Assembly: GCA_963813025.1 (NCBI GenBank)
Contig: CAWEXO010000012.1
Span: 113,794-177,793, forward strand
Source of the DNA: an uncultured Verrucomicrobiae bacterium
Lineage (GTDB): Bacteria; Verrucomicrobiota; Verrucomicrobiia; Chthoniobacterales; JAFAMB01
Reading direction: 5' to 3'
DNA length: 64,000 bases
A program made the position numbers and the translations under genes. This document shows, piece by piece, positions 1 to 64,000 of this stretch. How positions within the stretch are numbered: the first letter of the stretch is position 1; the number at the start of each line of letters is the position of its first letter. Below the pieces are notes generated by a model, which was not told the origin of the DNA, did not search any database, and worked only from the letters and a program-made list of their open reading frames with translations.

Positions 1-598
1 GGGCTGCTCGCCCGCGTTCCGGCTCGATTAAGATCGATGGTAAATGGATCCGCGGACACCATCCAATAGACGCGATTCGGCGCGGAGTCGCTTTTTGTCC
101 AGAAGACAGGAAGGAAGGCGGGATCATCCCGATTCGGTCAGTGACCGAGAACATCAACTTAACGGCTCGACAACGGGGCGGTCTCCGAGGGTTTCTTATC
201 GATTTCAGCCGCGAGTTCAAAGTCACTGATCACTTCATTCAGCGATTAGGAATCAAGACGCCAAGCCGGCGACAGAAGATTCGCTTCCTCTCCGGCGGTA
301 ACCAGCAAAAAGTGATTTTGGCGCGTTGGCTGAATCTGCCTAACTTACGCGTCATCATCATGGATGAGCCCACTCGCGGTATCGATGTAGGGGCAAAGCA
401 TGAAATCTATAATCTTATCTATGAGCTTGCCGAGCGGGGAGGCGCGGTAGTCGTTGTCTCCAGCGAATTGCCGGAGATAATCGGCATTGCGGATCGAATG
501 GTCGTTATGCGAGATGGAGCGATTACCGCGGAAATTCCACGAGAAGATTTTTCGGAGCATCTTGCGCTGAGCTTGGCTTTACCTGACGAGCAGGTAGC

Positions 599-602
<4 letters not shown>
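1..602 (+). CDS. araG: L-arabinose-type sugar ABC transporter ATP-binding protein, C-terminal part (5' end outside window)
   Basis: Frame open from base 3 (…GVAFCPEDRKEGGII…); LSGGNQQKV signature and IIMDEPTRGIDVGAK Walker B; overlaps araH start (ATGA). Confidence 0.85.
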
Positions 603-2560
<1,958 letters not shown>

Positions 2561-2631
2561 TACAGGATTTTACGTGCGCAAAGCGAAAAAGGCTTGACCG
2601 CAGTAAGGAGATCATGATATTCAACACCTAT

Positions 2632-2645
2632 TGTATAAATATACA
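2632..2645. promoter_or_regulatory. Palindromic operator candidate TGTATA-AA-TATACA
   Basis: Perfect 6-bp inverted repeat 30 bp upstream of the transketolase-N start, between it and the divergent SorC-like gene; TTGACC at 2594. Confidence 0.45.
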
Positions 2646-2674
2646 TCCCCCAATTTCGATACAATTCCCGCTTC

Positions 2675-2792
2675 ATGCTGAACGAACGCGACCTTAAGCT
2701 CAAATCGGCGCAATACCGCAAAGCGTTGTTGCGCTTGATCAAAGCCTGTGGAGCTGGCCACACCGGGGGCGACCTCTCCTGTCTCGATATCC
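2675..2792 (+). pseudogene. N-terminal fragment of a split transketolase, N-terminal subunit (AptA-like)
   Basis: [39 protein letters not shown] carries the GHxGG motif; homology stops after about 39 aa. Confidence 0.8.
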
Positions 2793-2819
2793 AAAAACAA
2801 TGCAATCATCCATTTAATC

Positions 2820-3340
2820 ATGAAATTCCCCTACCTTCGTTTTCTTCTGCCCGCAGCAGCCTTTGCAAGTATGGCCGGTGCGGTTTCCACCGGCAGCGCC
2901 CAGGATTCGGCAAAGCCTCCGGTCTTTTCGACAAAATGGTCTCTCAGCCCCAACAACCTTCGACGAGCTGGAACAAGTGTTCCAAGCTGAAGGAATGGGT
3001 AAGCAAAGGCTACTTTAACGATGGTTTTATCTCGCTCGATCCGAACCAGGCAGCCCTTCTATTTGCGTCGTTCATAACGACGCCAGAGGTGGCCAAGCGA
3101 CACATTGCCCAGTTCGGTTCGCCAAGCGCTGTGGTGGGGGTTCTACCGCCTGCGGACGCCCGATCGAATGACACACTGACGGGTCTCACGCTCCTCTACA
3201 TCGGTTTTGGGGTCCCGTTCGGCGTGTTAGTAATGCGGGGATTCTTTCGTACCGTACCGACCGCTATTATCGAGGCGGCACGCATTGACGGTGCTTCCTA
3301 TCTCCGCATTTTTTTTTGTATCGCACCTCTCGCTGCTTGT
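2820..3340 (+). pseudogene. Fused remnants of a carbohydrate ABC substrate-binding protein and permease
   Basis: Signal peptide [24 protein letters not shown]-like [15 protein letters not shown]; permease EAA loop [22 protein letters not shown]. Confidence 0.7.
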
Positions 3341-3382
3341 CAGCCTACGAACTCTTAACCTTGAAAACCGTCCACGAAAACT

Positions 3383-4279
3383 ATGGACCCACTTTTTGTT
3401 CCTGAGCCGTCCAAAAAAGTCCGAGTAATCCTCAATACCGATGCTAAGAACGAGGCTGACGATCAGTACGCCATCGTTCACACGATTCTGACGCCGCTCT
3501 TTGACCTTCACGGTATCATCCCCGCTCATTTTGGAGACCGGAGAGGACCGGGCAGCCTGCGGGCCAGCCACGAAGAGGTCCTGAAGTTACTCGATTTGAT
3601 GCACCTTAGGGGCCGCATCCCGGTTCATGCCGGCGCCGAAAAAGCACTCCCGGACGAGAAGACCCCGATTCCCTCCGACGGCTCGGCTTTGATCATTCGA
3701 GAGGCCATGAAAGACGACGCCCGCCCGCTCCACGTCGCTTTTCTGGGTCCGTTGACAGACATGGCCTCAGCCGTGCTGGAGGAGCCGGCGATCGTGGAGC
3801 GCAATGTGCGCGTCATCTGGATCGGTGGTGAGGATTGGCCCGTGGGCGGGTCGGAGTTTAACCTATCGAATGACGTTACGGCAGCAAATCTGATTTTCCG
3901 CTCAAAGTTGGAACTATGGCAAATCCCGAGCACCGTCTACAAGAGAATGGCGGTCAGTTACGCCGAACTGGTGGAAAAAGTTTACGACAAGGGACCCCTC
4001 GGCAAATACCTGGTCGAACAGCTCGTCGAATGGAACAAGCGATACCATTCTCACGGTGCTATCGAACACCGGTCGCTCGGAGATTCGCCCGCCGTTGGCG
4101 TAATGCTGTATCCGGAATGCGGATGGTTCGACTGGTGCCCTGCCCCGGAATTCAACGCGGAAATGAATTACGTGCATACTGGGCGAAACCGGCCCATTCG
4201 CGTTTACCACGCCATTGATCAAAGGTTTATTCTGGAAGATTTCTTCGCTAAACTGACATGGTTCACTCGGCGGCCATGA
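3383..4279 (+). CDS. Nucleoside hydrolase (IUNH family)
   Basis: N-terminal ILNTDAKNEADDQYA Asp cluster, LGPLTD, EFNLSND, LGDSPAVG. Confidence 0.85.
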   Translation: MDPLFVPEPSKKVRVILNTDAKNEADDQYAIVHTILTPLFDLHGIIPAHFGDRRGPGSLRASHEEVLKLLDLMHLRGRIPVHAGAEKALPDEKTPIPSDGSALIIREAMKDDARPLHVAFLGPLTDMASAVLEEPAIVERNVRVIWIGGEDWPVGGSEFNLSNDVTAANLIFRSKLELWQIPSTVYKRMAVSYAELVEKVYDKGPLGKYLVEQLVEWNKRYHSHGAIEHRSLGDSPAVGVMLYPECGWFDWCPAPEFNAEMNYVHTGRNRPIRVYHAIDQRFILEDFFAKLTWFTRRP

Positions 4280-4371
4280 AGGGGCGCTTTTCCAGCAGGT
4301 CCAATGATTTACCTTCGACCTTGGGTTTACCCGCAAAAACAGAAACTTGAGTCATAAACAGGCAGAAAGAA

Positions 4372-5799
4372 ATGGTTATGAGCGGCCAGCAAAAGACTGT
4401 GCTCGGCGTGATTGTCGGCAACCGGAATTTTTTCCCGGACAGCCTCATCAGCCAGGGACGCCAGGACATCCTTGAGGTTTTGCAGGAACAAAACATCGAG
4501 GCAGTTATCCTGGACGAGCAAGCGACCAAACTTGGTGCAGTTGAAACTTGGGAGAGCGCTCGAAGGTGTGCAGCGCTTTTTGACGAAAACCGCCATCGAA
4601 TCGATGGGATTCTTGTCGCATTACCGAATTTCGGCGACGAGAAAGGCGTCACGGAGACCATTAAACTCTCGTCGCTGCGCGTGCCTATCCTTGTTCAGGC
4701 TTACCCCGATGATCTCGGCAAGTTCGGCTTGGAACGAAGGCGCGATGCTTTCTGCGGCAAGATCTCGGTCTGCAATAATTTGTATCAGTACGGGTTTCCT
4801 TTCAGCCTGACAGAACTCCACACGGTCGCTCCGAAAACCGAGTCTTTCCGAGCAGATCTTCAACGATTTGTCGCTGTGTGTCGCGTGGTGAAACGACTCA
4901 AGAATGCGCGTCTGGGTGCTGTGGGGGCGCGCCCGAATGCATTCAATACAACACGTTACAGCGAGAAACTCCTTCAGGCATTCGGCATCAGCGTCAACAC
5001 CGTTGACCTCTCCGAGATATTTGGAAGCGCGGCTAAGATCGAAGATGGTGACAAGCGGGTGAAGGAACGTCTGGAATCAATTGGTTCTTACGTTCCGACC
5101 AGCGGGATCCCGGCACCGTCACTGGTGAAAATGTCAAAGCTCGGGATTGTCCTCGATGATTGGATGCAGCGCTATGGTATAGACGCAACTGCGATCCAAT
5201 GTTGGGATTCACTTCAGCATAATTACGGAGTGAATGTCTGCACCCTGATGAGCATGATGAGTGAAAGCCTGCTGCCGAGCGCATGCGAAGTGGACGTGAC
5301 GGGAGTGGCTTCGATGTACGCGCTGCAATTGGCCTCCGGCAAACCCAGCGCCCTGGTTGATTGGAATAACAATTATGGGAGCGACCCGAACAAGTGCGTG
5401 CTTTTTCACTGCGGCAACTGGGCCAAAAGCTTTTTCTCGGATGTTAAGATGGCAAACGCGGAGATCCTTGCCACAACGCTGGGCACGGAAAATACTTATG
5501 GAACGGTAGCGGGTCGGACTCCAGCGGGTCCGTTTAGCTATGCACGTATCACTACGGATGATCGCCAAGGCGTGATCCGCGCCTACCTGGGAGACGGTCA
5601 CTTTGTTGACGACCCGCTGGATACATTTGGCAGCCGCGCCGTTGTTGAAGTGCCACGCCTCCAGGAGCTGATGAAATATATCTGCAAGAAAGGCTTTGAA
5701 CACCACGCCGCCATGAATGCCTCCCATACAGCAAAGATTCTAAGCGAGGCCTTCACAACCTATTTTGGCTGGGAGACCTACACGCACAGCGCCAGCTAA
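4372..5799 (+). CDS. L-fucose/L-arabinose isomerase-family sugar isomerase
   Basis: [39 protein letters not shown] and GFEHH motifs of the FucI-like family. Confidence 0.85.
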
Positions 5800-5830
5800 C
5801 GCTCAAATCGTCATAGATAGACTTCATCAA

Positions 5831-6517
5831 ATGGCTCGCCTTGTCTTAGCCGCTGCCAGAACCAGAACAGCCATCAGCGTTTTAATCGCTTGCGCAATCA
5901 TCGCTTTCATCTGCCTTCGTCCGCCCTTCGTCATCAAGCCCCTGCGACCCGTTGCCAGTTCCGGACCCGGGGCTGTCACTAGTACCCCCGATAGCGCCAA
6001 CGGCTTCGTCGAGCCGATCTGGAACAGTAAAGTCATTCCTACGATTCTAACCAAAGCAATCGATGCCAACGTGTTGCTCCCCGAAATTCGAGGAAACCCG
6101 GAGACTGCCGGGCAAAAGTACGGTCGACGGGAAGCAACCAACCCCTTCAACTACATGATCAAGGGATCTGGCAAAGTTACCCAGGTGAACACCGAGTCGC
6201 GAGCAGGAACGATGACAGTAGAGGTCGCCAACGGCAGCGGTCATGAAAGCATCAGTCTGCAGATCGGCCCGGTCGTTATTGGCACAGCGTTGCGAGACGC
6301 GACCGGCCTCGTGAGCTTTAATCAATTTACCAATCAAATCGACTACGCGGGTGTCTCGAAGGAAATGAATTTGCGCGCTATTAAAGACGCGCTTGCCGGC
6401 AGAGACCCGGCCAGCTTTAACGGTAAGACCATTCAGTTTTTCGGCGCCTTCACCCTCGATCCGAAGTCGACCAGCCCCATCCGGGTAACTCCAGTCAAGT
6501 TGGTCATCGAGAGTTAG
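5831..6517 (+). CDS. DUF2291 family periplasmic protein
   Basis: LQIGPVVIGTALRDATGLVSFNQFTNQIDY motif with N-terminal hydrophobic anchor; start chosen at ATG 5831. Confidence 0.8.
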   Translation: MARLVLAAARTRTAISVLIACAIIAFICLRPPFVIKPLRPVASSGPGAVTSTPDSANGFVEPIWNSKVIPTILTKAIDANVLLPEIRGNPETAGQKYGRREATNPFNYMIKGSGKVTQVNTESRAGTMTVEVANGSGHESISLQIGPVVIGTALRDATGLVSFNQFTNQIDYAGVSKEMNLRAIKDALAGRDPASFNGKTIQFFGAFTLDPKSTSPIRVTPVKLVIES

Positions 6518-6529
6518 TCAAACTGCGCC

Positions 6530-8149
6530 ATGGCCTCAGCTTCACCGTCAACTCAACACGAGATTTCGCAGAACGGCATCATCCTGACAGCCCAGGACAT
6601 AACAAAAGTTTTTCCAGGCACGACGGCGCTCGACGGGGTCAACTTCAAGGTCTACCGCGGCAAAGTGAATGTTCTGGTAGGCGAGAACGGCGCCGGCAAG
6701 TCAACTCTGATGAAAATCTTAGCAGGCGTCGAACTGCCGACTTCCGGCCGTCTTCTCCTGGATGGCCATGAAGTAACATTCAGGAATACACGGGAAGCCG
6801 CCAAGGCCGGGGTCGGGATTATTTATCAGGAACTCAATCTTTTCCCAAATCTCAACATCGCTGAGAACATTTTTGCCGGGCGTGAGATTGCCAGAGTAGA
6901 CGTCGTTGACCATGGTGCCCAGGAGAAGCTCGCCCGCAAGATTCTGGACCGTCTGGAGCAACCGCTAAACCCGCGGACCTTGGTTAGCGACTTGCGCATG
7001 GGACAGCAACAGATTGTCGAGATTGCCAAGGCCCTTTCTCAGAACGTCCGAGTACTAATAATGGATGAACCTACTTCGGCTCTGACCGCTGCTGAGACCG
7101 AGGCGCTCTTTCAGATTATTGTGGACCTCAAAGCGCACGGGGTCGCGATCGTTTACATCTCTCACAAGCTGGAAGAGCTCTTGAGGATCGGCGACCATAT
7201 CACGGTACTCCGCGACGGCAGGTTTGCCGCAGAAGCACAAGCGGCCGACGTCGATATCACCTGGATTATTGAAAAGATGGTGGGACGGACCGTTCGCGCG
7301 CCAAGTCGCGCACACGGTGCTGCCAAGCACAACGGCACGGAACTGCTGAAGGTCCAAGATCTGACCCTTCCTCGGGCAGGCAAAGGTTTCACTCTGAAAA
7401 ATGTCTCCTTTTCCCTCCACGAAGGAGAGATTTTGGCCATCTATGGTCTGATGGGCGCCGGGCGGACAGAGCTCTTCGAATGCTTAATGGGCTTACATGC
7501 GGAGGCTACTGGGAAGATCACTTTGACAGGCAAACCGCTGCGCCACGAGACTGTCTTCGATCGAATCGCAAACGGGATCACTCTGGTGCCCGAGGATCGA
7601 CAACGGCTCGGGCTGGTCCAGCAATTGTCGGTAGCCCAAAATATTAGCCTGGCTAGCCTGAGACATTATCTTCGCTCGTTCTGGATCTCGGATCGCCAGG
7701 AGACTGCCGCTATAACCAGAATGATCAAGGAGCTGGCCATCAAGGTGCGGTCGCCGCAACAACCCATTACTTCGCTGAGCGGCGGCAACCAGCAAAAGGT
7801 CGTAGTGGCGAAAAGTTTACTAACCCATCCGAAGGTATTATTGCTGGACGAGCCGACCCGAGGAATTGATGTGGGCGCCAAAGCGGAGATTTTTCAAATT
7901 ATTAATCGCTTAGCCAGCGAAGGGCTCGGGATCCTCTTTGTCTCGTCTGAGCTTCCCGAGGTGTTGGCCGTACCTGACCGCATCTTGGTGCTGTCCCGGG
8001 GCCGTGTGTCCGGCGTTTTCGGCCACGCCGAAGTCACCGAAGAGCTTCTCGTCCGGGCCTCGAGCGCTTATCGCCAGACGGACCTGGTGGGTGTCGAAGA
8101 CACCGAGGTTACCCCGCGCCAGGGACACACCGCTAATCAGCTACCATGA
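6530..8149 (+). CDS. Sugar ABC transporter ATP-binding protein (RbsA-like, two ABC domains)
   Basis: GENGAGKST, MDEPTSAL, LSGGNQQK, LDEPTRGIDVGAK. Confidence 0.93.
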   Translation: MASASPSTQHEISQNGIILTAQDITKVFPGTTALDGVNFKVYRGKVNVLVGENGAGKSTLMKILAGVELPTSGRLLLDGHEVTFRNTREAAKAGVGIIYQELNLFPNLNIAENIFAGREIARVDVVDHGAQEKLARKILDRLEQPLNPRTLVSDLRMGQQQIVEIAKALSQNVRVLIMDEPTSALTAAETEALFQIIVDLKAHGVAIVYISHKLEELLRIGDHITVLRDGRFAAEAQAADVDITWIIEKMVGRTVRAPSRAHGAAKHNGTELLKVQDLTLPRAGKGFTLKNVSFSLHEGEILAIYGLMGAGRTELFECLMGLHAEATGKITLTGKPLRHETVFDRIANGITLVPEDRQRLGLVQQLSVAQNISLASLRHYLRSFWISDRQETAAITRMIKELAIKVRSPQQPITSLSGGNQQKVVVAKSLLTHPKVLLLDEPTRGIDVGAKAEIFQIINRLASEGLGILFVSSELPEVLAVPDRILVLSRGRVSGVFGHAEVTEELLVRASSAYRQTDLVGVEDTEVTPRQGHTANQLP

Positions 8150-9204
8150 CAACCGCACTTTCGTCTTCCGCAGGGTCAGCAAGCGTTTCCCAACTTAGTA
8201 TCGGAGTTTTTCTCTTTCGCTTACGTGCATTTATCGCATTGCTGATTTTGATCGGCATATTCACTCTGCTTACGCCCTCTTTCTTCACCCGGGAAAACCT
8301 AATCATTCTGGTAGGTCAGACTGCCATTAACGCGATCATGGCTGTCGGTATGACCTTTGTAATCCTCACGGGAGGAATCGATCTCTCGGTCGGATCCACG
8401 GTTGGGCTGGCTGCGATGGTTTCGGGCTTGCTCATCGATCGGGGTCTGGAGCTGCCAATGCTTGGAATCGTTGTGTACTTCAACATTCCAGCCATCATCA
8501 TTCTCGTCCTTGGTCTGGGTATCCTGGTCGGTGCATTCAACGGCATTCTGGTTACTCGCTTCAATGTTGCTCCGTTTATCGCGACCCTGGGGACGTTGTA
8601 TGTCGCGCGCGGTCTGGCTCAACTAAGTAATGAGGGAGCGACTTTCCCCAATCTCGTTGGAAATCCCGCTCTGGGAAATACTGGGTTCCCTATCCTCGGA
8701 GCTGGCACGATCCTTGGCATTCCGATCGTGATTTGGATCATGATCATTTTTACTGGCCTTGGCTGGTTTGTGGCGGCCAAGACTCCGTTCGGGCGCCAGG
8801 TCTATGCAGTCGGGGGAAACGAGCGAGCTGCGGAATTATCCGGTATCTACGTTCAGCGAATCAAGATGGCAGTCTATATGATTTGCGGGATGTGTGCCGC
8901 CATGACTGGTTTGGTGACCGCCTCTCAGTTAGTAGCAGCCCATCCCGCAACAGGCGAAAGCTACGAACTCAATGCGATTGCGGCTGTCGTACTGGGCGGT
9001 ACCTCTCTGGCCGGTGGACGGGGTACCGTCTGGGGTACCCTGATCGGCGCTTTGGTTATCGGTGTACTAACGAATGGGCTCGTTCTTCTTGGAGTCCAAG
9101 AGTTCTGGAAGAAAGTTATTACCGGACTCGTGATTATCCTGGCCGTTGTGCTCGATCAGTTACAAGCGAGGTTACAGCAGCGGCTTGCCCTGAAACGTGG
9201 TTAA
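8146..9204 (+). CDS. Sugar ABC transporter permease (RbsC-like)
   Basis: GMTFVILTGGIDLSVGS, FGRQVYAVGGNERAAELSG; multiple TM helices. Confidence 0.93.
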   Translation: MTTALSSSAGSASVSQLSIGVFLFRLRAFIALLILIGIFTLLTPSFFTRENLIILVGQTAINAIMAVGMTFVILTGGIDLSVGSTVGLAAMVSGLLIDRGLELPMLGIVVYFNIPAIIILVLGLGILVGAFNGILVTRFNVAPFIATLGTLYVARGLAQLSNEGATFPNLVGNPALGNTGFPILGAGTILGIPIVIWIMIIFTGLGWFVAAKTPFGRQVYAVGGNERAAELSGIYVQRIKMAVYMICGMCAAMTGLVTASQLVAAHPATGESYELNAIAAVVLGGTSLAGGRGTVWGTLIGALVIGVLTNGLVLLGVQEFWKKVITGLVIILAVVLDQLQARLQQRLALKRG

Positions 9205-9310
9205 CCGTTTGAAAAGAAGGAGGTGATACCAGACGCAAAAGAACGTTATAACTTCGCAACAATAATGGCGTAGAACTTCTTTCTACTTTCAACCCTGTAA
9301 TTTTGTTTAA

Positions 9311-10351
<1,041 letters not shown>

Positions 10352-10954
10352 CTGATACATCCCCACTGAAGCTTCTTGTATGGCGCCCCTTATCGCTGCC
10401 CGTCGATTGGGGCGTCCAACCACACAAGGATCGGCTCGAGTCCAGCCATTGCTCCCTGGTCATTTTCTTTGCGCAAGACGTCCAATCGAGGCACGATGTG
10501 GGATCCTTCTGGAACGGCCGAATCCTGATCATCGATTTTCTCGCGAAGTTCGGCAGTTTCGGAAATGTACCAATGGAACGAACTTTTAGATTAGTTGGAG
10601 AAGGTTCGACTTGGAGATTCTGAGGCAGAATTTCCACTCGCCCCGCGCAACGGTGGAAAAAATGGAAGACCACTACTATCTGCAAATCCACGGAGCATTT
10701 TGGACCGGAAATGAGGTTTCGGATTGGGACTCCGCTGAAGATGAGCTTAGCCAGATAAATGGCATCGCTAAGCTATTGCAGACGCGATGGCTTCCTTTCT
10801 GGTCACAACCTGGAAAGAGCGGTCCACCTCTGAAACAAAATCAAAGCCAACTATCAACCATGAAGACGAGTCAGCCTCCGGCTCAAACCAGCTTACCTTA
10901 AATCCCGCATCTAGCTCCCCAAGCGCATCAGATTAAAAAGAGCCTTCCACTCTA

Positions 10955-11510
10955 ATGAGACACCTCCTGCTCCGCTCGCTCGCCGGCCTCGCGTGGCTCG
11001 GTGTTTTCACTCTGCCGCAGACTTCCGCCGCACCCAAGCCGGAACCGGACAAACCGAATTTCAGCGGCACCTGGACACTGGACCTTAAAGCATCGACTTC
11101 ACTCGAACCCCTGATGAAGCAACTCGGAGCCAGTTTCCTCGAACGAAAATACGCCGCCTCGGCTGGGCTTAAAGCCACCCTCTACCAAACCGAATACGTT
11201 CTGACGGTCGCTGCCCGCGGCCCCGGCTTCGCCTTAGATGAAATCCTTTATCTCGACGGACGCACCGAGCCAAGCAACCTAAAACTCCTCGGAGCGACTT
11301 CCATCAAGACCACAACCGCCTGGTCCAAGGAGGACAAGCAGCTCGTCGCGACTCATCAGATCAATAACGAAACAGGGGAAGGAAGGCGAACTGATCATCA
11401 AAAGGTACCTGATAAACGAAGGGAAAAGCTTGGTGGTTGAATTCACCCTAAAACTCAACGCAGAACCAAACCAAACCTCTGCCCGCCAAATCTGGCACAA
11501 GCAAGCTTAA
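10955..11510 (+). pseudogene. Secreted lipocalin/FABP-like beta-barrel protein, frameshifted near 11365
   Basis: Signal peptide and NFSGTWTLD; the alternative frame continues TKQGKEGELIIKRYLINEGKSLVVEFTLKL…ARQIWHKQA* to 11510. Confidence 0.55.
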
Positions 11511-11543
11511 TTAGGTGAGCCGCGTGAAGCCGGCCCAGGCCCT

Positions 11544-12173
11544 TCAGGAGATTTCAAAGCAACAGCGTGGTGCTTCTCCGTGGTGGCAGCGTTCCTTTAC
11601 GGGGATGCCGATAATTTCCGAAAGAAGTGCCTCTACGATCAGACAAGCCTCCGGATGATGGGCCGTGGCGGCAGAAAGAGGGCAACCATTTCCATTAATA
11701 AATTGTTTCCCCTCGCCCTCCTGGACCGTGGCGTAACCGCCTAAAGCCTTTAGGGCACTCAATGCGATTTCAATCCGCTGGTCACGCGTTTTACCTTTAA
11801 CCTGATCGATATGTTCCATCGCGGCCGCCCGACCAACCTCGCGCAAGCTCGCTTGCAATTCCTGCGAAGGTAAGCGCCTACCGATGACCCCGAGAACGTG
11901 GCGTAGGAGCGAACCGTATGCGGTTGGGAAAAGATATTCAGCTTCGCTAGTAATACCATATAGAGAGTGGGGCTTGCGAAGACCAGGCCGGGTCCCTAGC
12001 TGCTGGACCAAACCATCGCGCTCAAGGCTCGTCAGGTGAGAGCGAATCGCGTTATCAGTTAGTTCCAATGCCTCAGCAAGTTCATTAACGGTGCGGTCCT
12101 CGCTCCGGAGCAAAGCAAGAATTTTACCACGTGTGCTGGCCAAAAGGCGCTGGCGCCATCCAGGAATCTTCAC
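11544..12173 (-). CDS. ArsR/SufR-like (COG2345) transcriptional regulator
   Basis: HTH TVNELAEALELTDNAIRSHLTSLERDGLV; C-terminal GCPL…C…CHHG…CCF cysteines. Confidence 0.85.
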   Translation of the reverse strand: MKIPGWRQRLLASTRGKILALLRSEDRTVNELAEALELTDNAIRSHLTSLERDGLVQQLGTRPGLRKPHSLYGITSEAEYLFPTAYGSLLRHVLGVIGRRLPSQELQASLREVGRAAAMEHIDQVKGKTRDQRIEIALSALKALGGYATVQEGEGKQFINGNGCPLSAATAHHPEACLIVEALLSEIIGIPVKERCHHGEAPRCCFEIS

Positions 12174-12484
12174 AGTTGGACTATAGGCTAAAGCTCGAAA
12201 TAATCAAAATATTCTCAAAAACTTATTGACTTATCTCAGTATTCGCGTTACTGGCCTTGGGTTCGTGAATTCAGTAGTCAACAACTCCTCACGCTAAAAT
12301 GGCTTTTTGTTCATTGAATTGGTCACAGCGTTGGCGAACCGACTCTGCGGCATTTGAGGGACTCGCTCCTTCAGCCCGCGCCACTATACTTGGCCGGGCA
12401 AGCCTTTTTTCAGACATCGTGCTGCGCCATGCAACAAAGGCCATTAAGAGGTTTCAGAAATAACTCAATCCGAAGGAGAAAAAA

Positions 12485-12832
12485 ATGAAGAAGCTAGTAA
12501 TGAGTATTGGTGCAAGCCTGTTGCTGGTGCCTGGTTTATGGGCGGCGAAGGACACAACCTTCAGCGGCGAGATCATGGACGAAGCGTGTGCCAAGGGTGG
12601 CGGGCACGAGTCGATGTTCAAGAAGATGGGTACCAACGATCCTAAAGCGTGTACCGAGGCATGCGTTAAGATGGGGAGCAAGTACGTACTGTTTAAGCCA
12701 GACAAAACGTACTACCGACTGGACGACCAGAAGAAGCCCGTGCCGTTCGCCGGGCAGAAGGTGGAGGTTACAGGAAGCCTGAACAAGGCGAGCAAGACGA
12801 TCCACGTCACAGACATCAAAGCAGCATCGTAG
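12485..12832 (+). CDS. Secreted small Cys-containing OB-fold-like protein (DUF5818-like)
   Basis: RBS AAGGAG, signal peptide, GEIMDEAC…CTEACVKMGSKYVL…FAGQKVEVTG. Confidence 0.7.
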   Translation: MKKLVMSIGASLLLVPGLWAAKDTTFSGEIMDEACAKGGGHESMFKKMGTNDPKACTEACVKMGSKYVLFKPDKTYYRLDDQKKPVPFAGQKVEVTGSLNKASKTIHVTDIKAAS

Positions 12833-12906
12833 ACCTGGGGAAAGGGCTGAGCGCCTAACCTGCCCTCTCTGGCTTTCTGGACGATTTTTCTGCCAGGGCT
12901 AATTGG

Positions 12907-13404
12907 ATGAAGCGCTCGATTCTTCTTGCACTTATGGCTCTTGCGCTGGCTGCAGTGGTGGTGGTCGGGGGATTGACTCAAATAAGGCTCGATGCGCTTC
13001 AGGAGCCCGGCCATCTCGAGACCGTTTTTGCGGCACAAGTAAAACACCACTTGGTCCGCCGCAACAGCCGCGAGGGTATTCCCCCGGCATCGCCGAATCT
13101 GCAATCGAGCATCGAGGAAGGGGACAAGCTCTACGGCACCGAATGCGCAATGTGTCACGGCCTCGACGGCCATACCCTCACTGACACGGGTCGTTGGATG
13201 TATCCGCGCGCTGCGGACCTTACCTCGGTGGCAGTGCAGAACTATTCCGATCGCGAATTATTCTGGATCGTCAAAAATGGAATTCGACTGAGCGGGATGC
13301 CCGGGTTTGGAAGAGTCGAATCCGACGAGCACATCTGGAACTTGGTGCACTACGTAAGGACTCTGCGCGGAGCGGTTCGCGTTTCTCCAGATTCCGACAA
13401 ATAG
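12907..13404 (+). CDS. Monoheme c-type cytochrome
   Basis: CAMCH heme motif, ELFWIVKNGIRLSGMPGF, N-terminal membrane anchor. Confidence 0.9.
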   Translation: MKRSILLALMALALAAVVVVGGLTQIRLDALQEPGHLETVFAAQVKHHLVRRNSREGIPPASPNLQSSIEEGDKLYGTECAMCHGLDGHTLTDTGRWMYPRAADLTSVAVQNYSDRELFWIVKNGIRLSGMPGFGRVESDEHIWNLVHYVRTLRGAVRVSPDSDK

Positions 13405-13608
13405 AAGGGGCGACTGATCGATGGCTAGATCCCACTTTTAAAGAAACCACGCTTAGCTGACACGACGCTTGCCTGGGCATTACAAACCTGAAAGGAAGCG
13501 AGAAGCCGGTCTTGATCGACGGCTCTGGCCTGTGAAGGAGGAAATCGTGTTGGTTCGCCGCGACTGATCCAACAGCTGTGCCGCTCACCGCACCGATCGG
13601 CACAAAAA

Positions 13609-13643
13609 GAGCCGCGAGTGACTCGACACCGCTCGCGGCTTTC
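13609..13643. terminator. Probable bidirectional intrinsic terminator
   Basis: AGCCGCGAG…CTCGCGGCT stem with A-run before and T's after, between convergent genes. Confidence 0.5.
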
Positions 13644-13774
13644 AGACCATGGGATGGACTACATGCGCAAGAAATCGAGCAAAAATCCGCCCACGAACGA
13701 ACGATGATATCGCGGCCAAGAATCTTTTACGAATCCCGGGCGTACGGTTTTTCCGTTTCGGTGTGAGTCGCAGT

Positions 13775-14036
13775 GATCTAGCCGCTTCAGGCACGATGCA
13801 TAGATTGCCAGGGCGCGTAGCGGCCAGTAGTTCCGGTAGTAGTCGTACCGCAGGTAGATTACTCCTGGAAAGCCCGTGCCAGTCGGCAGCCTCTCGTCCC
13901 ACGTACCGTCCGATCTCTGACGACTGAGTAAATATGCAACGCCTCGTTGGATGCTAGCGCGGTTAAGCTCCGGGAAAACGCAAAGTCCCATCAGCGCCCA
14001 CGCGGTCTGCGACGCCGTGCTTTCTCCTTTTCCCTT
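13775..14036 (-). pseudogene. shc: Squalene-hopene cyclase C-terminal fragment
   Basis: STASQTAWALMGL…RGVAYLLSRQRSDGTWDE…TGTGFPGVIYLRYDYYRNYWPLRAL (QW repeat and terminal motif). Confidence 0.85.
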
Positions 14037-14044
14037 TTCTTCAG

Positions 14045-14245
14045 GATCGATGTCGCGTTGTTGAAAATACCGGCTGACAATCTGCCGGCGCTGACCTTGG
14101 CCGACAGCGACAAAGTCGAAGTCGGTGATGTCGTTCTAGCCGTCGTAAATCCGTTCGGTGTGGGCCAGACAGTAACGGTCGGTATCGTCAGCGCCAAGGA
14201 CCGGGTGACTTCAGGCAATATGGATGAGGGTTTCATTCAGATCAG
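14045..14245 (+). pseudogene. HtrA/DegP protease internal fragment
   Basis: DVALLKI…LADSDKVEVGDVVLAVVNPFGVGQTVTVGIVSAK…FIQ. Confidence 0.8.
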
Positions 14246-15955
14246 ACGCGCGGACGTACCGCAACATGATTTGCGGCGCCCTAACTAAATAACTTCTTGG
14301 GTCGAATGGGCGACCCCAGTGCACTGTGAGGGGACCAGCTTCACCCTTGGGTTTGGCCCAAGTATGAAAATCGTCGTGTGCGCGCGAGCCGTCGTGCGCT
14401 GCGGGACTCTCCATTGTGCGGCTCATCAAACGAGGGCTGTTGCAGTGGTGCTCACGAGGCAAATGGCGGCTGAGCGCCGCTGGTCTTGCAGCATGTCGGC
14501 GGCTCTGTCCGGACATTTAGCACCCGACCTGGCGGCTCATATCGCCTTGCGAATGTGAAATTGATTTTCAGACAGGGACGGCCAGTGCTCTACCACTCGC
14601 ATGGCTCGCGAGCGGCAGCCAACTAAACAGGCGGAACGCTGACGGTGGATAGCCCAAAACCTGGATAGCCCAAAATCCTATACGGCGGAAAGCGATCCAG
14701 GCGAGCGCCTACCTGCGGCGCAAAGCAAAGCCAAAAATCACCTTCCAAAGCGGGCCTCAAGCCGCCACATACGCGTCGCAGCCACCCCGTCCTGCTCTCG
14801 TTCCCTCCCACACCAAACAAACACGCCCAGAAGCGATCCTATGAAGGCCTGCATTAGCGTTGAGAAATGTTAGCGGTCGTGGACTGCGTGCGCGCGCCGC
14901 CCGGAAATAGCGGGCATGAATTAGTGCCTTCACCGAAGCACTTGCCGCCCTTCTCGATCTAGGCTGCGCTTGCCCCGATTTTCCGGACACTAATTTTGGG
15001 CTGATTTCTCTATTGATGGTTACTTGTTTGGTTAGTTGCCGGAACGTTCCGCTGCGGTCAAGAGCCAATCCGGCATAAACAGAGTACTTCCCGCGCTGTG
15101 CGCGGGCCCCTTCTATTTATTCCGTTTGCCTCTTGACCTTCGCTCCACGTTCTGAAGAAGGTTACTGTCACTTTTCCGTTGGAAAAGTGCTTTCCAAAGC
15201 AGCTTGTTGGTATGTTGTCACAAGGTTAGTTTGCCAGGTTTTCGAACTCCGCCGGGGCCAGATAACGAGAGCGCACTGTGCCGCCGCCGACGGTTGTAAA
15301 AGCTTTCCATAAAGCACAAGATTTCGCGCTGAGCGCTTGGATGGGTCGCAAAAGAGCTGCGGTAGACGCACTCGACTCCCAAGCGTACTAAAGAACGCTT
15401 CCATCGCCGCGTTATCGTAACAGCACCCCTTACGACTCATGCTGGCAACCACGCCGTGCGCCTTGAGCACCTGGCGGTAAGCGGCGCTGGCATACTGCAC
15501 ACCGCGATCGGAATGATGGATCAGTCCCTCCGGCGGCCGGCGATGCACCAGGCCCATCGCCAAGGCCGCGGCTACCAGCTCGGTACCCAGGTGATGCGCG
15601 AAAGCCCACCCGATGATTCGCCGGCTGTACAGATCCATGATCACGGCCAGCTACAACCAGCCTTCCTCGGTTGGGATGTAGGTGATAGCGCTCACCCAAA
15701 TCTGATCGCGCCGGCTCGCCTTAGGCCGCTGGGCAAGCCGGTGAGGAGCGATCGGTTCATCATGGCAGCTATCGGTTGTCTGAGGCCGGTAGCGCCGCTT
15801 CGCTCGGCCACTCAGCCCGAGCTCGCGCCGAATCCGATCGATCCGTTTCCGGCTGTGCTTGTGCCCTCGATCCCGTAGCTCTGCATGCAGCCGCGGCGTT
15901 CCATAGGTATCACGACTTTGTTGGTGAACTTCACTGATCTGTTCAGCTAGTCACA

Positions 15956-17109
15956 TGTCTCTTAAATAATAGTGACATTTATTTCTCCTCAAGAGCGGCC
16001 TGCCAAGCGCGCTGGATCTTGGCCAGAATCTCTTCTCCTTGAGCCCTCCAAACATAACGCTTCGGAGGGAGATTATGTTGAGCCAGGTATTGCATGATCG
16101 CCTCAACCAGTTGGCCGACACTGCCAAAGCTGCCGGGCAGGATCGTCTGCTGGCTCAGATCGCGGAAGAAGCGCTCGACCATATTCATCCAGGAGGAACT
16201 GGTTGGGGTAAAGTGCAGTTCGAAACGCGGATGGCGTTCCAACCAACGCCGGACGCTCGGATGTTTGTGAGTGGCGTAATTGTCCAGAATGATGTGGATG
16301 TGTTGGCTCACGGGGATCTCCCGGTCAATGCGCTTGAGGAATTCGAGCCATTGGCGGTGCGTGTGTTTGTGAGCGGTGTGGGCGATTACTTTTCCCTGCA
16401 GGTAGTCGAGCGCGGCAAAGAGGGTGACCGTGCCATTGCGATAGTAATCGTGGGTTTGGGTACGAATATGCCCTTTGCCCAGCGGCAGACCGGGTTGGCT
16501 GCGTTGCAGCGCTTGGATCTGGCTTTTCTCGTCACAGCAAAGCACCACCGCATTCTGGGGCGGATTGAGGTAGAGCCCGATCACGTCCCAAAACTTCGCT
16601 TCAAAGTCCGGATCGGTCGAAAGCTTAAAGACCCGTGTCAGATGCGGCTTGATTTCATTCTCGCTCCAAACCCGCTGCACGGTTGCCTTGGACAGTCCCA
16701 ACTCCCGAGCCATTGCTCGACAAGTCCAGCGCGCTTGACCGTGCGGAGGCCGGGTGGCTTGATCGAGGATCTGCCGCAAGACAGCGGCTGCAATGCGGCC
16801 CTTACGGCCCGAGCGCGGCTGATCCTGCAAAGCGGCCAGCCCGCCTTCGCTGAAGCGCCTTCGCCACTTCCTGACTTGGTTATAGTGCATATCGACCTCT
16901 CGGCCGATGCTCCGATCCCTTTTGCCTGCTGCCGCCAACTGGATCACTCGCGCCCGTTGGGCCAAGCCATGAGGAGTGCTTTGGGCGCGCAGCAATTGCT
17001 GCAGTCGCTGCTCTTCAGCCGAACTCAATTCCACTTTTCGCCGCGCCCGCTTAGCCATGCAGCCAGCGAAGCATTTTTCTCTTAGAATGTCACTATTATT
17101 TAAGAGACA
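15956..17109 (-). mobile_element. IS630-family insertion sequence
   Basis: Perfect 24-bp inverted repeats TGTCTCTTAAATAATAGTGACATT at 15956-15979 and 17086-17109; inserted at a CTAG site (15947) of the IS3 orfB. Confidence 0.92.
15979..17058 (-). CDS. IS630-family transposase (359 aa, apparently intact)
   Basis: MAKRARRK start; VLCCDEKSQIQAL, HIILDNYATHK and FTPTSSSWMNMVERFF DDE motifs. Confidence 0.92.
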   Translation of the reverse strand: MAKRARRKVELSSAEEQRLQQLLRAQSTPHGLAQRARVIQLAAAGKRDRSIGREVDMHYNQVRKWRRRFSEGGLAALQDQPRSGRKGRIAAAVLRQILDQATRPPHGQARWTCRAMARELGLSKATVQRVWSENEIKPHLTRVFKLSTDPDFEAKFWDVIGLYLNPPQNAVVLCCDEKSQIQALQRSQPGLPLGKGHIRTQTHDYYRNGTVTLFAALDYLQGKVIAHTAHKHTHRQWLEFLKRIDREIPVSQHIHIILDNYATHKHPSVRRWLERHPRFELHFTPTSSSWMNMVERFFRDLSQQTILPGSFGSVGQLVEAIMQYLAQHNLPPKRYVWRAQGEEILAKIQRAWQAALEEK

Positions 17110-17459
17110 CTGCTGCACGTCTTCCTTGGCTCGAGCACTGGGCTTACTGCGCCGCTCCAGCCAGTCATAAAAACCACTCCGGCTGACGCAGAAGGCCTCG
17201 CAGAGCACCTCTGTCGAGTAACCGTTCTTCATTTCTTCGATCCGTTCGTAGCGCTCGAGGGCCCCCCTCAGACAATGCCCAGCGTTTTTTTTAGTATCTC
17301 CCGCTGTTGCGTCAGATCAGAACTGCGGAATTAAATCTAGAGGCGGTAGCTATATAAGCAGGGAAAGAGGGAGAGTAGAAGGAAACACTGATGGCAAGTG
17401 GTAGGGTGGCTAGGGACTGAGCTCGGCGTCAGCGAAGTTGCCAAAGGACATTTGAGGTT

Positions 17460-17600
17460 CATTCTTTCTGGCCAACTCCACCGCGACCAACCGACTGCCC
17501 CTTTGCTTCGCCCTTGGCCAAGCGACGCTTTTTGAGTTGGCGCTGCAAGGTGCTTAACGCCAAACCGTGATTCCGGCAACACTCGTTCTCGCGTCGATTC
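17460..17600 (-). pseudogene. IS66-family TnpA accessory gene fragment
   Basis: CRNHGLALSTLQRQLKKRR helix-turn-helix pattern typical of IS66 TnpA. Confidence 0.55.
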
Positions 17601-17809
17601 GAAAGATATAAAGCTACACCTAAGCCGCCAGGCCGCTCAGCGATTTCGTTGGCTCGGCTAAACGCGATGAATTCGCACCCTTGCAATCCCTCGATCCAGC
17701 GTCTTCCTCCCTGAGCGGCACTGCTTGTAACCACAATCTCCTTGATCAAGATCAACTCGGGCATGCTCGTTCGTTCGCTGCTTGATAAGAACAAGGATCG
17801 CCCAAGATT

Positions 17810-18058
17810 TCAAACGTGTTCTGATAAGTTTTCACCGTCGTTATCCTGCCACGTGGCAGTCCAGGTTTCGGCGCGGCGTTTGCCGCGATCACGCACAAAC
17901 TTGGTCCCCTTCGCCCTGCATAGCTTCTCAATATAGGCGGAGAACTCTGCGTTGGTCATTGCCCGGATTTCTTCGACTGTTGGGGAGGGTAAACCGTAGT
18001 ACCAATGGCCGTCCGGAAAGACCCATTCTTCCAAGTACGAACCGTTCGCCATTTTCAC
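17810..18058 (-). CDS. Hypothetical protein (82 aa)
   Basis: Protein-like composition; no recognisable motif. Confidence 0.4.
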   Translation of the reverse strand: MKMANGSYLEEWVFPDGHWYYGLPSPTVEEIRAMTNAEFSAYIEKLCRAKGTKFVRDRGKRRAETWTATWQDNDGENLSEHV

Positions 18059-18189
18059 ATAGCCCTTGTACTGGCCGCGCCAGTGATCACTGTAGCCGAC
18101 AGCAAATCGCGACTGGAGGGTTGGTTCAGGGAGCCGGAGTGGCCGCTGCCTGTGTCTGGGACTCAGTCTGCGTGCTTGAGGTATTTAAT

Positions 18190-18666
18190 TCAGCCTGCTG
18201 AGTCCCCGACAAATGGGAACCGAAAGCCAGAGAAATAAGCAGCAACTCCGCAAGACCAACGGACGCTAATAGAATGTTTGCTGTCCAAAGGGTGGTTATG
18301 CTCGTCAAGGTAATCAGTGAGCTTGGCCGTTTTGACGACTTCTGGGTCAATCTTGTTGCGAGCGAGAAACTTTTTTAGATCGGCATCAGTCAAATGGTTG
18401 CTCCGGTGTGCATGCCCCCAAACTCCATACCCGGCAGCCGTAACTATTTCTTGTTGATTGAAGTGTCAATCAATACACCAATCGCCCTGACGATAGAGGT
18501 CATAAAAGCTGGGCAATTTGTGAGATTTGCCATCAGCGCCCATAACATCGAACCTGTCATCGTGAGCCAGCCTCACATATTTACGGTCGATTTGGGCTCT
18601 GGTTTCCCCTAAGTCAGCGTGGGCGATCGAGGCCACACTGAGAAAGGCTAGTAGTGCGTATTTCAT
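18190..18666 (-). pseudogene. Secreted hypothetical protein (GETxAQIxxKY type) with in-frame TGA at 18466
   Basis: Signal peptide MKYALLAFLSVASIAHA; the same frame continues through the stop into ORF 18190-18393. Confidence 0.55.
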
Positions 18667-19019
18667 CGATTTAAAAGCATGCTTGCTGGATGTGGTAGCC
18701 CCGAGCATTTCTAATAGGGGGTTCCCGCGGCTCGGTCGCGGTAGTGATTTCCCGTGTGCCAATTAGAGTAGTGTCCGTCTTTGTGGTTGGAATTGGACGA
18801 ACCAGGATACGAGCCGTCCCTTGAACCCGGGACGTGGGATTTGTTGCCTGCAGAGCACCGGCCGGCGCTAGGGCCATAACTAGGATGACAAGTAGGGATG
18901 CGAAGAGTTTATGTATTTAATGAAAAATGAAGAATCGGTGGCTGAAATCAGGACTTAAGAAATAAATTGTTCTAGCTAGAATCCCCAGTTCGGCCAGACT
19001 TTGACTAACCGGCTCGAAA

Positions 19020-19502
19020 CTAATTGACGTATTTGATGACGTAGAACCGTCCCTCACGACGCATGATCGGCACGGATACGCCGGTACCAAACGCGCTTGC
19101 GCCGCCGCTAAAGTTTGTGACGTTGCCGAAGGTTGTGGCAGTACCCCAACCTGTCGCCGTGGCGTTAGCCGTCGAAACGATGCCCATCGTCTCGGTTTCG
19201 TCGGAACTAAGAAGGAGTCCATCGCCGCCTCGCTCCTTGGTTAGAGCAGCCAAATGCGGATTGCGGGCCGCCATCATAGGAGGTCCGGCGGGTCGGCTGT
19301 CTTCGATGTAGCCGATGATCATGAATTTACGAGGCGGCGTGCCGACAACCCAAAGATCAATTCCGTCGACGCTCTTGGATGCCCCTCCTTTACCGATAAG
19401 AACTCCTGAGCCGGAATAGGTGTAGTAGGTACTTGAGCATCCAACGCCAAGAACTGAAAGCGCGATGCCGAGGAGGGCTGCGCCGAATTTGAGATGCTTC
19501 AT
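19020..19502 (-). CDS. Hypothetical lipoprotein
   Basis: RBS AAGGAG; lipobox-like LGVGC after a hydrophobic stretch; GTPPRKFMIIGYIED. Confidence 0.75.
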   Translation of the reverse strand: MKHLKFGAALLGIALSVLGVGCSSTYYTYSGSGVLIGKGGASKSVDGIDLWVVGTPPRKFMIIGYIEDSRPAGPPMMAARNPHLAALTKERGGDGLLLSSDETETMGIVSTANATATGWGTATTFGNVTNFSGGASAFGTGVSVPIMRREGRFYVIKYVN

Positions 19503-19538
19503 TTAAGATGTCTCCTTTTCTTTCAGAATGCGGAATCG

Positions 19539-20846
19539 TCATGCAGGGTCGGAGGAAAACTTTCCATGACGAAGAACTGCCCGGTGGAACTGCAGAATCG
19601 TCTGGCCGCTGAGGACGATCTCGAACCGGCAATGTGCGTGATAAAGACGCCCGGCGCGTTCTTGCGCCCAGGTCTCTTCATCGATCGACTGATGCAGATA
19701 ACTGAACGCATCGACCCAATCATGGTAGGTCGCGCGGTTCGGCACTGTTCTGCACCAAGCGTAGGTCTGCCGATCGTTAGTCATATCGTTGCTGATCCAG
19801 GCTTTCGTTGCATTAGCCTTACCGAAGTAGAATGTTTCTTCCCCAAGGTACTGGCTCAAGCTCGGGTAGTCATGGGCCGTTAGCAGCGAACCAATTCCGA
19901 TCAGGAAATCGATCGGCATGGCCGTGCGCGTTTGCGTTGGAGGTTGAGCCCTTGGCGCGGACGGCGCTTCCGCAACGACTTGCCGAAGGCTGATGACCTT
20001 AATAAGCACGGTCGCTCTGCTTGCTTCGGCGACGATCTCTTGGCGCGTTAGTTTCTCGGTCCGCGAAGAGAGCGAAAAATAAGAACCGAAATCTGCAAAT
20101 ACTTGGCTACTACAAATCGCATGGTTAATTCGCTCTGACATTTGCCCGGTCTGTTTGAGGACATAGAGGGGATTTATGCTGCTTTTCACGACCCCGACGA
20201 CCTCGCCGCGGTCGTTAAGAACTGGTCCCCCGGAATTACCAGGGTTAACGGTCGCATCGATTTGCAGGAGTCCGGGTCGAACCGCGTTTATCTGACCGCG
20301 ACTGGCCGACACGCCATCACCCAGTATATTGCCCAGGGGATAGCCGAATACGAACACGTCATCCATGATTTGGGCTCCGTCCGAATCGCCTACTGGCAAA
20401 ACATCGTAGTTGTCACCTTGAATCTTGAGCAGAGCGAGATCATGAACGGTATCGTCAACAATGACCGCCGCACTGGCGTCATTGGTTTTGCCGGGAACCG
20501 ATACGTAGATTTCCCTGGCGTTCTCGACCACGTGGTGGTTCGTAATAACGTATCCGTCCTTGCGAACGATAAAGCCGCTGGCGGTGCCATCGGCCTTAAG
20601 ATTGGGAGCGATCGTCGCAAGGAGTATCACCCCAGCTAGTAGCTTTCTGCAGGGCGAATTGGTTGGCCAACCAATCAAGACGGTTCCGAGCTTCAAGCCG
20701 GAACCGGAAGATTTCGTCGCAGATTTTCGTGAGAATCCAAGGTTTATCGGCGAGCGGAGGAAAGCGATCACTGATGCAAGCATTCGTCCTCGTTGGAGAG
20801 TTGATGTGTGTTGAGCGGCCCATTTGAAAACGCAGCTGCATGTCAT
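19539..20846 (-). CDS. Trypsin-like (S1C) serine protease with extra C-terminal domain; true start may lie further downstream
   Basis: GTASGFIV, TNHHVV, DLALLKI and NPGNSGGP catalytic triad motifs; no PDZ domain. Confidence 0.85.
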   Translation of the reverse strand: MTCSCVFKWAAQHTSTLQRGRMLASVIAFLRSPINLGFSRKSATKSSGSGLKLGTVLIGWPTNSPCRKLLAGVILLATIAPNLKADGTASGFIVRKDGYVITNHHVVENAREIYVSVPGKTNDASAAVIVDDTVHDLALLKIQGDNYDVLPVGDSDGAQIMDDVFVFGYPLGNILGDGVSASRGQINAVRPGLLQIDATVNPGNSGGPVLNDRGEVVGVVKSSINPLYVLKQTGQMSERINHAICSSQVFADFGSYFSLSSRTEKLTRQEIVAEASRATVLIKVISLRQVVAEAPSAPRAQPPTQTRTAMPIDFLIGIGSLLTAHDYPSLSQYLGEETFYFGKANATKAWISNDMTNDRQTYAWCRTVPNRATYHDWVDAFSYLHQSIDEETWAQERAGRLYHAHCRFEIVLSGQTILQFHRAVLRHGKFSSDPA

Positions 20847-20957
20847 AAGACGGATTGTATACGAAAAGTTAAATCTTTTCTTATAATTGTATGTTTTTAT
20901 AAGCACGGTCGACAATCGGCCTTGACCCCTGAGCTCCAACGAGCGTAATTTCCGAGC

Positions 20958-21668
20958 GTGGCCGCTGAATCCGACACCGCTCAAGACACTCGAGAACTTT
21001 TTAATGGGGACTCAAAAACTCCTTTCCAGCTGGCGGAGATGATCCGGCGCACGATTCTGGAGGAGCAGTTCTGTCCGGGGGACCGATTGACCGAGGCCGA
21101 GCTCTCAGAGCAATTCAAAGTGAGCCGTTCACCAGTCCGGGAAGCACTGCTCGCATTGGAAAAAGAGGGGAGTGTCGTTCTGCTGCCGTACCGAGGCGCA
21201 ATCGTTACAGCGCTCTCAGCTGAGGAGGCTGAGGAAATCGCCGAGCTCAGGCTCGCTGTAATCCCTTTCATAGCCAAAGCGGCTTACCCGCAGCTTTCGC
21301 CGGCAGATTTTATGCTGGCAGAAAAAGCAGCCAAGGTACTGCGAAAGACGAAAATCCCCAGGGAGTACTATCATGAGGCGGTGACGTTCTGGAATGTGTT
21401 CCTGAAGCGAGCCAATCGTCCAATTGCTGTGGAAGTTTTCCGGCAGCTTCAGAACCGGGGTACCCGATATATACCGCTAATCTTGAGACTGTTCCCCGAT
21501 CCAGAGTCCAGGCCAAGGCAACGCGAGGAGTTCGTCAGACTTATCCAGCAGGGCAAAATCACAGAAGCAGTCCGGACATTTCGAAAGCTCTACTTCGAGG
21601 TGATGGAGCGTCTAATCGTTCACCTGAAGGAGCGGCGGCTCTCGGAACACAACATGAAGAGACCATAA
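20958..21668 (+). CDS. GntR-family (FCD-type) transcriptional regulator
   Basis: PGDRLTEAELSEQFKVSRSPVREALLALEKEG winged HTH. Confidence 0.88.
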   Translation: MAAESDTAQDTRELFNGDSKTPFQLAEMIRRTILEEQFCPGDRLTEAELSEQFKVSRSPVREALLALEKEGSVVLLPYRGAIVTALSAEEAEEIAELRLAVIPFIAKAAYPQLSPADFMLAEKAAKVLRKTKIPREYYHEAVTFWNVFLKRANRPIAVEVFRQLQNRGTRYIPLILRLFPDPESRPRQREEFVRLIQQGKITEAVRTFRKLYFEVMERLIVHLKERRLSEHNMKRP

Positions 21669-21869
21669 CGGCAGGCCGGGTAAGCTGTGGAGGGATCCTA
21701 CGATTCGAGCCGGAGAACTTGCTCGACACTTCAAAGCTCGGATGAGGGATCGGTTCGTCCTGTCGTTCCTGAGCGGCCTCTGAAGTCGAGCCTTACGGTC
21801 AGAAATCGTGAGATATTGTCAAAAGTTGTGTATCAGGGACGGCGCATCCCTGTTGAAGTGATTGGTTAA

Positions 21870-22005
21870 GCGGACTGTTGGGATTGTTCCTCACCATCGA
21901 CAAAAAGGACCAGTAAACACCTTTGGGATCAGCTCGAAGCCGGTCGAACCGATGCCAACGTTTTGGGGCTTCCAGCCCCAGTTTAAAGACCATGGCCGGC
22001 GTGCT
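21870..22005 (-). pseudogene. IS256-family transposase C-terminal fragment
   Basis: AMVFKLGLEAPKRWHR motif. Confidence 0.6.
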
Positions 22006-22090
22006 TAAATTCATGCCCCGATGGGCTTCCGGTCTGGCAAGGCCGCGCCTCCGAGTCTAACATTTAGCGAGAGGGGCTCGCACGATCTTA

Positions 22091-22480
22091 TTAGGTGACC
22101 GATACGCTAATTATTAGGTGCCCGTTGGCGCTTGTGCCGATAGCCAGGACAGGGAGATCGCGTTTTGCAGGACCCTTCGTCACTTTCCCTTCCTGGGTGA
22201 ATGTTGATCCGTGACATTTGCACATGAATGTATGGTCAGCTTCTGCCGCCAGCTTGCATCTGCGATGAGTGCGATAGGATGAAAGGGCGACCAATTTTCC
22301 GCCCTTTCGGACCAGGAAAAATGCTTGATCGCGGAATTTATCGTACAAACCGTCGGCTGCGTAAAGGCCGGCTTGCCCTGCATCAATTACCTGTTCCTTT
22401 GCCGGCGCGTCCAGATGTGATGCGATCGTCGTACGGCCAGAGCGTATTTCCCAGCAAGATCAACAAACTGATCAACAGTT
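22091..22480 (-). pseudogene. Rieske [2Fe-2S] protein, degenerate
   Basis: Box1 SYRTHRRC (first Cys changed to Arg), box2 CKCHGSTF, KGPAKRDLP; 5' part frameshifted. Confidence 0.7.
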
Positions 22481-22796
22481 TGTGCCAGGGCTATTCCACA
22501 CATGAGAAAAAAGGCCAGACAAAGAAGAGTGTCTTCATCACTTGTGCCGAAGCATTGCCAAAAATTCTCATCTTTCTACTCCCGACCAGCGTATCAGCAT
22601 GCAACAGAGCGGGAGCAGGAGCGGTGAGCCGGCTGTCTATAGTCAATGTTGCGATAATCCAGTCTCCGCAAGCTCCGGTATTACGGCGGTTTGCGTGATG
22701 GAGAAACTCAGCGGCGAGACCCTGACTCAGGCCGTGGGTCGATTTTCGGTAGGCACTACGTTCCAGGTCGCCGGACCGGCTTCTTGAGCAATCTTG

Positions 22797-25631
22797 TTAC
22801 ATGTACATGTTAAGACGCGACCCAGAAGGCTGCAGGCGCGCGCCGGTTACCAGCGCATGAAGGCAGTGGCTGACTTGATCGATCCGAATATCTGAACGCG
22901 TCAGTGTACAGCGCACGCCGCCAATGGCCTTTGGTCCGGCCCGCAGCGCGAAAACGTCTTCCGGAAAAACGATCAGGTTTGTCATAAACCGCATCGCTGC
23001 CGACCATGCCGCAGCATAGCGTGCGGCTCGTTCGACGTCGCCCACAGCGATCGCAATCTCCCAGGATGCAGCGACGCCCTCGGCGATAAAACCCGTATTG
23101 AAACTCGGCTCATCCGGGCTGAGATCTTCAAGAAACGCACCGCTACTCCCTAGTTGCCGATCAATGGCCCAATCAGTGGCCGCGAAGGCAAGTTCAACCG
23201 CCGCCCGATCTGCAGTAACCCGGTACAACGCCGCCATGCCCTGCGGCAGCCAGCCGGCCTGTCCCCACCCCGGCAAAGCTGAAAAATGATGTGCGTACCA
23301 TGCAACCTGCGCGCCGGCATTCTGGATAGCCCCGAAATTTGCCAAACCGGCCAGCAGAGCTCCGGGCAGAAACTCGTGATCCTCCGGCAGTTCAAGCCGC
23401 TTAGGCGTATACCCGATTCGTCCTTCCGGCCGCAGCAGGCCGCGCAGACGGGCAGCCAGAGCGCGTGAAGCAGCCCGCTGACTGAGCGCCTTATAGCGAG
23501 CGACCGCGCCAAGGAGAACCGCGTCCGCAAGCGTCCCGCCGACGACGCCGGGAAGAACGATGGTACCCTCCCGCACATGGTCCAGACAATAACCGAAGCC
23601 GGCGCCAGCCCCCTCCCGCCAACTCCGTTCCCCAAGAAATAACCCTGCGAGGTCCAGCGCCATCAATCCGTGAATGGCGCGTCCGGCAGTCCCGTAGATC
23701 TGCACCTCGCCGCTGGCCGGTTGTAGCATGTAACGCGGCAGGCGGTCAGCCCCGAGCGATCCGACGATGTAAGTGCCCAGCAAACGGATCAAAGAGGCGG
23801 AATCCAGGGTATCGGCATCACGAACCGCAGAGCCGAACCGCAAAGGGTGGGTATACCGGCCATCATCAACCCATTCGGCGCATTGCAAGGTTCGCCATTC
23901 GACCTGGCGACTTTCGGCTGCAGCCTCGGCACCCGCCAAGCGCACGCAGGTCCGGACGAATTCCGCTCGCGTGAGGTTGTTGTAAACCAGCACCGATGGC
24001 AGGAGAATCGTGGTTTTGCCGGAATAGTGGATTTCAAGCGCATCAAGCCCGCGCCGAAGCTTGAATGCGACAGTTTGGACGGCCGCCCTGCCGAGCAGTT
24101 CCGGATCGTGCAGGACGGAAACGACTATCGTTCCGCGCGTCAACCCTGAACCGCCCCGCGGGTCAGCGGCCGCCTGTAGCACCGCAGCACGCAGCGCGTC
24201 GTCGAACTCGGTTCCCAGTGCTAATCCGTATCCGATCAGGCCGTAGTCCGGGTGATAGACGCGGACCGCGACCGCTTCGATACGGCCAATATCCTCCGGC
24301 GCACTGGCCAATGGAAAAGCATCGACTGAGGCCGGAGCACTTGCGCTTTCTTTTTCCTTCGATTGTTCCTCTTTACCCTGCAGTTCGTCGAATAACTGCC
24401 GAGCACGGGCTGTGATCCGGCGACCACACTCTGCGGTCCGCCACCAGCCTGCAGCGCTCTCCGGCGAACCGTACTGCAGCCACGTTTGGCCCGGTTCGAC
24501 GTATTTGAAGACCTCGTGGCGGAATAGATCGTGGGGCTCGCCAGGCTCAATGCCTGCATTGGTCACGCGCGCCTGGCGATATTGTTCGACCTCGCTGATG
24601 AAAGCCTGCGTGTTGGGCAGCGCGCCGCCCATCTTACTTGGAAATGCCCGGCTTCGCACCACAATACCGTAACGCTCAAAATCAAGATCTTTGGGCTTAA
24701 TCAGTTCGAGCGCGGAAAAAAAAGTGACCGCAATTTTGAGTTCTGGAAGGGCTTGGGGTGTAATGCGCCCATGCGCATCCCGTAGTGTCTCAATTGTTGC
24801 CGCAATCACGTCCGCACACGGCGCCGCATCGTCCGGATTGAAATGCCAATATCCGCTACGAGCAATTCGGTTATCGTTAGCGCGCTCACGAAAGCTGACA
24901 AAGACGCCTCCCGGGGATGCATAGTTCCGATCCATTTGCAGGGGCGGCCAGGGCGCCAGACCGGTGGCAAGCCACGTGGCCGCTGAAAACCGGGCCAGTG
25001 CCGCCGGGTGCAAACCTTCGGGAGCTCTCACTTTGCCGGTAAGCGGGGCCGGCCGCCGTTCAGGCTTAGCCAGCGTGCGGGCCATACCAAGATCGGACCA
25101 GACATCCAGGATCGCTTCGGCCCGGTAGCCAGCCGAATTTGCCCAATCGAGGCCACCTCGATACGGAAACTGCACCAGGGCGATCGCGCCTTCGACTTCG
25201 CCTCCCTCATTCTCGATAGCCCTGATGGCTTCTGCGATGGAATTGCCGGAGCTGACCGAGTCATCGATAATCACAACCGGGGCAGATTTGTCGAACGGCC
25301 CTTCCACCTGGCGGCAGGAAACATATTTTTTCCGGCTCTCGCGGATGCAAAGGCCAGTGTAGCGCCCTTCTCCGAGCAGGACGCACGCGGAGAGCAGGGG
25401 TATGCCGGTGTAACCGATGCTTGCTAACTGGGAGGCCCTGAATCCGCGCAGCCGCTCCAGTATGCAGACCGCAGCAAGACGCAATCCCCGCGCTGTCAGG
25501 GTTGCGTTCCAGCTATAAAATGCCCATGGTGCAGGTGTCCGATCCTGATGCCGAATTGGCTGCCCGGCTGAAGCATAAAGAATGCCATGCCGGCTCAAAC
25601 AGGTGGCCAGCTCTTCCCGGTTACGGCTCAC
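22797..25631 (-). CDS. 944-aa multidomain enzyme: PyrE-like phosphoribosyltransferase + two AMMECR1-like domains + C-terminal alpha/alpha-toroid-like helical domain
   Basis: IRESRKKY…QVEG and VVIIDDSVSSGNS (PRPP loop); GGVFVSFRER…LKIAVTFF…YGIVVRS…GGALPN and VVSVLHDPE…GLDALEI…ILLPSV (AMMECR1 pattern); Trp/Ala-rich helical repeats ending IRIDQVSHCL. Confidence 0.8.
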   Translation of the reverse strand: MSRNREELATCLSRHGILYASAGQPIRHQDRTPAPWAFYSWNATLTARGLRLAAVCILERLRGFRASQLASIGYTGIPLLSACVLLGEGRYTGLCIRESRKKYVSCRQVEGPFDKSAPVVIIDDSVSSGNSIAEAIRAIENEGGEVEGAIALVQFPYRGGLDWANSAGYRAEAILDVWSDLGMARTLAKPERRPAPLTGKVRAPEGLHPAALARFSAATWLATGLAPWPPLQMDRNYASPGGVFVSFRERANDNRIARSGYWHFNPDDAAPCADVIAATIETLRDAHGRITPQALPELKIAVTFFSALELIKPKDLDFERYGIVVRSRAFPSKMGGALPNTQAFISEVEQYRQARVTNAGIEPGEPHDLFRHEVFKYVEPGQTWLQYGSPESAAGWWRTAECGRRITARARQLFDELQGKEEQSKEKESASAPASVDAFPLASAPEDIGRIEAVAVRVYHPDYGLIGYGLALGTEFDDALRAAVLQAAADPRGGSGLTRGTIVVSVLHDPELLGRAAVQTVAFKLRRGLDALEIHYSGKTTILLPSVLVYNNLTRAEFVRTCVRLAGAEAAAESRQVEWRTLQCAEWVDDGRYTHPLRFGSAVRDADTLDSASLIRLLGTYIVGSLGADRLPRYMLQPASGEVQIYGTAGRAIHGLMALDLAGLFLGERSWREGAGAGFGYCLDHVREGTIVLPGVVGGTLADAVLLGAVARYKALSQRAASRALAARLRGLLRPEGRIGYTPKRLELPEDHEFLPGALLAGLANFGAIQNAGAQVAWYAHHFSALPGWGQAGWLPQGMAALYRVTADRAAVELAFAATDWAIDRQLGSSGAFLEDLSPDEPSFNTGFIAEGVAASWEIAIAVGDVERAARYAAAWSAAMRFMTNLIVFPEDVFALRAGPKAIGGVRCTLTRSDIRIDQVSHCLHALVTGARLQPSGSRLNMYM

Positions 25632-25649
25632 GACCGAATGACCGCTCTA

Positions 25650-26051
25650 TTATCCTTGGGCGCCCGTCGAAGCCCGGAGAGCAGCGATGCTCGCCTCGAT
25701 AGAACTGAGCCGTTCGAGGATCGCGCTGATATACTGCGTCAGCTCGCCGAATTCGGCTGGAGGAAGTTCATTCGGGGCACCGGGACCTGGACGATGGAGG
25801 ATGAAATCTCGAATCGGCGGGAGTTCGTGAGGATTAGGCCTTGGCGATCGCGGATTAAATTTTATGATCAGCAGCTCGGATTCGAGCGCGTGTACGCGGT
25901 CGCGCAAACGGAATAATTCGGTGACCGCCTCGCGGTCAAAGGCATAAACCGGGCCTGCAGGTAATTCCTCGACTCCCGGACGCGGAGGATGCGCCCGTCC
26001 GCCGCCGCCTTCGACGGGGCCGGCCGGCAATTCAACAATATGTTCTGGCAT
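25650..26051 (-). CDS. Small ELP-repeat/coiled-coil protein (133 aa), candidate substrate or precursor of the downstream enzyme
   Basis: VELPAGPV, EELPAGPV, HELPP, NELPP; two heptad helices; stop 18 bp before the start of the 944-aa gene. Confidence 0.75.
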   Translation of the reverse strand: MPEHIVELPAGPVEGGGGRAHPPRPGVEELPAGPVYAFDREAVTELFRLRDRVHALESELLIIKFNPRSPRPNPHELPPIRDFILHRPGPGAPNELPPAEFGELTQYISAILERLSSIEASIAALRASTGAQG

Positions 26052-26259
26052 GGGTTGGCTTTCGTTCTGCGATTTGAACAGAAGGGGACAGAAAACTAAC
26101 AGTAATAGCAAATGCCAAAGCGACCCCGGATGCAACACGAAAAAGCAACGACTACCCGAAAGGAGTAAATTTGGTTAGTTCTATCAATGGCCGGTTTCTC
26201 AGACCCAAGTCGTTTGTGGCAGCAGACGTTGAAAGATCTAGGAAGTGGACGACGGAAAA

Positions 26260-26720
26260 TCAGAAGGCAGGTACATGGACGACGCTGAATCGTTCGTAAA
26301 CAAGCGGCATTCGTTCGTCAAACGCTCCATCCTTGAAGCACTGCCGATTAAAGTAATTCCGATGAGCTTTCCTCCAGTACGCCAGCGATCGATCCCCCTC
26401 TCCTTCGTCGTAGGCGAACCACTCGGGAACTTCATTGAAGGGCATGACAAAAACGTCGACAGTTTCAATAACCGCTACCGGGACACCGTTTCCATCGAGA
26501 ACGACAGAATGATCTCCTCTTTCCGGCAGTGGCTTTTTGCTCTTCTTCGTAGGTCCAGAGCGCCGAGCAGGTCGCAGTTTTCAGGCCTGCTCGTACGAGC
26601 ATAGCCAAGCTGAGGCCACCGAGCTGGCTGGATTTCCCTACGAGGAGCGCGGCTATCTCGTTCTATAGATGTCGGCAGTGTAGTTAGTAAGACGCTTACC
26701 CTCGAAGTGCTCTTCGCCAT
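26260..26720 (-). pseudogene. ASCH-domain protein, +1 frameshift in an A-run near 26535
   Basis: GLKTATCS…(shift)…VVLDGNGVPVAVIET…PFNEV…FAYDEGEGDRSLAYWRKAH. Confidence 0.8.
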
Positions 26721-26986
26721 AAATTCCTGCCCGGCGTCCTTTGCCTCTGTTTGATTCACCCAGCAGCTTGAGGTGAGGACGGATTCATGCAATACCTGCC
26801 CGTGGTGATGGCGCTTCGCCTTTGGCTACGGCTGATATTATTGCTTGTTAAGACGTGACCCTATGATGTGTGTCCCTATCTAACCTCAAATCTTACGGGC
26901 CAGCATGTGGAGTTTGTACGGACACAGGCGGACTCCAAATTTGTATCTGTTTTGGCTTGCTTCAGCAATCGACCAGAAGCGGGAAA

Positions 26987-27900
26987 TGATGCATAATATG
27001 CGCGTGAAGACGGAGATACGGAAACGGATCGACGCCATCTTCCGCCCCGATCCGCCCAAGAAAGATAGTGCTCTGGCCGGGATGGCGCAGTGGGCCAAGC
27101 AGCTGGACGAGCAGTTCCTTGCGCAGGCTCGCCATCGCGCGCAAGTTCGCAAGGCGCTGGCGTTCACTCGGGACACCCTGCCACAGAAGTACGAAGCAGG
27201 CGCCGGATTCGAAAAGGAGCGTGAAAAGGCTCGTGCGGCACTCAAAAAATGTAAGCCACCCAAGCTACCACCGGTGAAAGTTCCGAAACATATTGACCGG
27301 ATCTTCAGCGGTTCCATCGGCGCCAGCTACGGGCCGCCATACGACGTGCAATGGACTTGGCAGCAGCAGCAGGGAGACCCTCCAAGCCCGCAAGTGTCGG
27401 CCGACGCGAACTCAGGCACGATGCAGCTTAGTGCTGTGACGCTTGATGACACATCGGCGGTTGCCGCGCGCGCGGCGGTAGGCAATTGGCTGTCCGCCCC
27501 GCTCGGCACCTCCACCATGAACATCTACGCGGCGCCAGCCATCGACTGGTCTTGGGTGGTAGCTGTGTTGAGCAACTGGGGCGAATCGGCTGGATGGCTC
27601 GGCTTCGTTGTGCAAAGTTCTGACCGCGCCGGCAATTTTGTGGCTACGGTTATCGAGCAGCAACTCCCGATTTGGGACGTGCAGCTCAACGCTCCGTCGT
27701 TCCCTTGGCCTGGTTGGATCCAGTCCCAGTCGGACCAAGGCTCGACTTCGGGCTATTCGCTTCAGGCGCAGTTCACGGCGGTCGAAGGACTGTTCTACAC
27801 GATCTGGATATGGTTCGGTGTCTATGCGGCCGAGGGGGACAATGTTATTGCCACGTTCTCGCCGGTCACCGTGCCGTATTTCACATGGGTGAACGGGTAA
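26987..27900 (+). CDS. Hypothetical protein: basic helical N-terminus and Trp-rich beta-sandwich C-terminus
   Basis: Long clean ORF; PPYDVQWTW motif; start uncertain (26905/26987/26998). Confidence 0.7.
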
Positions 27901-28269
27901 GGAATTGGTGCCGCGCCGGAGTTTCAGCACGACACGGAATTTGGTCCAGAGCTGGCGGTCGCCCGCGTGGACCTTTTGCCGGACGGAGGGTCATAATCAT
28001 GTACACATACCACACAAGAAAGGGTTGAACATCCGCGGTGAGGCGTGTGTCTAAGATTGGGACCTTTGGCGACCACCCCGAGCAGCAAATAGTATCCTGA
28101 TCCTCAGATCTTCTACCAAACGCTTTGATCCTCTTGCCCCAAGGCGCGTGGCAAAACCCGCACCGACTCCCTCGACACTTCGAAAAGGATACTAAGAATG
28201 GCACAAGCAGAAACTGAAAAACTAACCTAGATCCTCTGGGGTGCGGCGCTAAGTCGAGCAGTTTGTAGC

Positions 28270-28430
28270 ATTGCCGAACTCGGTATTGCCGATCAGATCG
28301 AGGCGGGCTCGCCGCAATCTGTGGAATCGCTCGCCAGAGCGGCGGGAACCCCATGAGCGTTTCCTCTATCGAATACTACGTTTCCTGGCCAGTCATGGAA
28401 TATTCCAGGAAAAAGCAAGCGCCAGTTCGA
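28270..28430 (+). pseudogene. O-methyltransferase dimerisation-domain fragment
   Basis: IAELGIADQIEAG…SVESLARAAGT(shift)HERFLYRILRFLASHGIFQE. Confidence 0.7.
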
Positions 28431-28457
28431 CCATCTTCCAAACTACGCTCATCAAGA

Positions 28458-28994
28458 ATGCCCAACCATCCTCGGCTCAATCACATCCAACGCGGAAAGA
28501 TAGACAAACTCGCGCAGAGGTACCCACATAACCTGGCAGAGCCTCCGAAATCACTGGAGGATGTCACGGTGAGCGCGGACAAACCTGTCACCCTCGGCGA
28601 ATTCATTGAGGCTTCTGATTGGGACTATGCAGCCGTAGACGTAACCGACCGGTGGGAGGTTGATCGTTTTGAGATGGAGGATTTTTGGCGACATGTTGGA
28701 CAATCCTCGGTTGTCCCGCACGAGCCGCGAGGGCTGTCGCCGGTTACGGTCGCCAAACTGATAATCTATGGAGTCCACTTGGTCGGAGTAATCTTCGAGA
28801 ATAACATTCGGGGGTTTATCCGTGAAGACCCTCGGATCGGACGCGTCATCGATTGGGCTTTACAACAAACCGCCTCACCCGGCTTTCCTGAGGAAGCCAA
28901 CCTCTTCTTGCATTTCCAGATGTTGATGAAGCACCCTATCATTAATTCAGGTGTCCGAAACGCCGCATGGCATCACTACAGACTTCCCGATTGA
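28458..28994 (+). CDS. Hypothetical protein (about 178 aa)
   Basis: Protein-like ORF from ATG 28458. Confidence 0.55.
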   Translation: MPNHPRLNHIQRGKIDKLAQRYPHNLAEPPKSLEDVTVSADKPVTLGEFIEASDWDYAAVDVTDRWEVDRFEMEDFWRHVGQSSVVPHEPRGLSPVTVAKLIIYGVHLVGVIFENNIRGFIREDPRIGRVIDWALQQTASPGFPEEANLFLHFQMLMKHPIINSGVRNAAWHHYRLPD

Positions 28995-29037
28995 TTCGCC
29001 ATCACTGCGAAATGATATAGCCTTGAATCTATCAGAT

Positions 29038-29292
29038 ATGCCAGAAGACCCGATCTACTTCGATGTCACAATTCAACGCCCTGGCGTGAAACCTGAAAAA
29101 TTGATCGTCGCCGCAGAAACTACAAGGGCAGGCGGTGTTCCAACTGATCAAACTTTTCCGATTGAGAAGGCCCTAGAGGTTGTCAGCCACGTCTTGGGTC
29201 GGACCGTTGATCAGGCCGAGATAGTCCATCTTGCACCGTGTTGGGACTCTGCACCAATTGAGACTACCGCGGACTCCTCGGCGATTACCTAG
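29038..29292 (+). CDS. Hypothetical protein (84 aa)
   Basis: MPEDPIYFDVTIQRPG… follows the previous gene. Confidence 0.5.
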   Translation: MPEDPIYFDVTIQRPGVKPEKLIVAAETTRAGGVPTDQTFPIEKALEVVSHVLGRTVDQAEIVHLAPCWDSAPIETTADSSAIT

Positions 29293-29389
29293 TCTGGCAT
29301 GCCGAGGAAGAGTGAATGGACAGTTCGCCGGTTCGGTCGCCGAAGCCTGAGGAGCCCCCACGAGCAGTGCTTGACTTCGAGCGCTCCCC

Positions 29390-29647
29390 TTAGACAACCC
29401 GCACCTCAGTCCCATCCCAGCTAACTTCCTGCACATCTCCGGCAGGACTCTTTAGCATAATCCTGAACCCCGAGATTTTTCCCTGATGGAATTCTTCGAT
29501 CGCCCGCAGGACTGCGACAACATCCTCCTCCACGGTCTTCTTTCCGCGCCCAGTATCGGTAATCTCAATTTCTTCAGTCATCATGGAAAAGGTGAAATCT
29601 GCCTCAGGCTTCGAGTGACTCATCTGGCTTGCGGGATCGTCTGGCAT
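29390..29647 (-). CDS. Small phage/MGE-type hypothetical protein
   Basis: EADFTFS…VLRAIEEFHQGKISGFRIM…VSWDG. Confidence 0.55.
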   Translation of the reverse strand: MPDDPASQMSHSKPEADFTFSMMTEEIEITDTGRGKKTVEEDVVAVLRAIEEFHQGKISGFRIMLKSPAGDVQEVSWDGTEVRVV

Positions 29648-30005
29648 AGATCCTACTTTACACTACGTTCCCGGATCGAGCACGGCCTCACAGCAGACCA
29701 GATCACCGAGCGCAAAGACCGCCTTCGAGAACTCCGGGCTTTGCCGGATAAGCCAGATACGGCGGAGATGAAGGAGCCGTGATCGGTACTCAAGTGGCTT
29801 GCGGGGTTGTCTGGCATTGCGTTACACTGTGCCTTGCGATTCGAGCTGCATGTTTGCCTTTGATATGCTTGCAGATTTTAACCGAATCCGCTTTTTTCCA
29901 TCAGGGATGGCGGTCTATCGTTTAGCTCGTAGCGGAAATCGTCCGTCGTATAGCGCACCACTCTCGGCAGCTACCGAGCAGGGGACTCGCATGCAGCGAC
30001 CCGCC

Positions 30006-30236
30006 TCAATTAATGTTGCCGTGATCATGACTCTGATCGTGGTCGTGACTCTGATCGTGGTCGTGACTCTGATCGCGGTCTTCATCATGAGTCTGGTGAT
30101 GGTGCTTCTGATGATGGTGATGATGATACGATTGATGATGTTGGTCCTGGTGCTCGTCATCGTCGCGAGCTTGCGCCAAAGGACAAAAAACAACAGCGAT
30201 CCCCAGCGTGACAAAAGCCATAAGTGCGTTTTTCAT
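30006..30236 (-). CDS. Secreted His/Asp-rich peptide
   Basis: Signal peptide ending AQA, poly-His, and three DQSHDH repeats encoded by 18-bp tandem repeats. Confidence 0.75.
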   Translation of the reverse strand: MKNALMAFVTLGIAVVFCPLAQARDDDEHQDQHHQSYHHHHHQKHHHQTHDEDRDQSHDHDQSHDHDQSHDHGNIN

Positions 30237-30254
30237 GTTTTTGATCGTGACGGT

Positions 30255-30580
30255 TTATCCAACCGTGATTGATTGTGTGATTCCAGCCTTTAATTTCGGC
30301 ATCTCCGCGGTAATCCCGCCCGTCGGCGCAGTCTCCATCGCTCGCTTCCAAACCGCACGCTGCTGTTCGGGCTCCAGCTTGGCTAACGGGTGACGGACGG
30401 ATTCAGAGGACGGAGTGTTGCCAATTGGACAACAAATTGGCGGCAACCCCTGCCACGTCTATAAGTGGTGGGCATAAAATCTACTCATCCCCCATCGTTC
30501 CCGGGCAGTACTGCTCGAACGTACTGTATTGCTCGCGGTACAGTCGGGATTCCCGGATAGTCAGCACAAACGCTTATAGG
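30255..30580 (-). pseudogene. Phage/MGE-type DNA-binding protein remnant
   Basis: IRESRLYREQYSTFEQYC… and PLAKLEPEQQRAVWKRAMETAP in broken frames. Confidence 0.55.
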
Positions 30581-30749
30581 CCCTCAGGCCGATTTTCCAA
30601 CCCACCCTCAATCCACGGTGCGGTCGCTTCGACCCAGGTGGGTCTGTCACGTCGAGCCGGATGAACCGCGCGTCGATCTCCTCCGCCGCGAGCTTGGTTG
30701 CGGCCTCGCGTCCGCCGGTTTCGTCGCGTGCGCCCCGAGGGCGACCATT

Positions 30750-31340
30750 CAGGTTTTTTTGAGCGCTCGCAGACCGTACACAATATTTGACAATATCTCA
30801 GCGGATATAGTCCGGAGCCTTCCTGAGTAACTTGGCGAGCAGCTTACGTCGTTGGAGGAACGGTTGAGCGCGCAAGTCGGTTCCCTCGAGCCTGAGCAGA
30901 TCAAAGGCGTAGTAGACCAGCGGGGTTCGCTTCCCGCTGCCGTATGATTGCAGGAGTCGGAATGACGTTTTCCCGTCAGAGTCAAGCGCAGTGATTTCGC
31001 CGTCGATAACCACGTTTCTTACAGTTAGCAGTTTCCGGGCGTCGATGAGCTGGGGGTAATCGTTGCCGAAATTGATTTGGTTGCGTGAGATCAGCCGAAC
31101 CTCTTTACCAGCTTTGACAGCGAGCGCGCGGTAGCCATCGAATTTCAATTCATAGAGCCAGTCGCCGGACGGGAGATCCCGGACGGGGAGCGCCTTCATT
31201 GGCTCAATGAATGAAAAGTTGCTGGCTGCGCCTGCTTCATGGAGAGGGAGGCGGGTAGGCCAAAAACTGGGCTCGGCTCTTGAGATAGGGACGGCCGCGT
31301 GGCTGGGCGCAGCAGCGTTTGCAGCGCCGGTTGAGGCCAT
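30750..31340 (-). pseudogene. ligD: LigD-type ATP-dependent DNA ligase fragment
   Basis: FIEPMKA…WLYELKFDGYRA (KxDG), VIDGEI, YYAFDLL; truncated before the OB domain. Confidence 0.8.
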
Positions 31341-31478
31341 CGGGAAAATGGCGGGAACGACATTATGCTGTTAGAAGCTGGCGTCGGTGGCAGCTGGTAC
31401 ACTTTTTCGTTTTTGGAATCTTCGCGCTTTTGGCTCGCGCACGAACTTCGGCACCGTTGTGCAACTGGGTGTTCATTG

Positions 31479-31900
31479 TCATTGGTTCACGCCAGCGGCA
31501 GTTCGGGATCGGGACCCTTGGTCCATGTAGAGCCTCGCCAGATTGTTGAGCCCCGTAGCAACGTCAGGGTGCTCCGGACCGAGGGCCTTCTCCCAGATCG
31601 CCAGTGCCCGCTCATAAAGAGGCTCCGCCTTCGTGTATTGGCTTTCGTCTGCGTAGAGCACCGCCAGATTGTTCAGACATGTGGCCACGTTGGCATCCTC
31701 TGCCCGCTGATAAAGAGGCTCGGCCTTCGCGTATTCGCCTTGGTCTTTCAAAACCACAGCCAAGTTGTTGAGGCTGGTGGCCACCCCTACATGTTCCGGA
31801 CCAAGGACGTTTTTCCGAATCGACAGGCTGAGGCAAAACAACTGTTCGGCTTGCGGATACGCGGCTCGCGCTCGGAGAGATACACCCAGCTGATCAGCCT
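31479..31900 (-). pseudogene. Tetratricopeptide (kinesin-light-chain-like) repeat fragment
   Basis: LGPEHPDVATGLNNLA / AEPLYERALAI repeats, with one repeat internally deleted. Confidence 0.75.
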
Positions 31901-32003
31901 CTGAGGCGATGAGCATCTCGTTCACGCCGTCGCGCTTCGCAGCGAAGCTCGGTCTTGGAAGACCATGGTGGCTTTTTTGCGGGGAGTACTGACGCACTAA
32001 TGA

Positions 32004-32834
32004 TTAGCAATTAGCGTGTCCACAGACGGCCGTAGACGATTGCTCACTCTGAGTGCCGTATTGTCCAACTCTCCATTGGAACGATCCAGGGTTTCTGGGC
32101 ACCGCTATGAAAGCGGACCATCCGAGTGCTCGGCGGGCAAAGCGGAAGTACCAGTCGCACCATTGCCTGGCTTCCTGCAAAAATGCTTCGTGCTGGGGAT
32201 GATTTGGGTTTTCTCGGCCCCAGGCGTGTACGCTTTGCCAGGTTGAATAACAATAGCGATCCCAATCCTCAGTTGATGCTTCGATCACCGAAATCAGTGA
32301 GAGGCCGTGTCGATACAGAATGTCCAATAAATCCGACTTTGGTTTTGAGCGGGCGGGATCAATTCCATCGCATTGAGCGAGATCCATCGTGGCCGACTCG
32401 CGCAAGTAAACTTCCCCGATTGTGAGTAGCCCGTTTAATCGCAGTTTGCCTCTCATCCAATTGACTGTGCTTGCAAATCCACCCAAAGCGAAGGATGCGC
32501 CTAAGCAGGTGATCACATCATAGCCACCTGGACGAACGCGCGCTTCGCTCGCCGGGGCTTCAACGAAGTGAACGTGTCCTCGAAGATTTTCAGACGCCGC
32601 GGCTCGCCTCGCGTAAGCAACCGCCGCGCTCCTGATCTCAAGCCCGGTGCCGTCAATTTTCCAGCGTTTTGCCCACTGACGTAACAAAAACCCTTTCCCA
32701 CAACCGACATCAAGCACAATCGAACCATCGCGTACCCGACAGTGGCGGGCCAAAAGCTCCAGGTTTTCCGCGGAAATCGGTGTAAGAATCTCAGGGTCGC
32801 GCTCGGCGACAGTTGCATAGTCCAGAGAGGGCAT
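32004..32834 (-). CDS. Class I SAM-dependent methyltransferase (YjhP-like)
   Basis: VLDVGCGKG, YDVITCLGAS, STEDWDRY. Confidence 0.85.
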   Translation of the reverse strand: MPSLDYATVAERDPEILTPISAENLELLARHCRVRDGSIVLDVGCGKGFLLRQWAKRWKIDGTGLEIRSAAVAYARRAAASENLRGHVHFVEAPASEARVRPGGYDVITCLGASFALGGFASTVNWMRGKLRLNGLLTIGEVYLRESATMDLAQCDGIDPARSKPKSDLLDILYRHGLSLISVIEASTEDWDRYCYSTWQSVHAWGRENPNHPQHEAFLQEARQWCDWYFRFARRALGWSAFIAVPRNPGSFQWRVGQYGTQSEQSSTAVCGHANC

Positions 32835-33806
32835 TCGAGTTCATTGCCTGAATTCAGCTTACACTCAAGTGCACAGTTACCTAGGATGGTCCCGCTCGCC
32901 TTGTGGCGCATCAGGAAGCGCTACCCTGATTTCTTCCAGCCTGCTAGCAGCTACAATGGTCGGCCGGCAACTTCAAGCATAGTCGTCAGCGAGAATGTAA
33001 GACTGCCTGTGTTTTCTCCACGAAGTGCATCAATGAGACGAATCAGTTCCTCGTTCGTGAGAAGGCCGATCGATACTTGGGTGCAGATATCGGCTAAGCA
33101 GCGACGAAACAGATCGTGAAAAAACCAGAGATAAAGCAGAAACTCTTATGAACGGAAATCCGGTTCAGTTCATTCCATCGGCGGTCCCCGTGGTGCTCAA
33201 CTGGTCGCCGCGGGTATCGCCGTGCCCGCGGCCCAGCCTCCCGAAACTAGCGTTGACCGGTGCCGACAGTTTCAAGACGTCGATACGTGCATCGGTCGAT
33301 GCACACCCACAGCCATCGACCGATGTTCCGAGTAGCAATCGGCCGATTCCTCCGTCCTTGAGCGTGCAAGCCGATGCGCTAGTTGCCGCGCTGAGTCGCC
33401 GAGCTCGCCGCCGTCGTAAGGGAAAATAGCTAGAAAATTCGAGAAATTTTTCTAGCGGGCTTTCACGCTCTCGGCGGGTAAGGTAGCGGCGGCTCGATAA
33501 GGCGCTTAAATCGCCTCGTATGAAATCTGCGAGATATTCAAACGCGAGACCCTAAAATTTCTTGCTATGAAAATGGGAACCATAATTGCGTTCTTTAGCG
33601 TCGTACTCGCGACGACGAATGCGAAAGTGGCGGTTGGTGAAACTATCGCCGAGCTTATCGCCCGCTATGGCGAACCGGAGAACGGGGGGGTCGAACTCAC
33701 GCTTGGCTATGGTGCGTGGAAGACAAAGCAAGTGGCATCAGCGTTTTTTACGTTGCCAGCTGCGTTAGGCGCGGGCCGATAGGATGTATGAAATGGACGG
33801 GTGAAC

Positions 33807-34265
33807 ATGGCGACACTACATTTGATGATTGGATTACCTTGCAGCGGAAAAACAACCTATGCCCGTCAGCTTGCAGGGGAGACAAATGCGCTCCTGCTGA
33901 CCCTTGATGTTTGGCACTTGAAGCTGTTTGGTGATGATAGCGGGCAGGAACATCACGATGAAAGACATGAGCGCGTAGAAAAGATCATGTGGGACGTTGC
34001 AAAACATGTCTTGGAAATGGGCGGCGATGTAATTCTTGATTATGGCTGTTGGGCGCGTGTTGAGCGTGATGATTACAGAAACAGGGCGAAAGAGTTGGGT
34101 GCAGATTTCAAACTGCATCATATGGATGTTCCGTATTCCGAATTATATCGCCGTTTGGAAGAACGAAATCGAAACCGCCCTGAAGGCGTGTTTGAAATTT
34201 CCAAAGCGGAAATGGATAGATACATCACTATTTTTCAACCGCCGACCGGAGACGAGCTTGAATAA
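33807..34265 (+). CDS. AAA_33-type P-loop kinase/ATPase
   Basis: LMIGLPCSGKTT Walker A, DVILDYG, RRLEERN. Confidence 0.85.
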   Translation: MATLHLMIGLPCSGKTTYARQLAGETNALLLTLDVWHLKLFGDDSGQEHHDERHERVEKIMWDVAKHVLEMGGDVILDYGCWARVERDDYRNRAKELGADFKLHHMDVPYSELYRRLEERNRNRPEGVFEISKAEMDRYITIFQPPTGDELE

Positions 34266-34663
34266 AAGGTGTACTGGTTAGGCGTGAATGACTTTTTGGG
34301 GGCTAACCGGTTGAGCTACATCGGGACAGTGTTAGTTGGTTAGTTGTTGACGTTAGACGCGCGCGCCGCGGCTCGCGGGTCCTCCCAATCGGGAGGGGGG
34401 CGACGGCTGCGAAGCGACCACAAAATTCCGCTAGACACGCACAATCTTTTTGCGCGTTACTACTGACAACCCCACGTGGCTCCTGTCTTACGGCGTGGTA
34501 TTCACGCCGGTCGTGATCAAGGCATTAAACCAAAATTCGGCTGTTCGCCTAGCGCGATCCGAGCCGATCTGCGTTTACTAAGTAGATACTCGTTTAAAGG
34601 ATCGGGGCCAGGCGGAATCAGGCAGTCGACGCAACACGAGACTGGATTTGAGCGAGGCATTCC

Positions 34664-35138
34664 TTAATCTCCCGAAAAAATCTCCGCACGGCGAAGTGGG
34701 TGGAGATCAGTTTCCACGCGTTTATCGTTATATAGCTCCGCGGTGGCGAGAATGTATCGAGGTGCGACCTGTTGTAGCTGCTTCTTAATGTCATCGATGT
34801 CGACTTGGAGTGTTTCCGAGGCTGGCATTCCATGTGCGAACTTGTGGCGCAACTTGGCTAGTTTGTTCACGAGTAACCAGATCTCGTCATCTGGAGTTTT
34901 CCCGATTAGAGCCTGAACTAAAATCAACCTTGCGAGAAAAACCGTTGACTTTGAAGGCGGTAGGATCGCGAAGAGCCAAGTTTATGATGTCTTCCAGTTG
35001 ACCTTCTATCTCGGCATGAAAATCAAGCACCGCACTCTTGAAGAGGTCGGCTGGTGTAAAGAACAGAATGTCGCTCCCCTTGTGAGGATCGGACCAATCA
35101 ATTTTGTGCTGATAGAGCATAAGCTTTCCGATTTGCAC
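34664..35138 (-). pseudogene. HEPN-like protein (RxxxxH), split by one extra T near 34920
   Basis: VLDFHAEIEGQLEDII…FSRKVD | LVQALIG…WLLVNKLAKLRHKFAH. Confidence 0.6.
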
Positions 35139-35600
35139 GTTGGTTCATGACTGCGCCCGGCGGGAAGTGGGCGTTGAGCGCGTTTGGGGCTGCGGGCTAT
35201 GTCGTTGTGAGGTGGGCACGAAAAATGGGCGCTGAGGTCAAATGCGTGGATTCGGGCGACGCGACACGCGAGCTCCGGCTTAAGGCCCGAGAGCTCGGCG
35301 TGCCCGTGGAAGCCTTGGCCCAGGTTGCCATTGCCGAGTTTGTGCGCCAGAGACGACGGCGGAAGGGCTAAGTGATGTGGCTGTTAGAATCCACCAGTGA
35401 GGCCGTACTTTTCGACGGCCAAGCTCGTCGGAAAACTGTTCGCCATCTTCGTCTGCCATAATTGGCAAGGCTAACCAGAAAGGCGCGATGAAGCGAGATA
35501 TGTTGGAAGCAAGAATTGGCAAGACATTGGCAAGACTAGGTTTTTGCGCTCTGATTTCAGACGGTTAGAATTGCCCGTTGATAGGCTCTGGAACTTGGTC

Positions 35601-35673
35601 TGCACCGTGTAGGAATCGAACCTACAACCCAGTGATTAAGAGTCACTTGCTCTGCCAATTGAGCTAACGGTGC
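35601..35673 (-). tRNA. tRNA-Lys(CTT), CCA not encoded
   Basis: GCACCGT acceptor stem, D-arm AGCTCAATTGGCAGAGC, anticodon arm AGTGA-CTCTTAA-TCACT, T-loop GGTTCGATTCC. Confidence 0.97.
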
Positions 35674-35818
35674 GCTAAAGGAATGGAGCGGAACATTAGG
35701 ATCAGTTTTCTTGGGTGCAAGAGCAAATCGGCAGGCCGAACAGATCAGGAATTGGAGGAGCTTTCGATTTCATTACCAATGCGGGACAAAGACGAAGACT
35801 GTTTCGACCCAGCGCGGC

Positions 35819-36283
35819 TCAAGCCGGGAATTGATGAGTTGAGGCCTGAACTCTCGGTGCCTTTTTGACCCCGCCTCTTCGAGCAGACCAGAAATATTTG
35901 GCAGAGGGCGAGGCTTTGTTCGGCAAAGATGCTTGAAAGGCCGCTTTCTTGATTTCCTTTTGTTTCGGTCTGGCAACCTTATTCGATCGCTGGCTCGGGA
36001 CGGCAGCAAAGAGCAGCGTGATCGCGTCTTTATCGCGCCGATCCAGTACGCCGAGGAGGGATCCAATCTGCGCACGCAGACCGGTTTCTTCGCGAACTTC
36101 TCTTTTCAGCGCTCTCACCAGTGATTCACCGCGTTTGACCTTCCCGCCGGGAAGCGTCCAAAGTCTCATTCCAGCAGCCTGACGCACCAGCAAAACCCGA
36201 TTCGTTGAATCTTCGATCCACGCCATCACGGACACTTCTTTGGTCGGACGCAATCTGGGGGCTTTTGTCGGGGCGCTGGGCAT
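35819..36283 (-). CDS. NUDIX hydrolase
   Basis: LPGGKVKRGESLVRALKREVREETG Nudix box. Confidence 0.9.
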   Translation of the reverse strand: MPSAPTKAPRLRPTKEVSVMAWIEDSTNRVLLVRQAAGMRLWTLPGGKVKRGESLVRALKREVREETGLRAQIGSLLGVLDRRDKDAITLLFAAVPSQRSNKVARPKQKEIKKAAFQASLPNKASPSAKYFWSARRGGVKKAPRVQASTHQFPA

Positions 36284-36573
36284 GCTTCGTTAACCGTTTA
36301 CCGGTGCAATGTAAATACAGGTGGCGTTAATCGCGAGCGTGGCCAGACACGGCGTTCCTGGAGAAGACAAAACAGGTCGAGCACTCTGGAAGTGGTGAAT
36401 GGATCTTTGATCTGCTACTCTGCGCTTCGCTAAATCCGGGACAGCTAACGAATCCGCGGCCGTGGGTTTGCCGGGTTGATCGTTTTCTCGTTTGCTCCGG
36501 TTCATCGACGCTTTTTCCGCGTCTCTTCGCATATGTTCAGCCAATTGCGGCGGAGAGCCTCCACCAAATGAAG

Positions 36574-36960
36574 TCAAAAAATGCGTACGGGATATTTGGC
36601 GACTGCAGAATCGACCGTGGCAAGTTCCCAGCCGTGCAGAACGGCGTGAGCGATCAAAAGACGGTCAAACGGATCTCGATGGACAAAAGGTAATTTTCCA
36701 AGAAGAAAAATCCCTTCATCTTCAATAAACCCTGGAAAAAACCCGGCGGCCTTGATGGCTCCAGGTAGCAGCACGGCCGGAGCCTTAGGCAGCTGCAGCT
36801 TTCCCATATCATATTTGATCTGGATTTCCCAAAGGGAGACTTGGTGAAAGATCCAACGAATCTGCGGGTCGGCCGCGGCGGATCGATATGCGATTGAAAG
36901 CTGTGGACTGCCGGACAGCATCCAGAGGGCGATCTGGGTGTCGAGAAGGATCGTTCTCAG
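36574..36960 (-). CDS. vapC: PIN-domain (VapC-like) toxin; apparent CTG start overlapping the antitoxin stop
   Basis: (M)RTILLDTQIALW, SLWEIQIK, HRDPFDRLLIAHA, LATVD. Confidence 0.85.
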   Translation of the reverse strand: MRTILLDTQIALWMLSGSPQLSIAYRSAAADPQIRWIFHQVSLWEIQIKYDMGKLQLPKAPAVLLPGAIKAAGFFPGFIEDEGIFLLGKLPFVHRDPFDRLLIAHAVLHGWELATVDSAVAKYPVRIF

Positions 36961-37208
36961 GACTTCAGCTCGGTTGAATAAAAGTCATCTTCGAAGTGTT
37001 TGAGCGGGGCGTTAAAGTCCTCGGGAACTTTGAGGACTCCTTTCAGAACACCAAGGCGCAGGGCTCGCGACTCTTCGGGCTGCGAAATCGGTCGAAGTTC
37101 CGCGACTGGACGGTTACGTTCGCACAGGACAATCACTTCACCCTTCGCGACCTTGGCGAGATACTTGCCGAGGTGCGCTTTTGCCTCGCCCAGATTGATC
37201 AATGTCAC
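36957..37208 (-). CDS. Phd/YefM-family antitoxin
   Basis: INLGEAKAHLGKYLAKVAKGEVIVLCERNRPVAEL; VPEDFNAPL. Confidence 0.88.
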   Translation of the reverse strand: MTLINLGEAKAHLGKYLAKVAKGEVIVLCERNRPVAELRPISQPEESRALRLGVLKGVLKVPEDFNAPLKHFEDDFYSTELKS

Positions 37209-37400
37209 AGTATTAGACTACTTCTGGACTAAAAGAAGTCAACTCGGTCAATTCCCTTATGAGGATCCGGATTACAGCGAGGCTGAGTCCTGATGTCCCT
37301 TCGGGAAGAAGCCACAGTTCGACATGCCCGAGGCCGTCCGCGCTATCTGCGTCCACAGCGCAGGCTCCAGATCACCGCGTTTCATGTTCCGCGTTTGGCA

Positions 37401-37712
37401 TCAACCCGAATATTCAACCCGGTCGCGCTCATCCCTGACGCTGATCGAAGACCCGGGTTCGGCCAGGGGCAAAGTTGCCGTCCGACCGTCCTCGCCTGTG
37501 AGGGTTAATTGTCCGCCTTCTTCCCGCGCGGATTCGATTCTACCCTCACCCAACATGTTCACGGTTATCCCTCCCGCGACTCTTATTCGCATCGTTGAAT
37601 GATCATCAAAGATGATCACGATCAGCCCTGCTTCTTTAGATACAACCTTTATGGTGCGTCCATGAATGATTTTCGTCAGTTTCTCATTCATTTCCATGAA
37701 GGCAGTATCCAC
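37401..37712 (-). CDS. Hypothetical beta-rich protein, paralogue of 60324-60614
   Basis: Shares NxKLT…GRT…IxFDDxSTMR…LAxPGSSxxVRD…xYxG with the second copy. Confidence 0.75.
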   Translation of the reverse strand: MDTAFMEMNEKLTKIIHGRTIKVVSKEAGLIVIIFDDHSTMRIRVAGGITVNMLGEGRIESAREEGGQLTLTGEDGRTATLPLAEPGSSISVRDERDRVEYSG

Positions 37713-37931
37713 CTATCCGTGTTGATCTCCAAGTGGGAACACTGGTCTTACGTCTCGGCCGGGACTATTGCTCCCAAGAAAACCGTGGATCCAGACGTGA
37801 TCCAACACTAAAGGAGGTCAAGCAGGAGCTTGCCCCGAGCCGACCTTGGGTGTTGTGAGACAATCTCTTTATTCGAGCCCCTTTCGGAGTAGCGTAAAGA
37901 CCGCGCTACTTGCGACGCCAAACCGCACGAT

Positions 37932-38255
37932 TCAGATGATCCACGCCTTGAGGTCAGCCTGGGCGAATTCAGGCGGCTTTCCCGCGATCTCGGAAGGAGG
38001 CACGTTGGAAATCAGGTAGGCGAGCCGGAAAGGGCCGAAGCTCGCCCGGTGTGTGAAAATATTTCGGGCAATCGGGTCGGCCAAATTACGGGCAATTGTC
38101 CTGGCATCGACCTCGCGACTGAAAGTCCCTTCTTGAAACCGGGCGATGCTTTGTCCGGGCACAAAGACGACGACTGTCTTGAGAGAGCCAGCGTTCGTCG
38201 GAGTTGCGGTTATTTGCACATAGAGGTCGGTTGAGCTGTCAGCGAGCGAGGCCAT
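37932..38255 (-). CDS. Hypothetical protein (107 aa)
   Basis: Clean ORF with protein-like composition. Confidence 0.5.
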   Translation of the reverse strand: MASLADSSTDLYVQITATPTNAGSLKTVVVFVPGQSIARFQEGTFSREVDARTIARNLADPIARNIFTHRASFGPFRLAYLISNVPPSEIAGKPPEFAQADLKAWII

Positions 38256-38478
38256 TTAGTGCCAGTGTTAGTGCCAGTGCCGGTGCGCCGCGATCATTTG
38301 CTGAATGGCTGTTATGGCAATTTACTATAAAAACTTGACGATTACTTTGCCGAGAGTCCCGGACTCCACCAACGCAAATGCGGCATCGATGTTTTTGGCT
38401 GCCATGAGTTTCCCGAAAAAAAAGCGAGCGCGCAACCTCCGAAGATCCAGACATCGAATTTCTTTTCGCCGATTTCCA

Positions 38479-38760
38479 TCAACGGTCCAGTCGGTAACGC
38501 CAATAATCCGGATCTCGTCGATCATGTTTGACCGCTAAGATCATGATGTCGCGGTCCCTGAATGTGTATAATATCGAGTACGGAAATTTCGAAACCGGCA
38601 GGCTCGCACGCCAGGCTCAAATTCCCGGAAACGGTCCGGCCTAAGAATAATTGCCGCGATGGCCGTTTCGACGGCATCGACGAACCTTTCAGCTGTTCGG
38701 TCATAAAACAAGAGGGCTTCGCGAAACTCGTCTCGAGCGTCAGGATGAAGCAGGAAACTC
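38479..38760 (-). pseudogene. RelE/ParE-family toxin remnant (not in ORF track)
   Basis: LHPDARDEFREALLFYD…FVDAVETAIAAI…(shift)KFPYSILY…IMILAVKHDRRDPDYWRYRL*. Confidence 0.75.
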
Positions 38761-38763
38761 GCT

Positions 38764-38934
38764 ATTGGATATGAGCCTACTACGGAACGTGAATGGGCCG
38801 CGATTGCTCAAGATCGGATACGCCAAATCGAGTCCGGAGAAGTGGCTCCTCTTGATGGCGAGCAGGTGCTAAAGGAAATGCATCAGCTAGCGAAGCAGTT
38901 GGCTCAACACAGTTCCTTGATCGCGCCTCGATAG
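38764..38934 (+). pseudogene. Addiction-module antitoxin C-terminal remnant
   Basis: EREWAAIAQDRIRQIESGEVAPLDGEQVLKEM; no start. Confidence 0.65.
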
Positions 38935-39377
38935 CAAAGAGCGCTCTGCCCGTCGGAGACCCGGCACCAGCGTGAGCGCAAAGGCTGCGGTTACTAATAC
39001 GCAAACGTCATTAAATACAGTGTCCATTGCGAAGATCCCAGGAGTCGCTCATCAAAAAGAATCGTCCTGGGGGCGACAGAACTGCAAAAGAACTGCGGCA
39101 TTATTTTACTGAACGGTCAACGCGTGAGAGGGAATTGAAGCCAAATCTGAAACTAATCAAGTTAATAAGTTGACGGATTGGTTTGCTATCGAGGAGATCG
39201 TGTTTCGCGAATCTCGCGGTGAGCAAGAGTTCGCTTGATTGCTTCGCTCGACCCGCAGCGGATGCGGCGGCTGCCCGGTATCGCTCCGTCCCAAACTCGA
39301 ACTTCGAGCGGAAAGCGGCATCGCGCAGTCTCCGCCACCACCTCTCCAATGGCTTTCGCTATCACTTGGATGATGCC

Positions 39378-39674
39378 TCAAAGACCGAGGATCGCTAGGA
39401 GCAGATAAGCGAGTATTCCAGCTGAGATCAGCCAATAGAGCGCCTGTTCAACAGAGTCAGCGAACCGCTCCGACCGTTCCGGGCCGGCCTCGACTCTGCG
39501 GACCTCCTGTTTCGCGCTTTTTATCATCCCATCAAATCGCGATGCTAATCGATCACGCGCCTCGAAAAAATCGATCACAGACGCTGAATCAGTCGTCGAA
39601 ACCCTTGTAGCTTCATCGAACGATCGTATGGACGGTTTGGGGGTGGCCTGCAATTCTTGCGGTATTAGCTTCAT
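39378..39674 (-). CDS. Hypothetical protein with C-terminal TM helix
   Basis: EQALYWLISAGILAYLLLAILGL tail. Confidence 0.5.
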   Translation of the reverse strand: MKLIPQELQATPKPSIRSFDEATRVSTTDSASVIDFFEARDRLASRFDGMIKSAKQEVRRVEAGPERSERFADSVEQALYWLISAGILAYLLLAILGL

Positions 39675-40650
39675 CTTACCCCGAATGATTTTGAGTTGAA
39701 GGGGACCTGTTCCAGGTTCCTAGACGGCCGCCTCCTCGAGAACGCCCCATCTTGGCGGGATAGGCGGCGAGGAAGGAGCACATCATGTGGCCGTGACCCC
39801 AGCGACGTCGCACCAGGTGGAAACTGAGGAGAAGTCGTACTCGCGCAACGCTTCGAGCGCCCAAGCGGATTGAATCGCCGAAAAGCCGGACATCGCCCGG
39901 CGAAAACCGCGCCGTAATCACTGTCCGGACCGCCAGGAGACCCAGTCGAAAAATACGCTCCTCGAGGGCCGCTACCCGATCCGACGTTTGCAACACAGCG
40001 GGTAGGTAAACTGAAATAGGAATGGGCAGGCTTTCCCAGCTCGTTGGCATCGTCTCGCGTCAGCTTAGTACCTCCGATCAAAGGGCGGACTGAGTCGCGG
40101 GTTTGGTTGCAGAACAGTGGAGCGGGAACCTCATAAGCGGCTTTCGGAGGCAACAGCCTCCGCGCTCGGGCGCCGCGGCGCAGGCAGGTCTCAAACTGCC
40201 GCCGGTTGTCACCTCGGTTTTTCCTTCGGCCAGAGGCATCCTTTCGGGTTCCTTCAGCTGATCTTGCAATCGTTCGGTGGCGGCTTGGAGCTGAATCAAG
40301 AATAGAGCAAATGAGTACATGCGGAAATCTCCTCCAGTGCGGAACTAACTGTTCCAAAGGAAGCTTTCGTATTTTCACAGTTATCTATCGCTTTCCGGCG
40401 GGCTTTATTCCCTTTTCTTGGGCAAAGTAAATCGAGTTTGATTTATGTCTTGCGAGCTCAATGTGTTGAAAACCTGACGGCCTCAGATCAATCAGCCACT
40501 TTCGCCGACTCGAAGGATTGTCTATGGGATGCCCCCCGCCCGATACGGACGAGGCCAGCCAGGTCTGTCGAACTTTGGGTAATCTATGGCGTACGCAATC
40601 GAGCTACGGTTCGGGAGAGAGGTTCGAGGGAGGTCCCGAAGGCGTCTTTG

Positions 40651-40785
40651 GTCCTGCGCCGGTAGGGCGAAAATTTATTCGAGCGTCAGCGAGAACTTGT
40701 TTGAGCCGTCTTCAGTGTGACCTGCCGCAGCGCCCGGCTCGAACGAGTCTTCGCCGAAGGCTCAGATGAATTCTCGCCCTACCGA
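40651..40785. repeat. GTAG-type REP/REPIN-like inverted repeat
   Basis: CGGTAGGGCGAAAATTTATTCGAGC… pairs with …GGCTCAGATGAATTCTCGCCCTACCG; 36 bp of the arm recurs exactly at 47035-47070. Confidence 0.75.
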
Positions 40786-40859
40786 TTTTGGGATGTTGCG
40801 AAACATTCTCTAAATTTTCGCCCTTGTACCTTGCCCCACCAACTTTTTTTCCCTTTTAA

Positions 40860-41065
40860 AGCCGCCCGCAAGGGCGGAACTCTGGAGGTGAAGAACTTGG
40901 CCGAGGGGGGTGGAAAACTGCTTCGCCCAAAGGTCGGTAGAACCTGTCCGGTAGATTAGTCCACCCTCCTCGTGCCGCACCTTGCAAAAGACCGAACCGT
41001 ATCTTAGGCCGTTCCAAAACAGGGTTGGAACATGAGCCTGTGTGAACAAGGCTCTGTCGGAAAGG
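40860..41065 (+). ncRNA. IS110 bridge RNA (target- and donor-binding loops); ends approximate
   Basis: Target guides TTCGCCC (40922) and CCGGTAG (40948) inside stem GAGGGGGGTGGA/TCCACCCTCCTC; donor guides ACCGTATCT (40996) and ACAAG (41046). Confidence 0.8.
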
Positions 41066-41121
41066 TGCCCGCCCAAGCGCTTCATCAAACAAAGAACCAA
41101 TTCAACGCGAATTCCTGTCTG

Positions 41122-41431
41122 ATGAAAAAACCTTACTGCATCGGTATTGACCTGGCAAAAGCAACCCTTGACTTTTGCACGCTCTCCAAAACCGGCGCCC
41201 GCCTCTGGCGGGGGAAACAACGCCTTCCTGCGTAAAGCCCTCTATCTGCCTGCCGCCGTGGCCCGTCGTTGGTGCAAACCCATCCGACAATGGGCTGCCG
41301 AGCTTGAGTCGCGCAAACTACACTCCCTGATCATCCGTGGCGCGATCATGCGCAAACTCCTCCACATTGTTTTCGGCGTTCTTCGCCACCAACAACCCTA
41401 CAATCCCCGCTTGGCTGCTATCCTCAAATGA
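41122..41431 (+). pseudogene. IS110 recombinase with central deletion
   Basis: N-term MKKPYCIGIDLAK (first DEDD Asp) joined out of frame to C-term GNNAFLRKALYLPA…AIMRKLLHIVFGVLRHQQPY. Confidence 0.88.
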
Positions 41432-41579
41432 CTTGACATTTCAAGACCGTATCTACCGGCGCAGGACAATGCGGTATCCTGAGACAATCTTAGCGCTCGC
41501 GCGACCAATCGCTTGGTGGCGTGCTACAGATTCCCAAGTCCGACACCCCCGAGGCCGTTCCGCGCTACTTGCGATCAAT

Positions 41580-41725
41580 CTTTGATCAGCAAAGCGATCG
41601 TCTGGCGTCCGCTACGCCGGTAAATGCGAAAGTCATTATCCAAGTCCAGACGACGCAGTTCAACGTGATCTCCGACATTCGCACCAGACAGGCATCGGCA
41701 AATGAAATAGGGACGTCGTAATGCA
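41580..41725 (-). pseudogene. PIN-domain toxin C-terminal fragment
   Basis: YDVPISFADACLVRMSE…(shift)DNDFRIYRRSGRQTI. Confidence 0.65.
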
Positions 41726-41726
41726 A

Positions 41727-42227
41727 CTACTTCAAGCCCTCGCCCTCGCAGACTGCTGGGGATTCGCGCAAACTCCGTGCGCAGATCAGACCATCAAAAT
41801 TTGCCGGAACAAAGGAAAGCTCCGGCGGGATCGTGATTCCAGCCGCAGCCAGAAGTTCTCGCTTGAACGCCTGAGTTGCGGGATGATCGACCTCGAAGAC
41901 TCGCGGAGCAGATTTAGACGATGAATTCCGATAGGCAAAAGTATCCAATCCGGCCCCGAGGATGACGTATTGGCGAACTCTACTTTGAATACTTGTGGCT
42001 AAGACGTCCTCGGCATAGCGGCTTCGAACTGCAAAGAAGGCGCGCCTCCGTCGCGCCGCGGATTTTTGGGCTTCTTCCGGATCGGTCGCCAAGGCCGCCC
42101 TCGCTTCCACCCCGATGATCCCAAGGGCAAGAGGATCATCAAAGACTCTCAGATAGTCATAGATCTGGTGGGCGGCCCGATGTAGCGCGACCCGCTCGGC
42201 CGTCTTGCTTGGCGTGGTCCTGTGCAT
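41727..42227 (-). pseudogene. LCM/TIGR00027-type SAM methyltransferase, C-terminally truncated
   Basis: PSKTAERVALHRAAH, QYVILGAGLDTFAYR, VFEVDHPATQ; homology ends at FVPANF. Confidence 0.8.
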
Positions 42228-42287
42228 TCGAATGCTGTTGTTTGGGACTAACCCCAACAAAGGCTGATTTGGACAACCCCGAAAATC

Positions 42288-43278
42288 TCAAGACTTCGGC
42301 AGAAGATCGGCAACCAAGGCTCGTTCTTCGTTCAATTCTTTCACACTGGCGCCGATGCGTTCCTGGCTGAACTCATTGATCTCGAGCCCTTGGACAATCT
42401 CCGATCGGTCGCCCGCGATGCGAACGGGAAAGGAACTGATCAAGCCGCTGATCGACCCCGTAGCTACCATCGGAACAGAGCGCAACACTAAACCATTCCT
42501 TGTTTTCCGTCGGCAAAGTCAAGGTCCGTACGGTGTCGATCGCCGCATTGGCTGCGGATGCAGCGGAAGAAGCTCCCCTCGCCTTGATGATGGCCGCACC
42601 GCGCTGTTGCACCGTGGTGATGAAAGTTTCCTTGAGCCATGAGTGGTCCTTGATGATTTCAGTCGTGGGCCTTCCGTCGATCTGCGCGTGGTAAAAATCC
42701 GGGTACTGGGTGGAGGAGTGATTTCCCCAGATGGTCATGTTCGTCACCGCGGATACATGCCTGCCCGCACGCGCCGCCAATTGTGATTTGGCGCGGTTCT
42801 CATCGAGACGAGTCATCGCGAACCACCGGTCGCGGGGGATTTCCGGTGCGTTATTCATGCCGATCAGACAGTTCGTGTTACAGGGATTGCCCACCACCAG
42901 GACACGAATGTCCGCCGCGGCGTTCCGTTGGATCGCCTGACCTTGTCCGGTAAAAATCTTGCCATTGATCCCAAGTAGATCTTTGCGCTCCATGCCTTGC
43001 TTGCGCGGAACGCTCCCGACCAGCAGCGCCCAGTTCACATTGCGGAAACCCTCGTCCAGATCGGCCGTGGCCGACGTCGTTTTCAGGAGGGGAAACGCAC
43101 AGTCTTCCAATTCCATCACGACACCTTCAAGAGCTGCCATAACCGAAGGGATCTCGACCAAACGAAGCTCAACAGGTTGATCCGGGCCAAGCATCGCGCC
43201 AGAAGCGATTCGAAACAGGAGCGAATACCCGATCTGACCGGCAGCGCCAGTGACCGCAATCTTGATGGGCGATTTCAT
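42288..43278 (-). CDS. mdh: Malate dehydrogenase with a single frameshift near 42448 (sequencing error or recent pseudogene)
   Basis: [36 protein letters not shown]-terminus GLISSFPV…ELNEER is in the adjacent frame. Confidence 0.92.
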
Positions 43279-43366
43279 AGAGGACCGTAGGTGCGGCTGC
43301 GCACTTCGACAAGAAGAGGATTTGGCAGGACCAGTGCTAGTGCCAGTGTCAGTGTCAGTGCTAGTG

Positions 43367-43744
43367 TCAGTTGGTGCGAGATCGAGAGCGCTGTAAAGAG
43401 TTGATCAAACCGTTGCACATTCGACCGATCTCCTGAGTGACTGCCAGCAGCTCGGAACAGCCCTCGTTCCCGAGGTATTTTAACCGTTCTGCGAGCAAGA
43501 GCTGAGTCTCAATTTCGAAGACTGAGACTCGGGCATGACCAACGGATTGAACGAATTCGCCTGAAGTGATTCGACCGGTTCCTTCCGCGATGTTACTCGG
43601 AACTGAGACGGCCGCTCGGCGCAACTGATTGCTTAACCCATAAATCTCCCGGTCTGGGAAAGTTGCAGTCAGCAAGTAGACTTGCTCGCAAAAATCGACG
43701 GATTTCTGCCAAACGAGTAAATCGCGGTAACCCTTTGTCCTCAT
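43367..43744 (-). CDS. Four-helix-bundle protein (23S rRNA IVS/TIGR02436-like)
   Basis: [10 protein letters not shown]…[27 protein letters not shown]. Confidence 0.92.
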
Positions 43745-43813
43745 AACACAAGTAAGGAACGTTATCACCACCTCTTTCCACCCTGTCCAGCTCGAAAAAC
43801 GCTGGCACTGACA

Positions 43814-46789
43814 CTACCCCAACCCCACAAACCGTGCGAGGGCTGTCGAATACACCTCGACACGAGTGACTCTTTTCGCCAAACCCTGTTCCAGAACCGA
43901 TTGGTAAGCGAGCAACTGAGGAAGATAGGTTGTTCGTAGACGTCGCTCGAAGTCTTGCGTCGATTCGCTGGCGCCTCGCTGGTTTGTTTTCCAGTCTACG
44001 ATCCAGACGTCCCGTTCAGTCGTGCCAACCACCAGGTCAATCACTCCCTCAACCCACTCCGCCCCCGTGCGCGGCCAGGAGAAAGGCACCTCGACCTGAA
44101 ACCATTTCCCCGCTTGCAAAATCTCCCGGACCGCGGGACTAGCATGGAACGCTTCGGCTTCCCGACGAGCTCGACCGCCGAAAATGTCGGGAATCGCCCC
44201 AATCCATTCGAGGCGAGCTTGCTCAGTTGATGCCCAGGGATAGCCCTCCGCCCAATTATGCCACCAACGACCATAGAGGTACGCTGATGGACCGTCTTCA
44301 AACCCACTGTCATCGATGTCCTGATCATCAACCAGAGTATGGGGACGGATGACCTTCGGGACCAGCAAAGAGGTCGTGACCGCAGTGGAGAAATCGGCTT
44401 CAGGGAGCGGCAGAGCCGCGCGTTCGATCTTTTTTTCGCGTTCCCTGACAGGCGAAAACTCGTTTGGTGGGTTTTGCAGAATAACATCGAGCTGCGCATC
44501 CACGACGTGCAGAAAAGAGTTTTTTGATCGCGCGTAATGTTTGGGGGCAAAGGGCAGCGCTAAGAGGTGACGGGCCCGAGTGAGAGTGACATAGAGGATA
44601 CGCTGTTTCTGCTGAAGAGGCGCTTCCGGATCAAGAGAGATCTTCGCGTTGGGACTTCCTGAGTGCCAGATCAGGCGCACGCGTCCATCAACAGTAGCGA
44701 GGCGGGGATACGGCAGCGGACTCGTCTCGATTGGCCTGCCTAATCCGACCGGAATGACGATGTCCCACTCGAGGCCCTTCGCCGACTGGCAGGTGATCAG
44801 CTGGATCTTTTCCTCGGCTGACTCCGGAAAACGCGTAGCCTCATCCAACCCCTTGACTAACTCATCGACAAACTCCCGGAGAGACAACCGTCTTTGATCA
44901 GCTTCCAACGCGCGCTGCTGGATGAAACTAAGATCAGCCGACGGCTCGTTGATCGCGGACAATCGTTGTCTGAGTTCCGTCGCCCGTATTACCTCTTGCA
45001 AGAGTCCGGCCAGGCTCGAACCGCTTCGGTCGCTTACCTTGATTTCAAGGCGGCGCAACATCTCGCGAGCCTCCGTAAATTCCGCCGATGGAACCACCTG
45101 GCCTTCGGTGTGCCGCGCGAGCTCAACATCGGAAATTCCGAAAATCTCCCGGTAAACGCCGAACCGTTCGAAACGATCCCAAGGGTAGAGCAAGGTGTAC
45201 AGCAGCGCGATCGGCCAGGAAAAGGCGGCCCTGGTACTCCAGCTGATCTGTTGATTATAATAATTGTGCTCCAGACCTGCTCGTCGGAGGACTTGCACAC
45301 ACACATTCAACCACGCGTGTTGCGGCGCCAGAATGGCTACCTGACTCCACGAATCAATTCCGAGTCCGTCTTTGCCGGTCTGCTTCAGCCAGTGAACCAC
45401 TTGCTTTACCTCCTCCTCGAATCGCCAGGCAACACTGCCCGGTGAGCCCTCCGGCGGTCGCTCCAACGGTAAGAGGATCGCGTGCCCCTCCAAGGCTGCC
45501 GGCGCCGCCACGAGGTCCGGAAAACTTTGTCCAGCGGTCGTGCTAAAGATTTGATTGATTCCCCTGACGATCTCCCGCGCACAACGCTGGGTAACGGCTA
45601 GTTCGATCACTTCGCCGCCATGCCTTGAACGAAACGCCTCGTTGATTGCGGTGTATTGATCGACCCCAGAATGTTCATAAATTGCCTGCCTCGGATCACC
45701 GACGATACTGAACCGGCCCGGTTGCGGAGGCTCCCCGCTGCCCGGCCAGGAATCGTAGGGAGCGCCGGCCGGACGGGTAATTTCCACCAATACCTGAAAC
45801 AATTTTCCAGCAGTATCCTGAGCCTCATCTAACAACACGGAGAATGCTTCTCGACGAATTTCATCAAGCACCCCGGGTTTGCGGAGCAGTTCGCCGGCCA
45901 GGTTTACCTGGTCAGCAAAAGTTAACAGCCCCTGCGACCGGCATTGCTGACGATACCGGGCCGCCAGCGATCCGACGATATAGGCGGAAACCTCTTCGAC
46001 CCAGGCGAAAAGCGGACCCGCGGCTGCATCGAAGGCCTTCAGCAAGGAATCGCTCGTCCCGGCCGGCGCGGGCAGCGGAACGAACTCCCGCGCGGTTTCC
46101 AACGCCAAGACGGTACGCTCGACGCGTTTGATAGTGCTGAGACGGTTAGATTTTGAATTGCCGGGAACGACGCATCGCTCCAGAAATGTTAGATCGGGCA
46201 CCGGCGGCCTTTCCCGGGAAGGCCGGCGTGTGACATTCTCGGGATCAAACGTTCGCGCTAAGTCGAGAATTTCCTGCCAGGTACAAAATCGCAAGAGCTG
46301 GCGGAGGAAAGGATCGTTTTCATCCAGGCGTGACTCCTCCTGGTGACAAAACTCCGCCCAGAGAGCGTCATCCGACCGCTCTGTGGCAACGGACAATACC
46401 GGCGGCAACCCGAGCTCATTCTGGTATTGCCGCTCCAACCGAACACAGAAGCTGTGAATCGTTCCAAAGAAAGCTTGCGCGAGGCCGGCAAACATTTGCT
46501 TATCACCCGGGTGCCGATCCTGAAGAAGCCGGGCAAAAACGCGACGTTTAAACTCACTCGCGGCGCTATTCGTGTAGGTGACGACAACAAGGCGGGCTAA
46601 CCGTTCCGGATAGCGTCGGGCCATGTTAACAATGCGATCAACGACTGCCGTCGTTTTGCCTGCGCCCGCGCAGGCCAGAACCGAGAAGTTCTGATCAAGC
46701 TCCGTGACAAACCGGGTACGGCCGGCCTCGTCGGACTGCTGCGCCGGAGCTGTTTCGCTTAGTGCGTCGCCAATCATCGTTTTTATCAC
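43814..46789 (-). CDS. addA: AddA-like UvrD helicase with C-terminal nuclease
   Basis: ACAGAGKTT, VVTYTN, GTIHSFC, LDEAQD, VGDPRQAIY, SAKGLEW, LYVTLTRAR, GVIDL…VDWKT. Confidence 0.9.
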   Translation of the reverse strand: MIKTMIGDALSETAPAQQSDEAGRTRFVTELDQNFSVLACAGAGKTTAVVDRIVNMARRYPERLARLVVVTYTNSAASEFKRRVFARLLQDRHPGDKQMFAGLAQAFFGTIHSFCVRLERQYQNELGLPPVLSVATERSDDALWAEFCHQEESRLDENDPFLRQLLRFCTWQEILDLARTFDPENVTRRPSRERPPVPDLTFLERCVVPGNSKSNRLSTIKRVERTVLALETAREFVPLPAPAGTSDSLLKAFDAAAGPLFAWVEEVSAYIVGSLAARYRQQCRSQGLLTFADQVNLAGELLRKPGVLDEIRREAFSVLLDEAQDTAGKLFQVLVEITRPAGAPYDSWPGSGEPPQPGRFSIVGDPRQAIYEHSGVDQYTAINEAFRSRHGGEVIELAVTQRCAREIVRGINQIFSTTAGQSFPDLVAAPAALEGHAILLPLERPPEGSPGSVAWRFEEEVKQVVHWLKQTGKDGLGIDSWSQVAILAPQHAWLNVCVQVLRRAGLEHNYYNQQISWSTRAAFSWPIALLYTLLYPWDRFERFGVYREIFGISDVELARHTEGQVVPSAEFTEAREMLRRLEIKVSDRSGSSLAGLLQEVIRATELRQRLSAINEPSADLSFIQQRALEADQRRLSLREFVDELVKGLDEATRFPESAEEKIQLITCQSAKGLEWDIVIPVGLGRPIETSPLPYPRLATVDGRVRLIWHSGSPNAKISLDPEAPLQQKQRILYVTLTRARHLLALPFAPKHYARSKNSFLHVVDAQLDVILQNPPNEFSPVREREKKIERAALPLPEADFSTAVTTSLLVPKVIRPHTLVDDQDIDDSGFEDGPSAYLYGRWWHNWAEGYPWASTEQARLEWIGAIPDIFGGRARREAEAFHASPAVREILQAGKWFQVEVPFSWPRTGAEWVEGVIDLVVGTTERDVWIVDWKTNQRGASESTQDFERRLRTTYLPQLLAYQSVLEQGLAKRVTRVEVYSTALARFVGLG

Positions 46790-47090
46790 TATCTGGCGAT
46801 ATGTTGTTTGGGGTCAAAGGCGATTGCGCGACGGAAAGGCGGCACTGGCTTCCAGCCTGTTATTAAGGAACTATTCACAGAAGGTCACGAAGGTCGCTAA
46901 GAAGAGAATTCAGAGCTGGTCTCGCAACGATGTTATTTGCTATCGCGCCAAAAGTTCGGGCAACGGGCGTCATGGAGTGCGTCCGACTTGTCGCCGCTTT
47001 AGGATCAGCGCGGTAGCAGCAAAAGCGATCTCGCTTCATCTGAGCCTTCGGCGAAGACTCGTTCGAGCCGAACCCTGGGACATGCCAAGC

Positions 47091-47128
47091 AGATCTTTGA
47101 GATCTTTGAGATCTTTGAGATCTTTGAG
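47091..47128. repeat. Tandem repeat (AGATCTTTG)x4
   Basis: Read directly; lies just after the addB stop. Confidence 0.9.
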
Positions 47129-47138
47129 GCCTTCTGCG

Positions 47139-49931
47139 CTACGTCCGACAGGCTCGAAACCTGTGCCACCTTTCACGCTTCTGCGCGAGCATAAGCCGGT
47201 CCAATGGCAGCGTCGCAATCGGCAAATCCTCGGAGCGTTCAAATCGATTGAGAGCGTTGCCCCGGCGCCCAAAGCAGAGGGTTTCCTGGATGCGGCCAAG
47301 TTCCTCATAAGCGGCTTGGGCTTCGGCGATCTTGACATCCGGGATCGTTGACGCCTCAACCGGCGTCACGAGCTCCAGCTTAGTCTCGGCCACGCCTAAC
47401 GAATCCATCAGGCTAGCGTAACCGCAAAACTGAAGCAGGCTTCGGTTTTGCACGCTGGAGGTATTTTCGAGCATCGACGATTTGAAATCGATCACCGTTA
47501 CGACCGAGTTGGTCAGCGCCGGTCGATCGCTGATGATTAAGTCAGCTCGGCCACGCAAATACAGTTTACCCGGCGTATCCACCGAGGTCACCTGATACTC
47601 GGAGCTAAACCATTGCAGGGGATCAACGGACATATTCTGGACAATCTGTTCCGCAATCCAGACAGCCTTGTGGAGAACTGATCTCCACCAAAAGTGACTC
47701 CCGCCGGTCGCGCGTTCTTCGGCAACGGAGACCGCGGCTGATTGAATCTTTTTTTTCAATGCCGCGGTCATATCCTCGCGGCTGGTGGAGGACAGGGCGA
47801 GAGAATCCGTCAATCGGGCAAACTCCTGTGGACTGTGAAAGGCCTTCTCCAGAAGACTGTGAACAATCGTTCCCAAAGCAAACTTTTGATTGCGGGCAAA
47901 CGCTTGATCGCGTTGCATTTCGCAGCGGAAAACGCTTTTGAAAGCGAACGTGGCGGGAGTTTCGCGCACCGACTGCAGATCGGAAGGTTTCCACGCTCGT
48001 TTCGGTAGCTGCGCAGTCTCAAAGTTCAAGAAATAGGCGTCGAACGGCTGGTTCGGGTCGGTGCGATTGAGATGGATCTCCCTCAAGCGCTGAACGGCGG
48101 GCGACGGAGAGCAAGGCGCCGGCGGTTTTGGGGCGAAAGATAACAGTTTCGGTTTCAGGCTCAGGTCGCAAAAGGTGATCCAATTGCTGGGAATGAGTTT
48201 CTCGCCCTTTTCATTGGATTGATAACAGCTAAAAGCCACTCCTCGGCGAGAGTGATAAATCAGGTGCAAAACCCGCTCTTCGTAGAGCCGGCGTTCCTCG
48301 TTCGTTGTGAGAATGAGCCGGTTTTGCAATGTCTTCTTGGCGGCATCGCGTAGAATCGGATTTTCGAGCGGAGCAGGTGGCCAGCAGTCGGTGTGCGCAT
48401 CAGCGAGGACGAGGTAATCGCACGTGCAACCAAACTGCCGGCTGGCGGTAGTCACTACGACGTTCGCGTAGCGCAACACCGTTCCAGTCTGCGGAACTAG
48501 TGGCCCGGATAACAGGTCGCGGACGAACTGGAAAAATAAGAGTGCGGGTATCGCCATACCCTGCAGGAGCGAACCGACCTCGTCCCAAGGAATTCCCGAT
48601 GGCGCATCCGTCAGGTCGTACTGGTCCATCTCCTCAGGCCAGCCCAAGAGGAACGCCGTCAGTTCTCGGCGGATCTGTTGCCAGAATTCGACCAATTCAT
48701 CCCACGAACCAGTTTCCGGGGCAGCCGGAAGCGATTCGAAAAGGCGGCCGACATATTCTGGCAGCCCAGGCAAACTAACCAGGAACTTCATATCGCGGGT
48801 TTGATAGGTTTCAAAACCGCGGAAGATTTCTTCCCGGATTCGTCCAAAATGATCTGGGTTCTTCAGGCAACGGCTGAGAATGGCCAGAAAAACTTCGATA
48901 ATCCGCTGCTCGGTCAGGAATCGAGTAACCAGCCCGGTCAATTCTGCTTGCGGCGATGGCTGCACCGGTTCGCGTACATCGTCGGTCACCGCGATACGCC
49001 GTGAAGAAAGTTCCCGGATTATCGCCGGACCAGTCAGAGAGTTATCCGGGACGGCAATGACTATTTTGCTCAAACCCATGGCAAGGATTCCGGCGACATA
49101 TTCCACAATCGCCTTGACCTGGTCAGACCAAGTGACCGAGCGAATAAGCTCCGGGGTTGCAATGTCTCGAGGGCCGGCCCCATTCCACGCTTCGACAAAG
49201 AGCTCAAAAGGGCGCGGCGTCGAACCGGCCGGACAGATTTCCGGCTCCGCACCAAGCTGGGTTTCCAACAGCTCGATCCAGTCAAAATTAGGCGATTCCG
49301 CGGACAAAGGTTGATGCACCCAAATCCGCCCCTCCGTGACTCCGCGAAGTGCCGCCACCAGCAGCTCCGTTTCGTGCCGCGAGATCGCGTCAAAGCCGTA
49401 GATTCCAAGTGCGACACCTTTCTTTTGCCTCGCCAGCCGCTTCAAGTTCCGATCGGTCCTCGGCCGCCACAGATCTGATTCGACAAGTCGGGAAATCAAG
49501 GGAGAACCGGATATGCCAAGCAAGCGGAAGGCGGCTGGAGCACCAAACCCGTCCAACCAACCGGAAGCAGCCAGCTCATCCAGCGCGCTGAGCAACGCAT
49601 TTCCGCGCGGCTTTATATTTTGTGTCTGTCCGGCGGACAGAGCAGCGTCGACCAGGAGCCGAAGAGTCTCCCTGCCGAAAACCGGGCTAGGCAATCCGGC
49701 CAGCCGGGAAAGCCGCTGGCGGAGACAGCGACAACCCATGAACTGAATTCCGAAAAGGGTCAGACCGGAATGAAGCGCTTGTTCCCGGATCCAGGTTGCC
49801 TGCTGAGAGGAATTGGTGACAAACCAGGTCTGGCCGCCTGCGCAAGCAGCCAGCGAACGCCTTCGCAGCCATTCGCCCAAACCACTCTCCCAAGCGTCGC
49901 CGGCGTGACTGTAGAGGTGTAGTCGGGGCAT
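47139..49931 (-). CDS. addB: AddB-like protein with C-terminal PD-(D/E)XK nuclease
   Basis: KPSDLQ…LGTIVHSLLE…LRGRADLI…VIDFKS…QFCGY; immediately upstream of addA. Confidence 0.8.
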   Translation of the reverse strand: MPRLHLYSHAGDAWESGLGEWLRRRSLAACAGGQTWFVTNSSQQATWIREQALHSGLTLFGIQFMGCRCLRQRLSRLAGLPSPVFGRETLRLLVDAALSAGQTQNIKPRGNALLSALDELAASGWLDGFGAPAAFRLLGISGSPLISRLVESDLWRPRTDRNLKRLARQKKGVALGIYGFDAISRHETELLVAALRGVTEGRIWVHQPLSAESPNFDWIELLETQLGAEPEICPAGSTPRPFELFVEAWNGAGPRDIATPELIRSVTWSDQVKAIVEYVAGILAMGLSKIVIAVPDNSLTGPAIIRELSSRRIAVTDDVREPVQPSPQAELTGLVTRFLTEQRIIEVFLAILSRCLKNPDHFGRIREEIFRGFETYQTRDMKFLVSLPGLPEYVGRLFESLPAAPETGSWDELVEFWQQIRRELTAFLLGWPEEMDQYDLTDAPSGIPWDEVGSLLQGMAIPALLFFQFVRDLLSGPLVPQTGTVLRYANVVVTTASRQFGCTCDYLVLADAHTDCWPPAPLENPILRDAAKKTLQNRLILTTNEERRLYEERVLHLIYHSRRGVAFSCYQSNEKGEKLIPSNWITFCDLSLKPKLLSFAPKPPAPCSPSPAVQRLREIHLNRTDPNQPFDAYFLNFETAQLPKRAWKPSDLQSVRETPATFAFKSVFRCEMQRDQAFARNQKFALGTIVHSLLEKAFHSPQEFARLTDSLALSSTSREDMTAALKKKIQSAAVSVAEERATGGSHFWWRSVLHKAVWIAEQIVQNMSVDPLQWFSSEYQVTSVDTPGKLYLRGRADLIISDRPALTNSVVTVIDFKSSMLENTSSVQNRSLLQFCGYASLMDSLGVAETKLELVTPVEASTIPDVKIAEAQAAYEELGRIQETLCFGRRGNALNRFERSEDLPIATLPLDRLMLAQKRERWHRFRACRT

Positions 49932-49932
49932 T

Positions 49933-51221
49933 GGGAAGGAGTTCAGGGAAGTTCAGGGAAGTTCAGGGAAGTTCAGGGAAGTTCAAGAAGTTCAAGGAGT
50001 TCGAGGAAGTTCAGCGGCCACCTGTGATGTGCGACCTGCATGGTCCCGCCTCAGGGTCACCCAGTTCCGGGAGGACCGGGTTGAGGGTGCCCGCAATCAG
50101 AGTACGGGAGCGTGTTCGGAGGTTTGTGTGTGGGTCACAACCTGAGGTAGAAGATGGAAGTGACTAAACAAAAACGCCAAGGACAAGCAGAACAGAAGCG
50201 GGAGATCGATCCGAGCCTGATCGATGAGCTCATGAAGGGCTACGAGCGGCCCGATGATGTGGTGGGAAGTGGAGGGATCCTGGAGCAACTCATCAAACGG
50301 CTCTACGAGCGGATTTTGGGAACCGAAATGAGCCATCATTTGGGCTACCAGAAGGGCCAGGCGCCCAAGTGCGCAGAGGGGTGGTACGGGAGAACTACCG
50401 CAACGGAGCCAGCAAAAAGACCCTGCTGACCGAGGAAGGGCGAGCTGCAAATCGACATCCCACGGGAGCGCGCTGGGCAATTTGAACCTCAGTTTATCCG
50501 CAAGGGCCAGAAGCGTTTTAGCGGTTTCGAGGCGTCCAAAGCTGGCGCAGAGTCTGGAACCAAGTCGTCCCGTTCTTTGCCTATCGGGCCGAGATCCGCC
50601 GAATCATTTACTCGACCAACGCGATCGAAAGTCTGCACATGCAATTACGCAAGATACTCAAAACCCGCGGGCATTTTCCCAGCGACGAAGCGGCTAGCAA
50701 ATTGATTTAGCTTGCCTTGGGCAACATTACCAAAAGATGGAAAAATCCGCCGGTGCCCTGGAAGCTGGCCGCGCCGCAATTTGCGATCCAATTCGGCGAA
50801 CGATTTTTGGCGGCTGACGCCGCCCTGTAAGCATGAGAAAAGTGGCAAGTTGTTGCCGAGGACTTGAACAACGCCAAAGCCCGTTGCTCACAGCTCGCCC
50901 GGCGCTGGACCGACCGCCTGGAGGGCGGTCTCGCCGGCTCGAGCTGCCGTCCTCAGAACAACTTGCCCGGAGGTTAGTTAGACAGCAAAGCAACGACCCA
51001 CACACAAAAAAGCCTACACTACCCGACGGAGGCGTGTTCGGTCCTCCTCGGCCGTACTCTGATTGGGGGCACCCTCAACGTGGTCCTCCCGAACTGGGTG
51101 ACCCTGAGGCGGGACCATGCAGGTCGCACATCACAGGTGGCCGCTGAACTTCCTTGAACTTCCTCGAACTCCCCCCCTGACTCCTGAACTCCTGACTCCT
51201 GCCACCCCTGCAACTCCTGGC
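49933..51221. repeat. Long inverted repeat (about 100-bp arms plus GGAAGTTCA-type tandem tails) enclosing an IS256 relic
   Basis: 50005-50107 is the near-perfect reverse complement of 51052-51153. Confidence 0.85.
50106..51024 (+). mobile_element. Internally deleted IS256-family element
   Basis: IDELMKG…EMSHHLGY…YRNG…IDIPRER…FEPQFI then IIYSTNAIESLHMQLRK…GHFPSDEAA; end CACACAAAAAAGCCTACACTACCC. Confidence 0.8.
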
Positions 51222-51227
51222 TCACAA

Positions 51228-53915
51228 TCAGCCCGCCAAGTACACTTCAGACAACATCGCAACATTCCTCCGATGCGTTTGATACACCTCCCAAAACTCC
51301 GAAAAGGTCGAAAAGCCAATGCGACGGGCAAGTACGTGTTGATCATGCTCGCCCGAAGGCAGAACGGAAACCGACGTATTATCCACCCGGCGCAAGGCCG
51401 ACTCGATCCGCCGGAAAAAACGATAGGCATCAGACAGGCTATCCCGGTTTTGCTCTGGCAGAATCGAATCCAGAGTGGCCAGCGCGGCTAACGTCCCCGG
51501 TTCTCGCCTGCCCTCCCGCATTTGCAGATATTGGGTGATGAATTCAATCGCCATCAAGCCGCCCGAACCGGTTTTAAAATTTAGTTCAGACGCTGACTTC
51601 GATCGCTCTTGCACGACTCGCCAATACATGCGGTAAATGCCGCGTTTCAGCTCCGGATCGGGTGGATGATGTCTCCAGAGCTCGTGCAAAGACTGGGCGA
51701 CTAGTTCCTGTTCCGGCCCGGTCAGCACGCGCGCTTTGGTGAGGGCCTGGATTTCCCAAAGTTGGGCTCGCCTCTCAAAATACTGCCGATAGCTCGATGC
51801 AGAGACAACCAGGGGACCAGATTCACCTTCCGGCCGAAGACGCAGATCGATTGGAAAAACCCGGCCTTCGGCTGTTTTCCGGCTCATCAAGGAAACCAAT
51901 TGCTCTGCTCGCGCTGGGTCCCGTCCGATGAAAACGAGATCGAGATCGGCGCCATACATCAATTCGCGTCCGCCGAATTTGCCGAAAGCGACGATCGTCA
52001 GGTCTACGATGCTCAGTTGCGCCAAGGCAAACTCGAGGCTTGCTTCGGCTAGATCCGTCATCTCGGTCTGCAGTTCTTCGAGCGACGCGAAACCGAGCAC
52101 ATCGCGCAACAGAATGCGAATCACCTCAGCCCGGCGGAAAAAACGCATGCGGTTCGGTAAATCCAGATCTTCTACGGGCTCGCGGAGGCCTCTCGCAAAA
52201 TCCGCTTTGGTCAATCGCACATTGAGGTTTCGCCCACGGGTAATCTCCTCAATCAATTGTGGGCGCCGAATGACGGTGTCGGAAAAAACCGCACTGGCAT
52301 CGAAGAGCCGGAGCAGCAGCTCGAGAAACCGAGGGTTGGCCAGCAATGTCTCGAAAAGTAAGCCGCGGATGCCGTAGGCATCCACAAAGCGCACAAACCG
52401 GTTGAGCGCCGCGTCGGGATCGGCGCAACGCCGCAGCCGACTCAGGAGTTCAGGCTCGAGCTTCGTGTAAAGCCGGCGAGTCCGCGGAGCAATATGCACG
52501 CTACTCGGTCCCTCTCGCAATCGAGCCATGCTTTTTTCGGCGTTCTCCTTGTCCGCGAAGAAACCCAAATCCCGGTTGGTTGGTTTCGTGCTGCTCTGGG
52601 TTGTCAGCAGATTTTCAAAAATGCGGCGAACCGCGCCGGTGTGTTCCGCCAAGTTTTGATCGAACGCGCCGAGATCGGAAAAGCGAAGACTGGCGGCGAT
52701 CCGCCACCGGCTCTCAGGTGCAGCCGGTAGCGTGTGGATCTGCTGCTCATTGATCATCTGAAGACGATGCTCAACCGCGCGTAAGAAAATATAGGCCTTC
52801 CGGAGAACCTCGACGGCAGAAGCTGGCAGTAACTCGAGCTCAGCGAGCGCGCGCAGAGCCTTTACCGTGTTCCGTTCCTGCAGAAAGGCGTGGCGCGCAC
52901 CGTGTAAAAGCTGCAGAGCTTGCACAATGAACTCGACTTCGCGGATGCCGCCGTAACCGAGTTTGATATTGCGATGGAGATCTTCGTGCCCAACCAGATC
53001 GCGTTCGATACGCAATTTCAGATCGGCAACTTCCTCGACCAGATCAGCCGAAACCGTTCTCGGAAAAATAAACGGCTGTAGGCGGTGATTGAATTCATAA
53101 AGCAGCTCTTCATCACCGGCGATTCCGCGCGCTTTGATCAAGGCCATACGCTCCCAGGTTTCGCCGTAGCCCGCGTAGTAGTTTTCCATGCTGGGAAAGG
53201 AACGGACTAACGGACCGGTGCTTCCTTCCGGTCGCAGTCGTAAATCGATGCGGAATAAGGGGTCTCGTTTCGCGCAGAAGATCTCGACGGTGCGTTCGGC
53301 TAAGCGAGTAAAGAATTCGTGGTAAGAAAAGCGCGGATTGACCCATCCGTCCTGGCCATAGAAAAAGATCAGATCGATGTCTGAACTGTAGTTTAACTCG
53401 AACCCGCCAAACTTGCCCATGGCCAGAATGCCAAACCCGCTCTCCGGGGTTCCCCAGCTACTGGACAATTTATCAAGACACGTCTGATAAACGTGCGTCA
53501 CGCACTTTTCCGCGACCACGGTGATGTCGCGCGTGCTCTCGGCGAAATCGGCCATTCCAGCAAACTCCCGGAATGCGATCCGGAGCATCTCCTGCGACTT
53601 CCAGGAGCGGAGACCAAGGCAATCCGGATCCTGACCGGGCTCCCAATCCCGCACACCCCCGCCCCCTTCTCGTGGATTCAATACATCCGGAGAAGTCATC
53701 CACTCGAGAAGCTCAGGCTTTTTGAGAATCTTCTCGAGCGACACCGGTGAAAAAGCCAGGAATTCGAGCAGCCGCGAGCCACCGTTGGCCAAGCGTCTGA
53801 GCAGCTCCGGGAGATCGGAGCAAGCCGCCTGGAGCTCCGCTAAAATCCGTTCGACCTCTGCCGGGTGCAGGGAATCCTCAATCAGCGGTTTCTTCCAGGA
53901 ATCGTCCGCAGACAT
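51228..53915 (-). CDS. glnE: Bifunctional glutamine synthetase adenylyltransferase/adenylyl-removing enzyme
   Basis: Two NT domains: MGKFGGFELNYSSDIDLIF…IDLRLRPEG and FGKFGGRELMYGADLDL…IDLRLRPEG; start at ATG 53915. Confidence 0.95.
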   Translation of the reverse strand: MSADDSWKKPLIEDSLHPAEVERILAELQAACSDLPELLRRLANGGSRLLEFLAFSPVSLEKILKKPELLEWMTSPDVLNPREGGGGVRDWEPGQDPDCLGLRSWKSQEMLRIAFREFAGMADFAESTRDITVVAEKCVTHVYQTCLDKLSSSWGTPESGFGILAMGKFGGFELNYSSDIDLIFFYGQDGWVNPRFSYHEFFTRLAERTVEIFCAKRDPLFRIDLRLRPEGSTGPLVRSFPSMENYYAGYGETWERMALIKARGIAGDEELLYEFNHRLQPFIFPRTVSADLVEEVADLKLRIERDLVGHEDLHRNIKLGYGGIREVEFIVQALQLLHGARHAFLQERNTVKALRALAELELLPASAVEVLRKAYIFLRAVEHRLQMINEQQIHTLPAAPESRWRIAASLRFSDLGAFDQNLAEHTGAVRRIFENLLTTQSSTKPTNRDLGFFADKENAEKSMARLREGPSSVHIAPRTRRLYTKLEPELLSRLRRCADPDAALNRFVRFVDAYGIRGLLFETLLANPRFLELLLRLFDASAVFSDTVIRRPQLIEEITRGRNLNVRLTKADFARGLREPVEDLDLPNRMRFFRRAEVIRILLRDVLGFASLEELQTEMTDLAEASLEFALAQLSIVDLTIVAFGKFGGRELMYGADLDLVFIGRDPARAEQLVSLMSRKTAEGRVFPIDLRLRPEGESGPLVVSASSYRQYFERRAQLWEIQALTKARVLTGPEQELVAQSLHELWRHHPPDPELKRGIYRMYWRVVQERSKSASELNFKTGSGGLMAIEFITQYLQMREGRREPGTLAALATLDSILPEQNRDSLSDAYRFFRRIESALRRVDNTSVSVLPSGEHDQHVLARRIGFSTFSEFWEVYQTHRRNVAMLSEVYLAG

Positions 53916-54090
53916 GGTGGAAGCATAGAGTGGGTAATCCTGTGGAGTCCAGGAGTTACAGGAGTCACAGGAGTCACAGGAGTTGGAGGGATTCGGGGAA
54001 TTCACACAATGTTCATTGGATTCGCCGCTTCGGAGATAGCGGAAAGAAAACCAGGGCGCGCGCAATACCAGCCTGGACTACCCGAGGGGT

Positions 54091-54160
54091 CTGGCACTGG
54101 CACTGGCACTGGCACTGGCACTGGCGCTGGCACTGGCACTAGCACTGATACCGGCACTGG
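54091..54160. repeat. Hexamer tandem repeat (CTGGCA)n
   Basis: Read directly; related arrays at 38257-38286, 43331-43370 and 43802-43816. Confidence 0.9.
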
Positions 54161-54236
54161 GCGTACGATGCGTACCTTCTGCTTGTCCATCTGCTGTTTT
54201 GTCTCTAGATGTTTAGGGTCACTCTGATTCTGTCCT

Positions 54237-55688
54237 GTGAAACGCCTGGTTCGAGTCGTCTTGATTGTGTTTGGCGCGCTCCTCGGAGTGTTCGGCTTAT
54301 CGCTTTTGGCCATTAATCTTTATGTGCAATCTCCTGGGACGCAGCTGAAGATCCGGGAGGCGGTTAGTGGCAGCCTGGGCCTGCCCATCAGTGTTTTCCG
54401 GATCTCCTTCACCCCTTGGGGCGGCTTTCTTTTCCAGGACGTCACGATTGGCAACCCGGCGGCCCAATTCCCTTTGGCGCGTGCCGAACGATTGACTGTA
54501 GTCTGTGACTTCCTTCCCTTTTTTCATCGTCGAGTCTCGATAAAAAGAATCGTCCTCCAGCGGGTTGATCTAAATATTCCCGTTTCATCTCCCGACGTCG
54601 TGGCTGATTCCGATGAGCAGAGCTACGAACAAAACACGCCGGCGCCAACCGAGAGCCCTCCGATCGCGAATCGGCCGGCTTCTCCCTCCAACCCGGTCCT
54701 CCGACGGCATGGCCGTGAGCGTTGGCTGCCGCTGCCTCACCATTTCTGGCTCGAAATCCGGAAAATCCAGATGATCGACAGCAGCGTTCATCTCATCACT
54801 CCCGACGGCGCGACTGTTCTCAATATGCGAGGAGTGGAATGTGCCGTGAATTTTCAGAACGGCGATTTTCTTGGCAAATTGCGAACCGACGCCGCGATCC
54901 TCCAGGACTCTGTGGCTCTCGAGGACATTGCATCGCCGATCTCCTGTCGCGGCGGTAATCTGCAGCTGGAGCAGATCACCGGAGTATTGTCCGGAGGCCA
55001 GTTGCACGGGAACTTCGGCATTGATTTAAATAACCCGGATTATCCCTACCGTTTGAACGTTCAAATCGAGGGCGTGAATCTCAATGAAATGGCCAGCCGC
55101 GCCGGTGGAGTCCTGGATCGCGCTCACGGCACCTTGGAAGGCAATTTTGAGCTGAACGGTTCTGCCGCTGATAACTCGGAAACTTTCGGCAAAGGCTTTT
55201 TGGCATTAAAGACCGGTTACGTGGACCAATACCCTTTATTACAGGAGATCGGCAAATGGACACAAATCGACGAGTTGCGCAGACTGGAGCTCGAGGAAGC
55301 GGAATCGCACTTCCGAGTTGTCGGCTCTACAGTGAAGGTCGATTCGCTGCGCTTGGTCTCCAAAAACTGCCGGATCGATCTCTGGGGAAAGGTCGAGAAC
55401 GCGCGGAATCTCGCTTTGGAAGGCCGACTGACGGTCAGCCCCTTTTTGAGCCAGAAGATTCCCCGGGAACTGGAAGATAATTTCGTTACGGCGTCAGATG
55501 GCCGTAGCCGAGTTCTGGATTTCCAGGTCAGTGGTCCAATCTTGCGGCCACAAACCAATTTGTTTGATCGTATGATCGGTGACCGCCGGCGGCTGTTGCG
55601 TCGCCTGATTCGCGGTGATCGGCACGATCACAACCACGATCAGGACTCCAGTAAGTTCTCCGCTCCGCGCCAGACCACTCAGAGCTGA
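54237..55688 (+). CDS. AsmA-like family protein
   Basis: N-terminal TM anchor, beta-taco-like repeats, LDFQVSGPILRPQT C-terminal motif. Confidence 0.75.
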   Translation: MKRLVRVVLIVFGALLGVFGLSLLAINLYVQSPGTQLKIREAVSGSLGLPISVFRISFTPWGGFLFQDVTIGNPAAQFPLARAERLTVVCDFLPFFHRRVSIKRIVLQRVDLNIPVSSPDVVADSDEQSYEQNTPAPTESPPIANRPASPSNPVLRRHGRERWLPLPHHFWLEIRKIQMIDSSVHLITPDGATVLNMRGVECAVNFQNGDFLGKLRTDAAILQDSVALEDIASPISCRGGNLQLEQITGVLSGGQLHGNFGIDLNNPDYPYRLNVQIEGVNLNEMASRAGGVLDRAHGTLEGNFELNGSAADNSETFGKGFLALKTGYVDQYPLLQEIGKWTQIDELRRLELEEAESHFRVVGSTVKVDSLRLVSKNCRIDLWGKVENARNLALEGRLTVSPFLSQKIPRELEDNFVTASDGRSRVLDFQVSGPILRPQTNLFDRMIGDRRRLLRRLIRGDRHDHNHDQDSSKFSAPRQTTQS

Positions 55689-56227
55689 TGAGAGTCATTG
55701 CCGGCTCTGCCCGAGGCGTTGTGCTGCAAGTACCCGCCTACGACGTACGTCCGACAATGGACAAGACGCGTAGCGCGGTTTTCTCCGCCCTGGGCGAACG
55801 AGTTCCAGGCGCGGACGTTCTCGATCTGTTTGCCGGATCGGGTGGCCTCGGAATCGAAGCATTGAGCCGTGGTGCCGCCTCAGCCACCTTTGTTGACGCC
55901 CATTTTCGAGCGGTGCAAACGATCCGCCAAAATCTGGAGAGGACCCGTCTCCGCGGCGCGATTTTCCGGGAGGATGCCTTGCGTTTTCTGGAGCGGTCCG
56001 ATGCACAATTTGACCTGATTTTTGCTGATCCACCCTATGTGAAACGTCCCGAAGACCGGAATTTCGCGATCGAGCTGTTGAACACCCATCATCTCGTTCG
56101 CGCGCTGACCGAGAACGGGCTGTTCATTCTCGAAAGATCGGATCAAGCGCCCATCGGCGCAGGCTGGCAGATACTTCGGTCGAAACGTTACGGGGATACG
56201 GAGATCCTGTTCCTGACGCGTGGGTAA
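55688..56227 (+). CDS. rsmD: 16S rRNA m2G966 methyltransferase
   Basis: MRVIAGSARG, VRPT, LDLFAGSGGLGIEALSRGA, FADPPY. Confidence 0.95.
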   Translation: MRVIAGSARGVVLQVPAYDVRPTMDKTRSAVFSALGERVPGADVLDLFAGSGGLGIEALSRGAASATFVDAHFRAVQTIRQNLERTRLRGAIFREDALRFLERSDAQFDLIFADPPYVKRPEDRNFAIELLNTHHLVRALTENGLFILERSDQAPIGAGWQILRSKRYGDTEILFLTRG

Positions 56228-56241
56228 CGCGCAAGTCGCCA

Positions 56242-57564
56242 ATGTTACTCGCGCTTTACAACCTCCTTCTCCCGTTCGCGCTGCTCGGTTCGTTTCCTTT
56301 TTACTTGCGGCGGATGCTTAAAAGAGGAGGGTATGCGCACAACTTTGTTCAGCGCTTCGGCCTCTATTCCAGACGATTGCGTTCCCATCTGGCCAACAGA
56401 GACTGGATTTGGATCCGGGCGGTCAGTGTGGGCGAGATGCTGCAGGCGCTCGATCTTGCGGCAAAGCTCCGTGCGCTGCACCCGACATTGCAATTCATCA
56501 TCTCGACTACCACATCGACCGGTTACGCTCTGGGAAAGCAAAGGGCCGATCCATCCATCATGGAGATCGTTTACAGCCCGCTCGATTTCTATCCAATCGT
56601 TCTGCACGTGTTTCAGCTTGCCAACCCGCGAGCGATCGTCCTTATCGATTCGGATCTCTGGCCGAGCTTTTTGGCCGTCGCGGCCAAACAAAAGGCGCCG
56701 GTCTATGTTGCCAACGCGCGTCTTTCACCCCGATCGGAGCAGCGTTACCGCAAACTCCGGTGGATCGCGCAGGAATTTTTTTGGGACCGGCTGACGCTCC
56801 TCTGCGCACAAGACGAAGCTGATGGACGTCGCTGGCGGGAGCTCGGATTAACGGAAAAGCAGATTCAAGTGACGGGCAGCTTGAAATACGACACAACGAA
56901 AGATACCGCCGTGGAGCAATCGCCCGACTTCAGTAAATGGCTGGCGGCACGCGGTTTTGATCCGGCCCGGCCGATCTTGCTGGGCGGCAGCCTGCATCAC
57001 GGCGAGGAAGAACTGCTCAGCGAATGTTTTCAGAGTCTTTTGCCCCAATTCCCCGCATTATTTCTCGTGCTGGCGCCGCGGCACGCGGAACGAACCCCGG
57101 AAATTGAGGAGCTCCTGCGCCGCCGCGAACTGTCGTACGCGTTACGCCTGGAGGGCAAACTGGTCGCGGAAACCGCCGTGCTGGTTCTCAACTCGACGGG
57201 CGAACTAAAGCACTGGTACCAAGCCGCGCAGGTCGTCGTAATGGGCAAAAGCTTCCGCGGCAAAGGCGGCCAAAATCCCGTTGAACCGATCCTGGCCGGC
57301 AAACCGGTGGTTTGCGGACCGCACATGGAAAACTTCGCGCACCTGATGGCGGAACTTCGTGAAGCAGACGCCGTCGTACAGGTATTTGCGGAGGACGCCC
57401 TGTCCCCGGCGGTTGGATCGCTGCTGGCAAATCCAGCCCGCGCGCAGGAGCTTGTCCGGAATGCCAGCCAGGTTTTGGCACAGCATCGCGGGGCGATCGA
57501 GCGCACCGCGAGACTTGTGTTGGCCGGAATGAAGCCGCAGGCAACTGGAGGGCGCATATTTTAA
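56242..57564 (+). CDS. waaA: Kdo transferase
   Basis: IWIRAVSVGE, ISTTTSTG, NARLS, TGSLKYD, LAPRHAER, GGQNPVEP, GPHMENF. Confidence 0.95.
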   Translation: MLLALYNLLLPFALLGSFPFYLRRMLKRGGYAHNFVQRFGLYSRRLRSHLANRDWIWIRAVSVGEMLQALDLAAKLRALHPTLQFIISTTTSTGYALGKQRADPSIMEIVYSPLDFYPIVLHVFQLANPRAIVLIDSDLWPSFLAVAAKQKAPVYVANARLSPRSEQRYRKLRWIAQEFFWDRLTLLCAQDEADGRRWRELGLTEKQIQVTGSLKYDTTKDTAVEQSPDFSKWLAARGFDPARPILLGGSLHHGEEELLSECFQSLLPQFPALFLVLAPRHAERTPEIEELLRRRELSYALRLEGKLVAETAVLVLNSTGELKHWYQAAQVVVMGKSFRGKGGQNPVEPILAGKPVVCGPHMENFAHLMAELREADAVVQVFAEDALSPAVGSLLANPARAQELVRNASQVLAQHRGAIERTARLVLAGMKPQATGGRIF

Positions 57565-57699
57565 TCGATACCTGATCAACGAGCAACGCAGCGGCCGGCC
57601 CATATCAACGCAACCCTTTGGGCTGGGGCGATGACACCATTATACGCGAGACGGTGCACTAGACCGAATAGATCGTGCGCCGCTGCGTCCATTTGGAAT

Positions 57700-57921
57700 A
57701 TGAAAAAAACATTCCTCGCATTTATCGTGGTCGGATCAGTCCTTGGGAACTGCCTGACCGCATTTGCCGACGAGGACCGGCGAGATCACGACTGGAATGA
57801 CGAGTACTGGCATCATAATCATTACGGATATTGGCATGGTGAGCGAGGCTACTGGCATCGCCATCATCATCACCATGAATTCATCCAGGTTGGCCCCGTC
57901 ACGATAGAAAAGAGTCACTAA
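57700..57921 (+). CDS. Secreted His/Trp-rich peptide
   Basis: Signal peptide ending AFA, then DEYWHHNHYGYWHGERGYWHRHHHHH. Confidence 0.7.
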   Translation: MKKTFLAFIVVGSVLGNCLTAFADEDRRDHDWNDEYWHHNHYGYWHGERGYWHRHHHHHEFIQVGPVTIEKSH

Positions 57922-57971
57922 GCACCATGCCAACCCCCGACTCAGCCGCGGTAACTCCCAAATCGCAGATT

Positions 57972-57999
57972 ACAATCTTGCCCCGAGGGGCAAGATTGT
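57972..57999. terminator. Perfect 13-bp inverted repeat between convergent small genes
   Basis: ACAATCTTGCCCC-GA-GGGGCAAGATTGT. Confidence 0.5.
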
Positions 58000-58134
58000 C
58001 ATGCGTCCGGAGGATCATCATACGGCCCGGATGAGCGAATCCGTGAGGATTTCGATCGCCGGGCCGTTTTGCCTCGGGGATTTATATCTCCAGGGTGAAA
58101 TTCGTCCTGTAAAAAGGGGGGTCTTCCCCTGCGC

Positions 58135-58302
58135 TCAAAGGTGAGTCACCTGCGCCAGCGCCCAAATCAGAGAGAGCGCCGCAATAACAACCATAACTCG
58201 CTTCGCGCGCCCGGCCGTTGGGGCATCACCTCGCCTCCATTTTTCGAATTCTCGCCGAATCTGCGCCAATTCATTCGGTTGCCGATTCCATGGCCATTGC
58301 AT
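58135..58302 (-). CDS. Small membrane protein (55 aa)
   Basis: C-terminal hydrophobic helix VMVVIAALSLIWALA. Confidence 0.45.
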   Translation of the reverse strand: MQWPWNRQPNELAQIRREFEKWRRGDAPTAGRAKRVMVVIAALSLIWALAQVTHL

Positions 58303-58469
58303 TGTGATCACATCTGACGAGCGATGTGACCGGAAATTCAAAAAAAAGCCGGACGCCCCCGTGAGAAGATGTTTCGGAGTTGCAAGCGTTGGCTATCGGC
58401 TGGGTGAACAGCGTGAACTTTGTCCTTGCGTGCGGGCATCGCCATGTCACCTTACCGGCTCTCAATTTT

Positions 58470-58542
58470 GACCCTATCGTCCAGTGGCCTAGGACACCGC
58501 CCTTTCACGGCGGTAACACGGGTTCGAATCCCGTTAGGGTCG
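58470..58542 (+). tRNA. tRNA-Glu(TTC), CCA not encoded
   Basis: GACCCTA/TAGGGTC acceptor stem, CCGCC-CTTTCAC-GGCGG anticodon arm, GGTTCGAATCC. Confidence 0.97.
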
Positions 58543-58778
58543 CTAATAGACCTAACAGATTAATAACGAGGATCTTACGAAGGATTCTTAAGCGTCAATG
58601 AGAAGGTGGTGAGAATGATTTTCCTAGGGAGGAGTGGAGAAAACCGTTTTTGGTTATTCGCCTTTTTGGACCAGGCCCCGATAGCCCTTTGAGCGAGGTA
58701 CTTGCGAATCTTCCGATGATCCACTTCGCTGATGCCTGTAGCGTCATGCCTACCCATCCCTTTACCTCAAAATCGCAG

Positions 58779-59858
58779 ATGAAAGAACCTCCTCCAGATG
58801 CGGCTCAGATTCACGAGATGATCCGTGGACTGTCTCAGAAGCACATTCTGAGTAACAGCCCACAGACCTACGTCGATGATTTTGTGGTGGCGGCCCTGGA
58901 GGTGTACGACCCCGCTACGCTCCAGAAAACCCTTCAGCATAAATTCTTCATTCCCGATGAGGCCAACTACAAGGAGGATACCTATTACCAGAGCGCCTCC
59001 GAGCTGAGTGTTTCCCACTATATCAAGCAGAAGGAAAAACAGAAGCTGGTAACCAACTTCGAGTGCGACCACCGACTTAATTTACCCAGCCTAAAGGACG
59101 TGGATAACTACTTCCGAGTCCGATCGACCAAGGTCTCGCTAGAGGTAAAGTGCCCGCTGGAGGACAAGCAGGCTCCGTTCCCTGGCAATATCACGCTAAG
59201 AACGGTGGGCAGAGCGCCCGATGTTACGGGAATTGAGCGGATGAAAGAGATCTTCGAGTCACGCACTTCGGGTACAAACTTTCCTATGGGGAAGAATCCT
59301 GATCTAAGAATGAAGGACTGTTTGGAGTCGGCTAACGAGAAGTTCAACTCTAAATCCGGAGTTGATGATTTGAATCTCCTGTTTCTCTCATGTGGCCAAT
59401 TTCACAACATGAGCGAGTGGTATATTTGCCTCTATGGACCCGGAGGACTCTTCACCTCCCAGCCATTTGCCCCAGAAGCTCGATGTCCGAAGGTCGATTT
59501 AGTAGTTCTATCGAACCTTAAATATCGCCACGAACAAGCAAGGGCGCACTCAGCCTGGACGCTGGACGACGTTTTGTTGTTGCCGATCGTCAATCATCAT
59601 GGCCGGTCCAATCGGACAAGCGATGCAATCGAAGAAGGACTCAGTGTATTTCATCACTTTCAAAAAGAGTTTGCTCTATTCCACGGCAGGGAACTTGTAT
59701 GGGACAAGCAAAGCGAGAGTTTGGTGGAATTTGAGAAACAGATCAAGGTGAGCTGTTTCGTGATGGAGCATCTAACTCCAGCGGAGTTCGCCCGATTTTT
59801 CCCGACTATCGACCGGTCGAAGTTTGAAAAATCGCCTGGCCAGAGTCGCTCAGTGTAG
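58779..59858 (+). CDS. Hypothetical protein with PD-(D/E)XK-like motif
   Basis: ASELSV…KDVD…SLEVKCP; start uncertain (58650-58779); first gene after tRNA-Glu. Confidence 0.65.
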   Translation: MKEPPPDAAQIHEMIRGLSQKHILSNSPQTYVDDFVVAALEVYDPATLQKTLQHKFFIPDEANYKEDTYYQSASELSVSHYIKQKEKQKLVTNFECDHRLNLPSLKDVDNYFRVRSTKVSLEVKCPLEDKQAPFPGNITLRTVGRAPDVTGIERMKEIFESRTSGTNFPMGKNPDLRMKDCLESANEKFNSKSGVDDLNLLFLSCGQFHNMSEWYICLYGPGGLFTSQPFAPEARCPKVDLVVLSNLKYRHEQARAHSAWTLDDVLLLPIVNHHGRSNRTSDAIEEGLSVFHHFQKEFALFHGRELVWDKQSESLVEFEKQIKVSCFVMEHLTPAEFARFFPTIDRSKFEKSPGQSRSV

Positions 59859-60323
59859 CTGGGTCCGACCGTAAAGATCCGATTGAATTGCTGTTTGACC
59901 AGCTAAGAGCGCGGCGGTTGGCGACAGAGCAAAAGGATGCGAGATTCGCCCATTATCGAGACGCAACTTCCACTTTTTTTACGCGGCAAAGTTCTTGGCC
60001 TTCGGCCGCTGGCCCTACATTTCTGGCATGTCACCCTGTAGCCCTTTTCAGGTTTGCTAACGTAATTTAACCCTCTCATCATTATAAACCTGGAACCGCA
60101 GAATGGGGAGGGCTCGGTTCTCTGAAGCTCACTGACTGGATCCGCCAGAAACGTTTCGATCTTTTTTTCCGTCGAACGTAGCAGCTTGTGCCCACCATTA
60201 AGGGCGGATAGAGCGTCTCCGGAATAATGCCGATCAATGCGGCGAGCTGAGAATCACTATACGGGCATCGGTTTCGGTACTTCTGAAGACGAGCGGTAAG
60301 GTCTGAGGGCATCTCAGCAGGAA

Positions 60324-60614
60324 TCACCCCAGGTACTGGACCTGATTTTTTCCATCGCGTACCGCCACCGATGATCCAGGGTCAGCAAGTTCTAATGTGA
60401 TCGTCGATCCGTCCTCGAACTGAAGGGTGAAAGCAGCGCCGTCTTCCTGGATTGATCTGAGCTTGGCTCCTGCCAACACATCCGGGGTGCCCGTCGTCTT
60501 TACTCTCATTGTCGATTCATCGTCGAATAGGATCACCAGCTTGCCGGGTTCGCTGGTCGCGACCCGAACCGTTCGACCAGCAACGACGTTGGTCAGTTTC
60601 TGGTTTCTTGGCAT
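60324..60614 (-). CDS. Hypothetical beta-rich protein, paralogue of 37401-37712
   Basis: Full-length similarity to the earlier copy. Confidence 0.75.
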   Translation of the reverse strand: MPRNQKLTNVVAGRTVRVATSEPGKLVILFDDESTMRVKTTGTPDVLAGAKLRSIQEDGAAFTLQFEDGSTITLELADPGSSVAVRDGKNQVQYLG

Positions 60615-60617
60615 AAT

Positions 60618-61115
60618 CTACTGGCCTGTCCCGCCAGCTGGTAAATACCCGCTATCAAGAGCGTCGATCTCGGTCATAAATTTCCCTTGCTTCGTTTTGC
60701 CGTAGTACCGTGAGCCTGGCCTCCAGAATTTACCAGACCGAGTGTTCACCCACACCTCGCTCTGCGTGGCTGTTTCGGGCGCAAACTGCGCAACTCGCTC
60801 CTCCGAGGCGGGCGGACTTTTGGCGACGTACTTCTGGTAGGCGCTGATCCAGTCAGTTGCGATCTCGTGCTGCGCGGTTTTTAAGTCAACCTTCCCGTTA
60901 CAGACAAGGTTATGCAGTCTTCGCTCAAGCACATCCTTCACCGCCGCGTTCCATGGCGTCGTATTGTATGACTGCGCCAAAGGTTTCGGATCGAGTTCGA
61001 ACCGCCAATCGAAAGCGGGATCAGGTGATCAAGCTGGTAATCACGCGGATTTGGGGAGGTGATTCCGTAGATCTTAAACGCCTGGATTCGAAGCGAGCGT
61101 GGTACAGCTCGCCGT
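60618..61115 (-). pseudogene. HNH-endonuclease-like protein, 5'-truncated and frameshifted
   Basis: DYQLDHLIPLSIGGSNSIRNLW (shift) QSY…WNAAVKDVLERRLHNLVC…AQHEIATDW, plus VWVNTRSG…YGKTKQGKFM tail. Confidence 0.75.
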
Positions 61116-61119
61116 CTTC

Positions 61120-61585
61120 AACCCTGGCCAAGCGGCTCGATTGGACGTTCCTTGACGCCGATGATTTTCATCCCGCAGCAAACGTCGAGAAGATGACAAG
61201 TGGAGTCCCCTTAAACGACGAGGACCGGAGGCCTTGGCTTTATCGTCTGCATGATGAGCTACAGTACCTACTCGGGTCAGGTGCTTCTGTGGTGCTCGGC
61301 TGTTCGGCCCTTGAGGAATCGTACCGGCAAATTATGCAGGAAGATTTGTCGCGCATCGACTTTGTCTTCCTTGACGTTGATCAGCTTACGTTGACGGAAC
61401 GATTAGGAAAAAGAGAGGCCCACTTTTTTCCCAAGGGATTGCTCGAGAGCCAATTCGCTGCCTTGGAGAGACCGCAAAACGCGATCATCGTTGATGCCAG
61501 CCGTTCCATCGAAGAGGTAATCGAGCAAATCGTTGCAGCCTTGGATGAAAGCGCCATTAAAGAGATCGGCGCAAAGCCAGTGTAA
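61120..61585 (+). pseudogene. gntK: Gluconokinase lacking the N-terminal P-loop
   Basis: FLDADDFHPAANVEKM…PLNDEDRRPWL…GCSAL…SQFAALERP; no GxxGxGKS upstream. Confidence 0.8.
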
Positions 61586-61649
61586 GCTAAATCTAACTAC
61601 ATCGCAGAGAAGAAATGCGGATTTCCCACATCAACCCTCCCGTCCCTTT

Positions 61650-63600
61650 ATGAAAAATCCCCCATGGCATCAACATATATCATGCATGACTAAGTCCGCG
61701 CTGTTGAGCGGGCTGTAAGTGGGCACGGGGACCCTGGTCGCCTCCCCAAGCACAAATCCGATTCAATCGTTCTCGGCGAGCCCTGGCACCATCACGGCTG
61801 GGCAAACTACCACGCTCTCGTGGGTAGTTGAGGGAACGAAGGACGTAACGCTGAGCAGTGTATCCGCCACTCCTGCCTCGTCGGCCGTAGTCGGGCCTAC
61901 CCACACCACGACCTACACTCTCACCGCGGCGACGGGGTGGGGCAAAAGCGTATCGCAAGAGGTGACCGTCAATGTTGCGGCAGACCCATCGATCGCGACT
62001 GCGGTGATTGATCCGACGCAACCCGGCAATGCCGTCGCGCCGGGCTACCTCGGCTTTTCCCATGAGTGGGGCCAAGGCCAACTGCTGATGGGCGATCCCG
62101 CCATCGGAACTAATCCGATTTACCGCCAACTCCTGGAGAACCTAATGGCATACGGTGGCGGACCGATATCGATCCGCGTCGGCGGCAATACCACCGATAC
62201 CACGGCGCTGCCCGATGCAAATACGGTGAGGCCATTTGCGCAACTCTTCGAGGACCTATCCTCGCCCACGTGTGACGGAGCAGGCCCTTGGAGAAACGAT
62301 TTTTGGCGCGATAACGCTCAACGACATGCCCGTAAAGATGGGGTGTTCTTTTACCTCGGAGTGAACCTGGGATCAGACGTCGTTGCACTGGCAACCAGCC
62401 AGGCACAAGTGCTTGTGCAGAATATGCCCAAAGGATCTATCCGGGCCATTGAGATCGGGAACGAACCCGATTTCTACCCCACAGTAAGCCACCATCGGCC
62501 AAGCACTTATGACTACGCGGATTATGCGCTGGATTTCCTAACTTGGGGCAAGAGCATCTTTGCCGCCGTTCCCGATAGCCCACTGCTGATGGGCCCTTCG
62601 GCGCAGTATTTCCTGCGCTGCCTTTATCGAGCAATGGAATTACGATCACAACTACCTACCTCACTCTAGCCAACATGGTTTCCTTCGTGCAGCAAGAGGG
62701 TGCCTCACTGGACGTGGTTAGCCAGCATCACTACACAACCTTCGGCAGCAATGTGGGTGGAAACCCCCAGCCGGGGATACTGTTGGAGCCCGCTTCGACG
62801 ACAGCTAACCCCGCAGTTGCAGCGCAGTACGCAGCCATCGCAAAACAGGCAGGCAAGCCATATCGAATCGCAGAAATAAATTCAATCGCGGGCTCAGGCC
62901 AGGCCGGCATCACTAACGCGTTCGAAGAGACGCTCTGGTCCGCGGACGTCATGTTCGAATATGTCAAGATCGGCGCGTCTGGAGTCAACTTCCACAGCAA
63001 TGACTGGAACAGCTTCAATCAATGGGACGCCTACGCTGCGTTTCACTTCTACGTGCCTGAAGCTCAATTTACCGCAGCTTATTCTCACTATTCAGCGGCA
63101 GATGGCGTTCCGGCTCCGGCCCCCGTGCCACCTCCGCCCGGCAACCAATTCACCAGCCAATATGAAGTGCGAGAAATCCAATCGTTGTATTACGGCATGC
63201 TGTTTTTCGCCCAGGCAACGGCTCACCAGGGACGACTGCTGCCGGTTACGCTGAATACCTCCGCGAATCTGAAGGCTTGGGCTACGCTGGATATGACTAA
63301 TGGCGACGTCAATATTGCAATCATCAATAAGGACAAAGCGCCTCCGGGTCGGTTGAGTTGACGGTTCCTGGCTACAAACGGGGTTTGGTCAAGCGTCTGC
63401 TCGCACCGTCCTTCAGCGCCATAAGCGGGATCAGGATCGGCGGCCAGACCTTTGACGGGAGTCAGGACGGCAAGCCAGTCGGTACCCGCTATGGGGAGTT
63501 CATCCGTTCGCAGAACGGGACCTTCGAGGTTTCGGTTGGGCCGACAAGCGCCTTTCTATTGACGTTGAAGAAACGGGATCGCGACCCGGATGACGATTGA
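61650..63600 (+). pseudogene. GH79-like glycoside hydrolase with Ig-like N-terminal module, split by one stop and two frameshifts
   Basis: IRVGGNTTD, IEIGNEPD (acid/base), RIAEINS (nucleophile), GVNFH, YYGMLFF, IINKD; breaks at about 61716, 62610 and 63340. Confidence 0.8.
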
Positions 63601-63746
63601 AGTCCTCCCTGGACCAGACCACCAAGCCCTACCCGAGACAACGATCCGAATCCCTGTGAAAATGCCTGAGGATAGTGACCGCCGGGACGAAGAGATCGCG
63701 AGGGCTCAAGAAAAACTCACTCGATGCCTGCAGCGCTCGGAGCCGG

Positions 63747-64000
63747 TGGTTTCATTGTGCCTGGGTGCGCAGGAGGCGCTCAAAAAGCAGGGCCTGGAAG
63801 CGCGAGTGATTAGCATGCCCTCATGGAAACTGTTCGAGGACCAGGACGAGGCGTATCGCGAGTCGGTGCTACCATCGCGCATCAGAGCGCGTGTCTCTGT
63901 GGAACTGGCTGCAAGATTCGGTTGGGAGCGTTATGTCGGAATCGATGGGGCGCGCGTCGGTATGAGAACCTGTGGAGAATCAGCGCCTCTGCAGAAGCTT
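63747..64000 (+). pseudogene. tkt: Transketolase C-terminal fragment running off the window
   Basis: ARVISMPSWKLFEDQDEAYRESVLP…RVSVE…GWERYVG; no N-terminal domains upstream. Confidence 0.8.

Follow-up and report, generated by a model that had tools for sequence, protein, structure and literature searches.

A conserved gene pair encoding a Glu-Leu-Pro repeat protein and a phosphoribosyltransferase-AMMECR1-barrel enzyme points to an undescribed way of modifying protein

We analyzed a window of 64,000 nucleotides from an uncultured Verrucomicrobiae bacterium (contig CAWEXO010000012.1). Two intact, co-oriented genes separated by 18 bp are located on its minus strand; the upstream gene encodes a 133-aa protein with Glu-Leu-Pro (ELP) motifs and the downstream gene a 944-aa four-domain enzyme (Table 1). 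Both ORFs are present as described in an earlier note made from the sequence alone, and all four ELP motifs that it reported were located by translation. A longer GTG start of the small gene at 26138 would give a protein of 162 aa. This start is unlikely, because homologues of the small protein start at MPE..., a 94%-identical relative carries a 1-nt indel in the would-be extension, and the protein collection entry (P0121) is the 133-aa form.

Table 1 Features of the gene pair and their positions in the window.
Feature	Position	Strand	Basis
944-aa four-domain enzyme gene, stop codon included	22797..25631	-	ORF, GTG start
133-aa Glu-Leu-Pro repeat protein gene, stop codon included	25650..26051	-	ORF, ATG start
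Duplicated unit, 3,457 bp	22721..26177	.	Both genes, 126 bp upstream and 76 bp downstream
OPRTase-like type I PRTase domain, residues 1-195	25047..25631	-	PDB profiles, Foldseek
PRPP-binding loop VVIIDDSVSSGNS, residues 119-131	25239..25277	-	Translation, 105-sequence conservation
First AMMECR1-like domain and long helix, residues 205-428	24348..25019	-	Pfam, model secondary structure
Second AMMECR1-like domain, residues 445-600	23832..24299	-	TIGR04335, 1vaj profile
(alpha/alpha)6 barrel (toroid), residues 601-944	22800..23831	-	Domain model, pLDDT 94.9
ELP motif 1, E7-L8-P9	26025..26033	-	Translation; E7 invariant in 26 aligned small proteins
ELP motif 2, E29-L30-P31	25959..25967	-	Translation; E29 invariant in 26 aligned small proteins
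ELP motif 3, E76-L77-P78	25818..25826	-	Translation; P78 nearly invariant in 26 aligned small proteins
ELP motif 4, E95-L96-P97	25761..25769	-	Translation; E95 invariant in 26 aligned small proteins
Central helix segment ELFRLRDRVHALE, residues 45-57	25881..25919	-	Conserved in 26 small proteins

A second intact copy of the gene pair is present on another contig of the same genome. When the two were compared by blastn, a single segment (97.83% identity over 3,457 bp) with sharp ends and unrelated flanks was obtained, and contigs from other metagenome strains likewise part from the window sequence at 26177. The enzyme genes of the two copies differ by 22 synonymous and 12 non-synonymous codon changes. 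The two genes thus behave as a single unit that is duplicated and inherited together. The surroundings had been described as a region of many broken neighbours, which holds in part only: an IS transposase and gene fragments (rve, squalene-hopene cyclase, trypsin, Rieske, DNA ligase, and TPR genes) were found between 13 and 32 kb.

The small protein has 17 database homologues, all labelled 'hypothetical', and a Pfam search detected neither a family nor a DNA-binding domain in it. Across all open frames of at least 60 aa in the six-frame translation of the 4.4-Mb genome, the pattern E[LIVFMY]P has a rate of 7e-4 per residue. Because about 0.09 occurrences are expected in 133 aa and four were seen, the motifs are not a chance product; by motif density, the two copies of the small ORF are the top two frames of the whole genome. 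We found 114 motifs in 26 aligned small proteins (3-6 copies each), with the consensus [P/I/V]-[A/N/E]-E-L-P-x-G and Gly/Pro-rich spacers between copies. Three of the four motifs have an invariant glutamate, Cys is absent from 24 of the 26 proteins, and Lys varies from 0 to 9 with none invariant. The motifs are spread across the whole protein on both sides of the conserved helix, in which E45, R52, and E57 are invariant and L49, R50, and L56 nearly so; the helix segment is a possible docking element. A wetland RNA library yielded contigs of a relative (about 95% identity) that extend over the small gene and across the gene junction at 25517-25812; this is a weak observation, as such a contig could stem from contaminating DNA and is no proof of one transcript.

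The 944-aa enzyme has 349 homologues with a full length of about 920-970 aa, and its AlphaFold2 model was of high confidence (pLDDT 93.2, pTM 0.92). Profile searches, Foldseek, and the structure model bore out the note's assignment of a phosphoribosyltransferase (PRTase), two AMMECR1 domains, and a toroid. The N-terminal domain has the type I PRTase fold and matched the PDB profiles of 2wns (1.1e-14) and 2p1z (2.4e-13) and, by Foldseek, 5hki_A (E 5.4e-10, TM (target) 0.90, rmsd 2.2 over 179 columns). Its scores are below the cut-offs of the curated pyrE equivalog NCBIfam TIGR00336 (46.7 vs 106.8 bits, E 2.9e-12) and of Pfam PF00156 (19.3 vs 26.3 bits), and catalytic competence is therefore judged from the motifs only. 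VVIIDDSVSSGNS fits the PRPP-loop pattern of four hydrophobic residues, two acidic residues, and x-x-[ST]-[ST]-G-x-[ST]. The PRPP-site residues are intact: among 105 sequences, D123 and G129 of this loop and R97, K101, and R107 of the flexible loop, which align to the loop of orotate PRTase (OPRT), are invariant, and D124, S125, S127, S128, and S131 are at least 90% conserved.

The domain shares with PyrE (5hki of M. tuberculosis and 2wns, the OPRT domain of human UMPS) the fold, the PRPP loop with an acidic pair and an S-S-G motif, and a flexible loop rich in Lys and Arg that aligns with RKETKDYGTKR. In contrast to PyrE, it is a 195-residue part of a 944-aa protein that scores far under the pyrE cut-off, and its gene is paired with a repeat-protein gene rather than with pyrimidine genes. 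HMMER alignment to 2p1z set the OPRT hood 'SSGKEADYYVD' opposite the family motif 'DG..APWAFYSW'; by this sequence alignment only, the segment that holds orotate gives way to an invariant W36-x2-Y39-S40-W41. One family member, P0158, has an additional APH-type kinase domain.

Pfam AMMECR1 (PF01871) matched the middle of the enzyme in two stretches (40.3 bits vs the gathering cut-off of 25, 3e-10), the best at residues 235-365; the limits of the first domain were set from the secondary structure of the model. TIGR04335 matched residues 477-583 (3.6e-8), the PDB profile of PH0010 (1vaj) gave 7e-11, and Foldseek detected the same fold in 1wsc and 1zq7 (4e-7 to 8e-7). The two domains share fold and sequence signature with the AMMECR1/AmmeMemoRadiSam group (PF01871; TIGR04335-04337; 1vaj, 1zq7, 1wsc) but lack the family's cysteine, occur in tandem, and form part of a fusion with a PRTase and a barrel. 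In the family, this cysteine lies in the LRGCIG motif. HMMER set L/I/V opposite the Cys of PH0010, and no column of residues 205-600 contains Cys in at least half of the 105 sequences; a Cys three residues past the family position is found only in the clade with hyper-repeat partners or none. The conserved cysteine has been predicted to be catalytic, and AMMECR1 to act in RNA base modification (PMC4075521). No biochemical function of AMMECR1 was found in the literature searched. The locus also differs from AmmeMemoRadiSam in lacking a conserved Memo or radical-SAM partner: as previously noted, neither family is among the window ORFs scanned, no Memo gene was matched in the genome itself (80% complete), and neither is conserved in the flanks of 12 related loci. 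A single rSAM-SPASM gene is located 4 kb from the enzyme gene in one locus (L006).

By VIA-align, the C-terminal barrel reached Z scores of 24.2-23.0 with class II terpene cyclases, GH76, and GH88/GH105. These scores are tied and single out no family, and Z of 24.2 to 21 extends across at least eight families; the Foldseek E was about 3e-5. Pfam gave no match for residues 600-944 at E ≤1, and no DxDD motif is present anywhere in the 944-aa protein. GH127 and GH88 were weak Atlas leads (below 0.9), and the closest Atlas clusters consist of unnamed proteins of about 350 aa that stand alone. The fold is common to six-hairpin enzymes (8zg0/1gsz, GH76 9r4k, GH88/GH105 3wiw/1vd5/1nc5, and AGE-type epimerases) over about 275-310 residues at Z 22-24, but sequence identity is 8-16% and no family stands out. 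Y634, R651, Q826, R907, R916, D918, S921, and H922 are invariant among the 105 sequences.

We compared 26 related loci drawn from six phyla. A co-oriented ORF with Glu/hydrophobic/Pro-or-Gly or acidic repeats is located directly upstream of the enzyme gene in 21 of them (Pseudomonadota, Acidobacteriota, Actinomycetota, and Verrucomicrobiota), its end 5-470 nt from the enzyme gene; the conservation of an upstream repeat ORF had been proposed in the earlier note as a test, and the outcome favours the note's interpretation. Seventeen of these ORFs are homologues of the small protein by HMM match, with profile E values down to 3e-56 across phyla; 13 of the 17 were seeds of the HMM and four (L001, L004, L009, L023) are independent. 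The remaining four are repeats non-homologous to the small protein, e.g. (PEIPEV)n. L010, L017, and L025 carry the hyper-repeats (PE[IV]PE[IV])n, (PE[IVT]G)n, and (PE[LFRQ])n, and L020 another acidic repeat. The hyper-repeat partners contain up to dozens of motif copies, some are at least 230 aa long, and Glu is their sole reactive side chain. Judged from these sequences, the element conserved across partners is the motif rather than a fold.

The partner type tracks the enzyme tree, in which phyla are mixed: canonical-partner loci lie on one side of a branch with SH-aLRT 100 (15/21 rows, quick tree). At the protein level, a repeat region is fused to the enzyme N-terminus in two of 150 library representatives; that of P0180, whose N-terminus looks frame-shifted, matches the small-protein profile (hhalign 92.6%, E 4.7e-7), and that of P0296 is (IVEVAPE)n. 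No upstream repeat ORF is present within the available flank of five loci, namely four of Thermoanaerobaculia (L012-L014 and L026) and one of Chloroflexota (L011, upstream covered for 733 nt only); thus, the enzyme also occurs where no partner is adjacent. Apart from the repeat ORF, no neighbour is conserved among the 26 loci or in a Pfam search of 104 flanking ORFs from 12 loci. Two contexts are single cases: in a distant variant (L027), a peptide whose motif resembles a double-glycine leader is encoded upstream and a TolC-like protein downstream, and L010 adjoins a lanthipeptide-dehydratase-like gene.

The upstream repeat ORF in 21/26 loci and the duplication of the pair as a unit support a substrate-plus-enzyme pair, and the pairing points to an undescribed way of chemically modifying protein. 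In the reading that we favour, which we hold as a serious possibility somewhat short of probable, a phosphoribosyl group derived from PRPP would be put on the motif of the small protein. The two genes would form a self-contained protein-modification module, in which the small protein offers several copies of a short site and its two conserved helices probably dock it to the enzyme in the cytoplasm. The OPRTase-like domain would bind PRPP and move the 5-phosphoribosyl onto the motif, most likely onto the carboxylate of the invariant Glu to give a ribosyl ester; we infer both the substrate and the acceptor from the conservation pattern. The AMMECR1 domains and the barrel, whose roles we likewise infer, would serve as a rigid platform (pTM 0.92) that holds the proline-rich site; by way of the invariant Arg and His residues of the barrel, this platform may also bind the ribose phosphate or process it further.

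To our knowledge, the acceptors of type I PRTases are ring or amine nitrogens, and we know of none that uses a carboxylate or a protein. Neither a two-gene system of this kind nor a precedent for a type I PRTase with PRPP as donor for protein modification was found in the literature searched. The proposed product is chemically akin to those of Glu/Asp ADP-ribosylation and the phosphoribosyl-linked modification by SidE, i.e. ribose phosphate on a protein side chain; those enzymes, however, use NAD+ as donor and have unrelated folds, whereas PRPP and a type I PRTase are proposed here. In its most specific version, a type I PRTase would attach ribose 5-phosphate as an ester to the glutamates of Glu-X-Pro repeats, with the cysteine-less AMMECR1 domains as the repeat-recognition element, in a first PRPP-dependent protein glycosylation; we consider this version unlikely. 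If true, a small disordered protein, or one of at least 100 repeats, would become a ribose-phosphate 'bottle-brush', and the AMMECR1 fold, found from archaea to a human disease gene, would gain a first biochemical handle.

The small protein could instead be a partner and not a substrate, namely a polyanionic protein that regulates or inhibits the enzyme or acts as an antitoxin-like decoy. Its glutamates, set at regular intervals, would imitate PRPP or the backbone of a nucleic acid, and it would restrain an enzyme acting on a nucleotide, base, or RNA. This is consistent with a small upstream gene at a short gap, as in toxin-antitoxin systems, with the IS and pseudogene island around the window copy, with the enzyme clade that has no partner, and with a rare and patchy distribution (0/400 other genomes of the same phylum) in a tree of mixed phyla. 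However, because the motif copy number varies from 3 to dozens and non-homologous repeats can replace the partner, a stoichiometric inhibitor with one surface would be odd. PADLOC found no defence or toxin-antitoxin match: the small protein gave nothing, and the enzyme gave only PRTase_III-A across its PRPP loop, at E 0.055. A DNA-binding domain is missing from the small protein, the enzyme was absent from the plasmids and phages searched, and the RNA-modification idea for AMMECR1, which would favour this explanation, builds on the cysteine missing here. We regard it as rather unlikely. It is highly improbable that the upstream frames are non-coding low-complexity DNA beside an ordinary PyrE fusion. 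GC-rich repeats can yield chance open frames, and the small protein lacks a Pfam family and has a low Atlas recognition score; this explanation is largely refuted by the conserved length and the nine synonymous vs six non-synonymous codon changes relative to L007, the profile matches across phyla, the invariant residues, the two intact genomic copies, and the low pyrE score.

It appears improbable that the enzyme serves the synthesis or salvage of a small-molecule nucleotide, acting as an unusual base:PRPP transferase whose barrel carries out further sugar chemistry, with the repeat protein only as its structural scaffold, condensate former, or chaperone. The PRTase domain comes nearest to orotate PRTases, the barrel is similar to enzymes that act on sugars (GH76, GH88/105, epimerases), invariant R651, R907, R916, and H922 would suit a phosphate or carboxylate ligand, and the kinase domain of P0158 would fit; but the orotate-binding hood is replaced, by alignment, with the family-specific APWAFYSW, nucleotide-metabolism neighbours are not conserved (104 flanking ORFs, 12 loci), and it would leave unexplained why only a short Glu-X-Pro site with an invariant Glu is conserved in the partner. 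The earlier note had proposed a RiPP-like precursor plus maturase. Multi-core RiPPs typically carry repeated cores in a single precursor. As with the precursors of cyanobactins and fungal dikaritins, a small gene with several copies of a short motif, their number varying between species, lies immediately ahead of the presumed modifying enzyme here. In a true RiPP or natural-product pathway, unlinked proteases would cut out short modified (ribosylated) Glu-Leu-Pro peptides or a Glu-derived molecule. The candidate precursor is adjacent in 21/26 loci, the conserved helix could act as a leader-like recognition element, and L027 and L010 lie in suggestive, although single, contexts. The logic of leader, core, protease, and exporter is nevertheless missing: a protease, an exporter, and an RRE-type domain are not conserved in the 26 loci, no peptidase or transporter recurs among the 104 flanking ORFs, the enzyme has no PqqD-like Pfam match, and the motifs run the whole length of the small protein on both sides of the helix. 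Nothing relevant on AMMECR1 or a PRTase in RiPP chemistry was found in the literature searched. Because no protease, exporter, or leader-recognition domain is conserved and some partners reach at least 230 aa, the RiPP label fits less well, and such a pathway is improbable; the pairing of substrate and enzyme that the note proposed is supported, and the gene pair more closely resembles a module for intracellular protein modification.

If the pairing means what it seems, modification of the motif would be a new post-translational chemistry, with PRPP as donor and the Glu-X-Pro carboxylate or another site as acceptor, and would provide the first substrate class for an AMMECR1-containing enzyme. 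AMMECR1 is conserved across the three domains of life, and mutations in it are found in a human developmental syndrome. Should the small protein turn out to be a regulator, the control of a PRTase by a polyanionic repeat protein would still be new. The gene pair recurs in many soil bacteria of unrelated lineages, among them the cultured and harmless Paraburkholderia humisilvae, Dyella subtropica, Collimonas arenae, and Hamadaea tsunoensis, so this small two-gene system of 3.5 kb is directly testable by co-expression and mass spectrometry.

The window carries, on its minus strand, a 944-aa enzyme gene preceded at a distance of 18 bp by a small ORF, as the earlier note had read from the ORFs. 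Two starts are possible for the small ORF, GTG 26138 (162 aa) and ATG 26051 (133 aa). The shorter form is favored because homologues from other phyla start at the equivalent 'MPE', because a 94%-identical relative in a Chthoniobacterales MAG (L007) has a 1-nt indel within the would-be extension, and because the protein collection entry (P0121) is the 133-aa form. Four Glu-Leu-Pro (ELP) motifs were located in this protein. Across six-frame open frames of at least 60 aa in the 4.4-Mb genome, the background of E[LIVFMY]P was 7e-4 per residue, or about 0.09 expected in 133 aa, and when the frames of the genome were ranked by motif density, the two copies of the small ORF came first and second. Thus, the motifs are not chance occurrences. 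The coordinates are summarized in the table below.

Features of the two-gene cassette, its surroundings in the window, and repeat ORFs upstream of the enzyme gene at other loci
Feature	Position	Strand	Details
Enzyme gene	22797-25631	-	944 aa, GTG start
Small-protein gene	25650-26051	-	
Four Glu-Leu-Pro motifs of the small protein	residues 7-9, 29-31, 76-78, 95-97		coordinates checked
Squalene-hopene cyclase C-terminus	13659-13991		fragment
Trypsin-like peptidase	13947-14288		fragment
rve integrase	15168-15644		fragment
DDE_3 transposase	15979-17232		intact
Rieske protein	22091-22348		fragment
ATP-dependent DNA ligase	30798-31340		fragment
TPR protein	31479-31997		fragment
L010 upstream ORF			(PE[IV]PE[IV])n, some 240 codons
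L017 upstream ORF			(PE[IVT]G)n
L020 upstream ORF			'IEPGVYPP' units, then EIELEIELE and (DIGDS)n
L025 (Hamadaea tsunoensis) upstream ORF			(PE[LFRQ])n, 233 aa

A scan of 22600-26300 for sigma-70 promoters and terminators gave no usefully placed site. An Atlas search with the small protein returned no family (recognition 1586, best score 0.82), and a PADLOC search matched nothing. One wetland RNA library contained three short contigs from a relative about 95% identical, of which one spans the gene junction (25517-25812) and another extends over most of the small gene. These contigs are a weak hint of expression of the pair; they leave a single transcript unproven, DNA contamination is possible, and in this single library the uncovered parts of the enzyme gene carry no meaning.

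The association of the two genes was followed with an HMM built from 14 small proteins. It matched a co-oriented ORF directly upstream of the enzyme gene in the window and at 17 of the 26 loci listed, 13 of which were HMM seeds, leaving L001, L004, L009 and L023 as independent matches. The small ORF is split by frameshifts in L001 and L004. Four more loci (L010, L017, L020 and L025) have an upstream ORF that is non-homologous but follows the same repeat theme, and the expectation that homologues keep an upstream repeat ORF was borne out. Using the HMM and a six-frame motif-density scan of flanks up to 6 kb per side, we found no partner ORF in L012-L014 and L026 (Thermoanaerobaculia) or in L011 (Chloroflexota), where the search covered just 733 nt upstream. 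Clustering of flanking ORFs of at least 90 aa from the 26 loci listed yielded no other conserved neighbor; the next-commonest family, short-chain dehydrogenases, occurred at 5 loci, 1.7-4.7 kb away and on either strand. Pfam assigned 104 flanking ORFs from 12 loci to unrelated housekeeping, regulatory and mobile genes, with no recurring peptidase, exporter or radical-SAM gene. The two genes form a genuine, conserved system of which no description appeared in the literature covered.

We compared the residues kept within the partner proteins. M1, E7, E29, E45, R52, E57, E95 and E119, which comprise three motif glutamates and residues of two helices, were invariant in 26 aligned small proteins. 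These proteins contain 114 motifs in total (3-6 each) with the consensus [P/I/V]-[A/N/E]-E-L-P-x-G. Cys is absent from 24 of the 26, and Lys varies from 0 to 9 with none invariant. In the non-homologous, Glu-rich repeat ORFs (hyper-repeat partners), the units contain little besides Pro, Glu, Gly and aliphatic or aromatic residues; those of L025 also include Arg and Gln. No reactive side chain other than Glu is shared by all partners, an argument from sequence that Glu is the functional residue. Two of the 150 representatives listed, both known from protein sequences, have a repeat region fused N-terminal to the phosphoribosyltransferase (PRTase). Residues 69-176 of one (P0180), whose start looks frame-shifted, match the small-protein profile (hhalign 92.6%, E 4.7e-7), and the fused repeat of the other (P0296) is (IVEVAPE)n.

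Sequence profiles, AlphaFold2 and Foldseek confirmed the PRTase, AMMECR1 and toroid domains that had been proposed for the enzyme. An OPRTase-like PRTase spans residues about 45-177; its NCBIfam pyrE match had an E-value of 2.9e-12, yet 46.7 bits against a cut-off of 106.8, and Pfam Pribosyltran likewise fell under its cut-off. AMMECR1 exceeded the Pfam cut-off in two stretches, and NCBIfam gave a second AMMECR1 match at residues 477-583. A 105-member family profile matched human and bacterial OPRTases (2wns, 1.1e-14; 2p1z, 2.4e-13) and the archaeal AMMECR1 structure PH0010 (7e-11). AlphaFold2, run with the 105-sequence alignment, returned a single compact model (pLDDT 93.2, pTM 0.92) with one disordered linker (residues 429-443), for which Foldseek ranked M. 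tuberculosis OPRT first (TM 0.90 on target) and also matched AMMECR1 structures. The C-terminal 345 residues folded alone as an (alpha/alpha)6 barrel (pLDDT 94.9) that resembled class II terpene cyclases, GH76, GH88/GH105 and epimerases (Z 24-21) with no standout family; the DxDD motif is absent from the enzyme. A phmmer search of residues 201-599 against the PDB gave a chance-level match alone (E 0.17). A search for shorter or split forms of residues 1-600 gave 16 matches, each of which looked like a fragment of a family member.

The PRPP loop VVIIDDSVSSGNS and the flexible-loop residues R97, K101 and R107 were invariant or nearly so in the 105 sequences. Predictions of AMMECR1 catalysis rest on a cysteine (PMC4075521). 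This cysteine is missing from the enzyme, where HMMER places L/I/V opposite it, and within the AMMECR1 domains of the 105-member alignment, Cys does not reach half of the sequences in any column. The invariant polar residues of the barrel (Y634, R651, Q826, R907, R916, D918, S921 and H922) may form a site for an anionic ligand. At residues 464-470 and 836-848, compared across loci, enzymes with a canonical partner, that is, a homologue of the small protein, have G-L-x-G-Y-G, SPDEPSFNTGF and GGVRC, and those with a hyper-repeat partner or without a partner have G-x-x-G-C, GPSFHTAF and GGVRS. A switch between Tyr and Cys separates the two groups next to the classical AMMECR1 cysteine position.

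The enzyme family comprised 349 matches in a word-indexed collection and 212 representatives at E <=1e-30 in a 50%-clustered library, nearly all of 900-1000 aa. A pattern scan of species-representative genomes detected at least 26 enzyme loci in Alpha-, Beta- and Gammaproteobacteria, Acidobacteriota, Actinomycetota, Chloroflexota and one Chthoniobacterales MAG. The enzyme was found in none of 400 other genomes of the window's phylum, and tblastn against plasmids and phages gave no match. We constructed a quick maximum-likelihood tree of 21 full-length enzymes, leaving out those that are partial at contig ends (L007, L021 and L026) or cut by stops (L010, L014 and L019). Fifteen canonical-partner enzymes from four phyla lay on one side of a branch with an SH-aLRT of 100, and three actinomycetotal enzymes with hyper-repeat or acidic repeat partners (L017, L020 and L025) formed another branch with support of 96. 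As judged from the sequences, the two genes are inherited jointly as a rare chromosomal unit that has spread horizontally.

Whereas the copy number and context of the short site vary freely, the site itself and its invariant Glu are kept, which suggests that it is recognized and acted on rather than being part of a folded binding partner. The enzyme sequence retains the residues that bind and activate PRPP. We consider it possible, though short of probable, that the pair is an enzyme and its substrate with PRPP chemistry. The main rival holds that the small protein is a polyanionic regulator or an antitoxin-like decoy, which would suit the way the genes are laid out, their patchy occurrence and the existence of a clade that has no partner; against it, the number of repeats varies freely and no known defence or toxin-antitoxin model was matched, and we judge it rather unlikely. 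The predicted complex of enzyme residues 1-937 with small-protein residues 1-62, run without controls, had an ipSAE of 0.00 and counts neither for nor against binding. The earlier note's picture of a RiPP-like precursor and maturase holds in part: the layout is like that of a multi-core RiPP system, but the loci lack a protease, an exporter and recognition domains. The enzyme belongs to the same superfamily as PyrE but fails the curated score and is not stand-alone; likewise, it shares a superfamily with canonical AMMECR1 proteins but lacks their cysteine and their Memo and radical-SAM partners. In the part of the literature covered by the search, nothing appeared on a PRTase-AMMECR1-barrel architecture or on PRPP-dependent protein modification.

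For an enzyme acting on its partner, the simplest chemistry would move 5-phosphoribosyl to the motif, where the Glu carboxylate is the most probable acceptor; the specific Glu-phosphoribosyl ester, taken on its own, is distinctly unlikely. An invariant aromatic W-x2-Y-S-W cluster stands in place of the OPRT hood that holds orotate. Since proline-rich peptides are usually held by aromatic cradles, this cluster is a candidate acceptor site. Holding the peptide or processing the ribose phosphate may fall to the AMMECR1 pair and the barrel, and an APH-type kinase domain in one family member hints at further sugar chemistry.

Several variants of the enzyme and its loci were observed. The kinase domain lies at the C-terminus of P0158 (1370 aa; residues 1049-1277, Pfam 1.1e-18). 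A swap of the PRTase for a beta-propeller in P0295 was considered and rejected, as the homologue at L027, a metagenome contig (2605-2955, 3998-7810), retains a divergent PRTase alongside an inserted propeller. In this distant 1270-aa variant, a PQQ/BamB-like beta-propeller separates the PRTase from the AMMECR1 pair. A 116-aa peptide encoded about 1 kb upstream combines a double-glycine-leader-like motif (…DELCSVAGG) with a repeat tail rich in Asp, Ser and Gly, and a TolC-like gene lies downstream. Directly 3' of the enzyme in L010 (an Acidobacteriaceae MAG, 8569-13245) are a TP_methylase-like gene, an 899-aa lanthipeptide-dehydratase-N-like gene and a 2OG-Fe(II) oxygenase, which could be a RiPP cluster; this arrangement was seen in L010 only. 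Frameshifts or stops interrupt the enzyme frame in four long-read MAGs, with open frames of 373 aa (L010), 1016 aa with a shifted end (L013), 677 aa (L014) and 423 aa (L019). These breaks are probably assembly indels, and thus such copies, without reads, are not to be called pseudogenes.

The window's genome (16 contigs, 80% complete) contains a second intact cassette at contig C5:265576-268806 (L033 8452-11906). The duplicated segment of 3,457 bp (window 22721-26177) is 97.8% identical and has sharp ends and unrelated flanks. The two small proteins are identical at 129 of 133 residues, and the enzyme genes differ by 22 synonymous and 12 non-synonymous codons. The upstream flank of the C5 copy resembles that of L007, indicating that C5 is probably the older site and the window copy a secondary insertion. 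The window copy lies beside an IS transposase and several gene fragments, in keeping with the description of many neighbors as broken, which held for the fragments around the cassette (13000-32000) alongside the intact transposase. No housekeeping pyrE scored over the TIGR00336 cut-off in this 80% complete genome; the best candidate was a Thermus-type pyrE-like frame with one in-frame TGA (contig C4:108252-108620, L036), which may reflect a damaged gene or a mistake in the assembly. An apt gene is present on contig C2. Elsewhere in the window, a 23S rRNA-intervening-sequence protein gene (43367-43771) adjoins a UvrD-helicase/PD-(D/E)XK pair (43814-46789 and 47139-49931) that is AddAB-like in appearance.

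What the first reader, a model, noticed from the sequence alone, without database searches (positions are those of the whole stretch)
40823..41454. 632-bp non-autonomous IS110 with a fully readable bridge RNA
Seen: the recombinase is reduced to its first ~30 and last ~70 codons, but both ends persist. The reconstituted target is TTTCGCC-CT-ACCGG, matched by guides TTCGCCC (40922-40928) and CCGGTAG (40948-40954, complement of CTACCGG). The reconstituted donor junction is ACCGTAT-CT-TGTAC, matched by ACCGTATCT (40996-41004) and ACAAG (41046-41050). Known: this is the IS621-type bridge-RNA layout with a CT core. Inference: a MITE-like IS110 derivative that could be mobilised in trans, and a natural example of a new guide/target pair.
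Basis: partly seen in the sequence, partly recalled or inferred. Interest (0 to 1): 0.8.

Follow-up and report, generated by a model that had tools for sequence, protein, structure and literature searches.

The report
Gutted IS110 copy retaining bridge RNA
This is a broken copy of a known kind of RNA-guided jumping gene (IS110, IS621-like) that lost most of its enzyme gene but kept its guide RNA and both ends, so intact sister copies in the same genome could probably still move it, though nothing shows that this short form ever moved.

Summary
40823-41454 is an IS621-type IS110 element with CT cores, both ends and an intact bridge-RNA region; the recombinase is cut to about 32 + 70 codons, joined out of frame. 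The genome holds 12 two-ended copies at 12 different sites, seven with an intact 336-aa DEDD+Ser recombinase and the same donor junction. All 12 sit in a host GTAG-led REP-like repeat. All 12 have CGG at target positions 12-14, against 91 of 213 empty sites (p 6e-5), so the right guide pairs over 7 nt. Guides covary with targets in relatives: 34 of 43 loci match 5/5 on the right arm. The bridge-RNA identity is therefore well supported. The MITE reading is not: the 632-bp form is single-copy in this 80%-complete assembly, has no inverted repeats and shows signs of decay. The only hint of movement in trans is two 1012-bp sisters that share one deletion at different sites. Verdict: a deletion remnant of a new member of a known family, mobilisable in principle.

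The parts
40823..41454 (+). Internally deleted IS110 (IS621-like) element, subfamily A, CT core to CT core
   Evidence: Termini identical in 12 of 12 two-ended copies
40816..40822 (+). Left target arm TTTCGCC (host REP-like repeat)
40823..40829 (+). Left core CT plus right donor arm TGTAC
40827..40832 (+). -10-like hexamer TACCTT; meets the -35 only in the circle
   Evidence: spacer 17 nt in 11 of 12 copies, 18 nt here; junction promoter known for IS621; function inferred
40862..40877 (+). 5' stem-loop of the bridge RNA
40899..40976 (+). Target-binding loop module (outer stem, internal loop, inner stem-loop 40931-40945)
   Evidence: 4 of 16 outer-stem pairs change on both sides
40921..40929 (+). 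Left target guide CTTCGCCCA; matches target positions 2-8
   Evidence: 13 guide classes, mean 5.15/7 against 4.16 permuted
40948..40956 (+). Right target guide CCGGTAG (7 nt, naturally extended) plus handshake AT (pairs donor positions 7 and 6)
   Evidence: handshake rule from PMC11208158 passages
40977..41070 (+). Donor-binding loop module
40996..41004 (+). Left donor guide ACCGTATCT
41042..41052 (+). Right donor guide GT-[GA]-ACAAG plus handshake GC (G pairs target C7; C does not pair target C6)
   Evidence: GT goes with donor TGTAC in 28 of 28 parsed loci, AT with TGTAT in 9 of 9; layout
41122..41216 (+). N-terminal remnant of the recombinase (about 32 codons, keeps only the first catalytic Asp)
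   Evidence: (PF01548 E 0.024, under cut-off)
41217..41431 (+). C-terminal remnant (last 70 codons, out of frame with the N part; catalytic Ser lost)
41433..41438 (+). -35 hexamer TTGACA in the right end
41446..41454 (+). Left donor arm ACCGTAT plus right core CT
   Evidence: same arm in 55 of 57 parsed loci
41455..41459 (+). Right target arm ACCGG
   Evidence: 12 of 12 copies
40659..40785 (.). Host inverted doublet of the GTAG-led repeat (GTAG at 40662 to CTAC at 40782); carries one empty perfect target on the - strand (40659-40672) and one near-target (40772-40785)

Best explanation
An IS621-like IS110 element of a now defective subfamily (A) inserted by bridge recombination into a host REP-like repeat and lost about 690 bp of its recombinase gene. 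Whether the loss came before or after the insertion is unknown. It is a single non-autonomous remnant. Shown here: the ends, cores, guides and target, and the choice of target by the guides. Inferred from IS621 work: the recombinase of the seven intact subfamily-B copies, loaded with a B or A bridge RNA, should recognise the remnant's identical donor arms and release a circle. In the circle TTGACA and TACCTT join into a sigma70-type promoter that drives the roughly 220-nt bridge RNA, which aims the circle at one of about 95 empty TCGCC-CT-ACCGG sites. It is competent in principle, but there is no sign that this 632-bp form has moved.
For: Twelve two-ended copies lie at 12 sites with one target motif. 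Seven intact 336-aa recombinases match PF01548 and PF02371 over cut-off and IS621/ISCro4 at E 1.2e-45/5.5e-44. Their D10/E62/D104/D107/S248 align with the IS621 catalytic residues; they differ by 4-12 mismatches in 1325 bp. The donor junction is identical in 12 of 12 copies. Right-arm selection: 12 of 12 occupied against 91 of 213 empty sites carry CGG, p 5.9e-5. In G015 the guide has changed, and 6 of 6 occupied sites have T13 against 12 of 113 empty ones, p 5.3e-6. G012 has a different guide and target, 8 of 8 matching. Covariation over 75 loci. The 632-bp form is single-copy and about 2% diverged from its sisters, mostly by amino-acid-changing substitutions. Bridge RNA works in trans for IS621 (PMC11208160 passage).
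Against: The assembly is 80% complete, so further 632-bp copies or an intact A copy may be missing. The A and B proteins are only about 84% identical and their donor-binding loops differ slightly, so cross-activity is untested. The single-sequence minimum-energy fold pairs parts of the guides; forcing them open costs 11 kcal/mol. RNAalifold also pairs part of the right target guide and folds the donor loop differently. The junction promoter spacer is 18 nt here against 17 in the other 11 copies. A survey found no activity for IS110 elements with truncated recombinases (10.64898/2026.08.14.744561 passage).
Confidence: 0.75

Rival explanations
1. A MITE-like unit: the 632-bp form arose elsewhere and was itself inserted here in trans, as one member of a short non-autonomous family.
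For: The ends and bridge RNA are intact while the CDS is gone. Two 1012-bp sisters share one 306-bp deletion that removes two catalytic Asp codons and sit at different sites (99.4% identical), which points to movement after loss of function in this subfamily. No intact A copy is in the assembly. Precedent: MITEPpu9 (PMC12288879 passage).
Against: One copy only. No 632-bp form appears among the listed matches in 60 relatives. The deletion junction was not found in viral contigs. The two sisters could share their deletion by gene conversion. Intact ends are expected after any internal deletion.
Confidence: 0.15
2. The remnant is kept because it supplies bridge RNA in trans to the intact recombinases (an orphan guide), through read-through transcription.
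For: The non-coding left end differs from the sisters at only 2 substitutions plus homopolymer indels (3 against the C9 copy), none at a guide base-pairing position of this copy, while the CDS remnant has more changes. Read-through bridge RNA supports IS621 excision (PMC13626964 passages).
Against: Every B copy carries its own bridge RNA with the same right guide. No promoter-like site was found on the + strand upstream. The numbers are too small to show selection.
Confidence: 0.06
3. The deletion is an assembly artefact or a chimera of other copies.
For: The copy has three one-base homopolymer expansions relative to its sisters, as long-read consensus errors would give. No read set spanning the junction was available.
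Against: It has unique flanks and private substitutions on both sides of the junction, found in no other copy. Other copies carry other clean deletions.
Confidence: 0.04

Closest known systems
IS621 (E. coli IS110 bridge recombinase system; PMC11208160, PMC11208158, passages read)
   Same: CT core; left end-CDS-right end layout with a long left end; 5' stem-loop, target loop and donor loop; GT linkers before the right guides; handshake AU in the target loop and G in the donor loop; discontiguous right donor guide; donor positions 6-13 identical to those named in PMC11208158; junction promoter; a REP target ending in CTAC; DEDD+Ser recombinase in the intact sisters (E 1.2e-45).
   Different: The target left arm is TTTCGCC, not ATCAGGC. 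The right target guide pairs over 7 nt in nature (IS621 4 nt, though longer guides in orthologues are already reported there). Donor position 14 is C with a compensating G in the guide. The left guide matches positions 2-8, with the core T unpaired. This copy lacks the recombinase.
ISCro4 recombinase (PDB 9t56)
   Same: Second structural relative of the intact sister recombinase (E 5.5e-44).
   Different: Its RNA and target were not compared here.
MITEPpu9 / ISPpu9 of Pseudomonas putida (PMC12288879, passages read)
   Same: A non-autonomous IS110-family derivative with ends like its partner's, in REP targets, proposed to move with the transposase in trans.
   Different: MITEPpu9 has eight copies and shown minicircles. 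The 632-bp form has one copy, keeps CDS remnants and has no shown circle.

Membership tests
IS110 family (IS110 group, IS621-like) | Recombinase with DEDD RuvC-like domain (PF01548) and Ser domain (PF02371) | tested here: met
   Met by 7 intact sister copies. The window copy keeps only fragments, 87-98% identical in protein to the subfamily-A sisters' termini.
IS110 family (IS110 group, IS621-like) | Short core at both ends, scarless insertion | tested here: met
   CT at both ends in 12 of 12 copies; empty paralogous sites carry one CT and no further duplication.
IS110 family (IS110 group, IS621-like) | Bridge RNA in the left end whose four guides match target and donor and covary with them | tested here: met
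   Right target guide 34 of 43 loci 5/5; 14 classes 4.56 against 2.66 permuted; left guide 13 classes 5.15 against 4.16; 0 of 20000 permutations reached either (kin are not independent). Donor guide change in one clade.
IS110 family (IS110 group, IS621-like) | Guides lie in internal loops of a two-module stem structure | tested here: inconclusive
   Outer stems are supported (98.5% of cells paired, 6 pairs with two-sided change against 2.1 shuffled, 0 of 500; the structure was drawn partly from the consensus fold). Variation is concentrated in the target guides. Energy-only folds pair parts of the guides.
IS110 family (IS110 group, IS621-like) | Promoter reconstituted across the circle junction | tested here: met
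   TTGACA-N17-TACCTT in 11 of 12 copies, N18 in this one; sequence match only.
IS110 family (IS110 group, IS621-like) | Circular intermediate, expressed RNA, recombination activity | not testable with these tools
   No RNA holder listed; no circle joint in the three contig sets laid, which is no evidence either way.
MITE | Several copies of the same short form at different sites | tested here: not met
   1 copy in an 80%-complete assembly; none among listed matches in 60 relatives.
MITE | Terminal inverted repeats | tested here: not met
   The two ends read are not inverted repeats (by inspection).
MITE | No coding capacity; ends shared with an autonomous partner in the genome | tested here: met
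REP/REPIN (host target repeat) | Abundant GTAG-led repeat, often in inverted doublets | tested here: met
   249 copies of the 9-mer against 31 expected; 146 of 249 in inverted doublets within 200 bp, mode 121-123 bp. The GTAG-REP label is recalled; the E. coli REPs quoted also end in CTAC.
REP/REPIN (host target repeat) | A Y1 (RAYT) transposase gene flanked by the repeat | tested here: not met
   The three PF01797 hits lie 3-18 kb from the nearest repeat; the assembly is incomplete.

The most novel reading that the evidence does not exclude
Subfamily A has become wholly parasitic. All three of its copies (632, 1012, 1013 bp) are catalytically dead, yet at least one moved after losing its active site, carried by the 84%-identical subfamily-B recombinase through the shared donor junction. 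That would be natural cross-subfamily hitch-hiking among bridge-RNA elements: the start of a bridge-RNA MITE lineage that brings its own guide and so chooses its own target.
Probability: 0.3. Interest if true: 0.5.

Novelty: new member of a known kind. Interest (0 to 1): 0.3.

Why it matters
The broken copy itself matters little: internally deleted IS copies are common (own knowledge), and this genome has several of this family. The family is of some use. It is a clade of IS621-like bridge recombinases in soil bacteria (relatives titled Verrucomicrobiae/Chthoniobacterales) with a nearly fixed donor and at least 14 natural right-guide variants. It shows within single genomes that a 7-nt right guide picks a subset of otherwise equal REP sites. 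The seven intact copies are a ready candidate orthologue for bridge editing. The dead A copies give a natural test of whether one bridge recombinase can move a sister's ends in trans.

Tried and rejected
Rfam scan of 39500-43000 at E up to 1: no match. Energy-only folding as proof of open guide loops: not decisive. A/B difference in the left guide (position 2, T or C) as a driver of target choice: no relation; A copies sit on 1 T and 2 C sites, B-type copies on 6 T and 3 C sites (read). The changed right guide of the C9 copy (CCGCTAG on a CTACCGG site) as proof of guidance in trans: rejected, because G015 copies carry the same mismatch in 5 of 5 parsed guides. Direct descent of the 632-bp form from the present 1012-bp copies: not supported; it keeps B-like states at 41184 and 41200; a shared ancestor remains possible. 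A RAYT gene beside the repeat: none. Sequencing runs: no RNA holder listed. Run X1 covers the flanks and a relative's bridge region but not the deletion junction. It shows one contig that skips 40823-41452 with a 2-letter overlap, an empty site, but with only 24 letters on the short side it may be a paralogous repeat, so it is not used as support. Deletion-junction pattern in viral contigs: 0. Earlier findings of this scan: nothing returned. My first right-end parser failed and was corrected. Paper searches: (IS110 + Verrucomicrobi + bridge RNA: 0 papers). Supplements of the bridge-RNA papers, which list natural guide/target pairs, were not read, so the pair may already be catalogued.

Full report
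Observation. The element runs 40823-41454 from CT to CT. It lies between genes: a leucine-carboxyl-methyltransferase-family gene and malate dehydrogenase follow on the - strand. The CDS starts at 41122, breaks after about 32 codons and resumes out of frame at the equivalent of residue 263 of the intact protein, so three of the four DEDD residues and the catalytic Ser are gone.

Family in the genome. BLAST of the element against the 4.4-Mb, 80%-complete assembly finds 12 two-ended copies at different sites and two fragments. Nine are subfamily B: seven intact (1324-1325 bp, 336 aa, 4-12 mismatches apart), one with an 81-bp in-frame deletion, and one interrupted by another IS. The B protein matches PF01548 and PF02371 over their cut-offs. 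Its only two PDB hits are IS621 (E 1.2e-45) and ISCro4 (5.5e-44), and the catalytic residues named in PMC11208158 (passages) are in register. Three copies are subfamily A: the window copy and two of 1012/1013 bp that share one 306-bp deletion, lose D104 and D107, and are 99.4% identical at unrelated sites. A and B proteins are about 84% identical where they overlap. No intact A copy is in the assembly. All 12 copies have the same donor junction.

Target. All 12 copies sit in TCGCY-CT-ACCGG. This is the end of a host repeat: the 9-mer TCGCCCTAC occurs 249 times against 31 expected from a fourth-order Markov model, and 146 of the 249 are in inverted doublets of mostly 121-123 bp. Read on the other strand it starts with GTAG, like the E. 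coli REPs that IS621 targets (sequences quoted); calling it REP-like is my inference. Twelve of 74 BLAST hits of the reconstituted empty site span the join, which fixes the boundaries. Among 213 empty sites with C at position 12, 91 continue GG, whereas 12 of 12 occupied sites do (Fisher p 5.9e-5). The right guide therefore acts over 7 nt. PMC11208160 (passages and section 5 read) already reports longer right guides in some orthologues.

Bridge RNA. The IS621 layout described in PMC11208158 maps position by position: 5' hairpin; target loop with left guide, inner stem-loop, GT linker, 7-nt right guide and handshake AT that pairs donor positions 7 and 6; donor loop with left guide, inner stem-loop, GT linker, a discontiguous right guide GT-[GA]-ACAAG and handshake G that pairs target C7. 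Departures: the left target guide matches positions 2-8 only, and the second donor-loop handshake base does not pair. The region folds better than shuffles (z -3.7). On 23 distinct sequences the two-module scaffold has 98.5% paired cells and 6 pairs with two-sided change, against 2.1 in shuffles; I drew that structure partly from the consensus fold, so it leans that way. Variation is highest in the target guides (0.67 and 0.61 bits against 0.12 in stems). Against this, energy-only folds pair parts of the guides, and forcing them open costs 11 kcal/mol. Rfam gave no match.

Covariation. I parsed 75 loci: 5 from this genome, 18 of the 22 (four distant ones at 35-39% left out) and all 52. Forty-three had both a right guide and a right flank; 34 of 43 match at 5 of 5 non-core positions. 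Over 14 guide classes the mean is 4.56 of 5 against 2.66 permuted. For the left guide (45 loci, 13 classes, best of two registers) it is 5.15 of 7 against 4.16. None of 20000 permutations reached either. Kin are not independent, so these p-values overstate. Single genomes make the point more cleanly. In G015 the right guide has A where ours has C, and 6 of 6 occupied sites have T13 against 12 of 113 empty ones; two other positions of that guide are mismatched or wobble. In G012 guide and target are both different and match in 8 of 8 right ends. The donor guide GT goes with donor TGTAC in 28 of 28 parsed loci and AT with TGTAT in 9 of 9, which is one independent change.

How it works. By analogy with IS621, a recombinase-bridge RNA complex excises the element at the CT cores. 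The circle joins TTGACA (41433-41438) to TACCTT (40827-40832), 17 nt apart in 11 of 12 copies and 18 here. The resulting RNA directs insertion into a free repeat end; 95 exact TCGCCCTACCGG sites are empty. This copy needs the protein from a B copy. Bridge RNA works in trans for IS621. PMC13626964 (abstract and passages) reports weak read-through expression and does not exclude action in trans between copies. The preprint 10.64898/2026.08.31.748434 (abstract and section 8) reports that donor-arm recognition suffices for excision. All of this is inferred for the present element; nothing was shown by reads.

Is it a MITE? Not on the evidence. The 632-bp form occurs once, has no inverted repeats, and differs from its sisters by about 2%, with 4 derived amino-acid-changing and 1 derived silent change in the CDS remnant when B is taken as outgroup (my reading). 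That looks like decay. The best hint of movement in trans comes from the two 1012-bp sisters, and gene conversion could also explain them. A MITE-like IS110 derivative is already described (MITEPpu9, PMC12288879 passages). A 2026 survey saw no activity in elements with truncated recombinases (10.64898/2026.08.14.744561 passages). Searches for a description of this family found none, but the supplements that list natural guide/target pairs were not read.

Verdict. The object is a deletion remnant of a new IS621-like member, probably mobilisable, not shown mobile. New member of a known kind; interest 0.3.

Noticed in passing
L086 (G000:C4:5760-5896, - strand): A solo bridge-RNA fragment joined to the same kind of repeat cluster as flanks the window copy. 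The join is a microhomology of up to 10 nt between the host repeat and the left target guide, so the guide's likeness to its target repeat may promote deletions. L025 (G010) shows a similar repeat-to-bridge join.
   Followed up: partly
L083 (G000:C14:421125, - strand): A third subfamily (right guide TCGGTAG) with a left end and bridge region, a large CDS deletion and no right end found; a close relative is in run X1.
   Followed up: partly
G000:C9:67089-69147: A B copy interrupted right at the start codon by an IS of about 1450 bp (IS3-like by my reading, not tested), with loss of most of the CDS.
   Followed up: no
L085, L086, L096 and G015 loci L022, L046, L050, L051, L053: The same G-to-C change in the right guide (opposite target position 11) recurs in several lineages while the targets keep C11, a tolerated C-C mismatch. 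In G010 the right flank has G11, which such a guide would match. Unexplained.
   Followed up: partly
L046, L087-L096 against window 40921-40930: The left guide pairs in two registers one base apart: some relatives match with the guide shifted by one, and one G015 copy sits on a site with an extra C. A homopolymer error is possible for the last.
   Followed up: partly
whole genome G000: Very IS110-rich: 40 PF01548 and 43 PF02371 matches in several unrelated families. One has a similar inner-loop motif on the far side of its CDS (G000:C13:454201, C3:60727, C13:713076, C14:168231).
   Followed up: no
L075: Tandem repeats of the left donor end (three copies of an 11-bp unit) at one insertion in a relative.
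   Followed up: no
window 42288-43278: The malate dehydrogenase ORF ends at 301 aa in a frame that looks shifted near its end, with a short ORF overlapping; possibly a consensus indel.
   Followed up: no
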